Assembly: GCA_963678065.2 (NCBI GenBank)
Contig: CAXXVZ010000004.1
Coordinates: 128,001 to 192,000, forward strand
Source: Treponemataceae bacterium
Lineage (GTDB): Bacteria; Spirochaetota; Spirochaetia; Treponematales; Rectinemataceae
Direction: 5' to 3'
DNA: 64,000 nt
Part shown: piece by piece, positions 1 through 64,000 of the stretch
Position numbering within the stretch: position 1 is the first letter of the stretch
How the letters are laid out: the number at the start of each line of letters is the position of its first letter
Notes under the pieces: generated by a model
Told to the model about the DNA's origin: nothing
Databases searched by the model: none
Seen by the model: only the letters and a program-made list of their open reading frames with translations
Program-made: the position numbers and the translations under genes

Positions 1-885
1 GGCGACGAAGATTCCGTCGGTGGCCTGCTTCATGGAGCCGTGGGGGGCGAAGGCCATCTTGAAGGTCGCTTTGGCGTCTTTCATGTTGGGGTCGGTCCAG
101 TTGCCCTGGTGCAGGAAGGCGGCCTTGCCGGTGGCAAAGGCTCCGACCTGAGCGTCGTAATTGCCCGTGGTCAGGACAGCCTTGTCGGCGTACTTGAAGA
201 GGAGTTCGACCCAGTCGGCATACTCGGCGAGACGCTTCTCGTCGACCTTTCCGGCGAGGAGGTTGTTGACGACAGAGAGGTCTCCGTACTTGAGACCGTT
301 GGATAAGAGGGAGTTGAAATTGTGGTGGGCGGTGACCCAGCCCATTTCCGGGCCGGCCGCCATGGAGACGACGGACTTGATGCCGAGCGCGGCTTTCATG
401 CCGTCGAGCTTCTCGAAGGCTTTCTTGTAGCCGTCGTAGTTGACGAGGGTCTTGGGATCGATGCCCGCCTTGGCGAGCATGTCGGCGTTGTACGCCATTC
501 CCCAGCCTTCCACCGCGACGGGGAATCCGTAGACCTTGTCGTTGAACTTGAAGGCGACGGAAGTCTTGGAAACCCATTTTTCTCCGGAAAGGTCGAGAAT
601 GATGTTCTGCCACTCCTTGTAGTCTTCGAGGCCGGCGATGATGAAGATGTCGGGCATGTCTCCCGCGGCGTAATCGGCCTTGAGCTGCTGGCCGAGATCG
701 GAACCTGAGGATCCGCCGACGGACTTGATCGTCGCGCCGATGCCTGAGGCCTTGGACCAGGTCGCGGCGTAGGCCTTGAGAGCCCCGTCGATCTCAGGCT
801 TGTTCTGCATGAGGGTGATTTTGCCCTGCGCGAAAGCGGAGGTGGCGAGAGCCACTACCATGAGAACCACAAACAGTCTTTTCAT
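1..885 (-). CDS. Carbohydrate ABC transporter substrate-binding protein (3' end outside window)
   Basis: Translated by hand from ATG 885: MKRLFVVLMVVALATSAFAQGKITLMQNKPE...DMPDIF...VYGFPVAVEGWGMAYN. Signal peptide and SBP_bac_1-type motifs; GGAGGAG RBS. Confidence 0.85.
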   Translation of the reverse strand, partial: MKRLFVVLMVVALATSAFAQGKITLMQNKPEIDGALKAYAATWSKASGIGATIKSVGGSSGSDLGQQLKADYAAGDMPDIFIIAGLEDYKEWQNIILDLSGEKWVSKTSVAFKFNDKVYGFPVAVEGWGMAYNADMLAKAGIDPKTLVNYDGYKKAFEKLDGMKAALGIKSVVSMAAGPEMGWVTAHHNFNSLLSNGLKYGDLSVVNNLLAGKVDEKRLAEYADWVELLFKYADKAVLTTGNYDAQVGAFATGKAAFLHQGNWTDPNMKDAKATFKMAFAPHGSMKQATDGIFVA

Positions 886-1011
886 GTTCTTTCTCCTCCC
901 CGAATGATGATTTTTGGAAAACCCCGTAAGTTTTCTCTCCGGCATGCCGCGGCCGCGCTCCGGCGAGGGATCATCCGACAGTCCTGTGCCGGTCAGACTC
1001 GCCGTTATCGC

Positions 1012-1083
1012 CTGAAAACCGTCTACTAAACCGGTAAACATGCCCTATCAAGTTAAATTAAATGCAGATCGGGAATCTGTCAA
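1012..1083 (-). promoter_or_regulatory. Sigma70 promoter with two downstream LacI-like operator candidates
   Basis: Minus strand TTGACA(1083-1078)-17 nt-TAATTT(1060-1055). Downstream are GTTTACCGGTTTAG and GTAGACGGTTTTCA, which resemble CG-centred LacI sites. Confidence 0.55.
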
Positions 1084-1254
1084 CTGCAAAAATGAGGATT
1101 TTCATATTGGTGGAAGTGCGTGTACGGACACGAGCAAAAAATGGCGGCGCTAGCCCGCCGGGGCCGCGGCGGCGAAGCCTGATTTCCGCGGACTTCGTAC
1201 TGCCCGCCTGAGCTCTGCCCTCCGGGATCTGTCCCGGATACCCTGGACGGCGAC

Positions 1255-2535
1255 TCAGATTTCGCGGGAGAGCAGGTCCGCGTAGGTTTCGCGCCTGACC
1301 GAAAGTCTGTCGACCCCGTCCAGCACCATCACGACTGCGGGGCGGGGAATGCGGTTGTAGTTGCTCGCCATCGAGTAGTTGTAGGCGCCCGTCGAAAAGA
1401 CCGCGAGGATGTCCCCCGATTCCGGCGGCGGTACGCAAAGATCGCGGATGAGGATATCGCCCGATTCGCAGCATTTTCCCGCGACGGTCACGACCGTGTC
1501 GGCCTGCAGACCGGCTTTGTTCGCGATGACTGCCCTATATTTTGCGTCATAGAGCATGGGGCGCGGATTGTCCGGCATTCCGCCGTCCACGCCGATGTAG
1601 GTCCGGATTCCGGGAATTTCTTTCACGGAACCGACTGTGTACAGGGTGATTCCCGCCTCTCCCACTATCCAGCGCCCCGGCTCGATGGTGACGACGGGCC
1701 TCGCCAGTCCCCAATCCAGGTAGCGACGCGAGATGAGTTCCATCATGGGGTCGACGAAATAGGAGAGCGGCTTCCGTTCGTCCGCCTCCGTGTACACGAC
1801 GCCGAACCCGCCGCCCAGATTGAGTTCGGCGACCTCGACCCCGAAATCGCCCCGGACCTTCTCCACGATGTCGAGAAGGATGCCGACGGCCTTCAGATGG
1901 GACTCGTTGTCGAGGAGCTGGGAACCGACGTGGAAATGGAATCCGGCGAAATCGAGGTTGCGCGCGGAGAGAATGGCTTCCATATACGTGCCGAAGACGG
2001 AGGGATCGAGGGGAATGCCGAACTTGGAATCGAGCTGGCCAGTCGATATGAACTTGTGGGTGTGGCTGTCGACGCCAGGGGTGATCCTGTACAGCACTCT
2101 GACCCGCCTGCCCTTTTCTCCGGCGATCCGGTCGAGTTCGCGGACTTCGTAGAGGCTGTCCGAGACGACGCGCCCGATCCCGGCCTCGACGGCCATCTCC
2201 ATCTCCGCCAGCGTCTTGTTGTTGCCGTGGAAAATGATGCGCGCGGCGTCGACGCCCGCTTTCAGCGCGCAATACAGCTCCCCTCCCGACACGGCGTCGA
2301 GTCCGAGACCTTCCGAGGCGACGATGCGGCACATGTCGAGAGTCTGGAAGGCCTTGCTCGCGAAAACGGCTTCGGTGCCGGGATAGCGTTCGAGGAAGTC
2401 CCGGCGGATCTCTCTCAGGCGGTCACGGATCTGCCCCTCGGACATGACATAGAGGGGGGTACCGTAGCGGCGGGCGAGTCCGGCGAGGTCGCATCCGTCA
2501 AAGAGTAGTGTGCCGTCACGAAGGGAATCTTCCAT
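1255..2535 (-). CDS. lysA: Diaminopimelate decarboxylase
   Basis: YGTPLYV, FASKAF (PLP Lys), HFHVGSQ, NLGGGFG, EPGR, AGKCCESGD, TGAYNYSMASNYN. Start MEDSL after AAGGAAGG. Confidence 0.93.
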   Translation of the reverse strand: MEDSLRDGTLLFDGCDLAGLARRYGTPLYVMSEGQIRDRLREIRRDFLERYPGTEAVFASKAFQTLDMCRIVASEGLGLDAVSGGELYCALKAGVDAARIIFHGNNKTLAEMEMAVEAGIGRVVSDSLYEVRELDRIAGEKGRRVRVLYRITPGVDSHTHKFISTGQLDSKFGIPLDPSVFGTYMEAILSARNLDFAGFHFHVGSQLLDNESHLKAVGILLDIVEKVRGDFGVEVAELNLGGGFGVVYTEADERKPLSYFVDPMMELISRRYLDWGLARPVVTIEPGRWIVGEAGITLYTVGSVKEIPGIRTYIGVDGGMPDNPRPMLYDAKYRAVIANKAGLQADTVVTVAGKCCESGDILIRDLCVPPPESGDILAVFSTGAYNYSMASNYNRIPRPAVVMVLDGVDRLSVRRETYADLLSREI

Positions 2536-2705
2536 ACTGACCGAACCTTCCTTAACCAAGATTTCACCGCATCGTAGCATACAGGATCAAAGTCCGCAAA
2601 GCGCTTTTTGGTCGGCGGATGACTTTCCATGCCGGTGGTTTCCGGTTTACCATCGAACTAGAGACGCGGACCCGCAACGGGAAAAACCAAACGAGGAGAA
2701 CCGGC

Positions 2706-3467
2706 ATGAAGCCTTCGATCGGACTGACAACCTTCAACGACTCGAAACCGAGGGCGAGCTACACTTCGGTCAGCAACCACTATGTCCGATCGATAGACGC
2801 GGCGGGCGGCCTGCCCTTCCCCATCCCCACAAGCACAGACCCGGAAACGATCCGCGATTACCTCGATCGGGTGGACGGACTCCTGTTCACGGGCGGCGTC
2901 GATGTCGCCCCCTGGCGTTTCGGCGAGGAGCCGATCCGCCAGCTCGGCAAGATCGGTTTCGACAGGGACGAGTGCGAGATCCGCCTCCTCGAGGGCGCTC
3001 TCGCGCGCGGGATGCCTGTCTTTGGCATCTGCAGGGGACACCAGCTCATCAACATCGCCCTGGGCGGTTCGGTATTCCAGGACATCCATGCCCAGAGGCC
3101 GGACTCAGGCGGCCACTACCCTGAAGACTTTCCGGTGGACGAACTCTACCACCACATCACGGTGGAGGATCCCGGCAGCATCCTCGCGAAAGTCTTCGGA
3201 ACGGGACGGCGACTTGTCAATTCCTTCCACCACCAGGCGCTGGACAGGGTGGCACAGACGCTCAAGGTCACCGCAATCTCGGATGATGGCCTGGCGGAAG
3301 CCTGCGAGCTGGCAAGCTCAGCCTCATCGGCAGTATCCGGCGCAAAACTACAATACCTCCACACGGTGCAATTCCATCCGGAAAGCCTCACAATTCGCTA
3401 TCCCGAGTTTCTGGGACTCTTCGTCGATTTCGTCGCAGCCTCCGCAGCATACGGCAGAAAACCCTGA
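2706..3467 (+). CDS. Peptidase C26 / gamma-glutamyl-gamma-aminobutyrate hydrolase family (PuuD-like)
   Basis: DGLLFTGGVDV, FGICRGHQ (catalytic Cys), VNSFHHQ, VQFHPE. GAGGAG RBS. Confidence 0.88.
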   Translation: MKPSIGLTTFNDSKPRASYTSVSNHYVRSIDAAGGLPFPIPTSTDPETIRDYLDRVDGLLFTGGVDVAPWRFGEEPIRQLGKIGFDRDECEIRLLEGALARGMPVFGICRGHQLINIALGGSVFQDIHAQRPDSGGHYPEDFPVDELYHHITVEDPGSILAKVFGTGRRLVNSFHHQALDRVAQTLKVTAISDDGLAEACELASSASSAVSGAKLQYLHTVQFHPESLTIRYPEFLGLFVDFVAASAAYGRKP

Positions 3468-3555
3468 ATATCCCTCGCGTCCACCGGGGTGCTCCCGGTC
3501 TCGATGGGTTTCGGTCACTTATTCGATGTTTTTTTAAAATTCGCATCCGATGCTC

Positions 3556-3592
3556 TTGACAGTTCAAAAAACATGCATTAACAATATGTTAA
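3556..3592 (+). promoter_or_regulatory. Promoter with palindromic operator candidate over the -10 region
   Basis: TTGACA at 3556-3561. TTAACA-ATA-TGTTAA inverted repeat at 3578-3592. Confidence 0.5.
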
Positions 3593-3658
3593 AGTGGCGT
3601 ATCTAATTACGCTAGTACAAAAAGTGCTGCAAACCGAAAGGGATGCAGGGAGGACAAA

Positions 3659-5794
3659 ATGTTTCAAATCTCTTCAGTCACCAGAAAGGTAAAGAATCCC
3701 AGGTCTCTCGGAATCGCTGTTATCGCGATGAGTGCAATCATTATTCTCGCCGGGTGTCATTTTGATTTCGGTGGCAGCAAAACCTATGCTTCCTTCAGCG
3801 ATCTCACCATTCCCGCAGGATTCGAATTCGCCACTGCCCGCGCAGTGACCTTCAATCTCACTGTCACGTACAATGGAGACTCCGGACTGAAGAATTATGA
3901 TGGAACGGTATCCATCGTGACTCAGGACGAGACGGGAGACTCCATCCTCGGATCGGGGCTCATCGTCAACGGCACAGGAAGCTTCTCAGTCGCCATTCCC
4001 ACCTCCGTCACCCATGTGGTCATCAGACCTGACAAACTGATCCTGGTCGGAGCTGAGGCCGATCTCGAGCCCGGCACAACTTCCATAACGAAGGTGCTCG
4101 CGCCTTCCTCCGACAAGGCAGTGGTCACTTCTGCCAAAGACCTTTTCTCTTCATCCGCTGCCCGCGCGGCCATCAGTTTCGGAACGACCAAAACAGGCTT
4201 CCGGACTCTTGCCACCTCTTTCGATTCTAACGGCGTTCCGACCGGCACTGGCGGGCTGGAATCCGCGAGGGTTGCGTACAAGGAATCCTTCCTCACCGAT
4301 ATTGGCTTGAGTTTCCCCGAATACCAGAGAGTTCCGACCGCCAGGCCCGATTACATCAAGAATGGCGTTCTCTCCAGCGTGGTCATCAAAGAGGATGCGG
4401 AAGTCGCGGTCACCTTCCTTTCGGAAGGCGCAGGATACAAGAATTCCCTCGGCTACTTCGTCCGCAAGACCGGCGAAGCGCTCACCAAGCCCTCCACCTC
4501 CGAGATCGTCATCATTTTTCCCAACTCCTCCGCGGCTTACTCGGGCGGCGGGCTCAATGGCGGCGACACGATCAAACTCCGCAATCCGATCGTAAGTGAC
4601 ACCACTAATTACGCGACAACGAAGTTCACGGCCGGCTATACGATCCATTGGGTTCTCGTTTCTGACGGCTACCGCTCCGGCACTGTCTCCTCCGACGCGA
4701 CTCGTTACTACTCAGTTCCCGAACTGAATCCCGAGTACTCGGGAACCGCCAGCAGCTCCGCCCATTCCGCCCTTCTCTTCTACACGGAAAGCCCCTATAG
4801 CGATTACAATTCTTCCACGGAGACGACGGAGGACGACGCCAAGCTCGTCCTCGGTTTCGAAGATATGGGTCGCAAGACCGGAGACGAGGACTTCAACGAC
4901 TGCCTCTTTGTGGTCACGGCCACACCCTTCAAGAACATCGATACTGAAAACCTCCCCAAGCCCAAGAAGGATGATCCAGACACCGAAATCACCGAGTCAT
5001 TCCCCGCCAAAGTCAACGGAACCATGGTCTACGAAGATCTCTGGCCGAGCAAGGGAGACTACGACTTCAACGACATGGCGGTAGAGTTCCGCATGCAGAC
5101 AATCCGCACCGGCAAAGGCTATGCCAACAAGTACAAGGGCGATTTCGTCCTCACCGCGGCGGGCGCCAATCTCAAGTCCGGACTCGGCTTCGTCCTGCCC
5201 GTCAAGCCCGAATACATCGAGAGCGTGAAATACACCGCCGGACAGGCCTACAACGGCACGGTCTTCGTGCTCAACAGCAGAAACTTCGAGTCCCACGGCA
5301 GCAGCTACAGCGTCATTCCCGTGATCGGCTCCGCGGTAGGTCTTTTTGGTTCGAACATCGTCAACACCAAGATGGATCAGCCGACCCTGTCGTCCATCAA
5401 GATCAACATCGAGGTCACTTTCACGAAGAACGCGGTTCTCGCGTCGGACATCACGGGCAAAACTCCGGATATCTTCCTCGTCTCGAGCGAGGACCGCACG
5501 AAGGAAATCCACGTGATCGGGAAGACCCCGACGAGCAAAGCCAGCGGCCGGTTTGATACGATGGACGACGCCTCCGTGCTTCCCGGCGGCCCCTACTACA
5601 AAGACAAGAGCGGAGCCCCTTGGGCGCTCATGATTCCCGCGCCTTTCAGCCACACCGTCGAACAGACCGAGCTCCCCGCCGGATATCTGCACTTCGGTGA
5701 CTGGGTCGTGAGCGGTGGACTCAAGTACACCGACTGGTACGACAGCAGTCTGAGCGGATACACGGACGCTTCCAAGCTCTACGTGGCGCACTGA
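3659..5794 (+). CDS. LruC-domain (DUF4842, with DUF4114-like region) lipoprotein, copy 1
   Basis: Lipobox IILAGC; EGAGYKNSLGYF; LGFED...DEDFND; YEDLWPSKGDYDFND; EIH; PWAL; DWY. Confidence 0.85.
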   Translation: MFQISSVTRKVKNPRSLGIAVIAMSAIIILAGCHFDFGGSKTYASFSDLTIPAGFEFATARAVTFNLTVTYNGDSGLKNYDGTVSIVTQDETGDSILGSGLIVNGTGSFSVAIPTSVTHVVIRPDKLILVGAEADLEPGTTSITKVLAPSSDKAVVTSAKDLFSSSAARAAISFGTTKTGFRTLATSFDSNGVPTGTGGLESARVAYKESFLTDIGLSFPEYQRVPTARPDYIKNGVLSSVVIKEDAEVAVTFLSEGAGYKNSLGYFVRKTGEALTKPSTSEIVIIFPNSSAAYSGGGLNGGDTIKLRNPIVSDTTNYATTKFTAGYTIHWVLVSDGYRSGTVSSDATRYYSVPELNPEYSGTASSSAHSALLFYTESPYSDYNSSTETTEDDAKLVLGFEDMGRKTGDEDFNDCLFVVTATPFKNIDTENLPKPKKDDPDTEITESFPAKVNGTMVYEDLWPSKGDYDFNDMAVEFRMQTIRTGKGYANKYKGDFVLTAAGANLKSGLGFVLPVKPEYIESVKYTAGQAYNGTVFVLNSRNFESHGSSYSVIPVIGSAVGLFGSNIVNTKMDQPTLSSIKINIEVTFTKNAVLASDITGKTPDIFLVSSEDRTKEIHVIGKTPTSKASGRFDTMDDASVLPGGPYYKDKSGAPWALMIPAPFSHTVEQTELPAGYLHFGDWVVSGGLKYTDWYDSSLSGYTDASKLYVAH

Positions 5795-5815
5795 CCCTTG
5801 CCGATCCGAAAGCAG

Positions 5816-5844
5816 AGGACCGCCCTCCCGGGCGGTCCTTTTTT
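5816..5844 (+). terminator. Rho-independent terminator
   Basis: AGGACCGCCC-TCCC-GGGCGGTCCT followed by a T-tract. Confidence 0.85.
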
Positions 5845-5976
5845 GGACCCGCGCGGAAGGCATCGTGGAGCTTCCCTTCATTGGTATTCAGACCATACAT
5901 CGCGTATACTCTTAGAAGAGAGGCTTCGCCGCAGCATCTCTTGTTCACTCGAAGGCGACGGACACTGGAGGCTCCT

Positions 5977-8238
5977 ATGAAGTTCGGATCGACTCATAGT
6001 GGCAAAAAAGCTGCTACAGCGGGAAACGCGGGCAAGAGCATACTGTTCGCCCTCCTTTTTCTTCCCATCATCGTCTTGGGGGGTTGCCATTTTCAGCTCG
6101 GAGGCGACCGCAGCTACCAGCCTCTGGATGAGGTGACCATCCCGACGGGTTTCACCTTCGCCATGAACCGCGTGGTGGAGTTCAAACTCACCGTCATGGC
6201 CCTGGACGACACCGACACCCTTGTTCCCTATGTCGGCCCCGTGCATGTCGTCAATCCGGCTGAAACGGGAGACGAGAACCTCGGGACCGGCTGGACCGAT
6301 GCCGCGGGTCTGGCCGACTTCACCGTCACCATACCTTCGTCAATCTCGACGATAACCCTCAGACCCGAGCAGACATCTTTGGACGGACTTTGTCTCCTTT
6401 CGGACTTCGACCAGACCCTCGAAGCCGGCACCACCTCAGTCGTGAGGACACTCGCGCCTTTCGTCGGTTCCGGCACTTCCTCAGCCTCATCATCGGCCGC
6501 GCGGGGCGCGGCTTCCAGTTCCAGGGCATCCACCCCTGTAGCCTTCGTGGATTCAGGAACCGGCTACCTGATGCTTTCGACCTACGACACGACAACCGGC
6601 GTTCCTTCCGGCCTCGAGACCCCGCGACCGTATTTCTCCTTCAAGCAATCCTTCAAGAAGAATGTCAGCTTCACCTTTCCCGAGGGCAAAAAAGTTCCTG
6701 ACAGCTACATCAACACGGGAGACCTGACAAACATCATTCTCGACGCTGCAGCAAAGATATCGGTCACGATGGCGAGCGAGAGTTCGGCCACGAAGGACGC
6801 CGTAGGCTATTTCGTCCGCAAGAAGACGACCATCCCCAGCTCTGCCTCTGAGATCGCAGCATCCGATATCGTGATCATGTTCCCCAACGCTTCGCTCTAC
6901 GGCTCGGGCGGCGGGCTCTACCAGGGAGATACGATACAGCTCAGAAACCCCGACCCGACCTCCGCCAATTACCGGACGACCACCTTCGACAAGGATATGG
7001 TTGTTTCCTGGGTTCTCATTCCCGCGTCTTTTGTCGGGGGGAAAATCACGACTCCCGGCAGGCGCTACTATTCCATTCCAGCCCTCAATCCCGAGAGCGG
7101 CACGAGCCTCCAGAGGGCGCACGTGGCGCAGCTCCTGTACAACAAGCCGCCCTACAACAAGGATAAATCGTTTTTCCTGCTCGGTTTCGAAGACTCGCTG
7201 CGCAGCACGACCGAGGACGGAGACTACAACGACGACTTCAACGACCTGATGCTCACGGTCGATGTCTCGCCTGTATCCGCCGTCAATTCGTCGGGGCTGC
7301 CTGAGGTGAAGGACGAAACACAGGTCGGCGACGCCGATGGGGATGGCGTGATCGACGCCTTCGACGAGTACCCTTCCGATCCGGCGCGCAGCTCTAGCGT
7401 CTCATATCCATCCAGAACCGGCTACGCCACGGCCATATACGAGGATCGGTGGCCGGGACTGGGCGATTACGACTTCAACGATCTCGCCGTCGATTTCCGC
7501 TTCACCACAGTCAGCAATGCCGCAGGAAAGATTGTCGACCTCATCGGCAATTTCAAAATCCGCGCGGCGGGAGGAGAACTCAAGTCCGGCCTGGCCTTCA
7601 CCCTTCCCGTCGCCTCGTCGTCCATCACGTCGGTCAGCTACTCCACAAAGCAGATCGATACGGCCCTTTTCAAACCCGGAACCAACGGAGTGGAAACGAC
7701 GGGAAGCAAGTCGGTGGTGCCCGTGTTCTCCAACGCCCATCTTCTCTTCGGCGTCACGGGAATCGAGTTCGTCAACACCGATCCCTCCATCGCCGTCAGG
7801 GCCCCTGTATATCTCACCCTCACGACTTCCTTCAGCCAGACTTCGCCTGTTTCATCTTCCGTCATCGCGGGCTCCATACCGGACCTCTTCCTCATCGGCT
7901 TCCTCGATCTCCATGGCAGAACCGGAATGAGAAAGGAAATCCACACCCTCGACAACATCCCGACAACCCTCGCGGATTCCTATCCCTTCGGTCAGCTCGA
8001 CGACCGATCCCCTACCCCTCCGGCTTCCGGTATCTACTACAAGGACAAACGGGGAGCCCCCTGGGCCCTCCTCCTTCCGTCGTCGATACAATACACTGTG
8101 GAGAAGACACAGCTGGCCACAGCGTACAAGTACTTCTCGCAGTGGGTCTATTCCGGCGGCGTGGATTATCCGGACTGGTACAATTACAGTAAAGCCGGAT
8201 ACGCCGATTCATCGAAGCTCTACCTGATCGAAAAGTGA
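5977..8238 (+). CDS. LruC-domain lipoprotein, copy 2, with a TSP3-like Ca-binding repeat
   Basis: GGAGG RBS; lipobox IVLGGC; GDADGDGVIDAFDEYPSDP; YEDRWPGLGDYDFND; PWAL; DWY. Confidence 0.85.
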   Translation: MKFGSTHSGKKAATAGNAGKSILFALLFLPIIVLGGCHFQLGGDRSYQPLDEVTIPTGFTFAMNRVVEFKLTVMALDDTDTLVPYVGPVHVVNPAETGDENLGTGWTDAAGLADFTVTIPSSISTITLRPEQTSLDGLCLLSDFDQTLEAGTTSVVRTLAPFVGSGTSSASSSAARGAASSSRASTPVAFVDSGTGYLMLSTYDTTTGVPSGLETPRPYFSFKQSFKKNVSFTFPEGKKVPDSYINTGDLTNIILDAAAKISVTMASESSATKDAVGYFVRKKTTIPSSASEIAASDIVIMFPNASLYGSGGGLYQGDTIQLRNPDPTSANYRTTTFDKDMVVSWVLIPASFVGGKITTPGRRYYSIPALNPESGTSLQRAHVAQLLYNKPPYNKDKSFFLLGFEDSLRSTTEDGDYNDDFNDLMLTVDVSPVSAVNSSGLPEVKDETQVGDADGDGVIDAFDEYPSDPARSSSVSYPSRTGYATAIYEDRWPGLGDYDFNDLAVDFRFTTVSNAAGKIVDLIGNFKIRAAGGELKSGLAFTLPVASSSITSVSYSTKQIDTALFKPGTNGVETTGSKSVVPVFSNAHLLFGVTGIEFVNTDPSIAVRAPVYLTLTTSFSQTSPVSSSVIAGSIPDLFLIGFLDLHGRTGMRKEIHTLDNIPTTLADSYPFGQLDDRSPTPPASGIYYKDKRGAPWALLLPSSIQYTVEKTQLATAYKYFSQWVYSGGVDYPDWYNYSKAGYADSSKLYLIEK

Positions 8239-8251
8239 GGGAAGAGGGCTC

Positions 8252-9199
8252 TCAGCAGGCCGCCGGTTCGAGATACTCCAGAAGCAGGGCTTCGGCGTCC
8301 ATGCCGACCCGCAGCCCGAGGGGAAGGGTCAGCTTGGGAGTGCAGTGCCCCACGGCGAGGTTGGCCAGGACGGGCTTGTCCCCGGGGAGGATGTCGCGGA
8401 AGACCTCGGCGAGTTCCAGCGATTTCTTGCCGGGGGCGGAGGCGCAATTGTTCCAGTCCCCGAGGACGACGCCGCGGCATTCCCGGAAAACACCGGCCAG
8501 CCTCAGCTGGGTGAGCATCCTGTCGACGCGGTAGGGCGCCTCGTCGATATCCTCGAGGAAGAGGATGCTCTCACGCGCGTCGATCTGCCAGGGCGTGCCG
8601 ATAGTGGCCGCGACGAGTGAGAGGTTGCCGCCCGTGAGCCGGCCTTCGGCGCGGCCCGGCACGAGGCATTTGAGCTCTCTTCCGGGGGGATTGTCGATCC
8701 TGCCGAGAGCTTCGGTGGACCCGAGCGCCGCAAGAAGGCTACTGGCCGAAAATTCGTCGAAATCGGGGATCATGTCCGAGGAGGGCATGGGGCCGTGGAA
8801 GCTCACGAGAGAAGAGAGGCGGTTGATCCCAAGGTGTATCGCCGTGATGTCGCTGTAGCCGACAAAGGCTTTCGGATTGCGGGCGATCATGTCCCAGTCG
8901 ATCATGTCGAGAATGCGGGGCGTGCCGTATCCACCCTTGAGGCAGATGATGCCGTCGATCCCGGGGTCGGCGAAGAGGGCGTTGAGGTCGTTCGCGCGGG
9001 TCTTGTCGGAGCCCGCGAGGTAACCGTAGGAATCCGCGCAGCCGGGAGCCACGACGACCTCGAAGCCGAGGGCCCGCAGTTTTTCGACAGCCAGACCCAC
9101 GCGGGCGGGTTCGGATACGGAGCCTGATGGAGCGCAGAGCCCGAGGGTGGCGCCCGGACGCAGGGCGGCAGGCTTTTTCAAGACAGGTTTGGCGTTCAC
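8252..9199 (-). CDS. ldcA: LD-carboxypeptidase (peptidase S66, LdcA/MccF family)
   Basis: APSG, KGGYG, GYSDIT (Ser), GGNLSL, LFLEDIDE (Glu), GH, TLPLG. Confidence 0.9.
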   Translation of the reverse strand: MNAKPVLKKPAALRPGATLGLCAPSGSVSEPARVGLAVEKLRALGFEVVVAPGCADSYGYLAGSDKTRANDLNALFADPGIDGIICLKGGYGTPRILDMIDWDMIARNPKAFVGYSDITAIHLGINRLSSLVSFHGPMPSSDMIPDFDEFSASSLLAALGSTEALGRIDNPPGRELKCLVPGRAEGRLTGGNLSLVAATIGTPWQIDARESILFLEDIDEAPYRVDRMLTQLRLAGVFRECRGVVLGDWNNCASAPGKKSLELAEVFRDILPGDKPVLANLAVGHCTPKLTLPLGLRVGMDAEALLLEYLEPAAC

Positions 9200-9224
9200 G
9201 GTTTCTCCTTGTCCATGGATTCAA

Positions 9225-10082
9225 TCAGTATGTGAACAGCATGAACACGAGGACATCGTTCCAGTTTCCGGAGCTGAACTCCACCTCGTGCGGGCCGAGA
9301 GCGCGGGCGCCAGGGAAAAAGGATGCCTTGTAGGCTTGCCAGTGTTCCTTGAAGCGCGTCCTGAGAATGAAGCGTGGCGGGAGCTCGAAAAGGCTGGCAG
9401 GACCGGAGGAACCGGCATCGGCGGAGCTGACATCGCCAGGCGAGTTGGTGGAAGCACGCGCGTTGGCAAAGATGGCTTCGGCGACGGTCTTCCGGATGCG
9501 CTCCCGCGCGAGGCGGGGATGGATGGAGACAGAAGCACCGCCCGATCCCTCGCTGACGGCCACTGTCCTTATGCCGCATCCGAGAGCTTCGGCGCCCGCG
9601 CAGAGCATGGCATCCCCCGAGAGGAAGAGGACAGGCACACCGAGAGAGGCCGCGGTGTAGGTGTTGATGAGGAACTCGCTTGCGTCGACCCCGTTGATCG
9701 TGGAGGTAATAATCTGTCCGCTCATGGTGTGGGAGAGGGGGTTGCCGTCGGTGTTGGCGCCCGAGTGGTAGCCGATGAAGAGCACACCGTCGAAGCTCGA
9801 ATCGAGTCCCGCCATCATGACCTTGGGATCGCGGGTCCAGCCCCGCATGATCCGCACATTTTCCGGAAGAAGGGAGGGATCGATGCTCCGGGCCGAGCCG
9901 TGGGCGTCCTTGATGAGTATTTCCCGCACGCCGGCGGAGTTCGCTCCCTCGCAGGCGGCCGCGACCTCCTCGGACATCTCCCTGCGGAAGTAGGCTCCCT
10001 GGGGCTCTGCGAGGTCGGTTTCCTTCCAGTCGTCGATGCCGCAGACTCCTTCGATATCGGCGCTTATGTAGAGTTTTTTCAT
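9225..10082 (-). CDS. D-aminopeptidase (peptidase M55, DppA family)
   Basis: YISADIEG, DAHG, FIGYHS, LSHT, LSGD. ATG 10082 after GAGGAG. Confidence 0.9.
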   Translation of the reverse strand: MKKLYISADIEGVCGIDDWKETDLAEPQGAYFRREMSEEVAAACEGANSAGVREILIKDAHGSARSIDPSLLPENVRIMRGWTRDPKVMMAGLDSSFDGVLFIGYHSGANTDGNPLSHTMSGQIITSTINGVDASEFLINTYTAASLGVPVLFLSGDAMLCAGAEALGCGIRTVAVSEGSGGASVSIHPRLARERIRKTVAEAIFANARASTNSPGDVSSADAGSSGPASLFELPPRFILRTRFKEHWQAYKASFFPGARALGPHEVEFSSGNWNDVLVFMLFTY

Positions 10083-10090
10083 GGTTCTCC

Positions 10091-11269
10091 TCACCTGCCC
10101 AGAAGGCGCAGGGTGATTCCGGCCTGCATCGCGACGCCGATGGGGAGGCAGTCCTCGTCGATGTCGAACATGCCGTTGTGCAGGGGCGCCGTGATGCCGC
10201 GCTCGGCGTTCATGCAGCCGAGATGGTAGAAGGCTCCCTCTCTCTCGTTCACGAAATACGAAAAATCCTCGACACCCATGCTCGGCTTTTCGCGGTGGAC
10301 GATCCTGTCCTTTCCCAGAAGCTCTTCCGCGGTCGCGATGATGGCGTCGACGGTGAAGTCGTGGTTTATGAGAGCGCGGTAGCCGTGCTCGACGACGAGC
10401 TCCCCCGAGCCGCCGAAGACTTTCGGGATGGAGGTCACGATGTCCCCGGCCATGGCGATGAGGCGCTCCTCGACTGCCGGGTCCGTCGTACGCAGGGTCG
10501 CCTTCATCGTCACCTCGTCGGCGATGATGTTGCTCGTCGCGCCTCCCGAGATGGTCCCGATGCTGAGCACAGCCGCGTCCAAGGGAGAGACGTAGCGGGA
10601 GACGAGGGAATGGAGGGCCGTCACGACGTGGCCGGCAATCATAATCGCGTCGATGCCGAGGTCGGGGTAGGCGCCGTGGGCGCTTTTGCCTTTTATGGCG
10701 ATGTGGAGGGTGTCGCTCGAGCCGTTCAGGGCCCCGTATTTCACTTCGACGGAGCCTGTGGGCACGTGGGGCATGACGTGAAGGCCTATGACGAAGTCCA
10801 CATGGGGGTTCTCGAGACAGCCGTCGCGGATCATGTCGGCGGCACCGCCAGAGGTCTCCTCGGCCGGCTGGAAGAAGAATTTCACTGCGCCCGCGAGGCT
10901 CTCGCGGCGCTCTGCGAAGTAGCGCGCGGTCCCGAGGAGGATCGCCGTGTGCGCGTCGTGGCCGCAGGCGTGCATGAAGCCAGGGTGAGTGGAGGCCCAC
11001 GCGGGCTGCCTCTCCTCGCGTATGGGCAGCGCGTCCATGTCCGCGCGGATGGCCACGGTCTTGCCCGGCGCAACGCCCCGGACGATGCCGACGATGGCTG
11101 TGGCCCTCTTCTCGTACTCGATGCCCAGACCGTCGAGCCAGGCGGCTATGGCGGCAGAGGTCTTGAGCTCTTCGTGCCCGGGCTCGGGTATCCTGTGCAG
11201 AGCCCGGCGGACTTCGACGAGCCAGTCTTTCATGCCTGCCGCGGCCGCGAGCAGAGCGTCTTTTTCCAT
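10091..11269 (-). CDS. M20D amidohydrolase
   Basis: RRALHRIPE, RADMDALP, MHACGHDAH, FQPAEE, EDFS, LHNGMF. Confidence 0.9.
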   Translation of the reverse strand: MEKDALLAAAAGMKDWLVEVRRALHRIPEPGHEELKTSAAIAAWLDGLGIEYEKRATAIVGIVRGVAPGKTVAIRADMDALPIREERQPAWASTHPGFMHACGHDAHTAILLGTARYFAERRESLAGAVKFFFQPAEETSGGAADMIRDGCLENPHVDFVIGLHVMPHVPTGSVEVKYGALNGSSDTLHIAIKGKSAHGAYPDLGIDAIMIAGHVVTALHSLVSRYVSPLDAAVLSIGTISGGATSNIIADEVTMKATLRTTDPAVEERLIAMAGDIVTSIPKVFGGSGELVVEHGYRALINHDFTVDAIIATAEELLGKDRIVHREKPSMGVEDFSYFVNEREGAFYHLGCMNAERGITAPLHNGMFDIDEDCLPIGVAMQAGITLRLLGR

Positions 11270-11297
11270 GCATATCCTCCACGCTGCGATTGTTGGC

Positions 11298-11360
11298 ACC
11301 GGGACCCTGTCCCGGTCCGGCCGGGTCCGATCGACTTACCCCGCAGCGAGCTGCGGGGTA
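11298..11360. other. Two GC-rich intergenic hairpins
   Basis: ACCGGGAC-CCT-GTCCCGGT (11298-11316) and TACCCCGCAGC-GA-GCTGCGGGGTA (11337-11360). Confidence 0.6.
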
Positions 11361-11383
11361 TGACCCCACTTTCCCGAATCATT

Positions 11384-12559
11384 TCATCTCAGATAGTCAG
11401 TGATTCCGACAGTCTCTCCGCCTTTCGCGTAGACGCGGGGAATGCGCCTTCCGAGAACCGCCATAATCTCGTTCCGGTTCGTCCCGGCGAGACTCGCGAG
11501 CTCGAGGACAGGGACGCCCGTCTCCGGTCCTCCTCCGAGCAGGAGGACTTCATCGCCTTCGGTGACGCCGGGGATGGCCGACACGTCGACATTCATCTGG
11601 TCCATGCAGATAAGGCCGATGACGGGGGCGCGCTTGCCGCGAATGATGACAGAGGCCTTGTTGGAAAAACAGCGCATGTAGCCGTCCGCGTATCCAATGG
11701 GGATGGTCGCGACGAGGGCGCCGGCGGGGGGGGCGACCCAGGAGGCGTCGTAGGATACGCATTCGCCCGCCCCGACCTTCCGTATGCGGGAGATGTCGGA
11801 TTTGAGACAGAGGGCGGGCGCGATGTCCAGGGCATCGGTGGAGGGCTCGGTCCTGAGCGGCTTCATCCCGAAGAGGATGGCTCCCACCCTCACCATGTCG
11901 AGCCGGAACTCGGGATAGCGCAGGAATCCTATGCTGTCGCAGATATGGCAGAGCGGGATGTCGACCCCCGCCTGTTCGAGGGCCGTGGCCGTGCGAAAAA
12001 AGTTCTCGGCCTGACGGATGTCGGATTCGCGGTCGCGCAGGGCAAGATGCGTAAAAAGTCCCTCGACCTGGATTTCCCTGTGCCCGCTCAGCGCGAGGAC
12101 GGCCCTGACGGGATCGTCGTACTCCTTGAGGCCGAGGCGGTTCATGCCCGTGTCGAGCTTGACGTGGACGATGGCCTTCTCGTGGCTGGCGCGGGAGGCG
12201 GCGACGAGAAGCTCGGCCTGCTCGGGCTTGAACACGGTGAGAGTGATCCTGCAGGCGACCGCGAGGCCGAGAAGCCTGTCGGGGGTGTGTCCCATGACCA
12301 TGATCCGGGCTTCGGGATAGTGTTGCCTCAGTTCAAGGGCTTCTCCGAGGAAGGCCACGGCCAGCATGTCCGCGCCATGGTCCAGGAGTTCACCCGCCAC
12401 GGCGATAGCCCCGTGGCCGTAGGCGTTGGCCTTGAGGACGCAGGCGACTTTGGTCTTGCTTCCTTTCAGGACTGACTTGACCGTGTCCAAGTTGCGCCCG
12501 ATCCTGTCGAGATCTACTTCCAGTCTTGTGCTGCGCAGAAGTTCGATGCCTGTTCTCAT
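11384..12559 (-). CDS. alr: Alanine racemase-family amino acid racemase (divergent copy)
   Basis: VLKANAYGHG, KLDTGMNRLG, VSYD, GYADG, ICMDQ. Confidence 0.85.
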   Translation of the reverse strand: MRTGIELLRSTRLEVDLDRIGRNLDTVKSVLKGSKTKVACVLKANAYGHGAIAVAGELLDHGADMLAVAFLGEALELRQHYPEARIMVMGHTPDRLLGLAVACRITLTVFKPEQAELLVAASRASHEKAIVHVKLDTGMNRLGLKEYDDPVRAVLALSGHREIQVEGLFTHLALRDRESDIRQAENFFRTATALEQAGVDIPLCHICDSIGFLRYPEFRLDMVRVGAILFGMKPLRTEPSTDALDIAPALCLKSDISRIRKVGAGECVSYDASWVAPPAGALVATIPIGYADGYMRCFSNKASVIIRGKRAPVIGLICMDQMNVDVSAIPGVTEGDEVLLLGGGPETGVPVLELASLAGTNRNEIMAVLGRRIPRVYAKGGETVGITDYLR

Positions 12560-13719
12560 GCCTCGTCCTCCTTTTTCCTTTCCGTCCGCCCTTCCCCCTC
12601 GTTCACATAAACCCTCGGGACCCGCTTGCCGACCATGCAGACAGTTTCATAGTTGATGGTGCCCATGCGCGCGGCGACATCGTCCGCGCCTATTCCGGCA
12701 GCGCCGAACAGCAGAACCTCGTCCCCGACCGAGGCGCCGGGACAGTCGGTCAGGTCGATCATAGTCTGGTCCATGCAGATCCTGCCGACCACGGGTGCAC
12801 GCCGCGATCCGAGAAGGACCTCCGACTTTCCTGCGAGGAGCCTGGACCATCCGTCGGCATAGCCCACGGGGAGAGTGCCGATGAGGCTCTCACGCTGCGC
12901 GGTCCAGGCGCATCCGTAGCTGACGGGGGTTCCCGCCGCAATCCTGCGGATCTGGACGATTCTCGTCTTGAAGCTCATGACCGGACTCAGTTCGATCTTC
13001 CCCTCCATCTCCGTCCTTGTCTCCGGCGAAGGCCACAGACCGTACAGGGCGATGCCTGGCCTCACCATGTCGAGGTGCGTTTCGGGGTAGCGGATCGTCG
13101 CCGCGCTGTTGGCGATGTGCCTCAGGCGGATCGCGAGCCCCGCCTTCCTGAGTTCGCCTTCGATGCCGAGGAAGCGCCCCAGCTGGAATCTGACAAAGGC
13201 CGGCCCGCTCTCGTCGGCTGTGGCGAAATGCGAGTAGATGCCCTCGATCGCGATTCCGGGCAGGCGGGAGGCGGCCAGGATCTGGGCGACGGCGCTTTCC
13301 GGCGAAAAGCCGAGGCGCGACATTCCGGTGTCGATCTGGACGTGGACAGTCAGGGGTTTGTGCGCACAAAGCGCGGCTTCGGAAAACACCGCGGCAGATT
13401 CAGGCGAGTACAGAGTGGCGGAGAGTCGCCTTTCGATCAGTTCGGGGACCTCGTCCGGAGCGACGGCCCCCATCACGAGGATAGGGACAGTCATTCCGCC
13501 ATCGCGCAGGGCCAGGGCTTCTTCGGCGGTGGCGACGGCGAGACGGCGGGCTCCGGCCGCAAGCGCGGCCCGGGCAATCCGGAGCGCACCGTGGCCGTAG
13601 GCGTCGGCCTTGACGACGGCGCAGAGCTCCGTCCCCGCGGGGAGCAGAGATGCAAGCGCCCTGACATTATGTCCCAGGGCGGCGAGATCGATTTCCGCCC
13701 AGACGAGCCTTTCCGGCAT
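12556..13719 (-). CDS. alr: Alanine racemase (canonical copy)
   Basis: VVKADAYGHG, DTGMSRLG, SHFATAD, HIANSAA, VSYG, GYADG, GRICMDQ, GTINYE. Its stop overlaps the next start (ATGA). Confidence 0.92.
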   Translation of the reverse strand: MPERLVWAEIDLAALGHNVRALASLLPAGTELCAVVKADAYGHGALRIARAALAAGARRLAVATAEEALALRDGGMTVPILVMGAVAPDEVPELIERRLSATLYSPESAAVFSEAALCAHKPLTVHVQIDTGMSRLGFSPESAVAQILAASRLPGIAIEGIYSHFATADESGPAFVRFQLGRFLGIEGELRKAGLAIRLRHIANSAATIRYPETHLDMVRPGIALYGLWPSPETRTEMEGKIELSPVMSFKTRIVQIRRIAAGTPVSYGCAWTAQRESLIGTLPVGYADGWSRLLAGKSEVLLGSRRAPVVGRICMDQTMIDLTDCPGASVGDEVLLFGAAGIGADDVAARMGTINYETVCMVGKRVPRVYVNEGEGRTERKKEDEA

Positions 13720-13788
13720 GAATAACCGCCTTTCGGGCGCTGACCTGGCCATGCCATTCATGTGGTCGAGGGCACCCTCAAGGCCCCA

Positions 13789-14952
13789 TTATAGTGCAGC
13801 GGGGTGACGCGGGGAAGTGAATTCCCGATCCCAGATCACGATGTCTGCCTGCATTCCAGGCTCGAGTCTCCCGCGTAGACTTCCCAGGCCGACGACGCGG
13901 GCGGGGGTGGATGTCAGGGCGAGGACGGAGGCCCACAGGGGAGCGCCGGTCGCGTCGAGCCAGGATCGGAGGATCTGGGGACCCAGCTTGTTGGAGCCCA
14001 TGAGGGTGTCTGTCTTCTCGTATCGGACACCTTTGGCAGCCGAGACGACTGTGTGCCCGAAATACTGGTAGGTGCCGAAGGGCAACCCCGCGGCCACGAC
14101 GGCGTCCGAGGTCAGCACGAGCCGCTCCGGGTCGATGCCTGCGGCGACGAGGCGCATGCATTCACGGTTGACGTGGATGGAGTCCGCGTTGAGTTCGACG
14201 GTGGAGCGCGTTTCCGAGAAAGCGAGGTTGGCGAGGCCGGCGTCCTTGTGGGAGATGCCCGACATGGCGTTGAACAGGTGGGTGATGGAGTAATCCCCAG
14301 GCGGCAGAGAACAGGTCGAAGGATCGCAGTCGGAGTGTCCGAGCGAGATCCTGACGCCCGCCTCTTCCAGGATGGGATAGATGTCTTTGACCCCGGGCAA
14401 TTCGGGCGCGACGGTCATGATCCGCAACTTTCCTCTCGTGATCGAGAGGATCTGCCTGAGGTAGCCGGCATCGACGGGGCGGATGAGATTTTCGGGGATT
14501 CCGCCGCGCCGTTTCGGGTTGACGAAGGGTCCCTCGATGTAGATTCCCGGAAGGACGCTTCCGGGAAGGCCCGATTCGTCGATCGCGTCGACGAGGGCGG
14601 AGAGCGCCCTCTCCTCGCACAGGAGGGTCGGGACGAAGGCCGTGACTCCCCGCGCGTACAGAAAATCGCGGACAGCCAGAATGTCGCTCCCGCCGCAGAC
14701 GGCGTCGAAGCCTATGCCTCCCGCGCCGTGAATGTGCATTTCCATGAAGCCAGGCGTCACGATCGCGCCGGCCGCGTCGATGCGCGGAAGACTGCCTGTC
14801 TTCGGCTCATCCGGCGCTCCGGCCTCGCCCGCCCACAGAATCCTGCCGTCGAGGACGACGAGGCGGCCGCCCTCCACTACCCTGTCGGGCAGGACGAGAG
14901 AGCCGCCCTCGATAACGTAGGATCGACCTTTGAAATAGGATTGACCTTTCAT
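13789..14952 (-). CDS. nagA: N-acetylglucosamine-6-phosphate deacetylase-like amidohydrolase (variant active site)
   Basis: HIHG, EGPF, TVAPE, GHS, THLFNAM, TSDA, GRLEPGMQAD. Confidence 0.75.
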   Translation of the reverse strand: MKGQSYFKGRSYVIEGGSLVLPDRVVEGGRLVVLDGRILWAGEAGAPDEPKTGSLPRIDAAGAIVTPGFMEMHIHGAGGIGFDAVCGGSDILAVRDFLYARGVTAFVPTLLCEERALSALVDAIDESGLPGSVLPGIYIEGPFVNPKRRGGIPENLIRPVDAGYLRQILSITRGKLRIMTVAPELPGVKDIYPILEEAGVRISLGHSDCDPSTCSLPPGDYSITHLFNAMSGISHKDAGLANLAFSETRSTVELNADSIHVNRECMRLVAAGIDPERLVLTSDAVVAAGLPFGTYQYFGHTVVSAAKGVRYEKTDTLMGSNKLGPQILRSWLDATGAPLWASVLALTSTPARVVGLGSLRGRLEPGMQADIVIWDREFTSPRHPAAL

Positions 14953-17192
14953 TCCCCCAGTCTAGCCGCTTCGGCCGCCTTGCGGAATAGATCCGCCCAG
15001 GAAGAATCCGCGCAAAACCAGGCCGGGGGCCTTCCGAGAGGCGCGTCGACGACGACGTAGCCGCCCGCCGATTCCGTGACCTCGCCCGACCAGAGATGGA
15101 CCCAGTTCCCTTTGGGCAGCCAGGCTTTCCGGCTCGTTTCGCCTTCGCGGATGACGGGAGCGACGAGGAGGTCGGGGCCGAGGAGGTACTGGTCCTTCAG
15201 GTTCCAGCTCTCCTTTTCGTCGCCATGCTGGAGAAAGAGGGGGCGCATCACGGGGATGCCTTTCCCCGTGTTCTCGGCCTCGGCGGCCACGAGGTAGCCC
15301 TTGAGAGCGACGTGGAGGCGGACCATGGACGCGAGATGGGCGAGGGTTTCCGCGTCCGAATCGAACTGCCAGTTGTCCTTTGGGCGGTTTCCCTCGTGCG
15401 TGCGCATGAGGGTCGTGAAGGCGGCCTGTTCAGTCCAGCGCATGAAGAGTTCCTTCGTGCGCCTCATGCCGTAGAGGGTCGTGTAGCCGCCGATGTCGCT
15501 GTGGTGGATGCCGTGGCCGCACATCGCGAGCGAGAGGGCGGAGGTGATGACGGATGGCAGTCCGTCGTCCTCGGACCAGTCGACGTTCTGGTCGCCCGCC
15601 CACATGGATGGGCAGTAGTGCTGGCTGCCCGTGAAACCCGCGCGCATGAAAAAGAGGATCTCGTCGAGCTTCCCCGCCTCGACCACGGCCTCGTAGTTGC
15701 ATCTGGCCCAGAGCGCCGGCCAGAGATTGTGGGCGAGCTCGGCCTCCATGCCGGAATGAAGGACAGCGTCGGTGGGAAGGTACTCACCGAAGTCGGCCAT
15801 CCAGCCGCCGAGGCCGAAATCGATGAGGTTGCGCCTGATCACGCCCTTGTACCACTCGAAGGCAGCCCGGTTCGTGAAGTCGACTATCCCCGCGTCGAAC
15901 TCGCCGAAATCGACGAGATAATCGCCACCGGCCGCATTTTTCGCGAGGTAGCCCAGGCGGGACGCCTCTTCGAAGAGGCTCCAGCCCGAGCCGACATAGC
16001 AGTTGATGTAGCCGAGGAAGCGCGTTCCGGCCGCCCTGAGACGCGCGATCTTTGCGTCGAGCCCCGGATAGCGCTCGCTGTTCCAGACCCAATCCCAGCG
16101 CAGGCGTTGGCCGAAGCTCGTCATGTTGATGCCTTCCCAGTCCTGTACCCAGATTCCGGCGATCACGACGCCGGCCGCCCGGGCGGTCTCGGTTTTCCGC
16201 AGGCATGTCTCGGTTCCGCCCTGGATACCGAGTATGACGCCGTCGTGGGTCCAGTCAGGCGGCATCGGCTGGCGCCCGAAGAAGGAGGACAGGTCGCTCA
16301 CGAGACCGGTCATGGACTCCGATGAGCCGATGACGAGTTTTTCCGGCATGGCCCAGGCGTAGAGTTCGTGGACATCGGGCCGGGTGAAGTCGAACTCGGC
16401 GTAGGCTGTGGTCTCGAGGTGATACCAGAGTCCCGCGCTCGAGGCGAAGGTCGGCTGGGGGTAGAAGGTCCACCAGTAGTCCCCTCCGCAGCGGTCTTTC
16501 AGGTCCGCTTCGAAGGTGATGGCCGTCCTCTTGTTGCGGCCGACACCCTGCTCGCTCGTCCACAGGGGGAATTTTTTGCCGCGGAGGTTGAAAAAAGAGA
16601 ACTGCTCGCCGCAGCCGTAGACCTTGTCGTCTGCGGCCGCGGGGAGGGATATGCGGTAGCGGTTGGGAGCCCCGGTCCGCCCGGTTCCGACCCCGGCCTG
16701 GCCCGGGCGGGCGGCCTCAGCCTTTGCCGGCTCGCGGACACCGCGCCGGCCAGCCTCAGTCGAAGAAGACGCAGGCGCAAAGCGCATCTCGAGACGGCCT
16801 TCCGCCACGCCCAGGCTGATTCGTGTCGGGTAGAGGCCATTGCGGGAGAACAGAAGCTCGACACTGCCGGAGCCGAGCTCCACTCCGGCGTAGCCAACGG
16901 CGGCGCCACAGGCTGCTGCGGCTAGAGCGGCCCGCGCGTCGGCGGACTCCGTCGGCTTAAGTCTCCCTGGCGTGGAGCCAGCCGAGGGAAGGGGCGCCAG
17001 CTCCCAGTCGCCCAGGCCGACGAGCTCGTCGAGGTGCTCGGAAATCTCGAAATTGCCCCGGTACATGCTGAAATTGCCCTCGCCCCGGCCGACGGCCAGG
17101 AAAGGCCTATCCTGGCTGTGCCGCAGGACGACCTTGCCGTCCATGAGTATTTCAAAGCCCCGCCCGATAGCGTTCATCCGGATAGTGCCCAC
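14949..17192 (-). CDS. yihQ: GH31 sulfoquinovosidase (YihQ-type)
   Basis: YGCGEQFS, SEQGVGRNK, QDWEG..TSFGQRLRWDW, WMADFGEY, WAGDQNVDWS, SDIGGYT, RTHEGNRP. Confidence 0.9.
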   Translation of the reverse strand: MGTIRMNAIGRGFEILMDGKVVLRHSQDRPFLAVGRGEGNFSMYRGNFEISEHLDELVGLGDWELAPLPSAGSTPGRLKPTESADARAALAAAACGAAVGYAGVELGSGSVELLFSRNGLYPTRISLGVAEGRLEMRFAPASSSTEAGRRGVREPAKAEAARPGQAGVGTGRTGAPNRYRISLPAAADDKVYGCGEQFSFFNLRGKKFPLWTSEQGVGRNKRTAITFEADLKDRCGGDYWWTFYPQPTFASSAGLWYHLETTAYAEFDFTRPDVHELYAWAMPEKLVIGSSESMTGLVSDLSSFFGRQPMPPDWTHDGVILGIQGGTETCLRKTETARAAGVVIAGIWVQDWEGINMTSFGQRLRWDWVWNSERYPGLDAKIARLRAAGTRFLGYINCYVGSGWSLFEEASRLGYLAKNAAGGDYLVDFGEFDAGIVDFTNRAAFEWYKGVIRRNLIDFGLGGWMADFGEYLPTDAVLHSGMEAELAHNLWPALWARCNYEAVVEAGKLDEILFFMRAGFTGSQHYCPSMWAGDQNVDWSEDDGLPSVITSALSLAMCGHGIHHSDIGGYTTLYGMRRTKELFMRWTEQAAFTTLMRTHEGNRPKDNWQFDSDAETLAHLASMVRLHVALKGYLVAAEAENTGKGIPVMRPLFLQHGDEKESWNLKDQYLLGPDLLVAPVIREGETSRKAWLPKGNWVHLWSGEVTESAGGYVVVDAPLGRPPAWFCADSSWADLFRKAAEAARLGE

Positions 17193-17222
17193 AGTGTGCC
17201 TCGCTGAAAGTGATGGCCGCCT

Positions 17223-18056
17223 CTAGCCTTTGACCCCGCCCGCCGAAATTCCGCGGATGAGGAACTTCTGCATCGAGACGGTGAATATGAAGACAGGCAG
17301 GAGCATGAGTGTGCCGGCAGCGCAGGCCTGGCCCCAGGTCAGGGTCTCGCCGCCGATGAGGCCGTTGATGGCTATCGGAGCTGTCTTGGCCTTGGTCCCG
17401 GTGAGGATGAGAGCGTAAAGGAACTCGTTCCAGCTGTTGATGAAGGCGAAAACCGCCGCGACGACGAGTCCGGGCGCGACCAGGGGAACGAAAATCCTGA
17501 AAAAGACGCCCATTCTCGTGCAGCCGTCGACCATGGCCGCCTCCTCGTAGCTCCGGTCCACCGCCGTGAAGAAAGGCAAGAGGAGCCAGATCACGTAGGG
17601 GACGTTGAAGCTTGTGTGCGCGAGGGAGATGCCGAAGAGCGTGTCCCTGATGCCCATGAACTTGAACATGAGGTAGAGGGCGATGACGAGGGATATCTGC
17701 GGCAGCATGCGGAAGACGAGGAAGCTGTAGGCGAGTCCGTTTCGCCAGCGGAAGCGGAAGCGCGCCACGCCGTAGGAGGCCATGGCGCCGACGAGGACGG
17801 AGAGGCCGGTCGAGAACAGGCCGACGATGATCGAGTTCTTCATGCCCAGGATGAAACCGGGGTTCTTGAAGATGAGCTCGTAGCTCCGGGTGGATATCTG
17901 GCTGAACCGGAAGGGCGCTCCCGAGAGGATGACGATATCTTTGCGGAAGCCGTTCACCAGGGTCAGGGCTATGGGATAGAGCTCGACCGCGAGGACGAGG
18001 AAGGCGACGATGGCTATGACGATGCTCGTGAGGGTCTTGCGGGTTCGCTTTTTCAT
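17223..18056 (-). CDS. Carbohydrate ABC permease
   Basis: EEAAMVDG EAA loop, SWNEF, hydrophobic helices. Confidence 0.9.
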   Translation of the reverse strand: MKKRTRKTLTSIVIAIVAFLVLAVELYPIALTLVNGFRKDIVILSGAPFRFSQISTRSYELIFKNPGFILGMKNSIIVGLFSTGLSVLVGAMASYGVARFRFRWRNGLAYSFLVFRMLPQISLVIALYLMFKFMGIRDTLFGISLAHTSFNVPYVIWLLLPFFTAVDRSYEEAAMVDGCTRMGVFFRIFVPLVAPGLVVAAVFAFINSWNEFLYALILTGTKAKTAPIAINGLIGGETLTWGQACAAGTLMLLPVFIFTVSMQKFLIRGISAGGVKG

Positions 18057-18997
18057 CGTGTGCCCGCCTTTTCTTCAAGTGTGTCGAGGCTCATGTTTTT
18101 CCGCACCAGGGTGAGGGCGAATGCTATGGAGATCACGAGGAGGAAGATGGCCATGGCGCTCGCCATGCCGACCTTCTGGTAGCTGAAGGCCTGCCTGTGG
18201 GTGTAGAGAGAGAAGAGCAGCGTCGCGCTCCCCGGCCCTCCTTCCGTCATGACGTAGACCTCGCTGAACACGCGCAGCGCGTCGATGATCCTGAGGAGCA
18301 CCGCGGTGAGAATAGTCGGGGTCAGCATCGGAACGATGATGAGCCTGAGCTTTTTGAAGAAGGTCGCCCCGTCGATGTCGGCGGCCTCGATCATCTCGCC
18401 CGGGATGGCCGTGAGGCCGGCGTAGAGCATCATGAACATGAAGGGCCACATGCGCCAGATGTCCTGGACGATCATCGCGACGTAAGCCCACACGGGATCG
18501 CCGAGCCAGGTTATCTCGGGCGCCCCAAGGGTAAGGAGGAGCTTGTTGAGCGATCCGTAGCGCGGCTGGAGCATAAAGCGCCAGGTCATGCCCGAAAGGA
18601 TGGGCAGGAAGAACACGGGAAGGAGGAGAAGCGTCCGCACGACGCGGGCTCCGAAGAATTCCCTGTTGAGAAGGAGGGCAGCCGCGAATCCGAAGAGCAG
18701 CTCGACGGGAATGGCGATGAAGATGAATCCGAGCTGGAGCTTGAGGCTGTTCCAGAACTCAGGATCCTTGGACAGGGCAAGGTAGTTGCCCAGTCCCACG
18801 AATTTCCGCACACCGGCTCCTTCGGAGAGCGGCCAGTCGAAGCCGGACACGAAGAAGGAGAAGAGAATCGGGAAGATCAACACCGCAAAGACGATCACGA
18901 GCGCCGGGGCCAGGAAAAGGAAAGGCGCAGATTCCTGCGCCTTTCCACTCTGATCAGTCCCGGAGCCCGGCTTAGTACCCGGCCTTTTTGAGGACAT
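18053..18997 (-). CDS. Carbohydrate ABC permease
   Basis: FVGLGNY, EAADIDGA, TEGGPG. Confidence 0.9.
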   Translation of the reverse strand: MSSKRPGTKPGSGTDQSGKAQESAPFLFLAPALVIVFAVLIFPILFSFFVSGFDWPLSEGAGVRKFVGLGNYLALSKDPEFWNSLKLQLGFIFIAIPVELLFGFAAALLLNREFFGARVVRTLLLLPVFFLPILSGMTWRFMLQPRYGSLNKLLLTLGAPEITWLGDPVWAYVAMIVQDIWRMWPFMFMMLYAGLTAIPGEMIEAADIDGATFFKKLRLIIVPMLTPTILTAVLLRIIDALRVFSEVYVMTEGGPGSATLLFSLYTHRQAFSYQKVGMASAMAIFLLVISIAFALTLVRKNMSLDTLEEKAGTR

Positions 18998-20252
18998 CGT
19001 TGGTCTCTTTCATGATGGCTTTCATCGCGACATCGGTGGGCATCTGTCCCGTGATTCCCTGAATCCAGTACTTCTTCACGATATCCTGAACCTGGGCGAC
19101 TTCCTTGAAGCGGGGGCGCTCGGCGGCGTACTTCATGGAATCGGCGATGGCGGCGAGCCAGGGCTTGGTCTTGGCAAACTTGGGATTCGCGAGGGAGTCG
19201 GTGCGCGCGGGGACGGTGTTCATCTCGACGAGGCGATCGGCGATTTCCTTGGAAGCCCACCAGTAGACGAACTCGGCGGCCGCAGCCTGGTTCTTGGAAG
19301 CCGTGGGAATGTTCACAGCCCAGGTTCCGCGGACGGCGAAGCGTCCGGCCGGCCCTGCGGGGGGAGCGGAGTAGATGATCTTGCCGGAGACGAGGGACTT
19401 GTCCGGATCTTCATAGGAGGAGATCTGGGCCGGCCAGATGAACTGGCTGAATACGCCCTTGGGATCGACGGAGAAGGCGGCCTGGCGCTCGACGTGGGCC
19501 ATGGTCTCGGCGCCCTTCGGGGATATGGCCATCAGCTTCTTGTAGAAATCCATGCCCTCGATGCCTTTCTTCTCGTCCACAACGAGAGCCGGTTTGCCGT
19601 TCTTGAACTTGATGAACTCGGTGCCGAAGGACTTCCACATGAAGACGGCTTCGCCGAAGACGCCGGCCGGTCCGCCGTTGAAGGGGCCGAAACCGGAGGC
19701 GATGCCCCTGTCGTTGAAGAAGGTGCCCATGTCGAGCATCTCCTTGAAGGTATCGGGAACGCGGAGGTCGTAGCCGTACTTGGCCTTGAAGTCCTTCTTG
19801 TACTGAGGATTCTCGATGAGGTCCTTGCGGGTCATCCAGACATAGAGATTGCCGTTGATCGGGAGGCCGATGAGCTTGCCATCCCACTCTGCCACGTCGA
19901 GCATGGCGGGGGTGACGGTGTTCGGGTCGACCTTCTTGAAGATCTTGCCCGGCCCCCACTGCTCGTAGGGAAGCATGAGTCCGGCGAATAGGGGGATGTT
20001 GCCCTCGTCGATGCAGACGAGATCGTAGTCCGTGGAGGTCTTGCTGACCGCGACCGAGGTCTTGGTGAAGACCTGTGGCGGCTGGAGAATCTCGAAATTC
20101 ACCTTGATTCCCGTCGCTTTTTCGAACTCGGGGATCATGGTCATGAGAGCGCGGGGATAGGCGTCGTCCCAGAACAACACGTTGATCGACTGGGCGGAAA
20201 TGCCCGCGACCAGCATGAGGGCGACGATGGCCGTCAGCAATGCCTTCTTCAT
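18972..20252 (-). CDS. Carbohydrate ABC substrate-binding protein (candidate sulfoquinovose/SQ-glyceride binding)
   Basis: Signal peptide MKKALLTAIVALMLVAGISA, FEKATGIKV, GAGGAGG RBS. Substrate is inferred from context only. Confidence 0.8.
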   Translation of the reverse strand: MKKALLTAIVALMLVAGISAQSINVLFWDDAYPRALMTMIPEFEKATGIKVNFEILQPPQVFTKTSVAVSKTSTDYDLVCIDEGNIPLFAGLMLPYEQWGPGKIFKKVDPNTVTPAMLDVAEWDGKLIGLPINGNLYVWMTRKDLIENPQYKKDFKAKYGYDLRVPDTFKEMLDMGTFFNDRGIASGFGPFNGGPAGVFGEAVFMWKSFGTEFIKFKNGKPALVVDEKKGIEGMDFYKKLMAISPKGAETMAHVERQAAFSVDPKGVFSQFIWPAQISSYEDPDKSLVSGKIIYSAPPAGPAGRFAVRGTWAVNIPTASKNQAAAAEFVYWWASKEIADRLVEMNTVPARTDSLANPKFAKTKPWLAAIADSMKYAAERPRFKEVAQVQDIVKKYWIQGITGQMPTDVAMKAIMKETNDVLKKAGY

Positions 20253-20417
20253 TGGAGCCTCCTCAGAAGTATATATTTTCCTTCTGAAAGTAAAGCACGC
20301 CCCCGGCGCATTGTCAACAAAAATCATTTCAGGAAGCCGCGATTCCATGCTTGACCCTACATGAGTTGCAAATATATCATCTTTTCTGTCGGGCTTGCTT
20401 CCGGCCCAGGATTCCTG

Positions 20418-20479
20418 ATGCCGGGCTTCACCCCCGGCGAAAAACCCCAATGCCGGGCTTCACCCCGGCTAAAGCCCCA
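20418..20479 (+). repeat. Two ~31-nt tandem hairpin repeats in the tRNA leader
   Basis: ATGCCGGGCTTCACCCCCGGCGAAAAACCCCA / ATGCCGGGCTTCACCCCGGCTAAAGCCCCA, followed by ATGCCGGGG at the tRNA start. Confidence 0.85.
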
Positions 20480-20481
20480 AT

Positions 20482-20567
20482 GCCGGGGTGGTGGAATTGG
20501 TAGACACCAGGGACTTAAAATCCCTTGCTGCGCGAGCGGCGTGCCGGTTCAAGCCCGGTCCCCGGCA
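20482..20567 (+). tRNA. tRNA-Leu (anticodon UAA)
   Basis: Acceptor stem GCCGGGG/CCCCGGC, D-arm GGAATTGGTAGAC, anticodon arm AGGGA-CTTAAAA-TCCCT, long variable arm, T-arm GCCGG-TTCAAGC-CCGGT. No encoded CCA. Confidence 0.95.
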
Positions 20568-20622
20568 CTATCTCAAAAGAGAATAGACGAGCCAACAAAA
20601 AACTGGCGCTTGTCCCTAGATC

Positions 20623-20648
20623 CGACTATGAGAAGACGACTATGAGAA
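20623..20648 (+). repeat. 12-bp direct repeat, candidate integrase arm-binding sites
   Basis: CGACTATGAGAA at 20623-20634 and 20637-20648, between the tRNA 3' end and the integrase remnant. Confidence 0.6.
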
Positions 20649-20675
20649 AGCCGTCTCTCGGAAAGAAAAGGGGCT

Positions 20676-20955
20676 ATGCGCCGGTTCTACCTTCACAAGC
20701 GAGCGGGCATTTACTACGCCGAGCTCGTCGATCCCGAGACAGGAAACAAGCTCCCCGCCGTGCTCGCCAAGGCCGACATCATGGCCTTCCCGATCTACCT
20801 GGCGAATTCCAAGCCCGCCCTCGTGGCGAACACGCGTAAGCCTATCCTGCTCGCGGGTACGACACCGCCCAGGTAGGCCTACGACAATGGCCTGATCCGC
20901 GCCGATATCACCGCAGGACTCGTGACCTTCTCGGGGGCCAACAAGAAGCGCGGGT
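20676..20955 (+). pseudogene. Tyrosine integrase remnant (spirochaete type)
   Basis: MRRFYLHKRAGIYYAELVDPETG N-terminus. After the in-frame TAG (20874-20876) it continues AYDNGLIRADITAGLVTFSGANKKRG, the pre-catalytic linker of such integrases. The catalytic domain is absent. Confidence 0.7.
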
Positions 20956-21188
20956 CAGATTTTCGGATGAGGCAACGCCCCTTCCTATTAGTTTTCTGGT
21001 TGAGGCAACACGTAATACGTAAAACTTTTCTCTTCCCTTTCCAAGCTTATACCAGAGATAACCCTCCCCGAGGGCTTCATCTCCGATACGCTGACCGTCT
21101 CCCAGGATGGCCGCGTCACCGATGGCCGCGCCGGGCAGCTGTACAAGCAGCATGCGTAGGGTCTAGAGCACCCCGGCCTCCCGTCGGC

Positions 21189-21842
21189 TCACTCCCGCTC
21201 GTCAAGGTACGCGTAGAGGGTGTATTTCGAGATGCCGTAGAACTGCGCTACCTTATCGCCGGATTTCTTTATCAAGAAGGCACCTTTTTTGTCGAGGAAC
21301 TTCAAGCCGGATACCTTGTCTTCCTTCGACATCATGGCGACCGGTTTCCCCACGTATCGGATGGAATCCTGTATGAGGCTGTCGAGCAGGTCGTTGACGT
21401 CGTTGTTGAACAGTTCCTTTTCTTCCTTCCGTTCGGCGGAATCGAGCTGGGCGTTGATCCCGGCGACCGAAGCGATGGCCTTCTCGGCCATAATCAGGTC
21501 GGTTATATCGAGATTGATGCACAGCGCTCCGATTACGTTTCCCTTGGGGTCACGAATATAGATAGAGGTCGATCGCAGCATCCGGCCTCTGCTCGTCTGT
21601 GTCAGGTAATTGTACTTATCCCCTTCCGTATCCGTTCCCCGGAGGACCTCGAGGCCGAGGTTCGTCCCGCAATCCCCGACTCTCCGATTCGTGACATGGT
21701 TATTCTCGATCGCGACGATGCTATGTTCGTATGGCTTGTTCTTCAGGTCGTGGAGCACCACTTCGCAGGAGGGGCCGAACTGCGCGGCGAGTCCCCTCAC
21801 GAGGGACCGAAGGAATTTCTCTTCATCGTCAATCGATTTCAT
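21189..21842 (-). CDS. YheO-like PAS + HTH transcriptional regulator
   Basis: FGPSCEVVLHDL, IENNHVTNRRVG, LRSTS, LCINLD, LDKKGAFLIKKS..VA...GISKYTLY. Confidence 0.9.
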   Translation of the reverse strand: MKSIDDEEKFLRSLVRGLAAQFGPSCEVVLHDLKNKPYEHSIVAIENNHVTNRRVGDCGTNLGLEVLRGTDTEGDKYNYLTQTSRGRMLRSTSIYIRDPKGNVIGALCINLDITDLIMAEKAIASVAGINAQLDSAERKEEKELFNNDVNDLLDSLIQDSIRYVGKPVAMMSKEDKVSGLKFLDKKGAFLIKKSGDKVAQFYGISKYTLYAYLDERE

Positions 21843-21900
21843 AGCGGCGTTATAGTATCCTTTGGAGAAGCCGATGGCAACATGGACAGTCTTCAGCCAT

Positions 21901-23061
21901 TCACGACGGGAGCAGGTCATCTGTCCTCGCACGAGAGTCCGTGCAGACCTTGCCGAGCACGCAGAAACGCGGCAGGAAGAACTTGTTTATCTCCAGCGCT
22001 CGTCCCATGCTGTCTTTCACCGTCGCCGCGCCCTCGGCCACCTCGAAGACCGTAAAGTTGGCCCTGACCCCGGCGCGCATCCAATCCTCCGCGTAGCCGC
22101 CCAAGCCGATGGCGGCGGCGGGGCGGGCTGTCGTGGCCTCCACCGTCTCGCGCAAGCCGAGCCCGAGCGAATGCAGCTTCGACATGGTCGTCGCGAGATC
22201 CCAGACAGGGCCGTCCACATCGTGTCCGTGGAGATCCGTGCTGATGATGTGAGGGACGAGGCCCAGATCGAGCGACTTGCGCGCGATGTCGAAGGAGAAA
22301 GAAGCCGCTCCGTGCCCCACGTCGAACAGGACACCCCTGTCGTAAGCCCTCCGCGCGGACTCGAGTGCCTTGGGTTCCTCTATGATGTTTCCGCCGTTCT
22401 TGCCGTTGAAGCAATGAGTCACGATGTCGCCAGGATCCAAGGCTTCGAGGACCTCTTCCACGAGGGGAGGCGGTTCCCCGATGTGGACCATGAGGGGCAG
22501 CTTCAGGATGCGCGCGACTTTCTTTCCCAGGAGCAGGGGTGTGATGCCCCACGATCCGGTGATGACATGGCTGGCCCTCACCTTGATGCCCTTGATGATC
22601 TCGGGATAGGCCCGCGCGACCTCGATGGTACGGTCGACGTCGACGCTCGCGATGCCGGTCAACTCGGATACCCGATTGCAGGCAACCAATCCGATCGATC
22701 CGATATTCAGGAAGGCGAATACGTCCTCCGGGCTCCGATCTGCGATGTACTCCTTGAAACCGAGGAAATTAGCCTCCCCCGACGAGCCGGCGTCCACCAG
22801 CGCGGTGACCCCGGTGGGAAGTCCCGCCCTGCGGGGGCTGATCGAGATATCGGTCGCGCCGTAGTATATATGCGTGTGTAGATCGAGCCACCCGGGAGAG
22901 ACGAAGGCGCCCTTCGCGTCGCGGACAGTCGCGGCCTCCGGGGCCTGAATTTCCGGCCCGGTTTCCTCGACCAATCCTGCCGGGCCCACCAGGATATTGA
23001 CTAACCTCCCCTTGGCCGGGCCTGTGACGGGGACGACGTTCTTAATCAACAGCGAAGACAT
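21901..23061 (-). CDS. Amidohydrolase/deacetylase (dihydroorotase-like, EF_0837 type)
   Basis: PGWLDLHTH, DAGSSG, GIKVR, MVHIG, THCFNGK, DVGHG, ISTD. Confidence 0.85.
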   Translation of the reverse strand: MSSLLIKNVVPVTGPAKGRLVNILVGPAGLVEETGPEIQAPEAATVRDAKGAFVSPGWLDLHTHIYYGATDISISPRRAGLPTGVTALVDAGSSGEANFLGFKEYIADRSPEDVFAFLNIGSIGLVACNRVSELTGIASVDVDRTIEVARAYPEIIKGIKVRASHVITGSWGITPLLLGKKVARILKLPLMVHIGEPPPLVEEVLEALDPGDIVTHCFNGKNGGNIIEEPKALESARRAYDRGVLFDVGHGAASFSFDIARKSLDLGLVPHIISTDLHGHDVDGPVWDLATTMSKLHSLGLGLRETVEATTARPAAAIGLGGYAEDWMRAGVRANFTVFEVAEGAATVKDSMGRALEINKFFLPRFCVLGKVCTDSRARTDDLLPS

Positions 23062-23076
23062 GGTGACTCCTTCGAT

Positions 23077-23961
23077 TCATTCCTTGACTCCCCCCGACGT
23101 GAGACCCTGAACGATGAAGCGCTGCAGGCCGAGGGCAAGCAGGACCGGCGGAACGATGGACAGAACTCCGGCGGTGATGATGCGAGTGTACTTTACGTCG
23201 ACGTCGGTCACGAACATGGAGGCGACTACGGTGTTGGTGTACGAGGCCTCTGAGCTGCTCAGTATGAGGGCGTAGAAGAATTCCCCCCAGGTGATCATGA
23301 AAGTAACGATCGCGGCCGAGGCCAGCCCCGGCGCCGCGAGGGGAAGGATGATACGGTTCACTACCTGGAATCTGTTGCACCCGTCGATGCGCGCGGCGTC
23401 CTCGAGGTCCATCGGTATCGACAGGAAGTACGATCGCATGAGCCAAACGGCGTAGGGCAGCGTGAAGAAGAGGTCGGCTACGATGATCGCCCCAAGGCTA
23501 TTCAACATGCCCACGGCCTGGACCATGAGATAGAACGGCACAGCGATCGCCAATGAAGGGATCAACCGCGCCCCGAGGAAGGAAAAAAGAAGGACGGAGC
23601 GACCGCGAAACTTGAGTCGCGCGAGAGAATATGCGGCGTAGGAACCGATGGCCACCGAGAGGAAGGCGACGGAAAAGGCGACGATGGTGCTGTTGAGCAG
23701 CGAGCGCAGAAATATGCGCGACTGGTAGGGAACCCCATGTTGCCGCTCCTTCAAGAGGGCCCCACTGAAGATTTCGGCATATGCGGAGAAATCTGCCTCA
23801 CGCATATCGAGTGTCGGGCGGACGCTCAATAGATTGCGCTCCGGCTGGAAGCTGGCCCAGACCAGCCACAAGATCGGCCCGAGTATGACCAGGAGCAGGA
23901 GGGCAGTCGCGATGCCGATTCCGCAGGACCCGAACAGTTTTCGTACGGTTCTCACCCTCAT
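23077..23961 (-). CDS. Carbohydrate ABC permease
   Basis: EDAARIDG, WGEF, GLTSGGVK. Confidence 0.9.
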   Translation of the reverse strand: MRVRTVRKLFGSCGIGIATALLLLVILGPILWLVWASFQPERNLLSVRPTLDMREADFSAYAEIFSGALLKERQHGVPYQSRIFLRSLLNSTIVAFSVAFLSVAIGSYAAYSLARLKFRGRSVLLFSFLGARLIPSLAIAVPFYLMVQAVGMLNSLGAIIVADLFFTLPYAVWLMRSYFLSIPMDLEDAARIDGCNRFQVVNRIILPLAAPGLASAAIVTFMITWGEFFYALILSSSEASYTNTVVASMFVTDVDVKYTRIITAGVLSIVPPVLLALGLQRFIVQGLTSGGVKE

Positions 23962-23962
23962 G

Positions 23963-24871
23963 CTAGACCTCTTGTCCCTTTCCCATGGCCTTGAAGAAAA
24001 AAAACGACAGGCCCAGGGTCAGGAGCGCCATGATGATCGCCAAGGCGCTGCCCTGGCCGAAATCGAGCTGCTGGAACGTCGTTGAGTAGATCTTCCACCC
24101 GAGCACAGTCGTCGAGTCGCCGGGACCTCCGCCTGTCAAGACGTAGATGATGTCGAAAGTCTTGAGGGCCGATACTGTCTCGAATATGAGCAAGACGACG
24201 AGCACGGGCCGTACTCCGGGGACGGTCACCGAGAAGAGGCGTCGGAGCATGCCGGCTCCATCGACCTCTGCGGCCTCGTACAGGCTTTTTGGTATAGTCT
24301 GCAGCCCCGCGAGGACAAGGAGAGAAGCCAGGGGAATCTGCGCCCACACGTAGGCGACGATTACCCACACGAAGGCCGAAGGCATCCTCGTGAGCCACGC
24401 TTGATAGGAATCGATGAGCCCGAGCCTTAGAGCAATACCATTGAGCACTCCATACTTCGGGTCGAGCATCCACTTCCATATTAGCCCATTCACGACCGGA
24501 GGGACTGCCCAGGGGATCAGTATCACCGCTCGCAAGACTCCTCTCAGGGCGAATCGGTGGTTCAGCAAAAGCGCAACGAAAAAACCGATGAAGATCACCA
24601 AGAGGACCGAGACACAGGCAAAAACGCCCGTCGTCCTGAGCGAGTTCCAGAATTCGGACGATCCCAATATCTTGAGATAATTCCCCAGACCTACAAAAGG
24701 ATGCGTCGGGATCGTCAACGTATACCGATGGAAACTCATCGCGATCGCGTACCCGAAGGGGAACACAATCGTGACCACCATGATCAGCAGGGAGGGAGCC
24801 GAAAAGAGGAATGCCGCCCTGCCGCTCCCCCTCTCGGGCAGACCGGCAGGGCGTCGGGCCTGATCGTTCAT
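23963..24871 (-). CDS. Carbohydrate ABC permease
   Basis: FVGLGNY, YEAAEVDGA, TGGGPG. Confidence 0.9.
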   Translation of the reverse strand: MNDQARRPAGLPERGSGRAAFLFSAPSLLIMVVTIVFPFGYAIAMSFHRYTLTIPTHPFVGLGNYLKILGSSEFWNSLRTTGVFACVSVLLVIFIGFFVALLLNHRFALRGVLRAVILIPWAVPPVVNGLIWKWMLDPKYGVLNGIALRLGLIDSYQAWLTRMPSAFVWVIVAYVWAQIPLASLLVLAGLQTIPKSLYEAAEVDGAGMLRRLFSVTVPGVRPVLVVLLIFETVSALKTFDIIYVLTGGGPGDSTTVLGWKIYSTTFQQLDFGQGSALAIIMALLTLGLSFFFFKAMGKGQEV

Positions 24872-26160
24872 TTCTTATACTGGTCCTTGAGGCTCTTCCA
24901 GCTCTTCGCGAGCGTGCCCAGAGAGGCCTGCATATCCTTCTTCGAGTCCGAGATTATGGAATGCAACGCGCCCTGCGCCTCAGTATTCCAGGTCTGGAAC
25001 CAGGGCGTGAAGCGGTACGGCCTGTCGACGGCATACTTTGCCTGCTCCTGTTTGACGTCCAGGTTTATCCAGCTTCCGAATGATTTGACGATATCAGGGT
25101 CTTTGTAGATCGAGTTATACACGAAACCGAGGCCGAAGTCGGTCGCCCACCTGACGGGCACGAAGTACCTGCCGGACGCGTCCTTCCCCCCGAGGAATTG
25201 GAGCAGCTTCCAGGCAGCGTCCTTGTTGGGAGACGTCGCCGAGATGGCGTAGAACCGGACAGAATTTATCGTGCCGCTCTTGACCGCCGCATTCCCGGGG
25301 ATGAGGCAATTGGTTATGCTTCCGGCTTGCGCGGATTTCTCGGGGTCGTTCATTGTCTTGATATTGTAATCTGTCCCGATAGAGAAGGTAGAGGTGCCCG
25401 CGCTCATGCTCGCCACGACGTTGTGGTCGTCGAAGCTCAACGATGCCGGATCGATCAGGCCCTCTTCCAGGCCCGCACGGAGCCAACGAACGGCAGTCTG
25501 GAAGGCGCACTTCGGATCGGTGAACTGCGGCTCGTTCGCGTCGTCGATAACCTTGCCGCCCATGGCGATGGTGAGGAGCTCGAGGGTCTCTATGACGTAC
25601 TGACCCTTTTTCAGCATAAAGACAATCGGGTATTCGACGATCTTCTTGTTCTTGATCTTCCTGGCAGCGTCCAACAGCTCATCCCAGGTAACCGGCGGCC
25701 TGGCGATCCCGGCCGCCTTCAAGTGGCTATTGTTGTAGGACATCGCTTGGATGCCCATGTAATAGGGCAGCCCATACAGATGGCCCTTATAGGACATCTG
25801 CGCGACGATGGAGGCGGGAAGATCGGCAACGTAGTCCTTGATCCCCGGCATCGCGTCGATCGGGACGATCCACTTGGCCTCCGCCCACTGGGCGAACGAT
25901 TCGCTGCGCACGTACGCCACGTCGATCCTTGTCTTGCCGACAAAGGAAATCGCCATCTTGTCCGCATAGCTGTCGCTTGGCAGGGGATTGAAGGTAGCCG
26001 TCAAGCCAGGATTCTGCGAGGCGAAACGCTGCAAGTTGGCCGCGACGGTATCGACCTCGTAGGGCCAACCGACGAGATTGAGGTTCGTCTGGGCCATCAC
26101 GCTGGGCGCTAGTCCCAGAAGAAACAACAGAGGCAGGAGACACCGGAAAGATTTCATCAT
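24868..26160 (-). CDS. Carbohydrate ABC substrate-binding protein
   Basis: Signal peptide, LYGLPY, PPVTWDEL, AAWKLLQFL; GGAGG RBS. Confidence 0.85.
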   Translation of the reverse strand: MMKSFRCLLPLLFLLGLAPSVMAQTNLNLVGWPYEVDTVAANLQRFASQNPGLTATFNPLPSDSYADKMAISFVGKTRIDVAYVRSESFAQWAEAKWIVPIDAMPGIKDYVADLPASIVAQMSYKGHLYGLPYYMGIQAMSYNNSHLKAAGIARPPVTWDELLDAARKIKNKKIVEYPIVFMLKKGQYVIETLELLTIAMGGKVIDDANEPQFTDPKCAFQTAVRWLRAGLEEGLIDPASLSFDDHNVVASMSAGTSTFSIGTDYNIKTMNDPEKSAQAGSITNCLIPGNAAVKSGTINSVRFYAISATSPNKDAAWKLLQFLGGKDASGRYFVPVRWATDFGLGFVYNSIYKDPDIVKSFGSWINLDVKQEQAKYAVDRPYRFTPWFQTWNTEAQGALHSIISDSKKDMQASLGTLAKSWKSLKDQYKK

Positions 26161-26214
26161 TCATCCTCCCTTTTCGCCGGCGCTTCGACGCCGACGCTTA
26201 TAGTACTTGGGAGC

Positions 26215-26298
26215 AGTCTACAGTCCGTTTATTAGGCTGTCAATCTTTTTTTTGATAACAAAAATTTTGTTGTGCTTCTTTCTTCTCTATGATACCAT
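26215..26298. promoter_or_regulatory. Divergent sigma70 promoters with a central palindromic operator
   Basis: Minus strand TTGACA(26243-26238)-17-TAGACT. Plus strand TTGTGC(26270)-17-TACCAT with extended TG. Palindrome AACAAAA-A-TTTTGTT at 26257-26271. Confidence 0.65.
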
Positions 26299-26372
26299 AC
26301 TCCCAGTGGATGACCGACCATCGGAGCAGGGCATGGCCCCTCGCGCGAGTCACATCCCCGAATGGAGCATCT

Positions 26373-26831
26373 ATGAGCGACGTATACGAACGTATCACGG
26401 CCCAGGGCCTGACCCTCCCCCCCTGCCCGCCTTTGGCTGGCTTATATGTTCCCGTCAAACAAGTAGGGAACCTGTTATACATCTCTGGTCAAGGCTGCAC
26501 CAAGGACGGACTCCCGGTCTACAGCGGCAAGGTCGGGGCGGAGCAGGATATCGCGGGAGGACAGGCCGCGGCGCGTCTGTGCGTTGTAAACGCGCTCAGT
26601 GTCCTGCACCAGTACCTCGGCGATCTGAACAAGATAAAGAACATCGTCAAGCTCCTCGGCTTCGTTTCGAGCGCCTCGGGTTTCGGTTCGCAGCCCCAGG
26701 TCATGAACGGCGCCTCGCAGCTCCTCATCGACATTTTCGGAGAGCGCGGTAAGCACGCGCGGTCCGCAATTGGATCGAACGAACTGCCCTCGAACATCAC
26801 GCTCGAGATCGAAATGATCGTGGAGATCTAG
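26373..26831 (+). CDS. RidA/YjgF family protein
   Basis: YVP, LLYISGQ, VKLLGFV, NGAS, GKHARSAIG, LP...LEIE. Confidence 0.9.
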   Translation: MSDVYERITAQGLTLPPCPPLAGLYVPVKQVGNLLYISGQGCTKDGLPVYSGKVGAEQDIAGGQAAARLCVVNALSVLHQYLGDLNKIKNIVKLLGFVSSASGFGSQPQVMNGASQLLIDIFGERGKHARSAIGSNELPSNITLEIEMIVEI

Positions 26832-26886
26832 TGTCCGCGAGGCGACCCCGCAGATGCGAGACTACGCCCACCCCTAAGGCCATCGA

Positions 26887-27987
26887 TCAGGCCGTGGCCT
26901 CGATCGCGCGGATCACGGCCTGCACCTCGTCCTCTTCCAGGCATTGGGGATTGATCGCGATTTCGTCGCCCGACAGGCCGGTGCAGATTGAGGGATCGCC
27001 GTCGATCAGTCTCTGCTGGAGGGTGACCGCACTCATGCGCGTGGGCCGCACATAGGCTCGCAGGAGGTCGGCAGGCTGGACCCCCGGCTCTGCGGGCTTG
27101 CCCTCCCTCGCCTCGACCCCTGGGCAATCGCGGAGGCTGGAGACGATTCGATGCACCATTTCCTCCCACAGGTAGACCTGCTTGCCATAGTCCTTGGCGG
27201 CGAAAAGCTCCACCGCCTTCACGATGCCTGCGATAGACTCCTTGTCGATCTTCATCGGGCGCCCGATGCTATGGTTCGGGCAGCAATTCGCGTCACAGGC
27301 CGCGATCAGGTCCTTTCGCCCGAGGATGAGCCCCGACGATTGAGGGCCGCGCAACTCCTTTCCGCCGCTGAAGATGGCCAAGTCAGCGCCTTTCCTCAGA
27401 TATTTGTGGATATTCTCTTTCGGGGGAATCTCGGCGGCCGCGTCCACGACTGTCGGTATGCCACGCCGCTTCAACATCGGCGTAAGGACCGCGAGATCGA
27501 GGGATCCGCGCATCGCCTCTGCCTCGGCCGCGTAAAAGAACAGAGCCGTCCGCTCGGAGATCGCAGCCTCGACCTGCTCGGGGCAGGCGAAGGAGGTGGC
27601 ACCTACCTCCACGATCTTGGCGCCCGATAGGAGGAGAGCCTGGTCATATAAAGTCCTGTGACACTTCAACACGATCGCCTCGTCGGGCATGCCTCGAGTG
27701 TCAGGCAGCTGGAGCCGCTTGACGATATCGCCGCGGGACATGCACGCCGCGGCGGAAATGGCGATACCGGCCGCGGCCCCGCTGGTCACGCAGCAGGCCT
27801 CCACGCCGAGCAGACTCGCGATCCGCACGCCGGCGGCCGCGTGGAGAGCGGCGATATCCACATAGTTGCGGGCGGCCTCATTCATGGCCTGCAGGACTGC
27901 AGGCGCCATCGTGGATCCTCCGATCTTCGTGATGGTCCCCCAGCCGTTGATGACCGACCTGACCCCTAGCTCAGAGTATATTCCCAT
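26887..27987 (-). CDS. SelA-like / DgaE-like PLP-dependent lyase
   Basis: INGWGTITKIGGS, TSGAAAG, VDAAAE, FSGGKELRGPQSSG (PLP Lys), GRPMKIDKE. Confidence 0.8.
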   Translation of the reverse strand: MGIYSELGVRSVINGWGTITKIGGSTMAPAVLQAMNEAARNYVDIAALHAAAGVRIASLLGVEACCVTSGAAAGIAISAAACMSRGDIVKRLQLPDTRGMPDEAIVLKCHRTLYDQALLLSGAKIVEVGATSFACPEQVEAAISERTALFFYAAEAEAMRGSLDLAVLTPMLKRRGIPTVVDAAAEIPPKENIHKYLRKGADLAIFSGGKELRGPQSSGLILGRKDLIAACDANCCPNHSIGRPMKIDKESIAGIVKAVELFAAKDYGKQVYLWEEMVHRIVSSLRDCPGVEAREGKPAEPGVQPADLLRAYVRPTRMSAVTLQQRLIDGDPSICTGLSGDEIAINPQCLEEDEVQAVIRAIEATA

Positions 27988-28066
27988 TTCAGCCTCCAGG
28001 AGGCACAGCCTCCAAGTGATCTAAATTATTTTTTGTACTGAACAATTTTTTTCTTATATCATAAAC

Positions 28067-28249
28067 ATGACATCGCGTCAAATGATAAACGCAGATTCCG
28101 CTAGTCAGCTCGCAGGGTACGTCAGCGCTTCACAGTTCAGCAGGGAATACGGCCGGTTCTTTGGAAGTACACCGATCAAGGACACAGCTAAACTGCGTGA
28201 GCGACCTGGCGTGGTTCGTGCCGAATACCATATCGGGAGTATGCCGTAG
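28067..28249 (+). pseudogene. C-terminal HTH fragment of an AraC (YqhC-like) regulator
   Basis: GYVSASQFSREYGRFFGSTP is the second AraC HTH signature. The rest of the protein is missing. Confidence 0.7.
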
Positions 28250-28284
28250 AGTTCATAAATCCCTCCGTCTCCCTGCACACTGTC

Positions 28285-29193
28285 TACTACCGGGAACACA
28301 TGACGCAGCAGGAGATAGCGAACAAACTGGCGATATCGCGCCAATCGGTGGGGCGCGTTCTCAAAAAGGCGGAGGACGAAGGAATTGTCACGATCGCCAT
28401 CAATTCGCCTCTCCTCCGGTGCATAGACGGCAGCGAGGCCGAGCTCGAGCGGCGATTCGGCCTCAAGGAGGCCGTAGTCGTGTCACCGATGGATACCTCT
28501 GACGAGGCCGTGAAATCCGCAATCGGAGAGGCGGCCGCGAATCTCATCTCGCAGCGGGTTACCGAGAAATCGACCATTGCGGTCTCATGGAGCAGCACGG
28601 TCTACAAATGCGCAAAGGCCCTGCCCGATAACCGGAGTCTCGGGGTATCAGCCGTCATGCTGAACGGCAGTCTCGACCGCACGGACATACCGACAGGCGG
28701 CGAGCGGATCATAAAGGCTTTTGCCGCGTCATTCGGCGGCCAGTCTTTCATCATGCCAGCCCCTATGATCGTCGACTCGCCCGAGATAAAAATCAGCCTC
28801 CTCTCCGATTCGCGGTTCTTTTCTATTTACGACGCAGCCTGCAAGGCGGAGTATTGCGTCTTCGGCGTCGGAGAAATTTCGGAGCGCTCTTCCCTGTACC
28901 AGACCGGATACGTGAGCGAGGAGCTTCTGGCGCAGCTGCGGGCGGCCGGCGCAGTCGGAGAAATTTGCGGAAAATTCTACGACAGGGACGGAAATATCTG
29001 TATTCCGTTTCTCGATGACTCGACCATCGCGGTGCCGCTCGAGTCGCTCCGCCAGCGCAGGCTGTCGATAGCCCTCGCCGGAGGGGTCGACAAGATTCAG
29101 GCAATACGGGGAATGCTCCGCGGCGGATACTGCAGTGTCCTCGTCACGACAGAGGAAACGGCGCGAGCTCTTCTCGACACGACTGACAAATAA
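28285..29193 (+). CDS. SorC/DeoR-type sugar-binding transcriptional regulator (N-terminus apparently truncated)
   Basis: In-frame YYREH precedes MTQQEIANKLAISRQSVGR. Also ERRFGL, GAVGEIC, AGGVDK, VLVT. The first ATG (28300) lies inside the HTH. Confidence 0.8.
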   Translation, partial: YYREHMTQQEIANKLAISRQSVGRVLKKAEDEGIVTIAINSPLLRCIDGSEAELERRFGLKEAVVVSPMDTSDEAVKSAIGEAAANLISQRVTEKSTIAVSWSSTVYKCAKALPDNRSLGVSAVMLNGSLDRTDIPTGGERIIKAFAASFGGQSFIMPAPMIVDSPEIKISLLSDSRFFSIYDAACKAEYCVFGVGEISERSSLYQTGYVSEELLAQLRAAGAVGEICGKFYDRDGNICIPFLDDSTIAVPLESLRQRRLSIALAGGVDKIQAIRGMLRGGYCSVLVTTEETARALLDTTDK

Positions 29194-29204
29194 GGAAAAT
29201 ACCG

Positions 29205-30080
29205 ATGCGGCGGCACAGTGATTTCGGGAAAGCGATGCTCTACATCAGCCCTTCTCTCCTGGTCTTCGCTGTATTCATCTTCTTCCCGCTTCTGTTTTCG
29301 GGAGTTTTGAGCTTCACGAAATGGGACTTGATCTCCTCCGAGCGCCCTTTCGCCGGCCTCGCGAACTATGTCCGGCTTTCCGAAGACCCGGTCTTCCTGA
29401 AAGCCCTTGCGAATACGGCCATTTTCTCTGTCGTCGTCGTTGCCGCAGCTGGCGTCATCGGACTCCTCCTCGCGCTCGTACTCGATAAACCCCTTCCCGG
29501 GAGGACAGTTTTCCGCGCGGGAATCTTCTCGCCCTATCTGACGAGCACGGCCGCGATGGCCCTCGTCTGGCTCTGGATTTTTGACCCGCAGTACGGACTC
29601 ATCAACAGCGTCCTCGCCGGCATCGGCCTCGTGGGACCGGGCTGGATAGCCTCGGTCAACTGGGCGCTGCCCGCCCTCATGATCATGACCGTATGGCGTT
29701 TCATGGGATACGACATGCTTCTGTTCCTGGGAGGGCTTCAGAGTGTGCCGCGGGAACTGAAGGAAGCGGCCCTCATCGACGGCGCGAGCGCCACGCGGAT
29801 TTTCTTCAGGATTACCCTGCCCCTCATTTCGCCTGTGACACTCTTCGTCGTCGTGACAACTTTCATCACGATGTTCCAGAACTTTGAGACTGTCGCGGTC
29901 ATGACGCAGGGCGGGCCGGTCAACTCCACGAACATGCTGGTCTTCAACCTCTACCAGAACGCCTTCCAGTTCTTCGAAGCCGGCTACGCCTCCGCGATTG
30001 CGGTTGTCCTCTTTGTCATCGTCGCCGCCGCGACGGGAATCCAGATGTGGGCATCGAAGAGATGGGTGCATTACTCATAA
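29205..30080 (+). CDS. UgpA-like ABC permease
   Basis: FAGLANY, EAALIDGA, TQGGP. Confidence 0.88.
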   Translation: MRRHSDFGKAMLYISPSLLVFAVFIFFPLLFSGVLSFTKWDLISSERPFAGLANYVRLSEDPVFLKALANTAIFSVVVVAAAGVIGLLLALVLDKPLPGRTVFRAGIFSPYLTSTAAMALVWLWIFDPQYGLINSVLAGIGLVGPGWIASVNWALPALMIMTVWRFMGYDMLLFLGGLQSVPRELKEAALIDGASATRIFFRITLPLISPVTLFVVVTTFITMFQNFETVAVMTQGGPVNSTNMLVFNLYQNAFQFFEAGYASAIAVVLFVIVAAATGIQMWASKRWVHYS

Positions 30081-30099
30081 CACGAGGAACGGAGAGTAT

Positions 30100-30849
30100 A
30101 TGAACGGAACGGTATTCGGACACAGGGGAGCCGCATTCGAGGCGCCGGAGAATACGATGGCCGGATTCAGGCACGCGATCGGCGAAGGCGTCACAGCCTT
30201 CGAACTCGACGTCCACCTGACGCGCGATGGAGAGCTCGCGGTGATCCACGACGAATCACTTGTGCGGACCACGGACCTCGACGGCCTCGTCGGCGATTTC
30301 GACTCAAGTACCCTCCGCCGCATGGACGCCTCCAAAGGAATCAAAGCCTGGCATGGCGAGGGCGATGTCGGGATTCCCGGGCTGATCGAGGTGGTCTCGT
30401 CGTTCAGGGATTCGATCCGCGAGTGGCAGATCGAGATAAAGACCGACAGGCCGGCCAGGCTCGGCCGGGTCTGCGACCTTCTGGTTTCCATCATGGCCGC
30501 ACAGGGCATCACCGGAAAAACGGTAGTCACTTCCTGGGACCCTGTCGCCCTCGAAATCATGCTCGAACGCTACCCCTCGATCCGGCGGGGTTTCATCGGC
30601 TGGTATAAAACCGATGCCGATCTCGAGACTGCGCGGAGACTTCGCGCGTACAACGCCTGCATCCCGGTCATGACCAGTACGAAATCAATGGCCGACGCCG
30701 CCCACTCATCCGGCATGACGGTTACCGGCTGGCTGGGCGATTCCAGGGAGCAACTCGACGCCCTCATTGGATGGGGTGTCGAAATGATCACGACGAACCT
30801 GCCCGGCTACGCTCTGCCATACCTGAAAACACGGGGATTCTGTCCGTGA
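30100..30849 (+). CDS. Glycerophosphodiester phosphodiesterase
   Basis: HRGA..EAPENT, ELDVHLTRDG, VIHD, IEIK, ITTN. Confidence 0.9.
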   Translation: MNGTVFGHRGAAFEAPENTMAGFRHAIGEGVTAFELDVHLTRDGELAVIHDESLVRTTDLDGLVGDFDSSTLRRMDASKGIKAWHGEGDVGIPGLIEVVSSFRDSIREWQIEIKTDRPARLGRVCDLLVSIMAAQGITGKTVVTSWDPVALEIMLERYPSIRRGFIGWYKTDADLETARRLRAYNACIPVMTSTKSMADAAHSSGMTVTGWLGDSREQLDALIGWGVEMITTNLPGYALPYLKTRGFCP

Positions 30850-31700
30850 GCTCCGCCGTCGGAGCCCAGAGGCGCGCGCGGAAGATCATCTCGGGAACTG
30901 CGCTCGAAGTTGTCCTCGCAGCCGTATTCGTGCTCTCCGTGATCCCCGTCCTGTGGACCTTCTCGACTTCGCTGAAGCCGCTGGACGAGATTTACGCCTA
31001 TCCACCCAACTGGATTCCCCATCACGCCCAGTGGAGCAACTACGCCAAAGCCTGGGCTGCGGCGCCGTTTGCGCGCTACGCGCTCAACAGCATCGCCGTG
31101 ACCGTATCCATCATCATCCTCCAGACAAGCCTCGCCTCCCTCTCCGCCTATGCGTTCTCGAAGCTCCAGTTCAAGGGACGGGACCTTCTCTTCTTCCTCT
31201 TTCTGGCGACGATGATGGTGCCCACGCAGGTGATCGTCGTGCCGGTCTTCATCATGCTCAGCAAGGCCGGCATGCTGAACAGCTATGCAGCTCTCATCCT
31301 GCCCTTCGCCGCGAGCGCTTTCGGAACCTTCCTCCTGAGGCAGAGTTTTCTGGAGATTCCCAACGATCTGGTGGACGCGGCGCGCATCGACGGAGCCGGC
31401 GACATGTCCATAATCCGCAACGTCATGCTGCCGATGTCGAAACCTTCCTACGTGAGTTTCATACTCCTGACATTCACCTGGCGCTGGAACGATTATTTCT
31501 GGCCTCTCATCATGACGAGTTCCCCGGAGATGCGAACCTTGCCTGTCGGCCTCGTCTTCCTCAGGACCAGCGAGGGCAGCATCGAGTGGAATGTCGTGAT
31601 GGCGGCGTCGGTCTTCGTTATTTTGCCGATCATCCTCCTCTTCCTTTTCTTCCAGCGCTATTTCGTGGAAGGGATCATGAGTTCGGGGCTCAAGGGATGA
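30846..31700 (+). CDS. UgpE-like ABC permease
   Basis: GTG start overlapping the upstream TGA; DAARIDG, WNDYFWP. Confidence 0.88.
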   Translation: MSSAVGAQRRARKIISGTALEVVLAAVFVLSVIPVLWTFSTSLKPLDEIYAYPPNWIPHHAQWSNYAKAWAAAPFARYALNSIAVTVSIIILQTSLASLSAYAFSKLQFKGRDLLFFLFLATMMVPTQVIVVPVFIMLSKAGMLNSYAALILPFAASAFGTFLLRQSFLEIPNDLVDAARIDGAGDMSIIRNVMLPMSKPSYVSFILLTFTWRWNDYFWPLIMTSSPEMRTLPVGLVFLRTSEGSIEWNVVMAASVFVILPIILLFLFFQRYFVEGIMSSGLKG

Positions 31701-31747
31701 CAGTCCTCCGCAGTGGCGGAGGTTATAGACTTACGGGAGGTGCGCAT

Positions 31748-33022
31748 ATGAAGAGAACCGGTATTCTAGTGATCGCCTGCGCGGCGATGGCCATCATGGG
31801 GGCTCAGGCGTCCTTCGCTGCCGGCCCGACGCAGATCGTTTTCTGGGCGGCATTAGGCGGCAATAACGGCAAGTTGCTGGAGGACTCCGTCAACCAGTTC
31901 AACGCCTCCCAGTCAGACACTTTCATAAAATATGAATTCCAGGGCGATTACACGACTGTCGAGCAGAAATTTGCGACCACCCTCGCCGCGGGCGCGGTGC
32001 CGGACCTGGTAATGCTCGAGATCTCCCGCATCCCCGTCTTCGCCGAGCGCAAGGCGATTCGCTCCCTCGATGATCTTGCCGCAAAGTTCAAGCTCCCGAA
32101 AGAGGACTTCCCCGAGGCGCTGCTGGGCGAGAGCACCATAGACGGCAAGCTCTATAGCCTGCCGCAATCCCGGTCCATGCCGGTCTTCTACTACAACAAG
32201 GACATGTTCAGGACTGCGGGACTCCCCGACAAAGCCCCCGAGACCTGGGCCGAGCTGCGCAAGGCGGCAATCGCGCTCACCAGCAAGGACGGGAACCGGT
32301 ACGGATTCGGCGTCCAGGTCGGCAATCCCTTCTGGTACTTCTCCAACGCAGTCGAAGGCAACGGCGGCACGATTTCCGTGAAGAAGGGCGCGACCGACAT
32401 CCCGACCTTCAACGACGAGAAGGGAGTGGCGGGTCTCAAGTTCTGGTACGACCTCGTCTACTCCGACGGCGCGGCGCGGATCTATCCCGGCCAGGGACTC
32501 GCAACCTGGGAAGCCCTTCAGGCTGACTTCATCAGCTCCAAGGTCGGCATGATGTTCATTACGACAGGATGGATGGGAAACATCATAAAGAACTCGAAGT
32601 TCGATGTCGGCATCGCGATGCTTCCCGTCGGCCCCGGCGGCGTCAGGAAGGCTCCTACGGGCGGCAACGGGATCGTCATCCCCGCCAAGTCCCCGGCAAA
32701 GAACCAGGAGGCGGCCTTCAGGTTCCTGCAGTGGCTCACCGATACCCCCCAGACCTCGAAGTGGGCGATGGACACGGGCTACATGCCCCTCAGGCTCTCT
32801 GCCCTCAAGGATCCCCAGCTCGTGAAGTATTTCGCCACGAATCCCGAGTTCAGAGTGGCTGTCGAGCAGATGCGCTACGCGAGCGCTTTCCCCGGCATCA
32901 AGATGGATCCCAAGACCGAGCCCGCCCTCAATGTCCTTTGGGAGAGAATTTTCGTCGGCAAGGAAGACATCAAGAAAGTGGCGGACGAGGTTGCCGCCCA
33001 GATCGAAAAAAACATGCGCTGA
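31748..33022 (+). CDS. UgpB-like ABC substrate-binding protein
   Basis: Signal peptide, FNASQ, YYNKDMF, PETWAEL, PTGG, TGYMP. Confidence 0.88.
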   Translation: MKRTGILVIACAAMAIMGAQASFAAGPTQIVFWAALGGNNGKLLEDSVNQFNASQSDTFIKYEFQGDYTTVEQKFATTLAAGAVPDLVMLEISRIPVFAERKAIRSLDDLAAKFKLPKEDFPEALLGESTIDGKLYSLPQSRSMPVFYYNKDMFRTAGLPDKAPETWAELRKAAIALTSKDGNRYGFGVQVGNPFWYFSNAVEGNGGTISVKKGATDIPTFNDEKGVAGLKFWYDLVYSDGAARIYPGQGLATWEALQADFISSKVGMMFITTGWMGNIIKNSKFDVGIAMLPVGPGGVRKAPTGGNGIVIPAKSPAKNQEAAFRFLQWLTDTPQTSKWAMDTGYMPLRLSALKDPQLVKYFATNPEFRVAVEQMRYASAFPGIKMDPKTEPALNVLWERIFVGKEDIKKVADEVAAQIEKNMR

Positions 33023-33024
33023 TG

Positions 33025-33073
33025 GCGCATGGGCCGACCGTTCTGACAGGCCGGTCGGCCCATATGCGCTTTT
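33025..33073 (+). terminator. Stem-loop plus T-tract after the binding-protein gene
   Basis: GCGCATGGGCCGACCG...CGGTCGGCCCATATGCGC-TTTT. Confidence 0.65.
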
Positions 33074-33107
33074 GCGGACCTACATTGCAGCATGAGGAGC
33101 CTTTCGC

Positions 33108-34175
33108 ATGAGCACCGTGACAATACTGGGTGCCGGTCTCATGGGGTCGGCGCTGGCCTACCCCCTTTCTGACAACGGCCATTCCGTACGCCTGGTCGGA
33201 ACCTTTCTCGACGATTCGACCATCGCCTCCTGCAAGGAGAGGCACTTCCATCCGCGACTGCGCCGCAGCCTCCCCGACAAGGCGAGCGCCTTTTATTTTT
33301 CGGAACTCGACGAGGCGCTGGATGGGGCCGGCATCATCGTGAGTGGCGTGAATTCCCTCGGTGTCCATTGGATCGGAAAGACACTCGGCCCCCGCCTCAG
33401 AGAAGGGCAGATCCTCATCGCGGTAACGAAGGGGCTCGAATCAGCCCCTGCCGGGAACCCGCGGATCCTCCCCGAGGTCCTGCGCGACGAGTTCCCCGCG
33501 GGCATTCGGGACACCCTGCCCATCGCGGCCATCGGCGGCCCCTGCATCGCCGGAGAACTCGCCGGAAGGCGGCAGAGTTTCGTCATGTTCGGTTGCCGCG
33601 ACCCGGCGGCGCTCGAGGTACTCGCGGCGACTTTTTCTACGAGCTACTACCATGTGACGCCGACGACCGATCTCGTCGGACTCGAATATTGCGCCGCCCT
33701 CAAGAACGCCTACACCCTGGGGGTCGGACTCGCCGCGGGAATGCTTGAGCGCGAAGGCGGCCCCGATCATGCCGAGGCGTACATGCACAACCTGGCCGCG
33801 GCACTCTTCGCCCAGGGGACCACGGAGATGGCCCGCTTCCTCGAGATCACCGGGTCGAGAAGGGAGCTTGCCTACATGCTTCCCGGTGCGGGCGACCTCT
33901 ATGTCACTGCCCAAGGAGGAAGAACCGTGAGGCTTGGCCGCCTGCTCGGATCCGGAAAGAGTTACGCCGAATCGCGGTTGATACTCGACGGTGAAACACT
34001 CGAGGCGGCTGAAATAGTGAAAACACTGGGTCGGGTCCTCCCTTCTCTGGAAGCGAGGGGACTGCTCGCGAAAGACGAACTGCCGCTTTTGCGCAGCCTC
34101 ATCTCCATCGTGGTCGACGGTTCGGCTGCGGCTCTCCCCTACAGTTCGTTTTTCCGGCATTACCACGAGAACTAA
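33108..34175 (+). CDS. NAD(P)-dependent glycerol-3-phosphate dehydrogenase-like (GpsA family, divergent)
   Basis: GAGLMG Rossmann motif, TKG, GGP, ALKN, GDLYVT, GGR. Confidence 0.8.
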   Translation: MSTVTILGAGLMGSALAYPLSDNGHSVRLVGTFLDDSTIASCKERHFHPRLRRSLPDKASAFYFSELDEALDGAGIIVSGVNSLGVHWIGKTLGPRLREGQILIAVTKGLESAPAGNPRILPEVLRDEFPAGIRDTLPIAAIGGPCIAGELAGRRQSFVMFGCRDPAALEVLAATFSTSYYHVTPTTDLVGLEYCAALKNAYTLGVGLAAGMLEREGGPDHAEAYMHNLAAALFAQGTTEMARFLEITGSRRELAYMLPGAGDLYVTAQGGRTVRLGRLLGSGKSYAESRLILDGETLEAAEIVKTLGRVLPSLEARGLLAKDELPLLRSLISIVVDGSAAALPYSSFFRHYHEN

Positions 34176-34260
34176 TTCGTCGCATTTGCATTCACATATC
34201 CATTCGAGTATATTTTTCGCTAGAGATGTCCCGGCGCACGACCCGAAGAGGAGCAGTCGC

Positions 34261-36300
34261 ATGGGGAAGACAGGGAAATCCGGTATTTTTTCAAAACCCA
34301 TACCCACCGTATGTCTTTCCTTTGTGTTGCTCCTGACGATTCTGGGCATTGCTGGATGGCTCTTTGACCGCCCTATATTTGCGAGCTTCAACACCCACTA
34401 TATTCCGATGGCCCCGGGCACTGCTCTCATGCTGTTACTTCTATGCGGAGCTTTGCTGGTGCACCGGGACAAAAAGAGCGGCACAGCTGGAAAAACGATC
34501 GCTCTCGTCGCATCGATAGCGGTCATTGTCAACTGCGCGCTTGTGATCGCCGGTTTCTTGACAAAAATAGATCTGGACATATCCCGCCTCTTCCTGCCGG
34601 CACCGCCCACTTTGGGACTTGTGTCGACCGGCCGCATGTCGAACATCACGGCGGGATGTCTCATTCTCGAGGCTCTTGCGCACATTCTGCTACTCTCCGC
34701 CACACCGGGCAACCGGGTACGCAACCGCTCGATCGCCGGAATACTCTCCTTTTCGGTAGCGATGATCGCCCTCACGATACTGATCGGGTATCTGTATGGA
34801 TCGCCTCTTCTCTACGGGGGTACGCTCATCCCCGTCGCGTTGCCGACAGCGTTTGCACTTTTTTTTCTGGCCTTTGCCACGATGGCCTCCGTGGGACCCG
34901 ATGCATGGCCGGCCATGACTTTTTCGGGCGATTCGGTGCTCGCACGATTGACCCGCGCATTCCTGCCGCTCTCTCTCGTCAGTATCCTCGTGTATGGTTG
35001 GCTGGCTCATGAGCTTGTCCCGCACATCGCCAATCCCGCCCTCGCGGCAGCGCTCATGAGCCTTTTGTATATGGCTGTATTCGGACTCATCGTTTCGCAG
35101 GCGGCGCTTCGCACAAGTGCGGAGATCGATGCAGCCAACGCCGCGGCGGAAAAGGCCCGACAGGAATTGCAGAACAGCGAGGAAAGTCTTTCGTTCATAA
35201 TCGAAGGCAGCCAACTCGGCACCTGGGACTGGAATATCGCGACGAATACGGTAAAACGGAACCGAACCTGCTTCGAGATACTCGGATACGAACGCGAGGA
35301 CTCTGGCTATACTCCCGCAGAATGGAAGAACCGCATCAATCCTGAAGACAGACCGGTCGTATTCGCATCGCTTCAGAACCACCTTCAAGGGAAAACGCCC
35401 CTGCACGAGGTCGAATACCGGATGAGAACCAACGACGGGAAAGAGATATGGGTATCCGATCGCGCGCGCGTCGTTCAGCGCGATGCCGGCGGCCGGCCTC
35501 TCAGAATGAGCGGTATTTTTGCCGACATCACCGAAAGAAAGCATGCCGAAGATGAAATCCAGAAACTCAACCGCGAACTCGAACGACGTGTGGCCGAGCG
35601 CACGCGGCAGCTGGAACTCGCCAACGAAGAGCTGGAGGCATTCTCATATGCGGTCTCGCACGATCTCAGAGCCCCCTTGAGAGCGATGGACGGGTTCAGC
35701 ACGGCACTGCTCGATACCTGCGGCCCGACGCTCGACGTGAACGGCAAACACTATCTGGAACGGATCAAGATATCGACACAGCGGATGAGCGACCTGATCG
35801 ATGCTCTTCTCAACCTCTCGCGAGTCACGAAGAGCGGACTCACCCGACAGACCGTCGACCTGGGCGCACTAGCCCGGGAGATCGTTATAGAACTCAGGGA
35901 ACGAGAGCCGGAACGAACTGTTTCGGTTTCCATTTCTGACGGCCTTGAGGTGCAAGGTGATCCGCAGTTGTTGGGAATCGTACTGGAAAACCTTTTGGGA
36001 AATGCATTCAAGTTTACGAGCCACAGCGAATCTGCTGCGATTGCTCTCGGCATGGAATTCAGAAATGGCGAAACCGTCTATTTCGTGCGGGACACTGGCG
36101 CGGGCTTCGACATGGCTCAGGCCTCCACTTTGTTCACCCCGTTCCATCGACTGCATTCCACAAAACAGTACGCCGGTACCGGAATAGGTCTTGTCACGGT
36201 ACAGCGGATTATTATCCGGCATGGCGGCAGGATCTGGCCCGATGCGAAACCGGATTGCGGAGCTACATTCTATTTTACACTCGGAACCACTCCATCATGA
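34261..36300 (+). CDS. Membrane-bound PAS sensor histidine kinase
   Basis: About 7 TM helices; PAS (GTWDWN...DITERK); FSYAVSHDLRAP; ENLLGNAFKF; DTGAGF; GTGIGL. Confidence 0.92.
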   Translation: MGKTGKSGIFSKPIPTVCLSFVLLLTILGIAGWLFDRPIFASFNTHYIPMAPGTALMLLLLCGALLVHRDKKSGTAGKTIALVASIAVIVNCALVIAGFLTKIDLDISRLFLPAPPTLGLVSTGRMSNITAGCLILEALAHILLLSATPGNRVRNRSIAGILSFSVAMIALTILIGYLYGSPLLYGGTLIPVALPTAFALFFLAFATMASVGPDAWPAMTFSGDSVLARLTRAFLPLSLVSILVYGWLAHELVPHIANPALAAALMSLLYMAVFGLIVSQAALRTSAEIDAANAAAEKARQELQNSEESLSFIIEGSQLGTWDWNIATNTVKRNRTCFEILGYEREDSGYTPAEWKNRINPEDRPVVFASLQNHLQGKTPLHEVEYRMRTNDGKEIWVSDRARVVQRDAGGRPLRMSGIFADITERKHAEDEIQKLNRELERRVAERTRQLELANEELEAFSYAVSHDLRAPLRAMDGFSTALLDTCGPTLDVNGKHYLERIKISTQRMSDLIDALLNLSRVTKSGLTRQTVDLGALAREIVIELREREPERTVSVSISDGLEVQGDPQLLGIVLENLLGNAFKFTSHSESAAIALGMEFRNGETVYFVRDTGAGFDMAQASTLFTPFHRLHSTKQYAGTGIGLVTVQRIIIRHGGRIWPDAKPDCGATFYFTLGTTPS

Positions 36301-36312
36301 CAGAGGCGCCAC

Positions 36313-37395
36313 ATGCAGACAATCATCGACTCGATCAGGCAGGACAGAACCGTATCGCTCTACGCACCCAAGATCGCGTATATCCTTTCCGGCGGATCGG
36401 CCAAGGGCTTCTGCCATCTTGGCATGATCGAAGCCCTGGAAACGCGGGGCATCAAACCGGATCTGGTCGTCGGGACTTCGGCGGGAGCGCTGTTCGGGGC
36501 GCTGTACTGCCATTTCGGTTCGGTGGAGGGAGTGCTCGGGCGGGTCGAGGAAGTTTTCGCGTCGAGCGAGTTCGCCGCTTTTTCCAGAAAGTATCTGGGA
36601 GAACCGAAGGGCGACGAGGACACTACCTCGAAATGGAAACAGTTCGTGTCGACACTCTCCGGAACAGTAAAAAAGGGGATCCGCATCGGGCAGACCCTCG
36701 CGAGGCAGGCCATGGTGAACGAGCGGGATGTTTCCGCCATTTTTTCGGAGATTTTCCGGGGTATCGACTTCGCGACCCTGAAGATTCCCTTCGCGGCCGT
36801 GGCGAGTGACCTCGGGAATGCGGTTCCCGCCGTCTTCTCATCATTGAATAAAAAAGGATCGGCGCCCGGAGATGATTCCCGGAACAGAGTGGAGCCTCCC
36901 CTCGCGCGCGCCGTCATGGCCTCGACGGCGATCCCCTTTCTCTTTCCTTCGGTCGAGATCGGCGGGCGCGATCACGCGGACGGCTACCTCATGGCCAACC
37001 TGCCTGTGCGCGAAGCCCGCGTCCTCATGGAGGGCGGACTTCTCTTCGTGGCCGGCTTCGATGTCTCGGCCCCCCTCGTGCGGCCGGACGAGGAGCTCTC
37101 TTCTCTCGAACTGGTGATGAGGCTTCTCGACCTCGCGGCGGGCAGCAAGCAGGCCGCCGACAGGGAACTCGCGGACGTCCTGTTCCGCCCTATCGACAGG
37201 AACTACGCGTGGTCCTCCTTCGACGAATACCGCATCTTCATCGACATAGGCAGGAACTACATGAGCGAAGAAAAAGTCGACGCTTTCCTGACTGCCTACC
37301 GCGACAAATGCGCGATTGCGATCGCGGCGGAGCGCAGGCCGGTGAGGCGATTCTTCGCCGAAAGGCGCCTCGGAAAAATGGCGCCAAGGGCTTGA
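36313..37395 (+). CDS. Patatin-like phospholipase
   Basis: LSGGSAKG, GTSAG, ASTAIP, DGY. Confidence 0.88.
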   Translation: MQTIIDSIRQDRTVSLYAPKIAYILSGGSAKGFCHLGMIEALETRGIKPDLVVGTSAGALFGALYCHFGSVEGVLGRVEEVFASSEFAAFSRKYLGEPKGDEDTTSKWKQFVSTLSGTVKKGIRIGQTLARQAMVNERDVSAIFSEIFRGIDFATLKIPFAAVASDLGNAVPAVFSSLNKKGSAPGDDSRNRVEPPLARAVMASTAIPFLFPSVEIGGRDHADGYLMANLPVREARVLMEGGLLFVAGFDVSAPLVRPDEELSSLELVMRLLDLAAGSKQAADRELADVLFRPIDRNYAWSSFDEYRIFIDIGRNYMSEEKVDAFLTAYRDKCAIAIAAERRPVRRFFAERRLGKMAPRA

Positions 37396-37396
37396 G

Positions 37397-38749
37397 TCAG
37401 ACTTCGATGCGCCGCGCCGCCGAGATTCCGGCCAGCCAGCCCGTCGAGAAGGCGGCCTGGAGATTGTAGCCTCCCGTGTCGCCGTCGATATCGAGAACCT
37501 CTCCCGCAAAGAAGAGTCCCGGACAGAGCCGGGATTCCATGCTTTTCGCATTCACCTCTCCGAGATCGACACCGCCCGAGGTCGACATTGCCTGAGTGAA
37601 ATCGCCGAGGGCCGAAACCCGGAGCGTGCAGGCCGAAAGACATGCAGCGAGCGCCTTCCTCCCCGCCCTGTCTATGTCGCAGGCGCGGACTGAAGGGCCG
37701 AGCCCGGCGTGGATGGCCGCCGCCCTCGCGAGACTGTCCGGCAGTCCGAAGACGCGAAGGACTGTCCGGAGTTCGCGCTTGCCGTGGGCGGCGATCTCGC
37801 CCAGGAGGGTGGCCTCGGCATCCTGCTCCGGCAGGGCGAGGGCGAAGGAGAGCTCGTCGCCTGCGCGGATGTTCCGGGACAGGTCGAGTATGCCCGGCCC
37901 AGAGAGCCCCGTGTGCGTGAACAGTATGTCGCCCGAGCCTTCCGCGAGCTTCTTTCCGTCCCGGAACACGGAGATGCGCCTCTCCCTCAGGGCGAAGCCC
38001 GAGCATCCGGCGAAGGGCCAGGGACTGACTGTCGCGGGCGTGAGGCAGGGAGCGGGTTCTACGATGCCATGCCCGAGGGATGCGGCGAGGACGTATCCCT
38101 CCCCCGTCGAACCTGTGCCCGGATACGAGGCGCCCCCTGTCGCGATGCAGACCGTATGGGAACGAAAAGCTGCGGAGGACGCGCGGAGGATGAAGCCCTC
38201 TTTACCGCGCATGAGGGAGATGACGGGGCTGCCGGCGCGGACCTCCACGCCATGTCTGGCTGCCAGGGCCAGGAGGGCATCGAGGACAGCGCGCGCTCCG
38301 CCCGATTCCGGAAAGACTTTGCCGTTCTCGTCGGTCACGAAGGAGAGCCCCTCCGACTCGAAAAACGAGAGGAGTTCTCCGCTCGTGAAGCCGAACAGGG
38401 CAGGTTTCAGGAAGCGCCCGTGACTCCCGTAGTGCGAGAGGAAATCCTCAGCCTCGCCAGAGTGCGTGATATTGCAGCGGCCGGAGCCGGTCGCTAGGAG
38501 CTTGATGCCGGGCCGCGGCATTTTCTCGAGGACGACGACGCGAGATCCTGGGACGACGCGGGATCCAGGGACGGCGCCGGAGGCGTGAGAAGCGACGTCT
38601 CGGGCGGCATCGACAGGCAAGGCGGCCGCGCGGGAATCCCTGTCGCGGATTCTCGCGGCGATGGCGCACATGAGCCCCGCAGGGCCTCCCCCGACGACGA
38701 CGAGTCCGGCATCCTCCATTTCCGCGAATCCCCCGGGCGCAGCGTTCAT
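37397..38749 (-). CDS. HI0933/BaiN-family flavoprotein
   Basis: GGGPAG, GSGRCNITH, ATGG.SYP.TGSTG, LFTHTGLSGP, GEVLDIDGDTGGYNLQ. Start could be 38749 or 38719. Confidence 0.9.
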   Translation of the reverse strand: MNAAPGGFAEMEDAGLVVVGGGPAGLMCAIAARIRDRDSRAAALPVDAARDVASHASGAVPGSRVVPGSRVVVLEKMPRPGIKLLATGSGRCNITHSGEAEDFLSHYGSHGRFLKPALFGFTSGELLSFFESEGLSFVTDENGKVFPESGGARAVLDALLALAARHGVEVRAGSPVISLMRGKEGFILRASSAAFRSHTVCIATGGASYPGTGSTGEGYVLAASLGHGIVEPAPCLTPATVSPWPFAGCSGFALRERRISVFRDGKKLAEGSGDILFTHTGLSGPGILDLSRNIRAGDELSFALALPEQDAEATLLGEIAAHGKRELRTVLRVFGLPDSLARAAAIHAGLGPSVRACDIDRAGRKALAACLSACTLRVSALGDFTQAMSTSGGVDLGEVNAKSMESRLCPGLFFAGEVLDIDGDTGGYNLQAAFSTGWLAGISAARRIEV

Positions 38750-38795
38750 GGGTCGATTGTTGCAGAGCTCCGGGAAAGGGTATAGTCCCCCGGAG

Positions 38796-40700
38796 ATGAA
38801 TCTTGTTTCATGCGACGGCATATCCAAAGCACTGGGCGACGGCCCGCTTTTCTCCGAGGTCAGTCTCGGCATCGACACAGGCGACAGAGTCGGCTTCGTC
38901 GGACGCAATGGCTGCGGCAAGTCCACCTTCCTCCGCATCCTGGCCGGAACGCTCGAACCCGACTCAGGCTCGATGGCGCGCGCCCGCGAACTCTCCGTGA
39001 GCGTACTCGAGCAGCGTCCTTCCTTTCCTGTCGATTGTACGCTCGGATCCTTCCTCTACCTCGCGGACTCCCCGATAGTCCGGGCGGTCAGGCGCTACAA
39101 TAACCTCGTCCACCAGGAAAACCACAGCCCCGCAGAAGAACGGGAGATCCTCACTCTCGGACAGAGAATGGAGGAGATCCAGGGTTTCACACTCGAGCGG
39201 GTTTACGCGTCCCTGTGCTCGGAACTCGGACTGCCCGCTCAGGATGCGCGGATGGACATCTTTTCGGGAGGCATGCTCAAGAAAGCGGCCATCGCCCGCT
39301 GTCTCGCCCCCGCCTCCGACCTCCTCCTCCTCGACGAACCCACGAACCACCTCGACATCGAGACGATCGAGTGGCTCGAGCGCAAGCTCGTGCAGGGCAG
39401 ACCGGCCTTCGTCCTCGTCACACACGACAGATGGTTCCTCGACGAGGTCTGCACGTCGATCATGGAAATCGACAGGGGCCGCATCTACAAGTACGCCGAC
39501 GACTACGAAGGCTACCTCGAGCGGCGCATCGAGAGGATGGCCTCGCTCGAAAAAGCGGAATCCAGGCGTCTCACCATACTGAAGACCGAACTGGCCTGGC
39601 TCGGCAGAGGCGCGCGGGCCCGCGCCACCAAGAGCGAGAGACGAAAAGAGAGAATCAGGTCGATGCAGGATGCCGCTCTCGAACGGGAACAGAGCATGGA
39701 AGGTTTTTCGACGGGGCAGCGAAGGCTCGGCAAGAAAGTCCTCGAGATCCGCGGCGCCTCCAAGTCCTTCGGAGAAAAATTGGTTCTCCTGCCCTTCGAC
39801 CGGGTCTTCAAAGCAGGCGAAAGGATCGGCATCGTCGGTCCCAACGGCTCGGGAAAGACTACCTTCCTCAACCTCGTCTACGGGAGGCTCGAATCCGACA
39901 CAGGCAGGATCGACCGGGGCGAGAATACATCCTTCGCCTACTTCGACCAGACTGCTTCCGGCCTCGACATGGGAATGACCGTCCTCGAGCTCGTCGCCTC
40001 CCACGCGGAACGCATCACCATGGCCGACGGGAGCCAACTCACAGCCGAGCAGCTGCTGGAAAGATTCCTGTTCACGAGAACCATGCAGGGGCTCACGCTC
40101 TCCCGCCTGTCGGGCGGCGAACTCCGGAGGGTGCAACTCGTCCGCCTCCTCGCGGAATCCCCGAATTTCCTTCTTCTCGACGAACCCACAAATGATCTCG
40201 ACATCGACACGATCGAACTCCTCGAGGATTTTCTTGCTAATTTCGGGGGTTGTGTCGTGTCTGTCAGTCACGACCGGGCCTTCCTGGACCGCACGGTCGA
40301 TTTCATCTTCGCCTTCGATGGCTCGGGTCGGTTCAGGGAATTCGTCGGCGGCTACAGCGAATACCGCAGAAACGCGCCCGAAGCGGCGGCGAACCAGGCA
40401 AAGGCCGAATCGCCCCGGGCGGCGCAGAGTCCTGTAGCGGAGCCTTTGCGCCCGGCAAAACCGGCGCAAAAAAAGCTCAGCTACGCGGAGCGGAAGGAAT
40501 ACGAGGGCATTCTCGACGAGATCTCCGGGCTCGAGGCGGAAAAAACCGCCCTCGAGGCGAGCTTCGCATCGCCGACCCGCGATGCCGCGGCCCGCGCGGC
40601 TGAGGCGAGGCGGTATGCGGAAATCATGACTCTCATCGATGCGCGGACGACGCGCTGGGAAGAACTCGCCTCGCGCGATGTCCCGCCACTCGAGTCATAG
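38796..40700 (+). CDS. ABC-F family ATPase (Uup-like)
   Basis: Two ABC domains (GRNGCGKST, GPNGSGKTT, LLLDEPTN twice), no TM segments, C-terminal KKLSY coiled coil. Confidence 0.9.
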   Translation: MNLVSCDGISKALGDGPLFSEVSLGIDTGDRVGFVGRNGCGKSTFLRILAGTLEPDSGSMARARELSVSVLEQRPSFPVDCTLGSFLYLADSPIVRAVRRYNNLVHQENHSPAEEREILTLGQRMEEIQGFTLERVYASLCSELGLPAQDARMDIFSGGMLKKAAIARCLAPASDLLLLDEPTNHLDIETIEWLERKLVQGRPAFVLVTHDRWFLDEVCTSIMEIDRGRIYKYADDYEGYLERRIERMASLEKAESRRLTILKTELAWLGRGARARATKSERRKERIRSMQDAALEREQSMEGFSTGQRRLGKKVLEIRGASKSFGEKLVLLPFDRVFKAGERIGIVGPNGSGKTTFLNLVYGRLESDTGRIDRGENTSFAYFDQTASGLDMGMTVLELVASHAERITMADGSQLTAEQLLERFLFTRTMQGLTLSRLSGGELRRVQLVRLLAESPNFLLLDEPTNDLDIDTIELLEDFLANFGGCVVSVSHDRAFLDRTVDFIFAFDGSGRFREFVGGYSEYRRNAPEAAANQAKAESPRAAQSPVAEPLRPAKPAQKKLSYAERKEYEGILDEISGLEAEKTALEASFASPTRDAAARAAEARRYAEIMTLIDARTTRWEELASRDVPPLES

Positions 40701-40735
40701 GTTGCGGCCGCGATTCGATCTTCGAAAGCCCTGTC

Positions 40736-41689
40736 TCAGCGTTTCCCGGCATCGTAGATCTCGCCGGAAGCCTTGGGGCCGACCGTACGTCCCGCGAAAA
40801 TTATAAGCGCGATGATCGTGAGGACATAGGGCAGAAGGTAGAAAAACTCGAGGGGAAGCCCCTTGAGGAAGGATATGTCCTTCGCATAAAAGGACAATGC
40901 CTGTGAAAAACCGAAAAAGAGTCCCGCGCCGAGGACGCCGAAGGGATTCCACTTTCCGAAGACGAGGGAGGCCATGGCGATGAAGCCTGTGCCGTGGATG
41001 GTGGAGAGGGTGTACTGAATATCGACGGTGAGCACCATAGCCCCGCCGGCGAGCCCCGAAAGGGCTCCGGAGATGATGACTCCGACATAGCGCATCAGGG
41101 CGACATTTATCCCCATCGAGGCCGCCGCCTGCGGATGCTCGCCGCAGGATCGCAGTCTGAGTCCGAACGGGGTCTTGTAGACGAAAAACCAGGTCAAGAG
41201 GACGAGAACCATCGCGATGTAGAAGGTCGGATAGTTTTCGATAAAAAAGATTTTCCCAAGGATCGGGATATCCTTGAGGAAGGGAACCGTGATCTTGGGT
41301 ATGCCGCTCGAGAATGTCCGCGTGCGCTGCTGGTGGAATATGATCTGACAGAGGTAGACGGTGAGTCCGCCCGCGAGGATGTTGAGAGCGGTGCCTGAAA
41401 TGACCTGATTGGCTTTGAGATTGACGCTCGCAAAGGCGTGGATGAGGGAGAAAATGCTGCCCGCGAGGATACCGGCCCCGATGCCGATCCAGGCCGCGCC
41501 GGGATTGGTCGCCTCGAGGAGAACCGTGACCGTGGCGGCCGCGAAGGCGCCGACCATCATCGTACCTTCTATGGCTATGTTGACGATCCCCGATCGCTCG
41601 CTGAAAAGATCGCCGAGCGCGGCGATGATGATAGGTGTCGCAAACATGAGGGCGATCGGGAACATTTCGAGTATGAGTCCGAAGTTCAT
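40736..41689 (-). CDS. Nucleoside/sugar ABC permease (BPD_transp_2)
   Basis: ERSGIVNIAIEG, TPFGLRLRSCGEHP. Confidence 0.9.
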   Translation of the reverse strand: MNFGLILEMFPIALMFATPIIIAALGDLFSERSGIVNIAIEGTMMVGAFAAATVTVLLEATNPGAAWIGIGAGILAGSIFSLIHAFASVNLKANQVISGTALNILAGGLTVYLCQIIFHQQRTRTFSSGIPKITVPFLKDIPILGKIFFIENYPTFYIAMVLVLLTWFFVYKTPFGLRLRSCGEHPQAAASMGINVALMRYVGVIISGALSGLAGGAMVLTVDIQYTLSTIHGTGFIAMASLVFGKWNPFGVLGAGLFFGFSQALSFYAKDISFLKGLPLEFFYLLPYVLTIIALIIFAGRTVGPKASGEIYDAGKR

Positions 41690-42810
41690 TTACTTCCCCT
41701 CCCTTTCGTTCCGGATGCGGCCGGCTTCATCTCCGCCTTGGGCGCAAAAGCGCCTCTGATGCGGTCGAGCATGGAACTCAGTCCATACTGCATGGCGACG
41801 AAGAGCACGATGGAGGCCTGGATGATGCCCGCGATCTCCTTCGGAATCCCTTGAGACTGCATGAGGGGCTGAGCAGCTTTCAACATGCCGAAGAGGAGTC
41901 CTGAAAGCAGGGTTCCGAGAGCCTCGTTGCCTCCGACGAGAGAGACGGCGATGCCGTCGAAGCCGTAACCCTCGGCCGCGCTTATGACCCGTCCGAAGGA
42001 GAAGGTTCCCACCGTGATCACGGCGCCCGCGAGGCCGGCGAAGGCTCCCGAGATCGTCATGGATAGCACGATATTCCTGTCGACCTTCATGCCGGCATAC
42101 TTCGCGGCGTCCTTGTTGAAACCGACGGCGCGCAGGCTGTAGCCGAAAGTCGTCTTGTTTATGACGAACCAGAACACGAGGAGGGCGACTATGACGGGAA
42201 TGAATCCCCAATTGAGGCGCGACCCCTGGGTGATCTGCGAGAGCCAATCGTCCTTGAGGAGGGCGGTTGCGGAGAAAGGTGTCGTTTTGACCCGATCGGC
42301 GGCGCCGAAAATGTTGAGAATAGTATAGTTGTTCACGTGGAGAGCCACGTAGTTCAACATGATGGCGACGACGACTTCGTGGACGTTGAAGCGGGCCTTG
42401 AGTATGCCCGGGATGGCTCCCCAGAGCGCTCCCGCCGCCATGGCCGCGAGAATCACGAGAGGCAGGTGAACAATCTTGGGAGCCTCGACGAGGAGGGCGA
42501 CGGCTGTGGCCGCGAGGCCTCCGATCATGAGCTGGCCCTCGGCGCCGATGTTGAACAGCCCCGTGCGGAAGGCGAAGGCCACTGCGAGGCCCGTGAGGAT
42601 GATCGGCATCGACTGGACTATGAATTCTCCTATATAGCGGGGATTGAAATCGAGGCCTCCCGAGATGTCGAAGCCCGAGACGGCTCTCGTCATGGCGGTG
42701 AGCATGCTGAAAGGCGATTTTCCGGTTATGACGATGATGATCGAGCCGAGGAGGAAGCCGAGGAATACCGCAATCAGGGGCAAAAGGATCTTGTCGCGTT
42801 TTTTTGCCAT
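41686..42810 (-). CDS. Nucleoside/sugar ABC permease
   Basis: GLFNIGAEGQ, LRAVGFN..AA.YAG, GFDGIAV. Confidence 0.9.
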   Translation of the reverse strand: MAKKRDKILLPLIAVFLGFLLGSIIIVITGKSPFSMLTAMTRAVSGFDISGGLDFNPRYIGEFIVQSMPIILTGLAVAFAFRTGLFNIGAEGQLMIGGLAATAVALLVEAPKIVHLPLVILAAMAAGALWGAIPGILKARFNVHEVVVAIMLNYVALHVNNYTILNIFGAADRVKTTPFSATALLKDDWLSQITQGSRLNWGFIPVIVALLVFWFVINKTTFGYSLRAVGFNKDAAKYAGMKVDRNIVLSMTISGAFAGLAGAVITVGTFSFGRVISAAEGYGFDGIAVSLVGGNEALGTLLSGLLFGMLKAAQPLMQSQGIPKEIAGIIQASIVLFVAMQYGLSSMLDRIRGAFAPKAEMKPAASGTKGRGSK

Positions 42811-42812
42811 GT

Positions 42813-44333
42813 TCAACCGACCTTGCGCATCGAGCCGGACATCATGAGGCCCAGTTCATTTTCGTTGGTCAGGCCGGCATCGACGAGGCCGACTATTTCG
42901 CCGCCGTAGATGACCGCGATGCGGTCACAGACGTCCAGGATCTCGTCGAGCTCAAGCGATACGAGGAGGATGGCCTTGCCCTTGTCCCGCTCGGCGATGA
43001 TCCTCTTGTGGATGTACTCGATGGCGCCCACGTCCAATCCGCGCGTCGGCTGGGCGATAACGAAAACTTCGGGCGAGTGGTTGATCTCGCGCGCGACGAT
43101 GGCCTTCTGCTGGTTGCCGCCCGACATGCTGCGCACCGGCGTGGCGGCGCCTTCTCCGGAGCGCACATCGAACTGCTCTATCAGGAAATCCGCGTTCTTT
43201 TTGATAGCCTTGAAATCCAGAATTCCGTGCTCTGCGAATGGCTTCTTGAAGTAGGAATGCAGGACGAAGTTCTCGTCGAGGCGGAAGTCGAGGATGAGGC
43301 CGTGCTTGTGTCTGTCCTCGGGGATGTGGCCGAGACCCATCTCCGTTCTCGTCATGACGGACAGCTTGGCGATGTCCTTCCCCTTGAGGAGGATGCGGCC
43401 GGATTCGGCCTTGCACAGTCCCGTTATCGCCTGGACGAGCTCGGTCTGGCCGTTTCCGTCGATGCCGCAGAGTCCGAGGATCTCGCCCCGCCTCACTTCG
43501 AGATCGAGGTTTTTCACGCCGAGCAGACCTTTGGAGTTTTTCACGTTGAGCTTCTCGACCCTGAGGAGGACTTCGCCAGGCTTCCCTTCGGCCTTGTCGA
43601 CGTGGAAGCTGACCTCGCGGCCGACCATCATCTCGGCCATCCTCTCCTCGCTCGTATCGGCGACTTTGACGGTGCCGATGCATCTGCCCCGGCGGAGAAC
43701 AGTGCAGACATCGGCGACTTCCTTTATCTCCTTCAGCTTGTGGGTGATGAGGATGATGGTTTTGCCTTCGGCGACGAGCCTGCGCATGATGCCGATGAGT
43801 TCGTGGATCTCCTGGGGGGTGAGGACGGCCGTCGGCTCGTCGAAGATGAGAAGCTCTGCGTCCCGGTAGAGCATCTTGAGAATCTCGACCCTCTGCTGCA
43901 TGCCGACGGAGATATCCTCGATCTTCGCATCGGGGTCGACGTTGAGTCCGTAGAGCTTCGTGAGTTCGGCCACGCGCCTCGATGCTTTTTTGACATCGAT
44001 GACGAGACCCTTCCGGGGTTCCAGGCCGAGGATTATGTTTTCGGTGACGGTAAAGTTGTGCACCAGTTTGAAATGCTGATGCACCATGCCGATGCCGAGG
44101 GCGTTGGCCGCGTTGGGATCGGTAATGCGGGCTTCCGCGCCCCGGATGCGGATCGAGCCGTCATCCGGCTGGTAGAGTCCGAAGAGGATGCTCATGAGGG
44201 TAGATTTCCCCGCCCCATTCTCCCCGAGAAGTGCGTGGATGCTCCCCTTCTCCACCTGCAAGGTGACATGGTCATTCGCCCGGATGCCTGGAAAATCCTT
44301 GGTTATGTCGAGCATCTCGATGACACAGTCCAT
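42813..44333 (-). CDS. Nucleoside ABC transporter ATP-binding protein
   Basis: GENGAGKST, DEPT, SGGNQQK, QPTRGLD. An upstream extended -10 (TGCTATAAT) is also present. Confidence 0.92.
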   Translation of the reverse strand: MDCVIEMLDITKDFPGIRANDHVTLQVEKGSIHALLGENGAGKSTLMSILFGLYQPDDGSIRIRGAEARITDPNAANALGIGMVHQHFKLVHNFTVTENIILGLEPRKGLVIDVKKASRRVAELTKLYGLNVDPDAKIEDISVGMQQRVEILKMLYRDAELLIFDEPTAVLTPQEIHELIGIMRRLVAEGKTIILITHKLKEIKEVADVCTVLRRGRCIGTVKVADTSEERMAEMMVGREVSFHVDKAEGKPGEVLLRVEKLNVKNSKGLLGVKNLDLEVRRGEILGLCGIDGNGQTELVQAITGLCKAESGRILLKGKDIAKLSVMTRTEMGLGHIPEDRHKHGLILDFRLDENFVLHSYFKKPFAEHGILDFKAIKKNADFLIEQFDVRSGEGAATPVRSMSGGNQQKAIVAREINHSPEVFVIAQPTRGLDVGAIEYIHKRIIAERDKGKAILLVSLELDEILDVCDRIAVIYGGEIVGLVDAGLTNENELGLMMSGSMRKVG

Positions 44334-44493
44334 CGCATGCCCCCCTGTCTAAATTTTCGTCCATTATAGCACGGCATAGGCGCTGCAAGCACGGTATCGG
44401 CCGACAAAAATCGACCGCCCTCTCGGACGGCCGACTTTTGACGATCGCTCGCCCTCCGGGAGGGCCGATCGTTCAGATGCGGAACAAAACTGA

Positions 44494-45513
44494 TTACTTG
44501 GCGGGAACCTCGGGAACTTCGAGCTTGCCGGTGGCGATCTTGGTCTCGTAGTCCTTCACGGTCTGGATGATGGCCGCGCTGAGGTTGGGGTTTTCGGCGG
44601 GGATGCCGACGCCCTTGTTCTTCAGGGAGAAGACGAGGACCTGGCCGCCGGGGAATTTGCCGTCCATGACCATCTTGGCGACATTGTACGCTGCGACGTC
44701 GACGCGCTTCATCATTGAGGTGAGGACTGCGGACTTGGTGCCGTACATGCCATCCTTGTACTGGTCTTTGTCGACGCCGATGGCCCAGCGGATGTCTCCC
44801 TTCTGCGAGCGTTCCTTGGCTTCCTTGATCATGCCGTTTCCGGTGCCGCCCGCGGCGTGGAAGATGATGTAGGCGCCGGCGTTGAACTGTTTCTGGGCGA
44901 TGGCCTGTCCCTTGTCCGGGGCGGCGAAATCACCGGCGTAGTCCACGAGGATGGTGCACTCGGGGTAGGCGGCCTTGACTCCGGCCTGGAAACCGGCCTG
45001 GAACTTCTCGATGAGGGGGAACTGCATTCCGCCGAGGAATCCGACGACTTTCTTGCCGTCGACCTTGGCCTTGAGCCCGGCCGCGACGCCGACGAGGAAG
45101 GATCCCTCGTGCTCGGCGAAGACCGCGTTGGCGACATTCGTGATATTCTTGCCGTTCTTGTCCTGCACAATGGAGTCGATGATGAGGAACTTCTGGGTGG
45201 GATTCTGGCCGGCGACTTCGGTCATCGCGTTGTTGAAGAGGAAACCCGGGGCTACGATGAGGTCGAGCTTCTCATCGGCGAAGGTGGCGAGGTTGGGTAC
45301 ATAGTCGGCCTCGGCGGAGGACTGGAGGTACTTGTAGTTGGCCTTGGGGAGCTTGTTATCGACCGCGAAGCGGACGATGCCTTCCCAGGTTCCCTGGTTG
45401 AAGGACTTGTCGTCGATGCCGCCGATGTCGGTGACGAGACCGACTTTGATCTGTGCAAAAACCGGAGCCGCAACCATGGCGACGATGAGAAGCATGAACA
45501 GCGCTTTCTTCAT
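44494..45513 (-). CDS. BMP-family (PnrA/TmpC-like) nucleoside-binding protein
   Basis: GGIDDKSFNQGTWEG, AAGGTG, IGVDKDQ, TSMMKRVD. Confidence 0.9.
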   Translation of the reverse strand: MKKALFMLLIVAMVAAPVFAQIKVGLVTDIGGIDDKSFNQGTWEGIVRFAVDNKLPKANYKYLQSSAEADYVPNLATFADEKLDLIVAPGFLFNNAMTEVAGQNPTQKFLIIDSIVQDKNGKNITNVANAVFAEHEGSFLVGVAAGLKAKVDGKKVVGFLGGMQFPLIEKFQAGFQAGVKAAYPECTILVDYAGDFAAPDKGQAIAQKQFNAGAYIIFHAAGGTGNGMIKEAKERSQKGDIRWAIGVDKDQYKDGMYGTKSAVLTSMMKRVDVAAYNVAKMVMDGKFPGGQVLVFSLKNKGVGIPAENPNLSAAIIQTVKDYETKIATGKLEVPEVPAK

Positions 45514-45543
45514 TGAAAGCCTCCTTGTTTGGACTGAAATGTC

Positions 45544-45572
45544 ATTTTAATGGCGTCGGGGCGGGTTGTCAA
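45544..45572 (-). promoter_or_regulatory. Sigma70 promoter of the BMP gene
   Basis: TTGACA(45572-45567)-17 nt-TAAAAT(45549-45544). Confidence 0.75.
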
Positions 45573-45597
45573 CAAATAAACCTCACCCGCGGATCCC

Positions 45598-45689
45598 GTT
45601 CACGATGATGCCCACCGTGAACATCAAATTATCTCGTTCACAATGATGCCCACCATCGTAAACATCAAATTATCTCGTTCACGATGGTG
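45598..45689. repeat. ~40-bp palindromic tandem repeat (2.3 copies) overlapping the deoC stop codon
   Basis: GTTCACGATGATGCCCACCGTGAACATCAAATTATCTC / GTTCACAATGATGCCCACCATCGTAAACATCAAATTATCTC / GTTCACGATGGTG. Confidence 0.85.
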
Positions 45690-46348
45690 ACGCCGCTGGA
45701 GGCGCCAATTCTGTCCGCCCCGGCCTCCAGCATGGCCACGGCGTCGGAGAGGGTCCGGATTCCGCCGGAGGCCTTCACCTTGAGCCCGGCCGCCGCGACG
45801 GTCTTCTTCATGAGCCGTACATCCTCGACGGTCGCCCCTCCGGTTCCGAAGCCCGTGCTCGTCTTGACGAAGTGAGCGCCGGCCTTTACGGCGGCCTCGC
45901 AGGCCTTCACCTTCTCGGCGTCGGTGAGGTAGCAGGTTTCGATGATGACCTTGACGGTGACCTTTGGTCCTGCAAAGAGAGCGGCGTCCACGACGGCCCG
46001 GATGTCGGACTCGACGAGAGCCCAGTCGCCGGCCTTCGCGGCGCCGAGATTGATCACCATGTCGACCTCCTGAGCGCCCTGCGTCACGGCGAGCCTGGCC
46101 TCTCCGGCCTTGACCGCGCTCGTGTTGGCGCCGAGGGGGAAGCCGATGACGGTGCAGACCAGAACCTGCGTTCCGGCGAGCTCTGCCGCGCAGAGCGAGA
46201 CCCAGCAGGGATTGACGCAGACGGAGGCGAATCCGTACTTCTTGGCCTCGGCACAGAGATCCTTTATGGCCTTTTCGGTTCCGACTGCCTTGAGCAGGGT
46301 GTGGTCGATCGTCGACGCGACGGCGCTCCTCGTTATGGCATTGCTCAT
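45665..46348 (-). CDS. deoC: Deoxyribose-phosphate aldolase
   Basis: IDHTLL, VIGFPLG, KVIIET, FVKTSTG, KASGG, RIGASS. Confidence 0.95.
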
Positions 46349-46365
46349 GTGTTGACTCCTTTCGG

Positions 46366-46920
46366 TTATATTTCGAACATCCGGGAGAGATATTCCCGGC
46401 GGGTGGCGACAAGTTCCATGAGTTCGGCGAGCATGCGCCTGTCCACGCGCTCGGCGATCGGATACACGTAGCGCTCCGTCTCGTCGGTGTAGCGGCGGAC
46501 GAACTCGACATCGGTGACGTAGCCCAGGCTGATCATGTTGGAGATGCGGTCGGCGGACTTGAGCACGCGCGCCTTGTCGGAGCCGAACTCGAGTATTCTC
46601 GCGAGGAACTCGGACTTCGTCTCGATGGGGCTGCGGGTCACTTCGAGCACGAGCTTGTAGACGTCGACCGACTCATCGTCGATCTCGAGGATGCGGTCCC
46701 GGTCGAAATCGGGCACGTCCTCGACGAGGTCGTGGACCATCGAGGCCTTGAGGAGGACTGAGTCTATGTAGCCGTAGTCCATGAGGATGCCGAATGTGTC
46801 GACCTGGTGGCGGAACATGTTGCCGCCGGAAAGACGGCGTTTGCCTATGAGGGCCGTCGCCAGCTGAATGTAGGGGGCGAGGTGCATGTTCTTGAGCCGA
46901 AGCATGTCGGTCTTGTCCAT
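46366..46920 (-). CDS. Stand-alone HD hydrolase, RelA/SpoT hydrolase (Mesh1/SAH)-like
   Basis: [26 protein letters not shown]. Confidence 0.7.
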
Positions 46921-46967
46921 GGTCGCCTCGACCCCGTCGCGGGGGGGGAGACCGCCCCGCCCATCGT

Positions 46968-49625
<2,658 letters not shown>

Positions 49626-49698
49626 ACGGGAAGCCTCCATCCGGGATGTACAGTGTGCCCCTTCCGGGAACGCCGGAGCGGACGATCTGTGCAGGATA

Positions 49699-52600
49699 TC
49701 AGATTCCGCCCGTCTTTTCAAAGGGTGAAGAGAGACTGAAGGAAAATACCGCGCCTGCGCCCGGCTTTCCGGATGCCCGGACCATTCCGCCGTGGCGGCT
49801 CACGATGCGCTTCACGAGGGCGAGCCCGACGCCCGTGCCCTCGAACTGTTCCGAGCTGTGAAGTCTCTGGAAGGGGCCGAAGAGTTTGCCCGCGTAGTCC
49901 TCGTCGAATCCGACGCCGGAGTCCCGCACGAAGTAGAAGGTCCGCCCCTCCCTCTCTTCGAATCCCGCCTCGACCCGGTGGACGGGACTCGGCGCGGAGT
50001 ACTTGACGGCGTTCGAGAGGAGATTGACCCATATCTGCTTGACGAGAGAAGGATCGCCGAGGGCAGGCGGAAGCTTGTCCACGGTGAAGACAAAATCTGT
50101 CGGCCTGTCCTGGGGCATGAGTTCGAACCAGGTCGAGAGGGCCATGGCCTCCATGTCGATCGTCTTCATCTTCATCTCGATCGTGCCGATCCGGGAGAGC
50201 GAGAGGATATCGCCGATGAGGGTGTTCATCTTCACCGTGTTCCTGCGGATCACGCCGAAGAGGCGCAGGCCCTCCGCATCGAGGATGGGGGCGTACTTCT
50301 TCTCGATCATCGACGAGAAGCCCTCGATGGCCCGCAGGGGAGCGCGCAGGTCGTGCGAGACCGAGTAGGAAAAAGCCTCGAGTTCGGCGTTGATGGATTT
50401 GAGCTGGGCTGTCCTCTCCTCCACCCGGCGCTCGAGGTCGGTGTTGAGGGCGTTGATGGTTTTCTCGGACTCGATGTGCTCGGTTATGTCGGTCATGGTG
50501 CCGATGTACCGGACCACCTTTCCGTCCTGGTCGATCTCCGGCACGACCTGGCCCATAACCCAGACGACCCGACCGTCGGCGTGGAGGAAGCGATACTCCG
50601 CCTGTCCGGAGTCACCTTTGTCCACCGTGCATCTCCAGCCTGAGAGGTTCTCGCCTCTATCATCGGGGTACAGGGCCCGGAGCCAGCCGTAGCCCATGGC
50701 TTCCTCCGCCGGAATGCCGGAGAGATCGCACCATTTCGGATTGACATAGGTTGTCTCCCCGGAGGCATCCGTGAGGAAGATGCCGACGGGAGCGGATTCC
50801 GCCAGAATCTGGAACTGACCGCGGCTCTCTCTGAGCTGACGCTCCGCGCATCTGAGATCGACGAGCACGGAAGCGTTTGAAAGCGCGTTGGCCGCGCTGG
50901 CCGCGAGCCCCTCGAGGAGGGCTATTTCCTTTTCAGAGAAACCGCCTCTTCTGTCGCCCGCGAGGAAGCAGGCGAGAAGTCTTCCGTCGTGACCGTGGAT
51001 GGGGATGCCCGCACAGTTCCGGAAAGCGATCCGATTCCGGTGTTCGGGCACCACATACGGGTCGTGCTCCGCATCGTTCGTGAAATAGGAGCGGCCCGTC
51101 TCGGCGATGTGGCCGGGAATACCGATCCCGGGCCCGTAGGTGCACTGGATCGGGAAGACTTTGCCGGCACTGTTCAATTCCGTGAAGATGAACCTTCCCT
51201 CCTCGAATCTCCCCGCCGATCCGTACTCCGCCCCCACCAGCTCCCTGGCCGCGGCGACGAGAGTGCGCAGGATGACCGGATACTCGAGGACAGAGTTCAG
51301 ATCCTTGGCGGCCTGCGTGAGCTTGTCGAGCTGTGCATTCCGCGTCTCGAGGTCTTCGCGCGCCTGGTTGCGTTCGGTCACGTCGGTGATGAAGCCCTCG
51401 AGCGCCAGCACTTCCCCGTTTTTCCCATACACCGCGACGCCCTGCTCCCAGACCCATTTCTCGACGCCGGATCGCGTGCGGATGCGGTATTCGGCCGTGA
51501 ACGCCTTCCTTTCCGCCACGGCCACCGTAAAGCGCTCGCGTATCCATGCCCTGTCGTCGGGATGAATGATGTCGTTGAAGGACAGGGTGGCGTTGCCGAC
51601 GAGGTCCGCGGGAGCATATCCGGTGAGCTCCGGCGCTCCATCCGACACGAATTCCATGGTCCACTTCTCATCGTTGGCACAGCGGTAGGACATTCCGGGA
51701 AGGTTGGTCATGAGAGTCGACAAAGAGCGCAGGCTTTCCCTGCTGCGATCTTCGGCACGATCCCGCTCGGAGATGAAGCGCGCCTGCTGGATGTTCTGAT
51801 AGGCTTTGCCGGAGAGTTCCCGGGCAAAAAGATGAAGGAGGCGCGCAATCTTCGCGAACTCCTCCCGGGACATGACCGATACCTCGGACAGGGCCTCTCT
51901 GAATGCGCTCCGGTCGATTCCGAACCTGTCGGAGTTTCCGACAAGCGAGTCGATATCGGACCTGGCATCCCGGACCTCTCCGATTATCCAGTTCGCGATG
52001 TGTTTCCCGCCGACCACGATCGAGACGCCGGCGTTGAGGAGCCCTGCGGCGAGACAGGGCATTATGACCGGCGCCGACTCGTCGAACATGCCGCCGAGAA
52101 CCGAATCCGATTCGCAGCAGACGGCGAAACCCTCCGCCGAAGTCTGGATGAGATCGCGGCAGAGCCTGCAGGGGTTGCTCAGTTTTGTGATAGGTTTCCC
52201 GTCCGGATACCCGATTATGGAGGAGACGCCGTGAGCCTGGGCAAAGGCATCCTGAATCTCCTGGATTTCGTCGATGTCGAAGAGGTCGGTGAAATCGGGG
52301 GGAGCAGAGCTGTCGAGGGGAAGAGTGAGGGCGAGAATGCGCCTGTGAAGGGCCGCCTGGGCGTTTCTCTGCTCCGTCGTATCGCTCGCGTAGCAGAGAA
52401 AGCGGTCGGGGGCGACTTGCGCGGAGCTGACTTTCCATGATCGCCTCTCGCCTGATGCGTGCACATAGTCGAGCTCGATATCGAGCTGTCTGCCTTCTTT
52501 CGTCTCTGCGAAGTACCTGGCGGCCGCTTCCTTCATGTCGTCGGGAATGAGGTCGAGGAAGTTTTTGGATAGCAGGTCCGCGGTCGCGTATCCCGTAATT

Positions 52601-53043
52601 CTGCATGCCGATTCGTTGACCTCGATATAGTCGCCGTTTCCGTCGACGAGGAAGACTCCGTTCGGCGAACGGTCGACGTAGGTTTTGAATCTGTCCCCGA
52701 TCTCGCGGGCTTCGGAGAACGCGGTCTTTCGCTCACATTTTTCAGTCACGAGCCGATCGGCCTCGACGATGAGGGTCTTTTCGCAGCGGTCAAGACTCCA
52801 GGAGCCGGCACAGATGAAGATGAAGGAGCTTGCCAGGTAGACCAGATTGCTGAGGTAGAGCGGAATGTGGGAGTCGAAAATGGTTCCCGCAAAGATACGG
52901 TAATCCGCGAGACCGACAAGAGTATACATCAGACTCGCCGAGAGGCAGAGAAAGAGGACATTCCTGGTCTTCAGCCTGAACAGGTGATCGGTGTGACAGT
53001 CATCGGAGGCTTCGCGGTCGTCGGCAATTCTGGTGCCGTTCAT
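49699..53043 (-). CDS. Multi-sensor histidine kinase (TM-PAS-PocR-PAS-GAF-PAS-HisKA-HATPase)
   Basis: PocR region (IQEIQDAF...PCRLC...CCESD...CLAAGL), three PAS/PAC units, GAF, SHDLRAP, NLLSNAVKY, GTGVGL. Confidence 0.9.
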   Translation of the reverse strand: MNGTRIADDREASDDCHTDHLFRLKTRNVLFLCLSASLMYTLVGLADYRIFAGTIFDSHIPLYLSNLVYLASSFIFICAGSWSLDRCEKTLIVEADRLVTEKCERKTAFSEAREIGDRFKTYVDRSPNGVFLVDGNGDYIEVNESACRITGYATADLLSKNFLDLIPDDMKEAAARYFAETKEGRQLDIELDYVHASGERRSWKVSSAQVAPDRFLCYASDTTEQRNAQAALHRRILALTLPLDSSAPPDFTDLFDIDEIQEIQDAFAQAHGVSSIIGYPDGKPITKLSNPCRLCRDLIQTSAEGFAVCCESDSVLGGMFDESAPVIMPCLAAGLLNAGVSIVVGGKHIANWIIGEVRDARSDIDSLVGNSDRFGIDRSAFREALSEVSVMSREEFAKIARLLHLFARELSGKAYQNIQQARFISERDRAEDRSRESLRSLSTLMTNLPGMSYRCANDEKWTMEFVSDGAPELTGYAPADLVGNATLSFNDIIHPDDRAWIRERFTVAVAERKAFTAEYRIRTRSGVEKWVWEQGVAVYGKNGEVLALEGFITDVTERNQAREDLETRNAQLDKLTQAAKDLNSVLEYPVILRTLVAAARELVGAEYGSAGRFEEGRFIFTELNSAGKVFPIQCTYGPGIGIPGHIAETGRSYFTNDAEHDPYVVPEHRNRIAFRNCAGIPIHGHDGRLLACFLAGDRRGGFSEKEIALLEGLAASAANALSNASVLVDLRCAERQLRESRGQFQILAESAPVGIFLTDASGETTYVNPKWCDLSGIPAEEAMGYGWLRALYPDDRGENLSGWRCTVDKGDSGQAEYRFLHADGRVVWVMGQVVPEIDQDGKVVRYIGTMTDITEHIESEKTINALNTDLERRVEERTAQLKSINAELEAFSYSVSHDLRAPLRAIEGFSSMIEKKYAPILDAEGLRLFGVIRRNTVKMNTLIGDILSLSRIGTIEMKMKTIDMEAMALSTWFELMPQDRPTDFVFTVDKLPPALGDPSLVKQIWVNLLSNAVKYSAPSPVHRVEAGFEEREGRTFYFVRDSGVGFDEDYAGKLFGPFQRLHSSEQFEGTGVGLALVKRIVSRHGGMVRASGKPGAGAVFSFSLSSPFEKTGGI

Positions 53044-53131
53044 GATGAGTGAAGTTTAAACCAGAGCGCCGCGGAATACCATGACGAAAACCTTGCCGAG
53101 CAGGCTTTGGGGCCCTTGAGAGCCCGGACCT

Positions 53132-53725
53132 TCAGGCCCTGAGACCTTCGATGAGGACCTTGGTGGACGCGACCGTTTCTTCCAGGGAGATGTTGTCGTA
53201 CAGGACGCTATGGATGGCGGCCGCTTCGACAAGGGAAAAAAGCGTGAACCCCATCGATTTGGCGGAAACCTGCTTCAATTCGCCGCTCTTTACTCCAGCT
53301 TCGAGGAGCCGCTCCACGGAGGCGCGGAGTTCCCGGACTTTGCCGCTGACATCGAAGCTCATGCCGGGAATTATGCGTTTGGGGTGAAGGAGGAAATCGA
53401 GGACGAGGATCATCCTCTCCTTGTCTTCGACCGCGACCTTCTCGAGAAAGAAAAGGAGGTCGAGCAGTTTCTCCGTGGCGGAGTTTCCTGGCTTCTCCGC
53501 GACCGATTCGATATCCTTCATGAGGCGACTGAAGATTTCCTCCAGCGAGAACGCGAGAACTTCGTCGATGTTCCGGAAGTATTGATACATGGTTGTCCTG
53601 CCAAAGCTGCAGAGCGCCGCGACAGTCCCCAGATGAGCTTCCCGGATTCCATCCCGCACGAAAACGCTTATCGCGGTTTGGGCAATCTCCCTTCTTTTTG
53701 CGTCATGGTCGATAATTTTGGGCAT
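53132..53725 (-). CDS. TetR-family regulator
   Basis: MPKIIDHDAKRREI...VAALCSFGRTTMYQYF HTH. Confidence 0.85.
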   Translation of the reverse strand: MPKIIDHDAKRREIAQTAISVFVRDGIREAHLGTVAALCSFGRTTMYQYFRNIDEVLAFSLEEIFSRLMKDIESVAEKPGNSATEKLLDLLFFLEKVAVEDKERMILVLDFLLHPKRIIPGMSFDVSGKVRELRASVERLLEAGVKSGELKQVSAKSMGFTLFSLVEAAAIHSVLYDNISLEETVASTKVLIEGLRA

Positions 53726-53920
53726 GATCTCTCCTGATCGATTCCGGAGTATACCGGTTCGACGCGCGGGCCGCAATTAACTGTCTCCGGGACTGCCGTC
53801 AGATGCGGAAATACCTGCTGGCATTGGTTCGTTTCATGTCGACAATACCGCACGACAATACGCAAAACTTGACCCTCTCGGTCTCCATGGATTACCATCG
53901 CCCAGGTCGGAGGCAGGTTC

Positions 53921-54943
53921 ATGCATGACAAGATCCCGGCGCTCCTCGTGCTGTTCGCGGCTCTGTTCGCTCCGGGAGCTCAGGGCGTTCCGGGAATTCC
54001 GGCCCTCCCGGCAAAGGGCGCCGGCCCAGGCGACAGCCTGCGGATCAAGGCGGTCGGGGACGTCATGCTCGCACGGTCTGTCGGAAGGAGGCTTGCGCAA
54101 TACGGCTGGCAGGCCATATTCGGGCCGGGCGAGAGGGTTCTGGCGGAGGCGGACATCCTGACCGCGAACCTGGAATGCTGCATCTCGACGCGCGGCAAGC
54201 CTGAAAACAAGAAATACACCTTCAGAGCCGATCCCGGAGCGGCGGCGGCGCTGTCGCGGGCCGGTTTCACCCTCGTCTCGCTCGCCAACAACCATGCCAT
54301 GGACTACGGGCCAAAGGCCCTGGCTGAAACGATTTCTCTCCTCGACGCGGCGGGAATCGCCCATGTCGGAGCCGGAGCGAACGAGGATGAAGCGCGAAAG
54401 CCCGCCATCGTTACGCGCGGGGGGCTCCGCGTGGCCTTCCTTGGCTATGTGGCCGTACCCGTCGAGTCGGGCGGCTTCGACATCCGTTCATGGCAGGCCT
54501 CCGCTAAAAAGCCCGGCGTGGCCCTGGCGATTCCGGGCGACATACGCTCGGACGTGAGCGTGGCCCTCGGGCAGGCGGATGCCGTCGTCGTCCTGCTTCA
54601 TGCGGGACAGGAAGGTTCAACCGCGCGCACACGGGCCCAGACCGATGCCGCCAGGGCCGCCATCGACGGAGGCGCCTCTCTCGTCGTCGGCTCCCACCCC
54701 CACGTCGTGCAGGATCTGGAGACTTACGGAAAAGGCTACATCGCGTTCAGCCTCGGAAACTGGATCTTCGATGGCTTCGAGGAGGCCGGGGAGTCGGGCG
54801 CCGTCCTCGACGCGGTGCTGGCGGTGAAATCACGACCGGAGAACGTCGCCACGGCAGAGCGCAAAATGGCCGGAGCGGTATCCACTCCGGCCAGGATCGC
54901 GGGAATAGTATCTGCCTCGCTCCTCCGGCTGCCCCGGAAATGA
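53921..54943 (+). CDS. CapA (PGA_cap) family metallophosphatase-like secreted protein
   Basis: GDVML, NLE, SLANNHAMDYG, LHAG.E, GSHPHV, SLGN. Confidence 0.9.
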   Translation: MHDKIPALLVLFAALFAPGAQGVPGIPALPAKGAGPGDSLRIKAVGDVMLARSVGRRLAQYGWQAIFGPGERVLAEADILTANLECCISTRGKPENKKYTFRADPGAAAALSRAGFTLVSLANNHAMDYGPKALAETISLLDAAGIAHVGAGANEDEARKPAIVTRGGLRVAFLGYVAVPVESGGFDIRSWQASAKKPGVALAIPGDIRSDVSVALGQADAVVVLLHAGQEGSTARTRAQTDAARAAIDGGASLVVGSHPHVVQDLETYGKGYIAFSLGNWIFDGFEEAGESGAVLDAVLAVKSRPENVATAERKMAGAVSTPARIAGIVSASLLRLPRK

Positions 54944-54957
54944 GGGGCTAAGAAGGC

Positions 54958-55665
54958 TCACTCTTCCCGGACAGTATTGCGCAGAATCCCGATGCCACCG
55001 ATCTCGATCTCGACGATATCGCCCTGACGCAGGCGTCCTACGCCGCTCGGGGTTCCGGTGACGACGATATCGCCCTCCTCGAGGGTCATCTGGGAGGAGA
55101 TGAAAGCGATCTGCTCGTCGATCGGGAAGATCATGTTGCGGGTATTGGATTTCTGGACAACCGTGCCGTTCAGCCTGCACTCGATGTCGAGGTTCTGAGG
55201 ATCCCCGATCAGCGCGTCGGGCACGACAACCGGCCCGATGGGCCCGAAGGTATCGAAGCTCTTTCCCCTGAACCAGCCCGAGCGGTCCGAATTCTGGATG
55301 TTCCGCTGGCTGACGTCGTTGAAGCAGGCATAGCCGAAGATGTGGGACCGGGCTTCGGCGGCCGGGATGTTCCGCCCGCCCCTTCCGATGATGACGGCCA
55401 GCTCAGCCTCGTAGTCGGTGCGCAGGCCGGGAAAACCGTACTTCAGGAGAAAGCTCGTCGGTATGACGATCTCCTCGCCCGGGCCGATGAGCACGTTCGG
55501 GGTTTTGGCAAAGAGTATGGGCTCCTTGGGCAGTTCGGTGCTTCCCGACTTGACGACGGAGAGGCTCTCGGCCACATGGTCCCGGTAGTTGAGACCGAGT
55601 GCGATGATTTTTCCGGGTTTTACCCTGTACGAGACATCCGATCCGAGTACGGGGAGCGTGACCAT
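54958..55665 (-). CDS. Fumarylacetoacetate hydrolase family protein
   Basis: GLNYRDH, FAK, DYEAELAV, NDVSQR, GKSFDTF, TGTPSGVG; AAGGAGG RBS. Confidence 0.92.
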   Translation of the reverse strand: MVTLPVLGSDVSYRVKPGKIIALGLNYRDHVAESLSVVKSGSTELPKEPILFAKTPNVLIGPGEEIVIPTSFLLKYGFPGLRTDYEAELAVIIGRGGRNIPAAEARSHIFGYACFNDVSQRNIQNSDRSGWFRGKSFDTFGPIGPVVVPDALIGDPQNLDIECRLNGTVVQKSNTRNMIFPIDEQIAFISSQMTLEEGDIVVTGTPSGVGRLRQGDIVEIEIGGIGILRNTVREE

Positions 55666-55917
55666 GGGGGACCTCCTTAAAAAGCGGACTTTCCGGGTAC
55701 TATACCCGCCGGGAACCCATGAATCAACAACCTCGCAGCGAGCTGCAGGGTATGAAGCCAGCTTCCGAAGCAATGCATGAACCGGTGCTTGCCCTGTCCC
55801 GGCTTTCTGATGCTACTATAGTATCGCATCGACGCACCGAAGAGGCGTGGGGCAGACAGGCAAAGGTCTTCTCTGGCCTCTACGCCGCGATGTATCCGAC
55901 GGCCTCGGGATGGTTGC

Positions 55918-57036
55918 ATGAAATCGGAACGGATCATTGTCGTGGGAGCGGGCCCCGCCGGGGCCTCGTTCGCCCTTGCGCTCGCCAGGAAAGGCATGCA
56001 CAGCATTCTCCTGGACGCGCGCGATTTTCCCCGTCCGAAACTCTGCGGAGGCGGGATCACGCAGAAGACACGCGAGGTCGTAATCCCACTCCTCGGCGAA
56101 GAGGCATACCGCAGCAGCGTGAAAGCGAGTTCCTCCGAAATAGAAATCCGCTACGACGGCAGGCGGGCCGCCCTTTTCACAACCGATTTGCCATTCGACT
56201 TCGTGGACAGGAGCCTGTACGACCTCGCCTTCGTCGATGCCTTCCGGAAGGCAGGAGGGGATTTCCGGCCCGGAGTGAAGGCGACGGGAATCGACGCGAA
56301 GCGCAGGCGGCTCCAGACGACGGCGGGCACCCTGGACTACGATATTCTCGTCTGCGCCGACGGGGCCACGAGTCTGATGCGTCGTTGCCTCGATCCGGAC
56401 TACCGCCCCGAGGGTTTCTGCTACGAGTACAAGACCTCCGATTCCGAAGGGAAGCTCGTCCACATCGACTTCTTTTCGACGATGAAAGGGTATTCCTGGT
56501 CATTCCCGAACGGAGCCGAACGGGTGATCGGGACCGGCTCCTTCTACCGAAAGCCGGTGGACGCTGGATTCCTCAAGGGCTTTCTCGGTGTCTATGGTCC
56601 TGTCCCGGAAAAACTTTCAGGCGCCTTCATTCCCCTCGGAGAAAGGCCCATGCTCTGCGCCCAGGCCGACGGCCGTGTCCACTTCCTGGGCGACGCGGCG
56701 GGATTCGCCAATCCCGTCACGGGCGAAGGACTCTTTTTCGCCACGAAGGCATCCCTCCTTCTGGCCGGACATCTCTCCGGAGAGCTGTCCGGGAGCGCCT
56801 ACCGCTCCGCGATGGCCGCGATAGGGCGGAGCCTGCGAATCTACGGCAGGGCGCAGGATCTGGTGTTCAGCCCGAGGGTGTGGGAAAAGCTCACGAGGGA
56901 GGGCAGATCTCATTCCGGATACAAACGGGTCTGCGACGGGATCATATCGCGGGACAAGAGCCCGCTCGGCTTCCTCGCCGGCCACTTCGGCCGCAAACTG
57001 ATCTCTGGGCTCGGAATCGGGACAAGGGAAGCTTAA
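55918..57036 (+). CDS. Geranylgeranyl reductase-family FAD oxidoreductase
   Basis: GAGPAG, FPRPKLCGGG, ADG, GYSWSFP, GDAAGFANPVTGEG. Confidence 0.85.
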   Translation: MKSERIIVVGAGPAGASFALALARKGMHSILLDARDFPRPKLCGGGITQKTREVVIPLLGEEAYRSSVKASSSEIEIRYDGRRAALFTTDLPFDFVDRSLYDLAFVDAFRKAGGDFRPGVKATGIDAKRRRLQTTAGTLDYDILVCADGATSLMRRCLDPDYRPEGFCYEYKTSDSEGKLVHIDFFSTMKGYSWSFPNGAERVIGTGSFYRKPVDAGFLKGFLGVYGPVPEKLSGAFIPLGERPMLCAQADGRVHFLGDAAGFANPVTGEGLFFATKASLLLAGHLSGELSGSAYRSAMAAIGRSLRIYGRAQDLVFSPRVWEKLTREGRSHSGYKRVCDGIISRDKSPLGFLAGHFGRKLISGLGIGTREA

Positions 57037-57136
57037 GACCCGATGCTGGGCCCGAGGCCGTATAGCCTCAACAAAAACCAACCTGCGGGTGAGCCGCGTG
57101 TTGCCTCATCCAGAAATCAATCCGGAGGAAGGGCCG

Positions 57137-57165
57137 TTGCCTGTCCCGCCCTGCCCGCCTATACT
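57137..57165 (+). promoter_or_regulatory. Sigma70 promoter giving a probable leaderless transcript
   Basis: TTGCCT(57137-57142)-17 nt-TATACT(57160-57165), then 7 nt to ATG 57173 with no SD. Confidence 0.6.
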
Positions 57166-57172
57166 GTCCATC

Positions 57173-58435
57173 ATGCAAGATGGAGCCGGAAGCTCTCCCC
57201 TGTCGGGACAGGGAGCGAGCCCTTTGACCAGAACGCAGGCCGCGAAAACTCCGGGGAGCGCGAGGCTCCGCGTCTGCGTTGTCGGAGGCGGCGGGACAGG
57301 AGCCGCCCTCGCCTACGATCTCGCGCTCCGCGGGGTGCAGGTCGTCCTCCTGGAACGCGGCGAACTCACATCGGGGACGACGGGACGTCACCACGGCCAG
57401 CTCCACTGCGGCGCGCGCTACGCCGCGGCGGACAGAACCATCGCCAGGGAGTGCTACGAGGAAAGCCTCATCCTCCGCAGGATCGTTCCTCAGGCTGTGG
57501 AGTACAATGGAGGCCTCTTCGTCGCCCTCTCCGACGAGGAGGCCGACTGGACCCCGACTTTCATGGCCGCCCTCGCCGAATCCGGCATCCCCGCGTCGCG
57601 TCTCACCGCGCAAAGAGCGCTCGAACTGGAACCCGCCCTCAATCCCTTGATCCGGCTGGCTGTTCGCGTTCCGGACGGAACCTTCGACGCCTTCCGGGTC
57701 CCGCTCTCGTTTTTCGCCGCGGCCCGCGCACTCGGGGCCGACATACGGCCCTGGTGCGAAGTCGTCGGCTTCGAGCGATCGGGAGGGAGGGTAGTTGCGG
57801 CCCAGGTGGTGGACAGGCGCAACGGGAGTCCCGTGGAGGAGAGCGTCCGCGCGGACTACTTCGTCAACGCCGCGGGAGCCTGGGCCGGCTCCGTCGGGCT
57901 TCTCGCGGGAGTCGACATACCGGTAACGCCCGCGCCTGGGGCCCTCCTCGCCGTCAGATGTCGCATCTGCGACCATGTCGTGAGCAGGCTCCGTCCTCCC
58001 GCCGACGGCGATATCATGGTGCCCCAGAGGGGACTTTCGATCATTGGTTCGACCCAGCGGGACGGCCCTGTCTCCGAGGCCATCCGCCCTCTCCCGGAAG
58101 AGATCGAATTCCTCCGACACTCAGGCGCGCAGATGTTCCCTGCGTATGCGGATGCACCACTGCACGCGGCCTGGGCCGCGGCGCGCCCGCTCTCGGGACG
58201 GGCCACGGGCGACAGCAGACTCCTGTCGCGGGATTTCACGGTGATCGACCACTCGTTGACCGAAGGACTGGGGGGATTCTGCAGCCTCATAGGTGGCAAG
58301 GCCACCGTGCTCAGGGCCATGGCCGAAAAGGCCGCGGACATGGTCTGCTCCGCCTTCGGCCTGAAGACCGTCTGCCGCAGTGCGGACTTCGTCCTGCCAA
58401 GCTGGCGAGACTTCTACAGGGGTGAGCGGCAATGA
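57173..58435 (+). CDS. GlpA-like FAD-dependent glycerol-3-phosphate dehydrogenase
   Basis: GGGGTG, GTTGRHHGQLHCGARYA, VNAAGAW, RPPADGD, AARPL, SRDF, GGKATV.R.MAE. Confidence 0.85.
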   Translation: MQDGAGSSPLSGQGASPLTRTQAAKTPGSARLRVCVVGGGGTGAALAYDLALRGVQVVLLERGELTSGTTGRHHGQLHCGARYAAADRTIARECYEESLILRRIVPQAVEYNGGLFVALSDEEADWTPTFMAALAESGIPASRLTAQRALELEPALNPLIRLAVRVPDGTFDAFRVPLSFFAAARALGADIRPWCEVVGFERSGGRVVAAQVVDRRNGSPVEESVRADYFVNAAGAWAGSVGLLAGVDIPVTPAPGALLAVRCRICDHVVSRLRPPADGDIMVPQRGLSIIGSTQRDGPVSEAIRPLPEEIEFLRHSGAQMFPAYADAPLHAAWAAARPLSGRATGDSRLLSRDFTVIDHSLTEGLGGFCSLIGGKATVLRAMAEKAADMVCSAFGLKTVCRSADFVLPSWRDFYRGERQ

Positions 58436-59073
58436 AGGCGACCATCGTTCTCCCTTCGGGAGAATTCGAGGTGGAAATCTCGGAAACGACAACCGTGCTC
58501 GATGCCCTGGAAACCCTCAGGGCCACGACAAGGAAGGACCTGCGCTACCGGCACTCCTGCCACCATGGGTCCTGCGGAACCTGCGGCGCCCTCATCAACG
58601 GCGCGCCGGCCCTCATGTGCCTCACCCGGATGGCGCCGCTCGCCGACGTTCCCGTCAGGATCGAACCGCTGGGCAAGATGCAGGTGATCGGAGATGTGGC
58701 CGTCCATCCGGGAAACTTTTTCGACGCGATGCCCGATACCGGATATGTCCGCAAAAGTGGCGTGACGCACGATGCCCCGAAGCCCGAGGGTTCGCCCTGG
58801 GAGCGTTTCGAGGCGTGCATCGAATGCGGCATCTGCGTGTCGGCCTGCCCTGTCACGGCTCCCTTCGAAGGGCCGGCCGCCCTGGCTGCCGCCGACAGGG
58901 AGCGCGAAGAGCGCCCCGCTCGGACCGAGGCCATGCTCGACTTCGCCGCAAAGCCGCGCGGGGTTCCAGCCTGCGAGCGCAGATTCGCCTGCAGCAGGGC
59001 ATGCCCCCAGGGCGTGGCGCCGGGACGGAGGATAGAAAATCTCAGGAAGACCTTGGCCGCGGGTCGAAAATGA
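58432..59073 (+). CDS. SdhB/FrdB-like iron-sulfur subunit
   Basis: CHHGSCGTC...C (2Fe-2S), CIECGICVSACP, CERRFACSRACP. ATGA-coupled to the upstream gene. Confidence 0.88.
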   Translation: MKATIVLPSGEFEVEISETTTVLDALETLRATTRKDLRYRHSCHHGSCGTCGALINGAPALMCLTRMAPLADVPVRIEPLGKMQVIGDVAVHPGNFFDAMPDTGYVRKSGVTHDAPKPEGSPWERFEACIECGICVSACPVTAPFEGPAALAAADREREERPARTEAMLDFAAKPRGVPACERRFACSRACPQGVAPGRRIENLRKTLAAGRK

Positions 59074-59278
59074 TGAGGGTCGCATACCCGATAGTCACTT
59101 CACAAAAAAGAGCGCAGCAACTGGAGGTATGGACCCGCATGCGAATGAACGAACCCCGGAGCAGGGCTCCGAGGTATCGTTCGTTCTGTAAGGAATGGAT
59201 TGTATGCGGGTCCATACCCGATAGTCACTTCACAAGAAAGAGCGCAGCAACTGGGGGGTATGGACCCGCATGCGAATC
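59073..59278. repeat. Two direct copies of an inverted-repeat-bounded ~70-bp element separated by a hairpin spacer
   Basis: The ~64-nt core CATACCCGATAGTCACTTCACAA(A/G)AAAGAGCGCAGCAACTGG..GTATGGACCCGCATGCGAAT occurs at 59083-59146 and 59213-59277. Confidence 0.9.
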
Positions 59279-59699
59279 AATGCCCTCTGCGCCGTTCTTT
59301 CTTCTTTTCCTGCCTCGCCTCGAAGGCCAGCGCGGCAGTACTCCTCTTGTGAAATGCTCGCTCTGACTGTCGTTTAGCCATTTCCCGCTCAAAAGCCTGT
59401 TTGTAGGCGGCGTCCGCCCTCGAAGTGGAACCGAGGGTGGCCTGCAGCTTCTTCGCTTCGCGCAGCGAGCGCTTGAACCCCATTCCACGCGGAGAGCTTC
59501 CCGCGGTCAGTTCCGTCTTCAGGACTTCGAGATGAGCGAGTTCGTCGAGACAGAAGCTGAGAAGCTGCGGGTTGGTCGGTTCGGCGCCGAAAGTATGGCG
59601 ACCGACATACAGTACTCCATCGCGGCACGTTTCGAGAATTCCGACCCAGAACGGATCGTCAAAGCAAACGGTCAATGTTGCATAATCCGGAGAATCCAT
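59277..59699 (-). CDS. yjdF: YjdF (DUF2992) family protein
   Basis: LTVCFDDPFWVG, TFGAEP, basic C-terminus KKKERRRGH. Confidence 0.88.
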   Translation of the reverse strand: MDSPDYATLTVCFDDPFWVGILETCRDGVLYVGRHTFGAEPTNPQLLSFCLDELAHLEVLKTELTAGSSPRGMGFKRSLREAKKLQATLGSTSRADAAYKQAFEREMAKRQSERAFHKRSTAALAFEARQEKKKERRRGH

Positions 59700-59729
59700 T
59701 TCCTTGACCCCTAAATACAATGATTTAAG

Positions 59730-59818
59730 GGTAAAGAACGGACATCCTGACAGGATGGTTACTGATATGGTCGCCCATACGCCCCGACTACCTACGGGGC
59801 CGTGTTTCTTCCTTTACC
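59730..59818 (-). ncRNA. yjdF (azaaromatic) riboswitch
   Basis: Minus strand GGTAAAGGAAGAAACACGGCCCCGTAGGTAGTCGGGGCGTATGGGCGACCATATCAGTAACCATCCTGTCAGGATGTCCGTTCTTTACC. It carries the conserved AAACAC, GGUAGUC, UCAGUAACC and GGAUGUCC blocks and a P1 stem, directly upstream of yjdF. Confidence 0.9.
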
Positions 59819-59846
59819 TGGTTAGAGAAACTGTCTTCAAGATCGA

Positions 59847-59875
59847 GGAATACCATTGCGCACAGCAAAGGTCAA
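59847..59875 (-). promoter_or_regulatory. Promoter for the yjdF riboswitch leader
   Basis: TTGACC-17 nt-TATTCC with extended TG. Confidence 0.5.
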
Positions 59876-59942
59876 GATACCCGCCGCGCCGTACCCGCGG
59901 AGTCTGACCCCGTGTCGGACAGCATCAGCGCGATCCGCTTGC

Positions 59943-59997
59943 CTCCGTCTGGCCGCCCCTGCACAACTGGCTTCTGGCGCAGGGCGGGCAGACGGAG
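59943..59997. other. Long imperfect hairpin downstream of the thiolase gene
   Basis: CTCCGTCTGGCCGCCCCTGCAC...GCGCAGGGCGGGCAGACGGAG. Confidence 0.5.
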
Positions 59998-60020
59998 AAT
60001 GACCGCGTAGAGCGCCAGGT

Positions 60021-61283
60021 TCAGGAGACGCGGCGCAGGACGGTGACGCAGTTCGTGACGGAGCTGCCGCCGACATTGAAGGAGACGCCGACCTCGGGCT
60101 GGCTCTTGGCGGGCACGGCGCCGATGGGCCTCCCGACAAGCTGCCTGTGCAGGAGGGCGTGCATCGACACGCCGGTCGCGCCGACGGGGTGGCCCTTGGC
60201 CTTGAGGCCGCCGGAGAGATTGATGGCGCACTGCGGATCATCGCGGCCGAAGCGCCCGGCCATGTAGTCGTAGCCCGCGCGGCCGTCGGCCGAAAGCCCG
60301 AGCGCCTCGGTACACAGAAGCTGGTTGATCGTGAAGCAGTCGTGCACCTCGGCGATGTCGACATCTCCTATGCCGATTCCGGCCTCAAAGAAGGCGCGGC
60401 GCACGGCCTCCTTGCCCGCCATGAGCTCGTACATGTTGGGCCTGACCGACAGTGCGAGGCGCTCGTTGACGTGGCCGAAGCCGGCGATCTCGACGACGGG
60501 ACCGCCTCGCCTGCGAGCCTCTTCGGCGCTCATGACGACGAGGGCCGCCGCCCCGTCCGTGACGAGAGAGCAGTCGTGGAGGCGCAGGGGCTCGGCTATC
60601 ATCGGGTTCTTTTCCGGCGGCAGGCCGAGGATGGCCTGCGCCGTCACGAGACCGAGCTTGTCGGAGGGCCCGCCCTTCCCGAAATGGGCGAGCGGGTTGT
60701 CGAGGCCGTTGCGGTATCCCAGCGCCGAAACGTGGGCGAGCATGCGCGCGAGGGTCTCCGGGTCGAGGTTGTAGCGGGCGGCGTAGCCCTTCGCGTACTC
60801 GGAGAAGAGGCAGGGGAAGCTCACCGCTTTTGCACCCTCTTCCGGCCAATAGGAACAGGTGGCGAGGGCGTGGGTGACGCCCTTCGTGTCGAGGAGGTTC
60901 ATCTTCTCGACGCCTATGACGAGGGCGACCCTCGCCCTGCCCGACTCGACGGCGTAGATGGCGTTGTAGAGGGCGACGGAGCCGGAGGCGCAGGCGTCTT
61001 CGCAGCGTGTCATCGACTTGAAGCGGAGTCCCTCCGGGTCGACTTCCGTGGCGAACGCGGCGAGGTGCTCCTGGTTGGCGAAGAGGCCGGGCGCGCAGCT
61101 TCCCACCCAGACTCCGTCCACCTCCGCGCCGGTGAGGCCTGAGTCCGCGAGGGCGCCGCGGCCGGCCTCGACGAGGAGGTCGTAGATGGAGGCGAGATCG
61201 GTGACTTCGCCTGTCTCTTTGTTCTTTTTTACCAGGCTGCCGAATTTCGTGTTGTAGCTGCCGACGATCGATGTCTTGCCCAT
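60021..61283 (-). CDS. SCP-x-type thiolase
   Basis: EDACASG (Cys), GVEKM, DCSLVTDGAAA, EVHDCFT, NLSGGLKAKGHPVGATG. Confidence 0.9.
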   Translation of the reverse strand: MGKTSIVGSYNTKFGSLVKKNKETGEVTDLASIYDLLVEAGRGALADSGLTGAEVDGVWVGSCAPGLFANQEHLAAFATEVDPEGLRFKSMTRCEDACASGSVALYNAIYAVESGRARVALVIGVEKMNLLDTKGVTHALATCSYWPEEGAKAVSFPCLFSEYAKGYAARYNLDPETLARMLAHVSALGYRNGLDNPLAHFGKGGPSDKLGLVTAQAILGLPPEKNPMIAEPLRLHDCSLVTDGAAALVVMSAEEARRRGGPVVEIAGFGHVNERLALSVRPNMYELMAGKEAVRRAFFEAGIGIGDVDIAEVHDCFTINQLLCTEALGLSADGRAGYDYMAGRFGRDDPQCAINLSGGLKAKGHPVGATGVSMHALLHRQLVGRPIGAVPAKSQPEVGVSFNVGGSSVTNCVTVLRRVS

Positions 61284-61345
61284 GAGAAACTCCTTTTCAC
61301 AGGGTTTTGAGAAAGTCGAATGTGTTTTCAGTCTTCCTGTGTATT

Positions 61346-62131
61346 TCAGTGCCGCGCGGCGAAGCCTGCGACCAGTTTGACAAAGTACTCCGGATCCTCG
61401 GCCATGAGGGAGTGGCCGACATGCCCGACAATTTCGGGCTCTGCGTTGGGGAAAGCCTCCACGGTCTCGCGCATCATCGCTTCGGTCACGACGATATCCT
61501 TCCGCCCCCAGACCACGAGGACGGGCGCGGTGTAGCCGGAGCATTTCCCCCTGTAGTCGAAGCGCGTCAGCGCCCTCGCGTTTCCCGCGAAGGAGGCAGT
61601 ATTCATGAGGAGGGCCTCGTCGACAGCCTTTTCAAGGAAATCCGGATCGGTCAGTGTCGGGACGACGGAGCCGAGGGCGGCTTTCAGCACGGCGCGCGTC
61701 GTGCGCATCATCTCGATGAGGGGATACCGGTCCTCGGGTGTCTGCAGCCCCGAAGGGGCGGCCGAATCGACGAGAATCATAGCCCTGGAGAGTTCGGGCC
61801 GACGCGATGCTAAGGATATCGCGACGCCACCGCCGAGAGAATGCGCGACGACGAGGGGTTTATCCAGTCCGAGTTTCTCAATGAAGCCCGCGACGTAGTC
61901 CGCATACAGATCCAGATCGGAGGTGTCGGGCGCCGCGGCTTCGTCGATTCTGCCCGAACGCCCGAAATTGGGCATGTCGAGGGCTATCGTCCTGAAGCCC
62001 GGGATGTCCATGACCTTGGAGTACCAGTAGCTCGAGCCAGTGTTGCCGTGGATGTAGAGGATGGCGGGTCCCGATCCCGATTCGACATAGTAGATCGGAA
62101 CATTCAGCACGGTGACGAAAGCGCCTATCAT
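61346..62131 (-). CDS. Alpha/beta hydrolase
   Basis: HGN, DMPNFGRS, AHSLGG, GRKD, GHS; AGGAGG RBS. Confidence 0.88.
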   Translation of the reverse strand: MIGAFVTVLNVPIYYVESGSGPAILYIHGNTGSSYWYSKVMDIPGFRTIALDMPNFGRSGRIDEAAAPDTSDLDLYADYVAGFIEKLGLDKPLVVAHSLGGGVAISLASRRPELSRAMILVDSAAPSGLQTPEDRYPLIEMMRTTRAVLKAALGSVVPTLTDPDFLEKAVDEALLMNTASFAGNARALTRFDYRGKCSGYTAPVLVVWGRKDIVVTEAMMRETVEAFPNAEPEIVGHVGHSLMAEDPEYFVKLVAGFAARH

Positions 62132-62197
62132 GAATAGACCTCCTGTCATGTCGGGGATGCCCTTTCGCGGACACCCCGACGGGCCGATTCGGCCAAT

Positions 62198-63118
62198 TTA
62201 ACAGCCCTGCAGCGAGCTGCGAGGCATGAAACCCGCCTGCGAGTCGATGAAGTCCCGCGCCGCGCGGCCCACCGCTTCGGGATCCTCGATGACGGCGGCG
62301 TGTCCCGCGCCGGGGATGACGGCGAGTCGGGCGCCCGGAATGCCGGCGGCTATTGTACGGGCGAAACCGCTGTGCTTCAGGATATCATTCTCCCCGACCA
62401 TGACAAGGGTGGGACAGGCAATATTTCCGAGGCGGCGCGTCAGGTCGATGTCGAGGAAGGCGTCGCAGAGCGAGACGAAGGCCGTGAAATAATCGCGAGG
62501 CAGGCAGGCCACGGCCGCCTCGCGCTTCGCGAGGAGTTCGCGGCTGCGGCCGATGTACGCGGCGGAATAATTCCAGGGTACGATGGCCCGGTAGAATGTG
62601 ACGGGGTCGGCGAGGGCCGCCCGCTTCCAGGATTCCACCGTGGCCGAAAGCAAAGGATCCAGCTCGCTCACCCCGTCGACGAGAACGAGGGAAGCGCAGC
62701 GTTCCGGGTAGTTCAGGGCGAAAACCATGGCCACCTCGGCGCCGTATGAGGTGCCGACGAGGTGGGCCCGGGCGATTCCTCGCAGGTCCATGAGGGCCGC
62801 AAGGTCGTCGGCGTGCATTTCGAGGCTGTAGGGCCCGTCGGGTCGGTCGCTCAGCATCTGCCCTCGCATGTCGTGGCAGAGGCAGCGGTAGCTGTCCGCG
62901 AAAAACGGCAGCAAGGGCTTCCAGTGCGCGATCGTCATCGCGATCCCGTTCAGGAAGGCGACAGTCGGCCCGGGACGAATCCGCGTCTCTTCCGAAGGCG
63001 CGGCCGGGGCCTCAGCCGAGACCGCGGCCGATATCCTGGCTGCGGCCCCTATTTCGGACGGCAGGGTTTCGGAGTCCTCGAAGGCCAGTCCGACGCCGTC
63101 GACCTTGATCCTGTCCAT
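62198..63118 (-). CDS. Alpha/beta hydrolase (enol-lactonase PcaD-like)
   Basis: DMRGQ, GTSYG, GEND, GAGH. Confidence 0.85.
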   Translation of the reverse strand: MDRIKVDGVGLAFEDSETLPSEIGAAARISAAVSAEAPAAPSEETRIRPGPTVAFLNGIAMTIAHWKPLLPFFADSYRCLCHDMRGQMLSDRPDGPYSLEMHADDLAALMDLRGIARAHLVGTSYGAEVAMVFALNYPERCASLVLVDGVSELDPLLSATVESWKRAALADPVTFYRAIVPWNYSAAYIGRSRELLAKREAAVACLPRDYFTAFVSLCDAFLDIDLTRRLGNIACPTLVMVGENDILKHSGFARTIAAGIPGARLAVIPGAGHAAVIEDPEAVGRAARDFIDSQAGFMPRSSLQGC

Positions 63119-63120
63119 GC

Positions 63121-63843
63121 TCAGATCCCCAGGTAGGACGTGAGGACGTGGGGATTGGTCTTGAGGCCCTGGGCGGAGTCCTCGATGGCGATGACTCCGT
63201 TCTCGAGCACATAGCCCCTGTCGATCGCCCTGAGGCTCTCGCGCACGTTCTGTTCGGTGACGAGAATGGAGACTGTTTTCTTGAGTTCCTTCAGGACTTC
63301 GAAAACTTCAGCCACGAGCGAAGGCTGAAGCCCGAGCGAGGGTTCGTCGAGAATGAGAAGCCGCGGATTGGACATGAGGGCCCGGCCGATGGCGACCATG
63401 CGCTGCTGCCCCCCTGACATGGTGCCGGCGTATTGTTTGTAGCGCTCCTTCAGTATCGGGAAGAGGCTGAACACCTTTTCGAGCTGGCTGTCCGCGATGT
63501 CCTTCGCGTGAGGGATGAAGGCCGCCCCGAGGGCGAGATTGTCGGCCACCGACATGCCGGGGAAGAGCTCCCGCTCCTGGGGAACGAGGGCGATTCCCGC
63601 ACGGGCCATCGCGAAAGTCTCGGTGCCGAGGATGTCCTTTCCGTCGAATTTGACCGAGCCCGACCAGGCCTTTCCGATTCCCATGACGGCGTTGATGAGG
63701 GTTGTCTTGCCGGCGCCATTCGGACCGAAGAGCCCTACGGACTCGGGCGCCCCCGTTCCTTCCTCGCCGACGTGGAGGGACACGCCCATGAGCACTTTCA
63801 GTTTTCCGTAGCCGCATTCGAGATTTCTGATGTCGAGCATCAT
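63121..63843 (-). CDS. Branched-chain amino acid-type ABC ATPase (LivF-like)
   Basis: GPNGAGKTT, SGGQQRM, LDEPSLGL, YVLENG. Confidence 0.9.
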   Translation of the reverse strand: MMLDIRNLECGYGKLKVLMGVSLHVGEEGTGAPESVGLFGPNGAGKTTLINAVMGIGKAWSGSVKFDGKDILGTETFAMARAGIALVPQERELFPGMSVADNLALGAAFIPHAKDIADSQLEKVFSLFPILKERYKQYAGTMSGGQQRMVAIGRALMSNPRLLILDEPSLGLQPSLVAEVFEVLKELKKTVSILVTEQNVRESLRAIDRGYVLENGVIAIEDSAQGLKTNPHVLTSYLGI

Positions 63844-64000
63844 GCCGCACCTCCGAGATAGGCCTCGATGACGCGCGGGTTTTTGGAAACCGTCTCGTAG
63901 GGCCCCTCCGCTATAAGTTCGCCCGCCTCGAGCACGATGACTCTGTCGGTCAGCTCGCGAATGACGCCCATGACGTGCTCTACGACGCCCACGGCGATTT
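63840..64000 (-). CDS. LivG-like ABC ATPase, C-terminal part (5' end outside window)
   Basis: Translated by hand: ...VVEHVMGVIRELTDRVIVLEAGELIAEG...PRVIEAYLGGAA*. The stop overlaps the next start. Confidence 0.85.
   Translation of the reverse strand, partial: IAVGVVEHVMGVIRELTDRVIVLEAGELIAEGPYETVSKNPRVIEAYLGGAA

Follow-up and report, generated by a model that had tools for sequence, protein, structure and literature searches.

The M55 D-aminopeptidase DppA belongs to the dpp-ykf locus of Bacillus subtilis. In that locus, dppABCDE-ykfABCD, an S66 peptidase (YkfA) is encoded together with an epimerase (YkfB), an NlpC/P60 protein (YkfC) and a peptide ABC transporter for the cytoplasmic breakdown of stem peptides, and in Escherichia coli the LdcA-MpaA-YcjG-PepD branch takes the tetrapeptide to the tripeptide and then to DAP, Ala and Glu (PMC2954226). 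In Staphylococcus aureus, a dap block links the M20 deacetylase, alr2 (DapF2) and lysA families, which are also linked in the locus described here. S. aureus is not known to encode DapF.

The locus lies in the window, that is, the whole analysed stretch of 64,000 nt (Treponemataceae bacterium contig CAXXVZ010000004.1, positions 128,001-192,000), and, judging from its gene content, it probably encodes a modified form of the murein-peptide catabolism known from the Bacillus dpp-ykf locus. It resembles the B. subtilis system in its linked S66 and M55 genes, its relatives' peptide transporter and the predicted cytoplasmic breakdown, and the E. coli branch in the chemistry proposed below, but it lacks YkfC and YkfB and comprises M20D, C26, an Alr-fold racemase, lysA and, in relatives, dapF. 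As the initial annotation had proposed, the route appears to be independent of MpaA and YcjG: searches of the genome revealed no clear orthologue of MpaA, YkfC, YcjG, Mpl or AmpD, and the best YcjG-like match (C5:4954-5985) is devoid of the C-terminal DLD motif common to YcjG and the L268 protein. The two NlpC/P60 genes of the genome lie outside the window and have a single Pfam domain each; none was found in the window or among the scanned neighbours of alr2 loci, and an AE-epimerase-like gene was present in 1 of 71 such loci.

Five closely spaced minus-strand genes (one 4-nt overlap, gaps of 8-115 nt) form the core of the locus. They encode an S66 LD-carboxypeptidase of the LdcA/YkfA family (8252-9199; PF02016 and PF17676, S116/E216/H285; PRK11253 175 bits, under the cut-off of 378), an M55 D-aminopeptidase of the DppA family at a distance of 25 nt (9225-10082; PF04951 E 1.6e-75, metal motifs; 121 bits, under the DppA equivalog cut-off of 430), an M20D amidohydrolase that is a candidate N-acyl-DAP amidohydrolase (10091-11269; TIGR01891, metal ligands, R260), an Alr-fold racemase of a separate clade, here Alr2 (11384-12559; K43/Y270 kept), and the sole canonical alanine racemase found in the genome (12556-13719; INYE and HIANS motifs, TIGR00492 393 bits). 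The same-strand run extends upstream through a nagA-like deacetylase gene (13789-14952; TIGR00221 173 bits, under the cut-off of 226), a GH31 YihQ-like alpha-glucosidase gene overlapping it (14949-17177; PRK10426 883 bits, cut-off passed) and, at its head, the genes for two permeases and the binding protein of a sugar ABC transporter (17223-20252). Also on the minus strand, lysA (1255-2535, alternative start 2580) encodes a predicted meso-DAP decarboxylase of cluster type with 426 aa, which passes TIGR01048 (441 bits versus a cut-off of 298), retains the FASK, HFHVGSQ, EPGR and CCESGD motifs and shares 58-69% identity with orthologues in relatives' clusters. On the plus strand, 2706-3467 encodes a gamma-glutamyl hydrolase of 253 aa with the class-I glutamine-amidotransferase fold, which belongs to peptidase family C26 by its PF07722 match and Cys-His-Glu triad (C109/H224/E226). 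All genes named in the initial annotation were thus confirmed by Pfam, NCBIfam and open reading frames, with intact catalytic motifs whose roles are those we presume for these families.

The grouping of these genes exceeds what chance would produce. In the 8 kb on either side of alr2-type loci, 71 in number, M20D was found in 52, S66 in 39, lysA in 28, C26 in 21 and M55 in 20, versus 1, 1, 0, 1 and 0, respectively, around 78 non-redundant ordinary alr loci used as a control, which were drawn from a scan of the genome collection that used the full racemase alignment, covered 1/64 parts and yielded 1 alr2 locus among 80. M20D directly follows alr2 in 44 of the 60 loci with downstream sequence. 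The order in relatives is nagA-alr-dapF-alr2-M20D-(M55)-S66 / C26 / lysA, often adjoining an Opp transporter, and among the 14 loci of relatives that contain both S66 and lysA, eight place lysA, C26 and S66 side by side in the orientation of the window without intervening LruC genes, which bears out the synteny anticipated earlier. Opp genes occur within 8 kb in 29 of the 71 loci, and lysC, dapA, dapB or dapD in none; the absence of these front-half genes, together with the frequency of S66, Opp and M55, indicates that peptide catabolism is the central theme of the cluster. In the source genome, the Opp orthologue lies outside the window (G000:C4:563162-569043); 7 of 17 relatives have this transporter beside the cluster. 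Likewise, an M19 dipeptidase gene located elsewhere (C4:790862) flanks it in 5 of 17. No sure gene for L-Ala removal or for splitting L-Ala-D-Glu was recognised within the window. The relatives are kin, so these counts are not independent, and absences are soft because most relatives are fragmented MAGs.

The reading towards which we lean is that the cluster serves the cytoplasmic disassembly of imported stem peptides, mainly foreign ones of the DAP type, and also completes the cell's own lysine synthesis. Reactions and substrates being judged throughout from gene identities, peptides would be imported by the Opp transporter encoded elsewhere in the source genome, S66 would take D-Ala off the tetrapeptide, M55 would split D-Ala peptides and the canonical Alr would convert D-Ala back to L-Ala. 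M20D would free DAP from gamma-D-Glu-DAP, the step of MpaA or YkfC, and would also desuccinylate the N-succinyl-LL-DAP delivered by the biosynthetic route; LysA would then convert meso-DAP to L-Lys. C26 would act as an accessory hydrolase on gamma-glutamyl peptides with a free alpha-amino group, and the second racemase would most likely invert D-Glu, free or gamma-linked. Of the scavenging route first proposed, this keeps the part that rests on synteny, on the missing known cutters and on the MurE motif described below, but neither the salvage-only origin of lysine nor C26 as the amidase.

The DNPR sequence is the DAP motif of MurE (PMC3681970), and the MurE of this genome has DEDPR in its place. 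Together with the failure to find Mpl in the genome, this suggests that the organism's own wall is probably free of DAP. Alternatively, the cluster could recycle peptides of the cell's own wall, probably of the ornithine type, or act on D-amino-acid and gamma-glutamyl peptides in general; Alr2 would then be a broad-spectrum racemase, and lysA and dapF would be linked for other reasons. S66, M55 and Alr need no DAP specificity, the nagA-like gene is co-oriented and in many relatives likewise immediately precedes alr, and some alr2 loci combine Opp and C26 or gamma-glutamyltranspeptidase (GGT) without S66 or lysA. We nonetheless hold this explanation to be very improbable, since lysA is attached to 28 of the 71 alr2 loci in distant groups, including genomes in which no genes for DAP synthesis were found, and beyond the family only 1 of 24 genomes has S66. 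Many relatives within the order lack the whole cluster, which argues against its being required for wall turnover in spirochaetes at large.

The initial annotation had noted no other dap gene, which holds for the window but not for the genome, and had asked whether dapA, dapB and dapF are missing: dapA and dapB are present, and dapF was not found. Indeed, a genome devoid of DAP synthesis is ruled out by a lysC-dapB-dapA-dapD operon led by a lysine riboswitch and by asd. DapE, DapF, Ddh and DapL were not found in the genome, leaving DapE and DapF as the only steps of the DAP route unaccounted for and no recognised DAP epimerase for de novo synthesis. Given this riboswitch-led front half and a second lysA-like gene in the genome, LysA is not salvage-only here, as had been suggested; by contrast, in G049 (99% complete) and G031 (96%) lysA remains in the cluster and searches for orthologues of dapA, dapB and dapD and for Ddh and DapL found none, a pattern that does fit salvage.

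The gene content also accommodates an explanation in which the core is the back half of lysine biosynthesis, M20D is a deacylase, Alr2 is a DapF2-type DAP epimerase standing in for the lost dapF, and the peptidases are housekeeping enzymes with no close tie to the core. The S. aureus operon holds the same three families (M20-alr2-lysA), its DapF2 complements dapF (PMC13759103), a natural DapF-Alr2 fusion exists (P0107), and the reduced clusters L071-L074, L076 and L079 retain only biosynthetic-looking genes, nagA-alr-(dapF)-M20D-lysA. Against it, DapF stands alongside Alr2 in 14 of 17 family-level loci, Alr2 tracks S66 (18/18) and not dapD, and clusters persist in genomes without dapB and dapD. 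The staphylococcal block is not orthologous (29% identity for M20, 26% for Alr2) and adjoins lysC-asd-dapABD, which alr2 clusters never do, adjoining instead S66, M55 and Opp genes. S. aureus Alr2 also falls outside the clade and lacks its motifs; Alr2 as a staphylococcal DapF2 was therefore rejected, and we consider this explanation as a whole distinctly unlikely.

In the reading we favour, the Ser/Ser DapF of relatives would convert LL-DAP, and dapF would have been lost from the source genome. The relatives carry this gene between alr and alr2, at the site of the 4-nt overlap (12556-12559, minus strand), where no credible remnant was detected (best local E 0.008). A misassembly is unlikely because contigs from two runs, one of them maybe the source sample, bridge the junction; one of these contigs, 596 nt long and showing 2 differences, belongs to run X17, which comes from another study. 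As a usual cluster member missing from the window, dapF was invisible to the initial annotation.

Alr2 passes TIGR00492, yet lacks the canonical Tyr354 and the HxANS/INYE motifs. The Tyr354 position is Asn363, preceded by Arg or Lys, and HxCDS replaces HxANS; Asn occupies this position in all 90 ungapped clade members, whereas 93 of the 104 aligned ordinary Alr sequences have Tyr there. With 69 tips and a support of 0.998 (FastTree, 147 sequences), the second racemase thus forms a clade of its own with a predicted rebuilt pocket. An AlphaFold model searched with Foldseek confirmed the Alr fold, with a pLDDT below 50 in loop 355-364, which contains Arg362/Asn363. The same Tyr354-to-Asn change broadens Alr specificity in the serine racemase VanT (PMC4542195), a point in favour of a broad-spectrum enzyme recycling own-wall peptides; unlike VanT, Alr2 scores 297 bits, under the cut-off of 460, has no membrane domain and no van genes seen nearby, and the residue before Asn is Arg/Lys and not Thr. 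Against D-Glu as the substrate, the fusion P0107 is a hint that Alr2 acts on DAP, and with MurI encoded in the genome the cell has less need of another Glu racemase.

The best candidate for the amide cut is M20D, whose metal ligands are conserved and whose R260 aligns with R260 of 4EWT. Among 61 genomes, M20D was found in 27: all nine that lack S66 have dapD, all six that lack dapD have S66, and none of the 25 with neither gene has M20D. This constant association suggests that M20D may be a dual cutter of gamma-Glu-DAP and succinyl-DAP. M20D is not indispensable, since no M20D orthologue was found in G013 (97% complete), which does carry S66, Alr2, C26 and lysA; in that genome C26 might take over the step. 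Nine genomes with dapD have no M20D orthologue match, namely G007, with a fragment at a contig end, and eight others in which a different decarboxylase follows dapD. In DapD-encoding Bacteroidota, a 4EWT-related M20-family amidohydrolase complements dapE (PMC13759103), and the Arg highlighted there is present in the window M20D. Echvi_1427, an alternative DapE of Bacteroidota (GapMind 2026), was compared through 4EWT features: both proteins are 4EWT-related, with metal ligands and the carboxylate-binding Arg, and both occur in DapD genomes without DapE, but the operon that contains M20D is peptide-catabolic, and M20D is also retained where dapD is missing.

The same scavenging route could instead rely on C26 as a dedicated gamma-D-Glu-DAP cutter, possibly after Alr2 inverts D-Glu, with M20D as a biosynthetic deacylase or general dipeptidase. 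C26 and S66 track each other in the 61 genomes (17/19 each way; Alr2 occurs in 18, all with S66), C26 lies between lysA and S66 in the 8 of 14 loci mentioned above, the fold hydrolyses gamma-glutamyl amides, and the cluster-linked C26s form one clade (30 tips, support 0.96) that includes low-GC alr2-adjacent copies; G013 also fits. On the other hand, by hand count only 1 of 14 well-flanked low-GC S66 clusters has C26 or GGT at a distance of up to 8 kb, and only 1 of 6 low-GC C26/GGT clusters has S66, although the missing genes may lie elsewhere, and the family genomes G008 and G027 have S66, M20D, dapF and lysA without a C26 match. C26 retains the Cys+4 Gln and NS-x-H strand of SpuA and Lin1909, and the equivalent site of GGP1 binds a glutamyl group with free alpha-amino and alpha-carboxyl groups (PMC12958103), which makes action on an L-Ala-capped tripeptide doubtful; nor did C26 show signs of a D-specific pocket. 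We therefore regard this version as rather unlikely, and the amidase role first given to C26 as doubtful. As low-GC S66 clusters mostly lack C26 and M20D is nearly constant, C26 is probably not the only gamma-D-Glu-DAP amidase.

The closest structures to C26 are Lin1909, SpuA and PuuD, with which it shares the fold, triad and glutamyl-binding motifs; an AlphaFold model with Foldseek confirmed the fold and nothing further. Identity with the gamma-glutamyl-GABA hydrolase PuuD was rejected on its score (84 bits, under the equivalog cut-off of 266), the absence of puu neighbours and its own clade. Four alr2 loci have GGT no more than 8 kb away, beside or replacing C26, and in Cetobacterium a glutamate racemase gene adjoins lysA-M20D on a 21-kb stretch with no alr2. 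Literature searches, which left most subscription papers outside, returned no report of C26 in peptidoglycan recycling and, by title and abstract, nothing on C26 or M20D in the gamma-D-Glu-DAP step.

Disposal of stem peptides by anaerobic communities is poorly mapped, and a cluster without the known cutters MpaA and YkfC provides a short list of testable enzymes in spirochaetes and Clostridia-like anaerobes. The family of the source genome has been linked to necromass recycling in PMC6052044, which holds nothing on cell wall, murein or lysine. It is conceivable, but as a combination unlikely, that anaerobic necromass feeders possess a third, MpaA- and YkfC-independent murein-peptide route uniting M20D as dual cutter, the Alr-fold clade as a PLP-dependent racemase for D-Glu or gamma-D-Glu-DAP that feeds C26/GGT, and a DapL-linked LysA paralogue that decarboxylates LL-DAP directly, allowing dapF loss in the source genome. 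Confirmation of the functions proposed for the cluster would provide a new gamma-D-Glu-DAP amidase and a new Alr-fold specificity and fill the DapE and DapF gaps of spirochaete lysine pathways; were M20D and C26 unremarkable, a rearranged dpp-ykf-like operon would still remain. The DapL-linked LysA paralogue was seen in genomes without DapF, and the same searches returned no report of an LL-DAP decarboxylase.

No riboswitch was found at the cluster itself, and a terminator scan was near chance (15 versus 10.2 +/- 3.4). RNA-library contigs cover 27/30 and 29/30 region bins and are uninformative on transcription, strand or level. Two LruC-domain proteins are encoded on the plus strand between C26 and S66 (3659-5794, TIGR04456, lipoprotein-like N-terminus; and 5977-8238, NCBIfam, 38% identity to the first). 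With no LruC match in 57 relative loci (L053-L109), the pair was ruled out as a pathway member; it is an insertion found in the source genome only, and a promoter-like site with 10/12 matches (3556-3585) precedes its first gene.

All genes named in the initial annotation were recovered by Pfam and NCBIfam scans: lysA (1255-2535, minus strand), a C26 hydrolase (2706-3467, plus), two LruC-domain proteins (3659-8238, plus), S66 (8252-9199, minus), M55 (9225-10082, minus), M20D (10091-11269, minus) and two Alr-fold racemases, alr2 (11384-12559, minus) and the ordinary alr (12556-13719, minus). The minus-strand genes are packed: neighbours overlap by 4 nt or are separated by 8-115 nt. The same run extends into nagA-like, GH31 and sugar-ABC genes. 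The active-site motifs of the cluster enzymes are intact on sequence inspection, and their N-termini are not strongly hydrophobic, unlike those of the LruC proteins. The LruC tandem (3556-8238; 38% identical, DUF4114 and DUF4842, lipobox-like N-termini) is inserted between C26 and S66 with its own promoter-like site; GC is lower and skew shifted in this insert, and no other LruC copies were found in the genome. The racemase operon is preceded by a sugar ABC transporter, a YihQ-like GH31 and a divergent nagA (13789-20252). The GH31 scores above the PRK10426 cut-off and carries a sulfoquinovosidase-like W-x-QDW...QRLRW motif; yihQ, nagA and alr are likewise linked in L070 and L076. A tRNA gene (20482-20567, plus) is followed by a short ORF and a shift in local gene content, and an azaaromatic (yjdF) riboswitch (79.5 bits) lies at 59722-59821 (minus).

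Synteny is conserved among 17 de-duplicated relatives carrying alr2. Within 8 kb of this gene, M20D was found in 15/17, S66 and dapF in 14/17 each, lysA in 12/17, C26 in 11/17, M55 and Opp in 7/17 each and an M19 dipeptidase in 5/17, the usual order being nagA-alr-dapF-alr2-M20D-(M55)-S66, with C26 on the opposite strand and then lysA. The contiguity expected in relatives lacking the LruC pair was observed, since the exact lysA-C26-S66 arrangement occurs in 8 of the 14 loci with S66 and lysA, and LruC is present in none of the 57 relative loci screened. In the relatives' cluster dapF, Ser replaces both catalytic Cys in all 12 copies examined (L054-L069, e.g. L061:6258-7148); such Ser/Ser DapF enzymes are already known (PMC13728532). 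The present genome has lost dapF, and its alr and alr2 overlap at a junction that a contig from another study also bridges. Six reduced clusters, all in dapD genomes, comprise only nagA-alr-(dapF)-M20D-lysA. Most of the named proteins nearest to Alr2 belong to MAGs of Rectinemataceae and other spirochaetes, which suggests Rectinemataceae as the family of this genome.

Outside the family, 3 of 399 genomes scored in a search across the class of a Faecalibacterium-labelled MAG gave a match, and a metagenome motif scan confirmed 288 stretches, the best 80 of which were taken. Another 54 non-redundant alr2 loci, of which some are spirochaete-like, gave neighbour counts that are lower bounds because many contigs are short: M20D at least 37, S66 at least 25, Opp at least 22, lysA at least 16, M55 at least 13, C26 at least 10, dapF at least 7, GGT at least 4 and AE-epimerase at least 1, with MpaA in 0/54 of these often short contigs. 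Among 78 control loci of ordinary alr, M20D, S66 and C26 appeared once each, and lysA, M55 and Opp in none. No lysC, dapA, dapB or dapD was detected near alr2 in 71 loci, and Pfam scans of 55 of the 79 unassigned neighbours and part of the remainder revealed no NlpC/P60 or M14 beside it. In six low-GC clusters (L237, L249, L251, L255, L262 and L265), an SpmA/SpmB-like Gate-domain membrane pair immediately precedes S66 and may transport wall peptides or DAP.

The initial annotation had tentatively assigned cleavage of gamma-D-Glu-DAP to C26. In favour of this, C26 matches S66 in 17/19 genomes each way, and the C26 proteins form a cluster-linked clade (support 0.96), a result that is partly circular as loci were picked around the cluster. 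Against C26 as the only cutter, hand counts on low-GC contigs (GC < 0.53, flanks of 8 kb or more) gave C26 or GGT within 8 kb in only 1/14 S66 clusters and S66 in only 1/6 C26/GGT clusters, and two relatives' genomes (G008 and G027) have S66 and no C26 match. Moreover, C26 resembles an ordinary Lin1909/SpuA-type enzyme in sequence and fold, and the related GGP1 binds glutamyl with free alpha-amino and alpha-carboxyl groups (PMC12958103). A link between C26 and peptidoglycan recycling was not found in titles and abstracts of the open literature. In the reading we prefer, a cytoplasmic disassembly of murein peptides, M20D would act on both gamma-Glu-DAP and succinyl-DAP, which are chemically both N-acyl-DAPs. 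M20D directly follows alr2 in 44 of 60 loci, and its orthologue, found in 27 of 61 genomes (kin included, hence not independent), occurs solely alongside S66, dapD or both: all nine M20D genomes without S66 have dapD, all six without dapD have S66, and none of the 25 genomes without both carries it. An M20-family enzyme related to 4EWT replaces DapE (PMC13759103), and the M20D of the window retains the Arg highlighted in that study. Against M20D count G013, a relative holding S66, C26 and lysA and no M20D orthologue, and nine dapD genomes without an M20D match.

The premise that this organism lacks DAP synthesis failed genome-wide. A lysC-dapB-dapA-dapD operon (G000:C5:91990-95936) lies downstream of a lysine riboswitch (80.8 bits), and asd is located on contig C3; DapA and DapD exceed their profile cut-offs, whereas DapB reaches 121.4 against 122 bits. 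The genome makes DAP at least halfway. Genome searches yielded no DapF, Ddh or DapL and no clear DapE, and the deacylase and epimerase steps have no assigned gene outside the window. About 6 kb beyond the operon, a tRNA-Sec (L005:18102-18189) sits beside selA/selB-like genes. Ornithine is common in spirochaete walls, and a Borrelia abstract agrees. The organism's own wall is probably without DAP, because its MurE carries DEDPR, not the DNPR of DAP-adding enzymes (PMC3681970).

The proposal that LysA salvages lysine from scavenged DAP fares better in relatives than in this genome, with its lysC-dapB-dapA-dapD operon. The cluster lysA is present in G049 (99% complete) and G031 (96%, 690 contigs), in which no match for dapB, dapD, a DapA orthologue, Ddh or DapL was found; G027 (87%) is comparable. 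LysA would hardly be biosynthetic in such relatives. Judged from gene content, salvage is real in some relatives, and the cluster looks dual-use, serving scavenging and synthesis, because relatives without dapB and dapD matches keep lysA, and reduced clusters sit in dapD genomes. Necromass feeding is supported in a family member, with murein unmentioned in the available text of that source (PMC6052044).

Alr2 retains the catalytic Lys43 and Tyr270. The position of Tyr354, on which the side-chain selectivity of Alr and VanT depends (PMC4542195), is Asn in 90/90 ungapped Alr2 rows, preceded by Arg or Lys; Alr2 also has Asp in HxCDS, one of the two positions by which the class was assigned. The 69 Alr2 sequences group in a single clade (support 0.998) with S. 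aureus Alr2 outside it, so this racemase is not a DapF2 by origin, even though DapF2 demonstrates that the fold is capable of DAP epimerisation (PMC13759103). A first guess for the substrate is D-Glu, free or gamma-linked, since alr2 accompanies C26/GGT where lysA is absent and MurI lies beside lysA-M20D in Cetobacterium; against this, the genome already encodes MurI. Other candidates are DAP as substrate, for which a natural DapF-Alr2 fusion protein (P0107) speaks, and broad specificity. A related module in Cetobacterium somerae (L279:5839-13524) has lysA-M20-serine hydrolase-amidohydrolase facing murI and a permease of the C4-dicarboxylate type; it includes MurI, and the stretch contains no Alr2.

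Searches of the whole genome likewise revealed no clear MpaA or YcjG: E. coli MpaA, AmpD and Mpl as queries gave no orthologue, and the DLD motif is missing from the best-scoring YcjG-like protein. The matches to M14 (three) and NlpC/P60 (two) all lie in other contexts, and the genome also encodes MurQ, an AmiA-like amidase, MurI, six GGT-like genes and an M15 peptidase. The cluster would work like the murein-peptide branches dpp-ykf of B. subtilis and LdcA-MpaA-YcjG of E. coli (PMC2954226), but belongs to neither, being without YkfC and YkfB, and without MpaA and YcjG, respectively; it is similar, not orthologous, to the S. aureus M20-alr2-lysA block. Two parallel peptide-catabolic modules occur on contig C2 (620480-629119 and 320196-328706): in the former, a second C26 lies next to an Opp transporter and a further M20; the latter is an Opp operon with M20 that ends in a second M55.

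A second lysA-like gene (G000:C3:1460812-1462050 = L009:1486-2724, minus; 275 bits, below cut-off) carries HTMVASN, [SC]GR and GAHG where LysA has HxHxGSQ, EPGR and GAYG. This type was assigned by score band in 17/61 genomes (sequence-checked in six), 16 of which have DapL, adjacent in 13; of these 16, only 3 encode a DapF above its cut-off and none encodes a Ddh. Either the paralogue may decarboxylate LL-DAP, which would explain the loss of dapF in this genome, or some epimerase not yet recognised would have to exist. A different fold-III decarboxylase, nearest to TIGR03099 and below its cut-off, follows dapD in family genomes (L092:6592-7782, L095:4706-5929, L102:8088-9305 and L091:7975-9207), sometimes with an aminotransferase; these genomes are mostly without DapF and an M20D orthologue, and the enzyme is possibly part of an alternative back half of lysine synthesis.
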